Shown piece after piece: positions 1 through 20,970 of a DNA stretch of 20,970 nucleotides. The notes under the pieces are model-generated. The model made no database searches and was not told the origin of the DNA. It worked only from the letters and a program-made list of their open reading frames with translations. The position numbers and the translations under genes are program-made. Numbering within the stretch: position 1 is the stretch's first letter; every line of letters begins with the position of its first letter. The stretch is taken from assembly GCA_038143065.1 (NCBI GenBank), contig JAYQLI010000023.1, positions 1 to 20,970 on the forward strand. Reading direction: 5' to 3'. Source of the DNA: Rhodospirillales bacterium (lineage in GTDB: Bacteria; Pseudomonadota; Alphaproteobacteria; Bin95).

Positions 1-182
1 ATGTGCTTACAGCGAAGATATTGCTGCAGCATCGTAAAATTCGTCGCTGCCATTCGCAAAAGAGGAGGTTCTTAATTTAAAGATATCTAACAGGCTAAAG
101 CAAGATTGGAACGGCATCCAAAAGGAATGATCTATTCGTGGAAAATTAACTTGCGGCTTTACTTGAGGCCAAAGCCCCATTT

Positions 183-1073
183 TTAATATGCTGCTTGGTC
201 TACCGAAATCGTGACGCTGCCGCCGAATTTAGCTGAAATCCTACTGACGTATTTGGCGTCTTCTTCAGCACTTTTTGTGACGAAGGGAATGTGGACTGCG
301 ACCAACTGGTTAACCCCGGCATTCGCCGCGAGTCCGCCCAGTTCCTCGGGAGTGAGGTGATGTTCGCTCAAATGCTGCCGCATCTTTTGCAACGACTGTT
401 TTGACATCTCAGGGTTCTTGTCGATGATGCGTTTTATAACAATATCCGGATCGATCAGCTCGCCTACCAGTAGGTCGGCGCCCATGGCCAAATCTTCGAG
501 TGCCCGGCAAGGTCCGGTATCACCTGTGAAAACCATTGATCTGTCAGCCGTATCAAACCGGTAGGACAGCGATACAGGCCCATCCTGACCAAATTGATCT
601 TCAGAGCGGTAATGCGTGTTTTCACAACATGAGACCCTGACGCTGTCTATTTCGACAACATCTCCCGGCCTGATGTCACGGCTAACGATAAAATCGCGCG
701 GGTGCGGCAAAATTTGGCCTGGAATTCCAAAGCCGATCGACTGCGGGATATCGCAGGCCGTAATCAGGTGTTCCAAAATTTCACTGGTTCCTGGGGGGCC
801 ATAAATGTTCATCTGCTGATTTCGATGCGTCATCATGTTGAGGCCCAGACACGCAAAGAGGCTGCCAATATGGTCAAAGTGATGATGGGTTATGAAAAGG
901 TCGCGCACTTGTCGCAGATCATACCCGGCACGCCCGAGCTGTTGGAACGCGCCTTCCCCGCAATCTACAAGGATTGTACCGCCGTCATAGCAACCGCGCG
1001 CTGGTGGCATTCGGTGTGGCTTGGGCATTGGGCCACCTGCAGTCCCAAGCGTGATGAATTTGGTCCTCGACAT
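183..1073 (-). CDS. MBL-fold metallo-hydrolase, RNase Z / arylsulfatase (AtsA)-like, cytoplasmic
   Basis: N-terminal ITLGTAGGP, LVDCGEG, metal-binding THHHFDHIG (HxHxDH), IYGPPG, FTGDTG, C-terminal HHLTPEELG...LVAVH. No obvious signal peptide. Confidence 0.85.
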   Translation of the reverse strand: MSRTKFITLGTAGGPMPKPHRMPPARGCYDGGTILVDCGEGAFQQLGRAGYDLRQVRDLFITHHHFDHIGSLFACLGLNMMTHRNQQMNIYGPPGTSEILEHLITACDIPQSIGFGIPGQILPHPRDFIVSRDIRPGDVVEIDSVRVSCCENTHYRSEDQFGQDGPVSLSYRFDTADRSMVFTGDTGPCRALEDLAMGADLLVGELIDPDIVIKRIIDKNPEMSKQSLQKMRQHLSEHHLTPEELGGLAANAGVNQLVAVHIPFVTKSAEEDAKYVSRISAKFGGSVTISVDQAAY

Positions 1074-1120
1074 TGGTTTATTCCTAAAATTTATATCCTA
1101 GTATTTCACCCGCTGCTACA

Positions 1121-4100
1121 TCAGAGGTCCAGCGTGATTTCTTGGCATCCTTCTGCGGCCCGGGACTGGCAGGTGACGATTTCGGTCTTGCGTTGCGCAT
1201 CGGACAATACAAAGTCTCGATGTTCCACGTTGCCCGAAACGATCCCGCATTTGCAGACACCGCATATTCCATCCGAGCATTTCACGTCAACGGATATGCC
1301 ATTTTCCTGCAGCACATCTGAGATGGACCTATCCTCCGGAACCCACAGTTCTTTGCTCGATTTTGCAAGTTTGACAGTGAAGGCATGGTTTACGTAGTCA
1401 GGCTGTTCCGGGACTGAGAAATACTCCAGATGTCGCGCTTCTTCCGGGAAGCCATGCCGTTTGGCGGCTGCCATCACCCCATCCATGAACCGATCGGGGC
1501 CACAGGTATAGACATGCCAACCGGTTTGATACCTGGACAGAACCGTGTCTAGATCGGCACGGGATCCCTGATCTGAGAAATGGTAATGCACCCGATCTGC
1601 CCAAGGCATTTTTGCCAAGTCATCGAGGAACCCGGCCTCCGCCTTGCGGCTAGCCGAGTAATGCAGCTCAAAATCATGGCCTAGGCCATGCAGGCGGTCG
1701 AAGGCGATCATCGGGGTGATGCCGATGCCGCCGCCCATCAAGAAGGTCTTGGTGGCGCTTTCGTCCAGTTCGAAATGATTGATAGGTTTTGAAATAAAGA
1801 CCCGTCGGCCTTCGGAAAAGATCCGATGCATCATCTTAGAGCCGCCCCGACCGTCATCTTCTCTCAGGACTCCGATCTGATATTTTGATGTATCAGCTGG
1901 GTCGCCCGACATTGAATATTGCCGCAGGAATTCAGGGGTTACAACGACATCAAGATGCGCGCCAGCCGTCCAATCAGGCAGTGGCGCACCGTCCCAAGAG
2001 GTGAATTCATATTTTGTGACGCCTACGCTCATTTTATCGACCTTAGAAACACGCGCCATGATCACAGGGGCATCCCCAAATTTCGGGTATTCATGGGCCA
2101 AACCTCTCTGTCTCACCTCGCGCAAGCCGGCTTTTATCTCTCATCCGCTGAAATCATTTGCTTGTAAAGTTTGGATACCCGCTTCGCGGTCCATCAGGAA
2201 CGGGTATGGCCAGGGCCACGGCGCAAGGTTCGCCGGGTAGACTGCCAATGTCTGGTCTTCGTATTTCAGATCTAGATTCGTTTGTAGATCACGGCGGTTC
2301 ACCGGCTGGGCCAGTGCCTTATATCCTCCGTCTTCTTTTAGCTCTAAATCCCACCACCATTTTTTGATCTCGTTTAACCCACCGTGTCCGAGGCGGTCGT
2401 CCAGCTTTGCGAGCATTGGGGCGGCAGAAGGAACGTTGGAGGCAAGCCAACGAAAAGGCTTTTCCTTGAACAGCCCTTCAAGGTTCCATGGACAGGTCTT
2501 CATACAACGACCACACATCGCGCCTCCCTCTGTCGTGATCCGGTAGGTGGTGCATTTCTGGCTGTCGGACTTCCAAATCTCGTAGCCATTGAACATCTTT
2601 TTTGGACCAGCGGTGATTGCGCCTGAGGGGCATTCGCGAGCACATTTGTTGCAGTTCTCGCAGAAGTTCTGCAGTCCGAAGTCTATGGGCTTATCGTGTT
2701 ACAAGTGGCATGTCCGTGGTGACCACGCCAGATTTCAGGCGCGGCCCTAACAGCGGGTTCAGGATGACCTCGCCAATACGGCTGACCTCGCCTAACCCGG
2801 AAAGTAACAGCAAGGGCGGTTGGAGCACATCTCCGTCTGATGAGGTATGCGCCTTGGCACTGTAGCCAAGGTTGCGGATATGTTTGGCGATCACTCCGCC
2901 TAGAAGCGAGAAACGCAGATAGGCACGCATAGATTGCGCTACTGCAATCCAGTCATCGCCAGATGCCCCCTCCATAGTCTCGAACCCTTGATCGACAATC
3001 ATCGAAATGGCGTTTTGATGCGGCGGGATTAACTCTTCGCCGGTTGTACCGTGGCTATACCACGCCCATTCTGGGCAGCGCGAAATACCGACCGCGTCCA
3101 GTCCCAGAAAATAGCTCGCTGCTTTGACATTGGCCGCATTGCGTTCCGCCTCCGTGGGTTTAGCCGCTGAGGTCTTGGGTTCTCCGTCCTGTAGCAGAAC
3201 GAATGCGCCCAGCATCCGACGATGGGCTGACGCATGCGCGCTTTTGCGGATAAAAAAGCCGCCCTTTGCAGCGTCTTGTTGTTTCTTACCAAGATCGCCA
3301 AATTGCGCACGAGCGAACATGTTGGACCGTTTGGGGACTCGCCACCCGCTCTTCATCAATGAAGGTAGTGGGTTTCTCAACGCGTTTCAGTTTCTCGAAA
3401 GGGTAAGCGCCATCCATATACCTGCGCCGCCGGTAGGGGTCGCGGTTGAGCGCACCCTTTGCACACCCTTTTGCCACCCACCAGGCAGGGCCGAAGGTTT
3501 GTTCTTCCAAAGGAGCGAGAATGCGGTCCGATTCCATCTCCATGTCTGTGGTTACAATCGCCAATCCAAACCCTTTTGCCAATAAAAGGTGCATACAAAT
3601 GCCCGCGTTCAACCGTTGCAAGCCCTGCCGCAATAGCGAGTTTGCCCAGATCAACGTCCGAGGAGGTTGCCGTGTGCGCGCGCCTGAAACCCCAGTAAAT
3701 GCAGATAGTTTGACAGGATCACCGCCGTCTCAGAGGCCCGAAGTGCAGCGCGATGATCCTGCGCATCCTGTATCCATTCAACGCCGGGCTCGTCTTCACG
3801 CGGAGGTCGCATATGTTCGACAAGGCATACAATGGCATGTGAGTGGCCATCAATCGGGGTTGGCGACTCATCGATTGACTCTCTCAGTTCAGCCATAATA
3901 ACGTCGATTCCAGATGAAAGTGTCTTTGTCTGCTTGGTGCGAATCTCATCCGCCAACCTATCGATATCGGGGTTGCGTGTCGGCTTCGCCAGAAACGCGT
4001 CCCTTGGCAATCGGCAGACGCCAATCATTGAAGCATCCTGAAAATAGCCAAATGCCTTCATGTGATTGGACCGCTCAACTGGGTCGGATGGGGCCGTGCT

Positions 4101-4324
4101 CAGCACCGGATTTACCGTTCCATCCCGGATCAGATCCATCATCGCCTGATATTCGCCCATCGCGTTCACCAGCGAATGCGGTGTGCCAAGCCTACGAAAA
4201 TCTAGTGTGGTTGGAGTAGGTACCTGCGACAGGTCTGGCGCGCCATCTACCCGTTTCAGCCGCTCCAACGGATAGGGCCAAGATGAAATGGTCGATTTTT
4301 GGTCGAAAAGATACGTGGCCCCAT
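1121..4324 (-). CDS. rdhA: Catabolic (non-respiratory) B12-dependent reductive dehalogenase fused to a PDR/VanB-type flavin/NAD(P)H-binding + 2Fe-2S reductase (self-sufficient, BhbA-like); ~1070 aa when reassembled across several frameshifts
   Basis: ATG at 4324 gives MGPRIFSTKNRPFHLGP(Y)PLERLKR. The pieces are ORFs 3651-4268, 3286-3654, 2691-3380, 2141-2596 and 1121-2125. RdhA core: LSGLGEVSRIGEVILNPLLGPRLKSGVVTTDMPL. Fe-S motifs: FCENCNKCARECP (CX2CX2CX3CP, ~2626-2665, upstream of the annotated 2596 start) and KCTTYRITTEGGAMCGRCMKTCPWN (CX12CX2CX3CP). Reductase part: RQYS, GRGGS, GGGIGITP, YTCGP, CSDGICGVC...C. No Tat signal. Confidence 0.9.
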
Positions 4325-4353
4325 GGTATTGATTCTATCCCGTGATTTTGGTT

Positions 4354-5194
4354 TTAGGTCGATGACGAAGGTTGGCCCGTATAGCGTAACCGACGCGCAA
4401 GAACGGCTCGTGCTTGGGCCACGATTGGTGCGTCAATCATTTTATCATTTAAGGTAGCGACTGAGGCGCCGTTTTGCCTCGCTTTCTCTGCTACCGCGAT
4501 AATGCTCTGCGCCTCACGAAATTCATCGTCGCTTGGCATAAAGACATCATTCAACACTTTGACTTGCCCTGGATGGATGGCAAAACTGCCGGAGGCACCC
4601 AAAGCTCTTGCTTTAAGCGCCGCCGCTTCAAATCGTACAAAGTCTGTATAGTTCGCGATGGTGTCGGGAATCACCAAGGGTTCGATCCCCGCAGCGCGCG
4701 CAGCCTGGATCACCTGGAACGCCGCCGGCACCAGAAGTTCTGGTGTGGGAGGGGCACCCATCTCGGCCGAGTAGTCTTCGACGCCTAGGCCCAGTCCAAC
4801 GATAGTCGACGCAGCCTCGGCGATGGCAAGCGCGTCGATCACGCCACGCGGAGACTCGATTATCGGAATTAGTGGCGTGGCGCCAGCCAGGTCTGCGGCC
4901 TGCTTGGCTCCAGTGCTCGTGGCATGCGGCAACACGATCAAATCAGCACCCGCGCCTATCGCCACGGCGATGTCGTTTACGCCTCCCGAATGGAGCGGGT
5001 TTACGCGAACAGCAATGTCGGCTCCGGATGCTTCCAGGCCAGCAAGGGCTCCCGACAAAGCAGCGCGTGCTTCGTCTTTCGCTCCTGCGGTATCGCAGCC
5101 TCAAGTCAAGGACAACGGCATCAGCACCACGCGTCGCCGCGCCTTCGACCAAGCGGTTGTTTAGAATTGGCACAAAGAGCAGCGAGCGCCACAT
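4354..5194 (-). CDS. HpcH/HpaI aldolase / citrate lyase beta-subunit (CitE)-like acyl-CoA lyase (malyl-/citramalyl-CoA lyase family); frameshifted
   Basis: WRSLLFVP...GADAVVLDL (ORF 4943-5197) continues into AVRVN, PIIESPRGV, LGVEDYSAEMG, AIHPGQV, KMIDAPIV (ORF 4354-5058). The start overlaps the upstream stop (TGATG, 5192-5196). Confidence 0.85.
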
Positions 5195-6399
5195 CAAACT
5201 ATCCCTTTGACTCTTAGCGTTGCGATTTGATCTGCAGTGAGGCCAATCTCGGCGAGAACCTCGTCGCTATTTTTGCCCTCGCACGGGTGCGGGCGTGCGA
5301 ACCGTCGCAGGAGTCTTGGAAAGTCGGGGAAAGGCGCGTGCATCGGGAGGGCGCCGTGGTCGGGGTCGGTGTAAGTTCTTACGACCTGACGGCCTTGGAT
5401 ATAAGGGTGCGTCATCAGATCGGCGATGTCACAGATCGGACCAACCGTGATGCCGCGCTCCTCAAAATAGATGAGATTCTCTGCCACTGTCCGCTTAACG
5501 AAAAATGCGCCGACGATGACCTCAAGCTCTGCGCGGTTTTGCACCCGATCAGGATTGGTCAGGAACCGCGGGTCTTCGACCAAGTCGGGTCGTCCGATAG
5601 CGCTAGCGAGCTTCTCCCACATCGACTGCATCGTGGCCGACATCGCGACATAGCCGCCATCCGCGCATTCGTAGACGTTGCGCGGTGCGGCCACCTCGCC
5701 CCAGTTGCCGCTACGCTTTGGGACAGACCCGTCTATGGCGTGAGCAGTCGCCATAGGTCCGAGGATGCTGAACAATGGTTCAAAGAGATAGATCCACAAC
5801 CTGTCCCCGCGCCAGACCTTGATCGCGGGCGCGCAGCGCGGCAAGCACCCCACCATAGCCTGCTAGCCCCGCGATCATATCCGCAAGCGCCAAGGGTGGC
5901 AGCAGCGGCTCACGATCCGCAAAGCCGGTCATAGCGGCAAAACCGGACATGCCCTCAATCAGGCTGCCGAACCCAGGTTTGTCTGCGTACGGCCCCGTTT
6001 GACCCCAACCAGACACGCGTACGATCACCAGATCGGGGTTCCTTGCATCAACGCGTCGGGCCCGATGCCCCATTTCTCCAGCGTGCCGGGAACGAAATTT
6101 TCGACGAAAACATCGGCAGTCTCAACGAGCTTCAGCAGAACCTCTTGACCTTCTTTAGCGCGAGGGTTGAGTGACAGCGACCGTTTCGAACGGCTGTACT
6201 CCTTCCACCAGCTTTCGTGCTTGCCAAACCGACGCAGGTCATCGCCGACACCTGGGCGCTCAATCTTGATTACATCCGCCCCAAAATCTGCGAGCATGTG
6301 CGTCAGCATATTTCCTGCAGCTAGACGCGAAAGGTCCAGCACTCGCAGCCCGCGAAGTGGTGAACTCATGCCGTCGCTGAAAAGCGTCGGCTCCGTCAT
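5194..6399 (-). CDS. Family III CoA-transferase (CaiB/BaiF); frameshifted
   Basis: PLRGLRVLDLSRLAAG...LADFGADVIKIERPGVGDDLR, ADVFVENFVPG, RVSGWGQTGPY, LADMIAG, GQVVDLSL, APRNVYECADG, spread over three ORF pieces. Confidence 0.92.
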
Positions 6400-7293
6400 C
6401 TGTCCATCCGTTCCACAAACGCGCGTGCCTGATCCAGATAGGCTTGCTCTGCCGCCCGCTGCTGAGGCAGACCAACAAGGTCGGTATAGACTTGAAAGCC
6501 TACGCCGTGGTGCATCGCTTCACGAAGATCACCGTTTTTCAAGAGATCGCCGTAGAAGGTCTGAAGCGCCTTCATAACGGCATGAGTGGCTGTAACGGGC
6601 ATGGCGCAGGCGGCATAGCCCATATCTTGGTACTCCGCTGCCGACAAAAGTGGGGTCGCGCCGCCGTCGATCAGGTTTACCATGCAGGGGCCGTCAAGTT
6701 CCTTCGGTATCCGGCGAAGTTGTTCAATGATGCAACGGGGCCTCGATAAACAAAATATCTGCGCCAATCTCGCGATAAAGCGCCATACGATCCGTCGCTT
6801 CCTGGAACCCATCTGTTGCAATAGCATCGGTGCGCGCCATGATCATTGTGTCGCCCTGGCGGGCATCCAACGCTGCCTTTAGCTTTCCCACCATCTCTTC
6901 GACGCCAACGATGGCTTTACCTGCCATATGGCCGCAACGCTTGGGAAAGACCTGATCCTCAATAAAGAAGCCACCAACCCCGGCGCGTTCCAACACCTTA
7001 ACGGTACGCGCAACGTTGGTAACATTGCCAAAGCCCGTGTCGCCATCAGCCAACATCGGGATTTCAACCCGTTCCGCGATCCGAGCATAGTAATCTCCCA
7101 ACTCGGTCAACGACAATTGTGAGCTGTCTGGCCGCCCAAGCAACGACGCCGTTGCCGAGTAGCCGCCCGCTGCGATGGCGTTGGCGCCGCAACTTTGGGC
7201 GATCAAGGCGCTCAGCGTGTCATGTACTCCGGGTAAAACTGTGATTTCAGGGGCCTCAATAAGTGTGCGCAGTTGCGTTCCGGCGGTTGTCAT
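6396..7293 (-). CDS. Isocitrate lyase / PEP mutase superfamily C-C lyase (2-methylisocitrate / 2,3-dimethylmalate lyase-like); frameshifted
   Basis: PGVHDTLSA, LADGDTGFG, IEDQVFPKRCGH (catalytic Cys loop), MARTDA, LFIEA, then GATP in the second piece. The stop overlaps the CoA-transferase start (ATGA, 6396-6399). Confidence 0.9.
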
Positions 7294-8808
7294 GTTTTAG
7301 ATTCCGTATTCGTGGTAGGGTGTATCTCGGGCAAGCGGCGCAAAAAGTAGAATAATGTCACGCCAGAGAGCGCCAAAAGAACCAGTGCAATTGGGTATTC
7401 AATGATCCTAGTCCAATCTCCACTCATAAGTGCAGTGCTTTGGGCAAGAGAAATCTCAAAGCGCGGTCAAGGAAGAACGCGATGATGAATATGACGATGG
7501 AAAACCCAGTAGCGGGTCATGATATATCCAAGCGCTGCGAATATCAGCATGATCATAACGCTGAATAAACCACCCTCCGAGATGGACACGCCAACGATGC
7601 ACAAGAGAATGGCTGAAACATAGATGAAAGATTGGGGCGCGGAGACGACCTTGACCCAAAGCCTTAGTCCCAATTGTCCAATCCACAAGTTCAGGAAATT
7701 TGCCATGATCATGGCCCCGAACAGCCCATAGATCAGGCGCCCTTGGTTCTGAAACAACAGCGGCCCGGGTTGAATGCCGTGGATCATGAAGGCGCTGATG
7801 ATCAATGCCGCACTCACGCTGCCGGGAATTCCAAGGGTCAAAGCGGGATCAGGTTAGACCCGACCACCGCCGAGTTCGCCGACCCGTGGCAGCGATGCCG
7901 TGAATATTGCCTTTGCCAAAACTGTCGGGATCATAGAAGCGGCCTTAGCCGAGGAATAGGACATGAACGCGGCCGCAGTGCTGCCGATCCCGGGCGTGGC
8001 ACCCAAGAGCGTGCCGACGACGGCCCCCGCAGCAATGTGTAGCGACATGCCCAATATTCGGCCCAGCTAACCCGCCGGTCTGCAGGATCGCCATCGCCTG
8101 ACAAGTTGATTGCCGCTTCATTGGCCCCTTTATTCCGCGCTAGCCGAGCCAGGATTTCGGATATAGCCAACATACCGAGTGCTACCGAGGCCAAAGGCAG
8201 TCCGTCGTATAGCGCGTAATTGCCAAAAATCAGACGCGGCGAATAGTTTTCGGGATCAGCGCCGATAGTGGACACCAAGAGCCCAAGTGCCGCCGCAATC
8301 GCCCCTTTGATCAGGGATTTGCCAACGAGACCTGAAATGACCGCAAAGGCGAATATCATCAGTGCGAACACCTCTACAGGTCCCATCCTCAGTGCGAGGA
8401 CCGCCAATGGGGCCGAGACGGTGATCAGGACAATGTCACTGAACGTGTCCCCTGTGACTGAGGAGAAGAGCGCCATTTTTGTGGCCTTGAGCGGTTTGCC
8501 CTGGCGCGCAAGCGGGTGCCCGTCGAGCGCGGTTGCTGCAGAATCCGGGGTTCCCGGTGTGTTGATCAAAATTGCTGGAATGGCTCCGCCAACCGTACCC
8601 CTTTGGCCACGCCGACGAGAAAGGCAATCGCCGGAAGTGGATCGAGCGCAAATGTAAAAGGAATTGCAATTGCGATAGCCATAACGGGGCCGATGCCGGG
8701 GATCGCTGCCACGAGTTGTCCCAATACGACACCGAAGACCACAAAGCACACGTTCCACAATGTAAATGCATCGCCTAATCCGGCAAGAATGATGTCTAGA
8801 TCGACCAT
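7290..8808 (-). CDS. tctA: Tripartite tricarboxylate transporter large permease TctA; frameshifted, 3' end approximate
   Basis: AIPGIGPVMAIAI, GGAIPAILINTPGTP, TALDGHPLARQG, PGIGSTAAAFMSY, TLGIPGS...HGIQPGPLLF, across ORFs 8566-8808, 7931-8815, 7854-8054 and 7467-7841. Confidence 0.92.
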
Positions 8809-8817
8809 AAAGCAACC

Positions 8818-9248
8818 TCAGGGCAGTGGACGCTCAAGGACTTGTACCACCAGAAACCAAATGGCCGCTGGCATTCCTACAGAGCCCAGCGCCAGCCAAA
8901 CGGGGCGCCGTTCACCGAAGATCAGCATGATCGCGAGGGCGAGGAATGCGGAAGCCACGACAAATCCGAAACGGGAAATAGCGAACAGTGCCAACGCGAT
9001 AACAGCGAAGTAAATCAAAACCATCTTCAGTTCCTGAAAACTTCTCTGGATCTGTGCCCCGGGTTTGATCGCCAGAAAATTCCGCAGAACACCAGAAAAC
9101 CGGCCAGTGCATTGGGCAGAAGGTCGGGCCGAATGGACCCGTCGTCGATGTCTTCAATTGCTATTGGAAAAATCACGAACAGCAATACCAAACAGAGGGT
9201 CACGACAATCAGCCCTGCAATTCTATCTGCTTCAAGTTTCATGCTCAT
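8818..9248 (-). CDS. tctB: Tripartite tricarboxylate transporter small subunit TctB; frameshifted
   Basis: Small, hydrophobic and located between tctC and tctA. N-terminal ADRIAG, GSIRPDLLP, FGFVVAS, and C-terminal VLERPLP are typical of TctB. Confidence 0.8.
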
Positions 9249-9299
9249 GAACAATAATACTCGCGCTCTGCTCGCCTAAGCAAGCAAAGCGCAGTTCCT

Positions 9300-10246
9300 T
9301 TATTTACCAATCAGCTGTTCCATGATCGGCAATTCGTCGATCATCATATTTCGGGTTGCTGCTGGATCAAGATTGAGCACTGTGGTTTTGGCCGCATTGC
9401 GGACGATTTCAATCACCTCATCTGAGGCCAAGGCATTGCTGATTGCATTACTCAGGGCTTCTATGATGGCCGGATCGGTTCCCTTGGTGGTAGCGATGTA
9501 GAAATTAGAATCGAGGGAAACACCGTACCCCTGCTCGGTAATGGTTTTGACATCCGGCGCATAAGCGTGACGCTTTGGCATTGCCGACCGCGATCATTTT
9601 CACATCGCCTGATTCAAGATATGCACCGTGCGAGCCACCCGCGAAAGAGGCCATCACCTGCCCGCCCAATAGCAGCTTCATGCTTTCGGCTCCGCCTTTT
9701 GTGTTGACGAATTGGAACTCCGCACCGGTCTTCTTGCCGACAGCAGCCAACAAAAGTTTGTGCGGTGAGGCGTTGATAGCGACCGCTAGCGGACCATTGG
9801 CCTTGGCATATTCAACCATGCTTTCCAGATCATCGAATGGGGCGTCCTTACCTGCAACAAGAGCAAGTTGGCCGCGCGCAACGCTGGTAAGATAGTCAAA
9901 GTCATCGACTTTGAAGGGCAGTTGGTCACCGCGCTTTACAAGCTGCATGAGAATAGGTGTGCTGACGCCCATCCCGATAACCTGTCCGTTGGGTTCTGAT
10001 TGTGAAATGCCTGTGAACATTGCAACGCCACCGGCGCCAGGTTTATTCTCAACCACAACATTCCATCCAGTTTGATCTTCCATAACCTTGGCGATGACAC
10101 GGCCCATCGCATCGGTCGAGCCACCGGCACCAAAACCGATTTGGAACATCAAAGGACCATCAGAGTCCATTCTGCGCATTTGCCGCACCGGCGAGTGCCG
10201 TGACTGCAGCAAGCACTACGCCTGCTATTTTAGTTCTAATTTTCAT
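9300..10246 (-). CDS. tctC: Tripartite tricarboxylate transporter substrate-binding protein TctC (Bug family); frameshifted
   Basis: GGAGG RBS, then ATG at 10246 giving a signal peptide MKIRTKIAGVVLAAVTALAGAANA. Motifs GFGAGGSTDAMGR, VVENKPGAGG, KGGAESMKLLLGG, PDVKTITEQG. Confidence 0.9.
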
Positions 10247-10368
10247 CTGTTTTCCTCCCATTTGCCAGCACGCAAGGATCTACGCCCTTTAAGCCAGAAA
10301 TTGACTGTAATGGCATCGAGATTGACATTATCCAATCCATCTGAAAAGTATATTGTTTCTATTGAAGA

Positions 10369-10385
10369 TATCTGGAATATAGATA
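10369..10385. promoter_or_regulatory. Candidate LysR-type recognition site (TATCT-N7-AGATA; contains T-N11-A)
   Basis: TATCTGGAATATAGATA inverted repeat just upstream of the lysR ATG in the divergent intergenic region. A degenerate copy, ATCTGAAAAGTATAT, lies at 10339-10353. Confidence 0.6.
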
Positions 10386-10390
10386 AAGTA

Positions 10391-11342
10391 ATGGATTATG
10401 ATCTGCGCCAATTGCGCTACTTTTTGTAATGATTGCCAACGCAGGCAGCTTTTCGAAAGCCTCCTTGCAGCTTGGCGTCGCACAATCCGCGCTTAGCCAT
10501 CATATGGCTCAGATGGAGGCCCGTCTTGGAGTCACTTTGTTCTCGCGCAGTTCAAAAGGCATAGAGCAAACCGAAAAGTGGTTCTAGATTTTTGAACCAT
10601 GCTCAGGCTTTCATCCTTGCCGCAGTAGAAGCGGCGACCAATGATGTGCGCGACGACGCTAAAGAGCCAGGCGGGCTAGTCAGGTTGGGTGCTACACTGA
10701 CCGTCGCGCCAATGTTAATTGAGCAAGTGATGTCTCGGATTTCCCAGACGGCCCCCGCGTGTCTCGTTACGTGTCGAAGAACACCTTAGCCCGCAATTGA
10801 TGCAAAAGGTTGCCAGTGGAGAGCTTGATATTGCCGTGTGTTTCAATGCTGGTGATGATCGACGGATCGACGGAATACCCATTTTCGAGGAGGATATCTG
10901 CCTGGTAGGCTCGCCAGATCTTGTCGGCAAAACAGAGGCCAAAATCAGCCTCGAAGAGGCGCTTTCCTTCCCTCTGCTTCTTCCAGGGCGCGACCATATT
11001 CTTCGTGGAATGATTGATCGTGTTTCCCTGTTCAGGAACCGTCCCATCGACGTGCGCCATGAATGCCTTTCGCTACATTCGCTGCATGCAGGGCTGCGCC
11101 TTAGTCTGGGGGCCACTCTGATATCTCGGTTCTCGGCACTTCCCCTCACTCAAAACGGCGATGTCTTATGTCGGCCAATCGTTGAGCCTGTCGTGTCACG
11201 TCAGCTCTTTATTGCCTCAAGTTCCGAAAGGCCAAAAACAACTGCACAGGAGGCCGTGGTCCGAACACTGCACGATCTCATTAAAGAAAGTCTCGACTCT
11301 GGAAATTTACCAGGAGCAAGGGCCATATTATCCAAAAAGTAA
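10391..11342 (+). CDS. LysR-type transcriptional regulator, divergent from the tct/rdhA operon; frameshifted
   Basis: MDYDLRQLRYFL then IANAGSFSKASLQLGVAQSALSHHMAQMEARLGVTLFSRSSKG (HTH, read across frames), EPGGLVRLGA, SGELDIAV, FPLLLP. Confidence 0.9.
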
Positions 11343-11609
11343 TTTATAATAGACGTGCCTATTATACTAATGTCTGCCCGGCGGCGCGGCTTTCCAAGTT
11401 GAGAGAAATGGGCGCTTTATCATTGAGCGGCTCACTGGATCAATTGAATTTTGTGGCTCGAGCCAAATGCAGCTAAAGAGACTGCCTTTATAGTATCTTG
11501 AGGTTAGCTCCAAAGGCGGAAATTGTTGTGTGAACCATATCAGCCCCTAGTAAATGGCCCTGTCTGTAGATTTTCTGATGCGTCGTTGAAACAGTCTTCT
11601 GGCCCTTTG

Positions 11610-12848
11610 TTAAATAGTGGCTCCAACCACCCGGCCAACTGATTGGCCAAAGCCGATCTTGTAATCAATGCACGAGGAACAGCCTGAGATCGTGATAATA
11701 TCTCCATCCTCGATGAAGCTTCGCGTGTCGCCATTTGCCAATTTTATTGGCCTTTTTCCCCACTCAACTGAGTTCAAGCATGGACCCCGATTTGCGTGAG
11801 CTGGTCCAGAAATCGTACCGGACCCCAGCAAATCACCTACCCGCATCGGGCATCCACTTGAGGTGTGGTAAAAAGCCAGCTGTTGTGCAGAAGAATAGTA
11901 CATTTCTTTGTAGTTTGTGCGCGTTATCGTCGTCGCCTGACCGGATGCGGGTATCAGCTCAACTTGTAGATCTATGTCAAAAAGCATCGGGCCGGTGTCT
12001 TTTATGTGATCCAGAATTTCGAACTCGCGGTCTGGGGTCGAGACACGGAACGGATCAAGTGCGGCTTGGGTCACAATCCACGGGCTAATCGTCGCTGCGC
12101 CGTTGCCTTAGACTGGAATGGGCCAAGTGGTTGATATTCCCAGGCTTGGATGTCGCGCGCGGACCAATCGTTCAACAAGACATAACCAAAGATATTTGCG
12201 TCCGCCTGATCAACCGAGATGCGGCCTTGCGACGCGGTTCCAACAATCGCGCCGAGTTCAAGCTCGAAATCAAATCGAGCCGAGGGGCCGAAGCGGGGCC
12301 GATCGTCATTCGGGCCTTTCAGCTGACCCAAGGGCCGCTGTACCTCCGGTTCCAGAGATTACAACCGATGACGCGCGGCCATTGTAGCCGATTGGAATAT
12401 GCAGCCAGTTGAGGGGTAGCGCCCTTTCTGCCCCACGAAACATAGTACCAACATTGGTTGCATGGTGGCGGCTTGCGTAGAAGTCGGTGAATTCTGTTAC
12501 CGTGAAGGGCATGTGCATTTGCGCAATCGCTTGCGGAATTATATGCGGCTCAAGCTTTGAACGGTCGTTCGAACTATCACCGAGCATGGCGGTCAGTTGG
12601 GCACGAAAATCTGCCCATGCCTGGGATCAAGCTCCATGAAAGCGTTCCATGCGCCTGTTGCGATACCCAGCTGGAAGACCAAATTCATTGGCCAATGCCG
12701 TTACATCGAGTATCTTGTCGCCAATCGCGACACCGCAATGTTCTTTGAGGCTACCAGCCGAGAAAACGCCGTAGGGCAAATTGTTAAGGGGGAATTCCGT
12801 TTGCGCATTATTCGCGCTGGTAACCCATGAATTCAGGCGATTTGTCAT
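11610..12848 (-). CDS. fahA: Fumarylacetoacetase; frameshifted
   Basis: FPLNNLPYGVFS, GVAIGD, FTDFYASRHHATNVG, HIPIGYNGRASS, DFELELG, LLNDWSARDIQAWEYQPLGPF, GDLLGSGTISGP, FIEDGD. Confidence 0.95.
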
Positions 12849-12859
12849 TTTTTTAGTCC

Positions 12860-13485
12860 TTACTTAGCATTGGGCTGAACTTCGGGGCGCGCGCGATTGA
12901 ACGGGGCAAGGCTCAGGCAGTTTCTTTCAATGTCGAGCAGGCGATCGAGGCCAGCAAGGTCGGTTGACCAACGATGAGCGTTATAAAGCTGAGGGATCAG
13001 ACAAATGTCTGCGATTGTTGGTTCTGATCCAAAACAGAAAGGCCATCGCCGATCAAGAGTTAAAGGCTCGCAGCCCTTCGCGCATCCAGTGATTCATCCA
13101 AGCAACCGTCTCATCTTGGCCGTGCCCCATGGCCTTCAAGCGTCCGATCACTTTCAGGTTGTTAATCGGGTGAATATCGGAGGCGATGATCATTGCCGCA
13201 GCATTCACTTTGGCAGCTTCAAACGGGTCATCCGGCAACAAAGGCGGCGCTGGTACTATCTGGTCCAGATAACGAAGAATCGCCATAGACTGGGTCAATG
13301 ACCGGCCATCTTCCAAGCTCAAGCATGGAACGCCCCTCGAAGGGTTTAGCAGGCTGTATGACGCGCTGCGTTGCTCCCCCTCCAAAAGGTCAACAGGCAC
13401 AATTTTATGCTCTATGCCTTTCAGCTGCAAAGCAATCCGCGCGCGGTAAGATGGAGGACCGCCAGTAGGAATACAGTTGTATCAC
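12860..13485 (-). CDS. maiA: Maleylacetoacetate isomerase (GST zeta); frameshifted
   Basis: GTG at 13485 gives IQLYSYWRSS.SYRARIALQLKG, then LNPSRGVP, LTQSMAILRYLD, DIHPINNL, and C-terminal ARPEVQPNAK* (stop at 12860). Confidence 0.9.
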
Positions 13486-13487
13486 CT

Positions 13488-14822
13488 TTATTTCCGACCC
13501 GGCTTGCCATCGAATTTCTTTTCCAGCGATGTCCAACACTCGACATAATCGTCCTGCAAGGGCGCCTCTTTGCTGGCAAATTCCGTTAGATGCTGCGGAA
13601 AGCGTGTTTCGATCATGAAGGACATCGTGTTGTCGAGCTTTTCAGCCCCAAGCTTGGCATTGGACGCGCCATCAAAAGCGTTCTTGTCTGGTCGTGGGCA
13701 GCATCATGTTGTGAAGGCTGACGCCACCTGGAACGAAGCCTTCTGGTTTAGCGTCATATTGACCGTAAATATTGCCCATCAATTCAGACATGATGTTCTT
13801 TGTGATACCACGGCGGGCGGAAGGTATCTTCCGGCCACCATCCAGCGTTCACGAAACAGTACGAAGTCGATATTGGCCGTGCCTGGTTGACCGCTAAGGG
13901 GCAGTCAGGACGGTGAAAATGCTGGGGTCAGGGTGATCAAATGGGACCGCCCCGACGGGGGCAATAAGGTCCGCAGGTCGTATTTGTACGGCGCGTAGTT
14001 GCCGTGCCAGGCAACCACGTCCAGAGGGCTTTGTTCGATTTTGGTTTTATGGAACTGCCCACACCATTTCGCAGTCACGATCGAATGTACTTCGCGGTCT
14101 TCAAAGGCCGCCACCGAAGTTTTGAAATCGCGTGGGTTAGCCATGCAATTGGCACCAATTGGTCCGCGTCTCGGCAGTTCAAATTTTTGTCCGTAGTTTT
14201 CGCAGCAACAAATCCACGCGCTGGGCCGTCAACACTTCAACCCGATATAGCAGACCTCTTGGAATGATCGCGATTTCCTTGGGCTCGAGGTCAATAATCC
14301 CCAGTTCGGTACAGAACCGGATATGCCCTTCTTGGGGATAACCAGCATTTCGCTATCGGCCGAAAAAAAATAACTATCGACCATCGACTCGGTCGCCAGA
14401 TAGATATGCGTCGCCATGCCGATCTGCGTGTTCACATCTCCCGCCGTTGTCATGGTGCGCATACCCGTCAGCCATGTCAGGTCTTGATCCGAGTGAGGCA
14501 CTGGGTTCCAGCGGTACTGACCGAGCGATATTACATCAGAACCACATGGGCGCGGATACCCAATATGGCAGATCAATCTTTTCATAGCGGTGGCTGTGTT
14601 TGACGGATGGACGGATGCGGTAGCACCACGTACGCTCGGGGCGCACATCGGTGAATGCCGTTCCGGATAGCTGCTCGCCGTAAAGGCCATATTCGCAACG
14701 CTGCGGGCTGTTCATGCCTTGCGGTAGGGCGCCCGGCAAAGCCTCGGTTTCGAAATCGTTCCCAAAGCCGGGCATGTAACCAACGTTGGGGCCACCAAGC
14801 GATGGAGCAATTTCAAGCTCAT
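13488..14822 (-). CDS. hmgA: Homogentisate 1,2-dioxygenase; frameshifted
   Basis: [81 protein letters not shown]. The ATG at 14822 overlaps the hppD stop, with a GGAGG RBS upstream. Confidence 0.95.
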
Positions 14823-15920
14823 TGTAAGGCGACCTCCTTATCATAATCACCCGAAGCAATCTCCTCGGCCTCAATGCTCTCAAACAAGGCCTTAAAGTTA
14901 CCCTCGCCAAAGCCATCATCGCCCTTGCGCTGAATAAACTCAACAAAGATTCGGCCGATCACAGTTTTTGAAAATATCTGTAACAGGATCTTCGTCTCAC
15001 CGCCGTCAAGCACACCTTCGCCATCAATCAAGATCCCGTGGCTTCATCCGTTCCGATCGGTTCGTCATGCCCGCTGACGCGATCAAAGGACCTATCGTAA
15101 TATGTGTCAGGAGGTCCTGGCATGAATTTGACGCCCTTTTCAGCAATTGCATCGACGGACGTATAAATATTATGAGCGCCAACCGCGATGTGCTGAATGC
15201 CCTCGCCGTTATATTTCTTGAGGTAATTAACAATCTGCCCCGTTTCGCCGCGATCTTCATTGATCGGAATACGGATGCGACCACATGGAGATGTCAGGGC
15301 ACGGCTTAAAGGCCTGTAAATTTACCTTGAATATCGAAAAGCGGATCTCCTTTGAAATTGAACAGATCACCATAAAATGCAAACCACTTTTTCATGTTGC
15401 CCTTGAAAACATTATGGGTCAAATGATCGAGATAGTAAAACCCAACTCCTTGCGGATGCGCATTGCTGATCCAGTCAAATTCATCGTTATAAACACTTTG
15501 CTCGCAGTGCTGATCAAAGAAATAGATGAGCGATCCGCCGATTCCGATAATCGCCGGTGCATCCATGACCTTGCCTGTGCCGTTATAGGGTGTTGCTCCA
15601 TTTTTCACGGCATGATCAAAGGCGTTCTGGGCATCAACGACGCGCCAGCCCATAGAAGGTGCACAAGGGCCATGCTCTTGAATGAACTGTGCCGCCTGTG
15701 AGTTTGGTTCAGCATTGATGAGGTAAGAAATGTCGCCCTGCTGCCAAAGTTCGACCCTTTCGTCTTGTGATTGGCGACGTGAGTATAGCCCATCTTTGAA
15801 AATTATCGCGCAAAGACTGCGGATCGGGATGGGCGAACTCAACGAACTCAAAACCGTCGGTCCCTGCAGGGTTATCGGATGTGATCTTAGCGGGGCGCAT
15901 CATGTGGGGAAAGGGCCCAT
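14819..15920 (-). CDS. hppD: 4-hydroxyphenylpyruvate dioxygenase; frameshifted
   Basis: ATG at 15920 gives MGPFPH...[16 protein letters not shown], then [52 protein letters not shown]. Confidence 0.95.
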
Positions 15921-15939
15921 ATTTTCTCCAGAGGCTAAA

Positions 15940-15993
15940 TATTTCATGAAATAATAATTGCCTTCTCTTAAAATTTGTGTGCATTATTATGCA
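15940..15993. promoter_or_regulatory. AT-rich divergent promoter region with two inverted repeats (candidate Lrp/AsnC operators)
   Basis: Perfect palindrome TATTTCATGAAATA (15940-15953) and TGCAT-N4-ATGCA (15980-15993), both between hppD and the Lrp gene. Confidence 0.45.
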
Positions 15994-16038
15994 ATAAATA
16001 ATAAAAAACGCACAAAATAAGTCATAATTGAGAAAAAT

Positions 16039-16529
16039 TTGCATAACTATCTCGACAAGTTTGATCATCAGATTCTGCGTGCATTGGTAAAGAACAGCGC
16101 GCTGACCAACGCGCAATTGAGCGAGGTGTAAACCTGTCCACTTCGCAATGTTCCAGCGCCGTGTTCGACTTGAAAAGGTGGTTTTATCTCAGGCTATCAT
16201 GCACGACTAAACGCGCGGAAGCTTTGGGGCATCACTTTGCGTGCGGTCGTCCGCGTAAACCTAAATTCGCACAGCGCAGAAAATGAGAACGAGTTTACCA
16301 AGATGTTGGCACGTCATGACGAAATTGTTGAGGCGTTCCTCTATCATGACATGCGGATTACGTGCTTATCTTGCAATGCGAAAGTTTGGTTCGATTTGCA
16401 GACTTCATCCACCTAAGCTATTACCTCAATCGATCATAGGCCAGGTTAAGTCTCGAGATCGTACTGCGCGATATTAAGCGACCGAGCAGTGTTGGCGATA
16501 AAAACAAATTTTCCGTGACACTTTTATAA
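16039..16529 (+). CDS. Lrp/AsnC-family transcriptional regulator (HpdR-like), divergent from hppD; frameshifted, ends approximate, not in the ORF track
   Basis: TTG at 16039 gives HNYLDKFDHQILRALVKNSALTNAQLSE.VNLSTSQCS.RRVRLE...ISGYHARLN, and the C-terminus reads IVLRDIK. Lrp regulators divergent from hppD are known in alphaproteobacteria. Confidence 0.8.
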
Positions 16530-17189
16530 AACGCTTAAAGCCCAGATTACAATAATGCACGTCCCCTGATCGAGACCCATGGCCAGAGCAAACCCATAGA
16601 TGCCTCGATTGTGGCTTTAACCGCTTGTTTCCCAGCCGTTTTAATTATGCTCTTTAGCCTAAACAATCCATTCCGTGGTTGGCCCGGATCTAGGTTGCCG
16701 AAACTGGATTGCAACCCTAGTATCCATGGCACTCAATCATGCACATTACGATAGCAACTGAAATCTATCGCGAGCCAGAAAACCTAAAGAGTGTTTAGCT
16801 TCTGTTTTGCCACGCAAAGTTGAAAGCGCCTTAAGATAGGCCCCCATCTAAATAGCTCAAACCGACTGCAGTGAAGGCGTAGTTTGGCTTTTAGGATCTT
16901 TTGGCGGGGTTCAAAGATTACTTCGGCGAGGTCAACTGCAACAGCGACAATCATGCCAGAGATGCGGATCGTTTCTGGGTAACAGATGCGTTTGCAAAAG
17001 CCCGGTTTGTCCGCTTTAGCAGACATTTATATCTTCGTTGCGCGAAAGGCCCGGACTTGGATTATTTTATTGTTTAAGCAACTTTATTGGTCTGCATTTT
17101 TATCAGCTATGTCAGCTGGAGGAATTATAAATCTGCCCAAACAGGGTCTACTTTGATTTTTTCAAAGAAAGTTCAAATCTGTCCAGCCC

Positions 17190-18050
17190 CTATATTCGTC
17201 CATTGATTTTTGGTTTCTCTAATAGGGTTTCTGGGACGGGTGGGCGCATGTTTAATGCATGGTGAGGTCTGATCTGGTTGTATTGCCTGAGCCAGGCATT
17301 GATTGCGACCTGAGCTTGTTTGGTGGTGTGGAACCATTCCGCGTTGAGGACTTCTTTTCGCAAGGTGCCGTTAAAGCGCTCGTTATACCCATTTTCCCAA
17401 GGGCTGCCTGGATAGATTTGCATTGGTTTGATCCCAACCTTCTTCAGCCAGTCCTGTAGATGCGTGGCAATGAACTCAGGTCCGTTGTCAGAGCGAATAA
17501 ATTCTGGCTTACCATGTTTAATCAGCAGTGGGTGCAATGCGTCCAAAACATCGTTCGCATTCATTTTGGACCGCACTGCCACGCAGAGCGCCTCACGGGT
17601 ATATTCATCTAGAACCGTCAGCATTTTATAGCTGCGCCCATTGCTAAGCTTATCGTGCACAAAGTCGATCGCCCAAATATGATTGGGGTGTGTGGGCCGC
17701 AGCCTGATGATGGAGCTGTCTTTGTGATAAAGCCGTTTGCGCTTCTTGTGCCGGCGCGGCAGCTGTAAACCTTCTTCGTTCCATAAGCGCTCGATCCTCT
17801 TGTGGTTAACACGCCAGCCTTCCATGCGCAGCAGGGCTGTGACTTTCCTATAACCATACCACCCATATTGCTTGGCCAGCCGGATCATCGCCAAGCGTAG
17901 TTTGGTATCATCTACTGGTTTGGCTTGATAGCGCAGAGTTGAGCGGGCTACATCCAGAACAGCGCAAGCACGCCGCTCAGAAATATCCAGCTTTTGACGC
18001 GTATGAATAACAGCCTGACGAAGCTGAGCCCGCGTCAGGCCCGCGGCTTT
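17190..18050 (-). CDS. IS3-family transposase OrfB (DDE integrase core), in the -1 frame relative to OrfA
   Basis: The frame is open upstream of the annotated 17894 start (ISERRACAVLDVARSTLRY). Motifs YGYRKV, VNHKRIERL, WAIDFVHD, LDEYTRE, IRSDNGPEF, PWENGYNERFNG, RPHHAL. Confidence 0.95.
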   Translation of the reverse strand, partial: KAAGLTRAQLRQAVIHTRQKLDISERRACAVLDVARSTLRYQAKPVDDTKLRLAMIRLAKQYGWYGYRKVTALLRMEGWRVNHKRIERLWNEEGLQLPRRHKKRKRLYHKDSSIIRLRPTHPNHIWAIDFVHDKLSNGRSYKMLTVLDEYTREALCVAVRSKMNANDVLDALHPLLIKHGKPEFIRSDNGPEFIATHLQDWLKKVGIKPMQIYPGSPWENGYNERFNGTLRKEVLNAEWFHTTKQAQVAINAWLRQYNQIRPHHALNMRPPVPETLLEKPKINGRI

Positions 18051-18323
18051 AGATGATCAAGGCTCTCCTTCAGGATCACCTTGTCTAACTGCAAGTCAGC
18101 GACGATCTTCTTCAAGCGCTCGTTTTTCTTTCTTGAGCGATTTCATCTCAGAAACCTGGAACGAGAAAGGCCTCCAAACTTCTTACGCCAGTAATAATCG
18201 CTCTTATCTGAAATCCCAGCTTTGCGACACACGAACTCACAACGTCAAACCATCGTGCAAATGAACATCAATCTCGCGTAACAACTTCAACACATCTTCA
18301 TCAGAATAACGCTTTCGAGCCAT
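18036..18323 (-). CDS. IS3-family transposase OrfA (HTH); contains indels
   Basis: MARKRYSDEDVLKLLREIDVHL...CRKAGISDKSDYYWRKKFGG...ERLKKIVADLQLDKVILKESLDHLKPRA*. Confidence 0.85.
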
Positions 18324-19129
18324 GTTTCCTTACTCCCTTTGCCAATATATACTGGCACAGTTCTAGGGGGTTAAGACAATTGTTGAATGGCTGGCCCACC
18401 TTTCCCAACCCCTCTTTGCAAAAAAAACAGAAAGATGTTCAGCCCCTCGCTCTGGGAAGCTGCCAGTTTTTTGGTCGGTCCACCCCAACCGTTTCCTTTC
18501 CACGCAGACCCTCTTACCAAGCTTCAGTGAGTGCGCACTGGTTGCGGAAGCTCCTGAGCCTGTGCTGCCAGGTCCTTGGCCCGAGTTGGTTGAATCACAC
18601 TCTCGTGGATGTGGATCGTCTGCCCTTTCCTCGAATCGCTTCGATGCTGCAGGGATAATGCAGCTGGATCTGCCATGGTGGCTGGGCTTCGTGCGTCAGC
18701 CTCCCACTCTTTGCCGAGGTCCAGAAGGCGCTGATCGCATCCTGCGATCTCCCGGCTTCTGCGCATCTCTGTTGCCTGGGTCGAGTGCACAGCCCGCAGA
18801 GTCAAGCTTACTGGCTGAGCGTGCGGAGTGATGCCCCACAAGGGAGGCCGTGGATGGGGTGGGGTTGCCGCAAGAGGTGGCGTTACGACCAAGCGCCTCA
18901 CGTATCCCTGAGAATCGGGGCCTCGAGGAAAGGGTATGCTATCGCTGAAGGTACGATTTGGCAGGTTGCCAGCGAGGCTGCAAGCAGAAAGCCTCGCTGC
19001 AACGGTGCAAGTGGTTTGCCTCAGCGAGGCGCATACTAGGGTTGGCTTGCTAACTGTCGCTGGTCAAGCAGCGAGGGCTTGGTTGAGACCGCTACGCCTC
19101 TGTCCGGCTGCCCTTCGTCGCGGGTGGCT

Positions 19130-19160
19130 CAGGCGGGGGTGGTGACCGCCTGGTTGTTTG
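19130..19160 (+). terminator. Possible weak intrinsic terminator / hairpin
   Basis: CAGGCGG-N9-CCGCCTG stem followed by GTTGTTTG, a poor U-tract. Confidence 0.25.
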
Positions 19161-19447
19161 TAAAATACAACTGACCAAATGCGGACATTAGCATAAAGCG
19201 CAGCGAATGACTGGATTAAGCCCAACTTGCACTATTGCGAATTAGACGCAATGCGCGAAAGCCGAACTGCCGGAAACCAGATTATGGAGTCGAGCCATCA
19301 CGCCGGCTTCTTCCGGTCTGGTAATCCTGGAAAGCAAATTCCTGGGGATTATGGTCAGATTGACAACTTCCTCATACGGGATACGGACGGCACCAATCAT
19401 GCGGTAACGCGCCACGGGTCTCGGATGGGACCAGATTGGAGGATAAA

Positions 19448-20652
19448 ATGTCGAAGATCTGTTCGCTTTGTGGGGTCCAGCTCTCTGAAAAAGTTCTTGG
19501 ACCTCAGGCAACAGCCGCTCAGCGAACAAGCACCCCACAAGAACAATTTGCCGACGAACGCTTTTTTCCACTCAGAAGTTTACGTCTGCGAAAGTTGCAG
19601 AAATGTTCAGCTTGGTCACTGGTTCCGCGCGCGTTGATGTTTGAGGACTACTACTATCTTTCCGTCCGTGAATGGCGGATTGGTTCGCCACTTCGAAGCG
19701 CTGGCCCAAGAGTTGTCGAAACGAATTTCGTTGTTGATGTTGGCTCGAACGACGGAGTGTTGCTGCGACCGCTCAAAAAGCTGGGCGTGCGCGCTAGGGG
19801 TTGAACCGTCGAGAAATGTTTCGAAACTAGCTCAAGACGAGGGACTGGACACACTGTGCGCTTCTGTTGACCAGGACACGGCGCGGCAGATCCTCGAGAG
19901 CCACGGACCCGCCGATGTAATCGTTGCTAGCAGTGTCTTCACACATCTGGACGACCCCAACGCGTTTATCGAGGCTATCGACCTACTTCTGGCAGATGAC
20001 GGCGTATTGGTGATCGAAGTCAGAATATATCCTCAATATGATCGATGCGAGTACAGTTCAGAACGCTTCTATCTAGACCGGATATTCTACTCGATCTCAT
20101 CGCACGCGAGCGCACTTTTCGCTGGGCATGGAATGGTCCTCACTAAGATTGACTCGGTGGCTCAGCATGGCGGATCTTTGAGGTTCACCATCAAGCGAGC
20201 AACCGCCGCGGCTCCGCGGCCGATATTGAAAGGCTGATTGCCGTCGAACTTGAAACGCTTTGAACACAGCGGCATTGAGGGATTTTGGCGCTGAAATGCA
20301 CAGAACTCGTTACTGCGCTCGTTGAAGTATTAAACGGCTGGAAGTCAGAAGGTCGCAAGGTCTCGGGTTATGACGCCCCGGCGCTGCCTCTCGACTATTA
20401 CGAACTTTGGCTCCATCAGCACAGAACTCTCGCCATTCACCGTCGATGACAGCCCATTAAAACAGGGACGGTTTTCTCCGGGCAGCATGTTCCAATCGTA
20501 ACATCAACAGAACTGGATGCATACGCACCGGAGATCCTTATTGTTTTTGCTTATGAGTACATCGATGATATCCCGGCGCAAGACCGGTAACGCCTATACC
20601 TATATGAGTGCCGATCCCGTTGATCGAGCTTACGGAAAACACAACAATCTAA
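19448..20652 (+). CDS. SAM-dependent NDP-sugar C-methyltransferase-like protein (Zn-binding N-terminus, class I MTase core, C-terminal domain); frameshifted
   Basis: GGAGG RBS, MSKICSLCG...DLRQQPL...FPLEVYVCESCRNVQL (two CxxC), VVDVGSNDGVLL, LGVEPS, ADVIVASSVFTHLDDP, GVLVIEV, HGGSLR, VDDSPLKQGRFSPG. Confidence 0.85.
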
Positions 20653-20666
20653 GCGAGGGCACGGAA

Positions 20667-20970
20667 TTGGATAAAACTACTAAACTGATCGTCGAGCGAC
20701 TTGGCAGTGATGCGCAAAGGTTCTCAGGTAAAACAGTGCTTCTGGCCGGTGGCGCTGGATTTCTCGGGAAACACTTCCTTAGCGTTTTCCAGAAATTGAA
20801 CAGATCCGTACTGGACGCGCCCTGTTCCGTTATCTCGGTCGACAACTACATTACCGGCAGCAGATATTTTGACGACAAGATAACCCACGATCCCAACATC
20901 ACGCAGGTCTGGGATGATGTGACCCACCCTTTGCCAATTCGGACCGATATCGATTTCATCATTCACGGGG
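20667..20970 (+). CDS. NAD-dependent epimerase/dehydratase (UDP-glucuronate decarboxylase-like extended SDR), 5' part only
   Basis: TTG at 20667 gives DKTTKLIVERLGSDAQRFSGKTVLLAGGAGFLG...SVDNYITG...DVTHPLP..DIDFIIH. The gene runs off the end of the window. Confidence 0.8.
   Translation, partial: MDKTTKLIVERLGSDAQRFSGKTVLLAGGAGFLGKHFLSVFQKLNRSVLDAPCSVISVDNYITGSRYFDDKITHDPNITQVWDDVTHPLPIRTDIDFIIHG

Follow-up and report, generated by a model that had tools for sequence, protein, structure and literature searches.

Several described systems resemble parts of the locus analysed here. RipA/Ict with RipC/Ccl, and SUGCT with CLYBL, are proteins which we take to have roles in itaconate/citramalate-type CoA-dependent cleavage, and the petal death protein (PDB 1ZLP), the closest structure to the isocitrate lyase (ICL)-family gene considered below, is presumably a broad 2-alkylmalate lyase. 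Regarding dehalogenation, the available part of one paper describes NADPH-driven activity of JtRdhA (PMC10463259), and the excerpted text of another reports debromination of 2,6-dibromophenol by the Roseobacter enzyme Ros_A3X954 (PMC13101508). For NpRdhA, the accessible portion of a third source lists S422, Y426, K488 and R552 as phenol-hydroxyl-binding and catalytic residues (PMC7565698). On the side of potential substrates, sulfated bromophenols such as lanosol-4,7-disulfate are given as major metabolites of red algae in the portion available of PMC9322897, and the family S4 sulfatases are stated, in an excerpt of PMC5066984, to have unknown in vivo substrates.

The window, that is, the whole 20,970-nucleotide stretch analysed (contig JAYQLI010000023.1, Rhodospirillales bacterium), carries a nine-gene string confirmed by Pfam, with eight genes co-oriented on the minus strand and lysR divergent on the plus strand:

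183..1073, minus strand: MBL-fold hydrolase of 296 aa, arylsulfatase homologue (S4/AtsA-like); Pfam Lactamase_B_2/Lactamase_B, 8GYG match
1121..4324, minus strand: rdhA, self-sufficient reductive dehalogenase; Pfam Fer4 families, Fer2, DmmA-like_N; PDB 4RAS/6ZXU and 2PIA
4354..5194, minus strand: CitE/HpcH-family acyl-CoA lyase (CLYBL/RipC-like), two frames; Pfam HpcH_HpaI, C-C_Bond_Lyase
5194..6399, minus strand: family III (CaiB-type) CoA-transferase, three frames; Pfam CoA_transf_3
6396..7293, minus strand: ICL/PEP-mutase family C-C lyase with KRCGH loop, two frames; Pfam PEP_mutase, ICL
about 7467..8808, minus strand: TctA, large membrane subunit of a tripartite tricarboxylate transporter (TTT), at least three frames; Pfam TctA, tblastn against the L003 TctA
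about 8818..9299, minus strand: TctB, small membrane subunit, two frames, start approximate; Pfam TctB, tblastn against the L003 TctB
9262..9293, minus strand: strong hairpin with a 14-pair stem at the tctC/tctB junction; terminator-like scan
9300..10246, minus strand: TctC, periplasmic binding protein with a signal-peptide-like N-terminus, two frames; Pfam TctC, start codon
10247..10391, no strand: divergent tctC-lysR intergenic region of 145 bp, presumed control region; start codons read from the sequence
10392..11342, plus strand: LysR-family regulator, three frames; Pfam HTH_1, LysR_substrate
11613..16188, minus strand: neighbouring complete homogentisate pathway, all genes frame-broken; Pfam

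Rereading the start and stop codons on the minus strand bore out the arrangement and junctions given in the preliminary description: ATGA at 6396-6399 (caiB/ICL-family gene), TGATG at 5192-5196 (citE/caiB), 29 nt from the citE stop to the rdhA ATG, which is tight and leaves no room for a terminator, and 47 nt from the rdhA stop to the MBL ATG. Its gene identities also stand on Pfam and PDB matches, including that of a self-sufficient reductive dehalogenase of the NpRdhA/JtRdhA type. The hairpin at the tctC/tctB junction is conserved in a Ruegeria isolate (contig L003, 4931-4960, 13 pairs in the same type of scan). A motif scan of the 145-bp intergenic region found no promoter motif above chance, and promoter and terminator scans over the cluster gave counts at chance level.

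The MBL gene is the sole unbroken frame in the string, all other genes being split over two to at least five frames, and the call for sequence polishing made earlier was thus justified, with 13 indels over 4.2 kb against a 93%-identical MAG contig. Broken frames in eight of the nine genes could be taken as a pseudogene array decaying in the source genome, a reading that we consider very improbable: the small contigs of the source assembly are all equally fragmented, whereas its 2.86-Mb contig is not, and short-read contigs from three other DNA studies cover positions 1-16500 with about 99% match and mostly indel differences (89 indel rows; 87 gaps against 68 substitutions in the eight X1 records listed). 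The indel at 2699/2700 was seen independently against contig L001 and in all three short-read runs. The frames are intact in nature, as the Ruegeria cluster keeps all nine genes whole and P0001 is an intact RdhA protein of 1068 aa. Judged from the indel-dominated short-read differences and the intact Ruegeria cluster, the frame breaks are assembly errors.

The enzyme type of RdhA is already known. Its near-identical full-length counterpart P0001 matches NpRdhA (4RAS/6ZXU, E ~1e-161) and phthalate dioxygenase reductase (2PIA, E 7e-56), the window fragments match 4RAS, and the Ruegeria orthologue passes TIGR02486. All four NpRdhA residues named above are kept in the RdhA alignments, and the pocket differs by substitutions of A419 to V, F290 to M and P311 to I; at the entrance position K307, where the alignment is gapped, RdhA probably has no Lys. 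Because of these differences the preferred substrate may not be 3,5-dibromo-4-hydroxybenzoate. From the comparison with relatives, sulfated bromophenols are probably what the dehalogenase acts upon.

For the gene previously labelled "MBL hydrolase", an arylsulfatase homologue fits better. The best PDB match of the protein is 8GYG (E 1.8e-55, residues 4-292), whose activity is known from the depositor's molecule name "Arysulfatase" only, and it is on the similarity to this entry that the arylsulfatase reading leans; the Ruegeria orthologue aligns to it over 293 residues at about 40% identity, counted by hand from the alignment. The HxHxDH motif is present, and inspection of the N-terminus by eye revealed no signal peptide. 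Moreover, one MBL homologue (L098) has an S1 sulfatase on one side and an S3-type alkylsulfatase on the other. Based on these similarities, the protein is a probable sulfate-removing enzyme.

Sulfatases recur beside rdhA elsewhere. In four loci (L063, L072, L073, L074) an S1 formylglycine-type enzyme, unrelated to MBL proteins, precedes rdhA by 6-15 nt, and in six more (L007, L009, L019, L029, L035, L040) one is found within 0.3-2.7 kb of it; these rdhA-adjacent proteins carry the CxAxR motif, show no signal peptide on inspection, and come closest to the arylsulfatase and PehA models of NCBIfam. In a survey with four tblastn queries, a sulfatase-like gene was found at most 2.8 kb from rdhA in 13 of 79 loci, which, since kin are not independent, amount to about eight lineages by our own count, and none was found beyond 2.8 kb in 1.28 Mb of flanks, 62% of which lies beyond 3.5 kb. 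Both this link and the gene arrangement appear undescribed in the literature searched.

These data bear on whether rdhA and the MBL gene might be mere neighbours of an unrelated operon, with rdhA driven by a promoter of its own within the last part of citE and an MBL protein that is, for instance, a phosphodiesterase or lactonase. Relatives of rdhA are often monocistronic, as in the closest-clade relative (L002), where pirin and Crp-type genes on the opposite strand flank a solitary rdhA. Of seven MBL homologues from other genomes, six neighbour TRAP transporters and have no rdhA nearby; NCBIfam places the MBL protein nearest to RNase Z, GntH and phosphodiesterase models, below every cut-off; and the promoter and terminator counts, being at chance level, are uninformative. 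We nonetheless regard this alternative as unlikely, given the short spacers before rdhA (29 nt in the window, 12 in L003, 4 in L010), the MBL gene following rdhA in four genomes (the window, L003, L010, where it is inverted, and L012, with a different upstream gene), the non-homologous sulfatases in the same rdhA neighbourhood of other clades, and the full-length match to 8GYG at E 1e-55 to 1e-59 against 1e-11 for RNase Z.

Conservation of the gene set is clear. The Ruegeria contig is collinear with window positions 158-11323 at 76-81% nucleotide identity, with nine intact genes and equally tight junctions, so that the arrangement goes beyond chance; its LysR shares 78% aa identity with that of the window. 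L010, L001 and L023 keep the set in part. The order of rdhA after citE persists in three lineages (the window with L001 and L023; L003; L010) at 66-88% aa identity, with spacers of 4-38 nt. On the other hand, the block from LysR through TctCBA, the ICL-family lyase and CaiB to CitE also occurs without rdhA at 66-95% aa identity on two metagenome contigs, L081 and L082. The L081 block is 71-88% identical in aa sequence to L003, with a TctA 94.6% identical to that of L010, and 6 nt past it lie convergent Lrp and ThDP-enzyme genes, the same pair that follows rdhA/MBL in L010; in L082 only CitE is visible, followed by unrelated genes. Conversely, rdhA is found in many contexts: CitE lies upstream in only 4 of 79 rdhA loci, and in 24 of the 70 loci having an upstream ORF a co-oriented one, drawn from 15 families, lies within 100 nt. 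The earlier proposal of one new organohalide pathway therefore holds in part: the gene set is conserved and no published description of the combination was found in the literature searched, in line with the remark that no characterised pathway was known to contain it, but the modules are separable, and a role of the lyases and CoA-transferase on a halogenated substrate is unsupported.

A single integrated pathway would have TctCBA import one sulfated/brominated 4-hydroxyphenyl hydroxy-acid or amino-acid-derived acid, the MBL enzyme desulfate it, and RdhA debrominate it; either the ICL-family lyase or the CoA-transferase together with the CitE-like lyase would then cut the side chain to acetyl-CoA/acetate and 4-hydroxyphenylpyruvate for the homogentisate genes. 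It was stated before that the operon contains no oxygenase, which overlooked the complete pathway with two dioxygenases directly past lysR: HPPD, homogentisate 1,2-dioxygenase, a maleylacetoacetate isomerase-type GST and fumarylacetoacetase (Pfam Glyoxalase_5/HPPD_N, HgmA_N/C, GST_N/C, FAA_hydrolase(_N)). This hppD-hmgA-maiA-fahA set is an extra copy: C44 and C46 also have hmgA regions, which share only 65% nucleotide identity with it. Its junction with lysR is bridged by short-read contigs of three studies. The conserved gene order and the petal death protein as nearest structure of the ICL-family lyase also favour this reading, as does the rarity of the LysR-to-CitE block, indicated by a search of 400 further genomes sampled from the family of the Ruegeria isolate, which found no CitE orthologue (E ≤ 1e-70); rdhA is on five of the seven contigs where the block was seen. 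An analogous string in L012 comprises TctCBA, a D-amino-acid transaminase, RdhA and MBL, although its TctC is only 42-43% identical and hence probably of a different ligand class. Integration is nevertheless rather unlikely, since the block stands without rdhA in L081 and L082, the homogentisate genes are not beside the cluster in L003 or L081, and a natural product of the required structure was not found in the literature searched, as far as the available portions of the sources extend. Expression points the same way: in metatranscriptome run X18, contigs occupied 15 of the 30 bins, none of them outside 551-10450, and covered tctC, tctB, tctA, the caiB-citE junction, rdhA and MBL, with none on lysR or the 6 kb past it, homogentisate genes included.

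Our preferred reading, to which we give about even credence, is a mosaic, horizontally moving operon of roseobacter-group marine alphaproteobacteria, in which two separable modules would share one transcript. Module A (lysR, tctCBA, the petal-death-protein-like ICL-family lyase, the SUGCT-like CoA-transferase and the CitE/CLYBL-like lyase) would import a hydroxy-di-/tricarboxylate of the 2-substituted malate or citramalate type, cleaved either directly by the ICL-family lyase or through CoA-transferase activation and the CitE-like lyase, to yield acetyl-CoA and a 2-oxo acid. Module B, at the 3' end, pairs the self-sufficient B12 reductive dehalogenase with the putative cytoplasmic MBL-fold arylsulfatase homologue and would take sulfated bromophenols through desulfation and then debromination. 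The sulfatase would expose the phenolic hydroxyl on a sulfated ortho-bromophenol; RdhA, needing that hydroxyl for binding, would next remove bromine, drawing on NAD(P)H by way of its fused reductase domain. As the 29-nt gap before module B is not terminator-sized, it would be read through from the LysR-controlled promoter of module A. Several points weigh against this reading. The conserved order of rdhA after citE in three diverged lineages would also fit a functional tie, and the absence of rdhA and MBL from L081 may reflect loss, not an original state, the identities giving no direction. The junction between citE and rdhA is spanned by none of the RNA contigs, and such contigs cannot show a single transcript. 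The NCBIfam placement of the MBL protein and the MBL homologues beside TRAP transporters speak against the arylsulfatase assignment.

The module A proteins match their families without reaching described equivalogs. The best matches of the CitE-like lyase are the citrate lyase 3QLL and beta chains of acyl-CoA lyases, and it falls far under all NCBIfam equivalog cut-offs (RipC, 122.6 against 375). CaiB, whose three CoA_transf_3 fragments span profile positions 1-363 (Pfam), best matches the succinate-hydroxymethylglutarate CoA-transferase 9BR7 (E 3e-62), also under all cut-offs (succinate-glutarate CoA-transferase, 249.5 against 750). The ICL-family lyase, with KRCGH in translation, best matches 1ZLP (E 4e-55), ahead of methylisocitrate and dimethylmalate lyases (E ~1e-44), and stays below the prpB model cut-off (230 against 354 bits). 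Pfam recovers TctC on two fragments and TctA on four; in the PDB, TctC is related to TTT binding proteins with E values no better than 1e-24, a similarity that indicates no ligand.

Set beside known systems, the window joins a family III CoA-transferase to an adjoining CitE-like lyase, as do RipA/Ict with RipC/Ccl and human SUGCT with CLYBL, and the closest PDB relatives of CaiB and CitE are SUGCT (9BR7), the 3QLL citrate lyase and CLYBL; it differs from itaconate/citramalate-type cleavage in having no hydratase gene and an extra ICL-family lyase and TTT importer. The latter lyase shares the KRCGH loop with petal death protein, methylisocitrate lyase and 2,3-dimethylmalate lyase, but is not a PrpB equivalog, and prpC/prpD are absent nearby. 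The MBL protein resembles S4 arylsulfatases such as AtsA of Pseudoalteromonas carrageenovora in its MBL fold, HxHxDH motif, length of about 300 aa and proximity to the RNase Z clade, as far as the available excerpt describes them (PMC5066984); it is set beside AtsA by description, not by sequence, and has no visible signal peptide. In the accessible portions of the JtRdhA and Ros_A3X954 papers there is no discussion of an operon that contains TTT, ICL-family, CaiB, CitE or sulfatase genes (PMC10463259, PMC13101508). NpRdhA of Nitratireductor pacificus (4RAS, 6ZXU, 6ZXX) shares the core (E ~1e-161) and the key residues with the window RdhA, which, unlike it, has a fused reductase. By architecture, not sequence, the window enzyme is likened to the self-sufficient catabolic dehalogenases JtRdhA (Jhaorihella thermophila) and BhbA (Comamonas sp. 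7D-2), with which it has in common an NpRdhA-like B12/2x[4Fe-4S] core fused to a PDR-like reductase, and with the JtRdhA/BhbA/Ros_A3X954 type it shares a cytoplasmic location and an origin in marine alphaproteobacteria.

The cluster under study is real, is intact in nature and is conserved in a small clade; it is also apparently undescribed, no description having been found in a literature search outside which most subscription journals lay. It comprises a minus-strand string of eight genes and a divergent plus-strand lysR, and lies on the contig together with a catabolic gene set and an insertion sequence:

183-1073, minus strand: metallo-beta-lactamase (MBL)-fold hydrolase gene (Pfam)
1121-4324, minus strand: rdhA, reductive dehalogenase with two 4Fe-4S motifs and a C-terminal FNR/2Fe-2S reductase (Pfam)
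4354-5194, minus strand: CitE/HpcH-family lyase (Pfam)
5194-6399, minus strand: family III CoA-transferase, CaiB type (Pfam)
6396-7293, minus strand: ICL/PEP-mutase-family protein with a KRCGH loop (Pfam and translation)
about 7467-10246, minus strand: TctA, TctB and TctC (Pfam)
10392-11342, plus strand: divergent LysR regulator (Pfam)
11613-16188, directly beyond lysR: homogentisate pathway (HPPD, HmgA, maleylacetoacetate-isomerase-type GST and fumarylacetoacetase)
17179-18379: IS element with an rve-type integrase

For every gene of the string, Pfam gives the same family as the name proposed in the preliminary description, whose junctions (ATGA at 6396-6399 and TGATG at 5192-5196) are right on the minus strand, as are its spacers, 29 nt ahead of rdhA and 47 nt ahead of the MBL gene. 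All of these genes except the MBL gene are split across several frames, and its caution that the sequence be polished was borne out. The breaks are read as assembly errors and not as gene decay on four grounds. Firstly, the window is one entire contig (C23) of an assembly of 4.63 Mb in 52 contigs, in which long ORFs are scarce on all small contigs and normal on the 2.86-Mb main contig. Secondly, comparison with a 93%-identical MAG contig (L001) shows 13 indels over 4.2 kb, among which several are 2 nt long and lie outside homopolymers. Thirdly, all 30 bins of window 1-16500 have matches among the Logan short-read contigs of three DNA studies (labelled estuary, seawater and plant metagenome), with few substitutions and many gaps (89 indel rows in total; 68 other letters vs 87 gaps in the eight listed records of run X1), and each of the three runs shows an indel at 2699, as does the comparison with L001. 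Finally, intact versions exist: an unbroken RdhA of 1068 aa (P0001), used here as a proxy, is 88-98% identical to the rdhA fragments of the window, and a contig of Ruegeria sp. HKCCD8929 (L003), collinear with window 158-11323 at 76-81% nucleotide identity, carries nine unbroken genes with junctions of -4, +9, +85, -4, -1, +12 and +48 nt. A pseudogene reading was rejected on this evidence.

The tripartite tricarboxylate transporter is represented by PF01970, PF07331 and PF03401 on adjacent fragments of the window, and its three genes are intact and contiguous in the Ruegeria isolate; the PDB relatives of TctC gave no pointer to a ligand. At the tctC stop/tctB start there is a GC-rich hairpin of 13-14 pairs (window 9262-9293, minus strand; L003 4931-4960), a structure kept in both the window and the isolate, and its role may be to fix the proportion of binding protein to membrane subunits through transcription attenuation or mRNA stabilisation. 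The spacer between tctA and the ICL-family gene (window 7290-7466) measures 173 nt, vs 85 nt in L003, and holds a small open frame of about 45 codons from its first Met, hydrophobic-looking in the manner of a single transmembrane helix, which may be spurious. Scans for promoters and terminators in the window and in L003 returned counts at chance level, with nothing between citE and rdhA, and are uninformative. Regarding expression, contigs of a metatranscriptome run (X18) fall in 15 of 30 bins, all within 551-10450, and lie on the MBL gene, rdhA, the caiB-citE junction, tctA, tctB and tctC, leaving 4401-4950 and 6051-7150 uncovered; lysR received none, nor did the 6 kb of homogentisate genes, a silent control carried by the same DNA. 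Joint expression of the eight genes in nature is thereby supported only weakly, by nothing more than the contigs of a single run, none of which spans citE-rdhA.

The preliminary description had found no oxygenase in the operon, which holds inside it; directly beyond lysR, nonetheless, stands a complete homogentisate pathway. This set is an extra copy: the genome has two other hmgA regions (contigs C44 and C46), with only about 65% nucleotide identity to it. Its adjacency to lysR is bridged by short-read contigs from three studies, and it does not adjoin the cluster in the metagenome contig L081 or in L003, which has an integrase gene and a further LysR gene at that place. The IS element has copies at 92-96% identity on C10 and C12 and weaker ones on C33, C42, C4 and C50. 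Since C10 and C12 share the element, the contig is probably part of this genome, and mis-binning was set aside as improbable. The region looks horizontally acquired, given this IS element, the difference in GC content (0.527 for the window contig vs 0.469 for the main contig) and the absence of the rdhA core from all nine same-genus genomes. Beyond the IS, at 19197-20234, lie frame-broken methyltransferase genes (a zinc-binding Methyltransf_13, then Methyltransf_23/12/11), unrelated to the operon.

Conservation of the gene set was surveyed from both ends. From the rdhA side, 586 relatives were confirmed (one genome per species), and in the best 79 of these 586 loci the citE, caiB and other block genes stand upstream of rdhA in four: L001 and L023, short contigs at 92-93% nucleotide identity to the window, together with L003 and L010. 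A synteny comparison of the kind that had been proposed as a check recovered the full set in L003 and part of it in L001, L010 and L023, in just these four rdhA loci, and it also recovered the block without rdhA. The rdhA neighbourhoods are otherwise very diverse: by approximate counts, with neighbours called by a simple longest-ORF heuristic, the upstream ORF is co-oriented in 41 of the 70 loci that have one, and co-oriented within 100 nt in 24, these 24 ORFs belonging to 15 families. In a FastTree phylogeny of 71 full-length RdhA (SH-like support only, midpoint root, ORFs below 900 aa left out and hence without the partial or split copies of L001, L006, L007, L023, L025, L071 and L073), P0001, L003 and L010 cluster with L002 at a support of 89, nested in a well-supported clade of 17 rows. 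The L002 locus, from Pacificoceanicola, has a lone rdhA, flanked by a pirin gene on the opposite strand and by a Crp-type gene.

From the other side, 401 genomes were sampled in the family of the Ruegeria isolate, and one, the isolate itself, has a CitE orthologue (E<=1e-70); a metagenome scan starting from CitE gave two close relatives, L081 and L082, both lacking rdhA. L081 carries LysR-TctC-TctB-TctA-ICL-CaiB-CitE at 71-88% amino acid identity to L003 (LysR 84%, vs 78% between the window and L003), and shares 94.6% identity with L010 in TctA. Six nt after its citE come a convergent Lrp-type gene and a ThDP-enzyme gene, and in L010 the same two genes come after rdhA and the MBL gene, so that the difference between the two loci is exactly the rdhA-MBL segment, although the identities give no direction as to gain or loss. 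In L082 unrelated genes follow citE. The block upstream of rdhA stands as a unit on its own.

The three enzymes of this block pass no NCBIfam equivalog cut-off. The ICL-family protein is not a PrpB equivalog (TIGR02317, 230.3 vs a cut-off of 354.4; NF008455, 196.4 vs 353) and has the petal death protein 1ZLP as its best PDB relative; the CoA-transferase scores 249.5 on the succinate-glutarate CoA-transferase model, vs a cut-off of 750, and is closest to SUGCT (9BR7); the CitE-like lyase is neither a CitE equivalog (TIGR01588, 138.6 vs 443.4) nor a RipC equivalog (NF038242, 122.6 vs 375), its best PDB relatives are RipC-like or CLYBL-like acyl-CoA lyases, and no citD or citF gene is present in the cluster. 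We take such a set to fit the cleavage of a 2-substituted malate or citramalate-type acid, presumably either directly or via its CoA ester to acetyl-CoA and a 2-oxo acid. The preliminary description had instead seen the two lyases and the CoA-transferase acting on a halogenated substrate; the data give no tie of this kind, and the block occurs without rdhA. Its proposal of a single integrated pathway for a new halogenated carboxylate is weaker than it first appeared with the upstream block standing alone in L081, and we now regard it as rather improbable, and less likely than a mosaic. The latter, in which an independent acid-catabolic operon carries a dehalogenase-arylsulfatase module on its 3' end, is given about an even chance. 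Among the literature matches listed, no relevant paper pairs a reductive dehalogenase with a tripartite tricarboxylate transporter. An analogous string is found in Neptunicoccus cionae (L012, 6108-14140), where TctC-TctB-TctA, with a TctC only 42-43% identical, a D-amino-acid transaminase (passing NF005209), RdhA and an MBL protein are encoded; this hints at halogenated aromatic D-amino acids as another substrate class.

The 3' module offers the main new point. What had been described as an MBL hydrolase does have the MBL fold by Pfam, and can be refined to an arylsulfatase homologue: its best PDB relative is 8GYG (E 1.8e-55 for the window, 3.4e-59 for the L003 orthologue; about 293 aligned residues at roughly 40% identity), "Arysulfatase" by its depositors' naming alone, and RNase Z comes next at only E 9e-12. 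The HxHxDH motif, found in the window translation and in the 8GYG alignment, is described as the metal-binding motif of the MBL superfamily, and SulfAtlas family S4 as AtsA-type arylsulfohydrolases branching beside RNase Z (PMC5066984). The protein would fit family S4, membership of which calls for at least 30% full-length identity to a characterised arylsulfohydrolase, being placed there via 8GYG and hence via a depositors' name. Its gene follows rdhA in the window, L003 and L012, and is inverted in L010. Among 400 sampled genomes there are six further homologues at 52-59% identity and one at 36%, and rdhA lies within 1.5 kb of none of these seven; the six homologue loci examined all adjoin TRAP transporter genes. 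In one of them, L098 (G200:C1, 2856-12286; 59% identity), the homologue is flanked by a TAXI-TRAP transporter with an S1 sulfatase and, on its other side, by a siderophore-interacting-protein-like reductase with an S3-type alkylsulfatase, and the locus looks like a multi-sulfatase island without rdhA.

A second sulfatase fold recurs beside rdhA. In L063, L072, L073 and L074 a formylglycine-type S1 sulfatase with a CxAxR motif and no visible signal peptide is co-oriented 6-15 nt upstream of rdhA (nearest NCBIfam models PehA and arylsulfatase, under cut-offs), and S1 sulfatases lie 0.3-2.7 kb from rdhA in L007, L009, L019, L029, L035 and L040. In L029 (808-6863) rdhA, a cytochrome P450 and the S1 sulfatase are co-oriented, a third kind of dehalogenase-sulfatase arrangement. 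Altogether, a sulfatase-like gene (S1 or S4-like) stands within 2.8 kb of rdhA in 13 of the 79 loci, a rough figure from four tblastn queries; these 13 loci represent about eight lineages on several deep branches of the tree, and no such gene was met farther out, even though the flanks surveyed have 62% of their bases more than 3.5 kb away. As two unrelated sulfatase folds occupy the same position, the arrangements argue for function rather than accident. The link is also chemically sensible, since the NpRdhA-type dehalogenase is reported to bind its substrate through a free phenolic hydroxyl ortho to the halogen (PMC7565698) and red algae to store bromophenols as sulfate esters, lanosol-4,7-disulfate being a major metabolite and 3-bromo-5-sulfo-DOPA likewise among their compounds (PMC9322897). 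The literature search, with the same journal coverage, found no paper uniting catabolic reductive dehalogenases with sulfatases, and none of the matches listed for reductive dehalogenase/bromophenol concerns an arylsulfatase.

From this recurrent pairing, sulfated bromophenols suggest themselves as the natural substrates. The enzymes would in reality be acting on sulfate esters of bromophenols, for example red-algal lanosol sulfates, whose desulfation would have to precede debromination. Taken to its full extent, the reading would be that sulfated bromophenols are the in vivo substrates of the widespread marine "catabolic" RdhAs, every one of which has its own cytoplasmic sulfatase as partner, in a partnership arisen at least twice (S1 formylglycine and S4 MBL folds), and here welded to a tripartite tricarboxylate importer, to enzymes for CoA-dependent cleavage of a side chain and to the additional homogentisate pathway as a complete mineralisation route for a sulfated, brominated tyrosine-derived acid of red algae or sponges; in this full form we consider it unlikely. 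If sulfated bromophenols are indeed the substrates, with desulfation coming first, the marine organobromine and organosulfate cycles would be linked, and the presence of rdhA enzymes in so many different operons would be explained. The occurrence of two unrelated kinds of sulfatase beside rdhA makes this simpler proposal a concrete and cheaply testable hypothesis.

Marine roseobacters commonly carry self-sufficient reductive dehalogenases, of which two have been characterised, with artificial or simple bromophenols as substrates. By its sequence, the RdhA of the window is an ordinary member of this self-sufficient catabolic type (JtRdhA/BhbA). The catalytic domain is present (223.6 bits on TIGR02486 for the L003 orthologue, cut-off 160.35; E 1e-67 and 4e-31 against 4RAS for the window fragments) and the B12 domain is followed by two 4Fe-4S motifs (Pfam Fer4_7 and Fer4_16, window 2141-2698) and by a fused phthalate-dioxygenase-reductase-like tail (Fer2 and DmmA-like_N at window 1121-2140; residues 758-1067 of P0001 vs 2PIA, E 7e-56), a fusion unbroken in the 1072 aa of L003. 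The core aligns with NpRdhA at E ~1e-161, the N-terminus from residue 3, with no twin-arginine motif by eye. Retained in the alignments are S422, Y426, K488 and R552 (NpRdhA numbering), to which phenolic-hydroxyl binding and proton donation are ascribed (PMC7565698), whereas the pocket differs at A419 (Val here), F290 (Met) and P311 (Ile), and the lysine of the entrance position K307 is probably absent. Of the fused relatives, that from Jhaorihella is reported to dehalogenate at the expense of NADPH (PMC10463259) and that from a Roseobacter to debrominate 2,6-dibromophenol (PMC13101508); the accessible text of these two papers neither treats gene context nor names natural substrates or partner enzymes of the characterised fused RdhAs. 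Set beside these systems, the dehalogenase is a further member of a known, characterised type, and what appears to be new is its recurrent pairing with a sulfatase.
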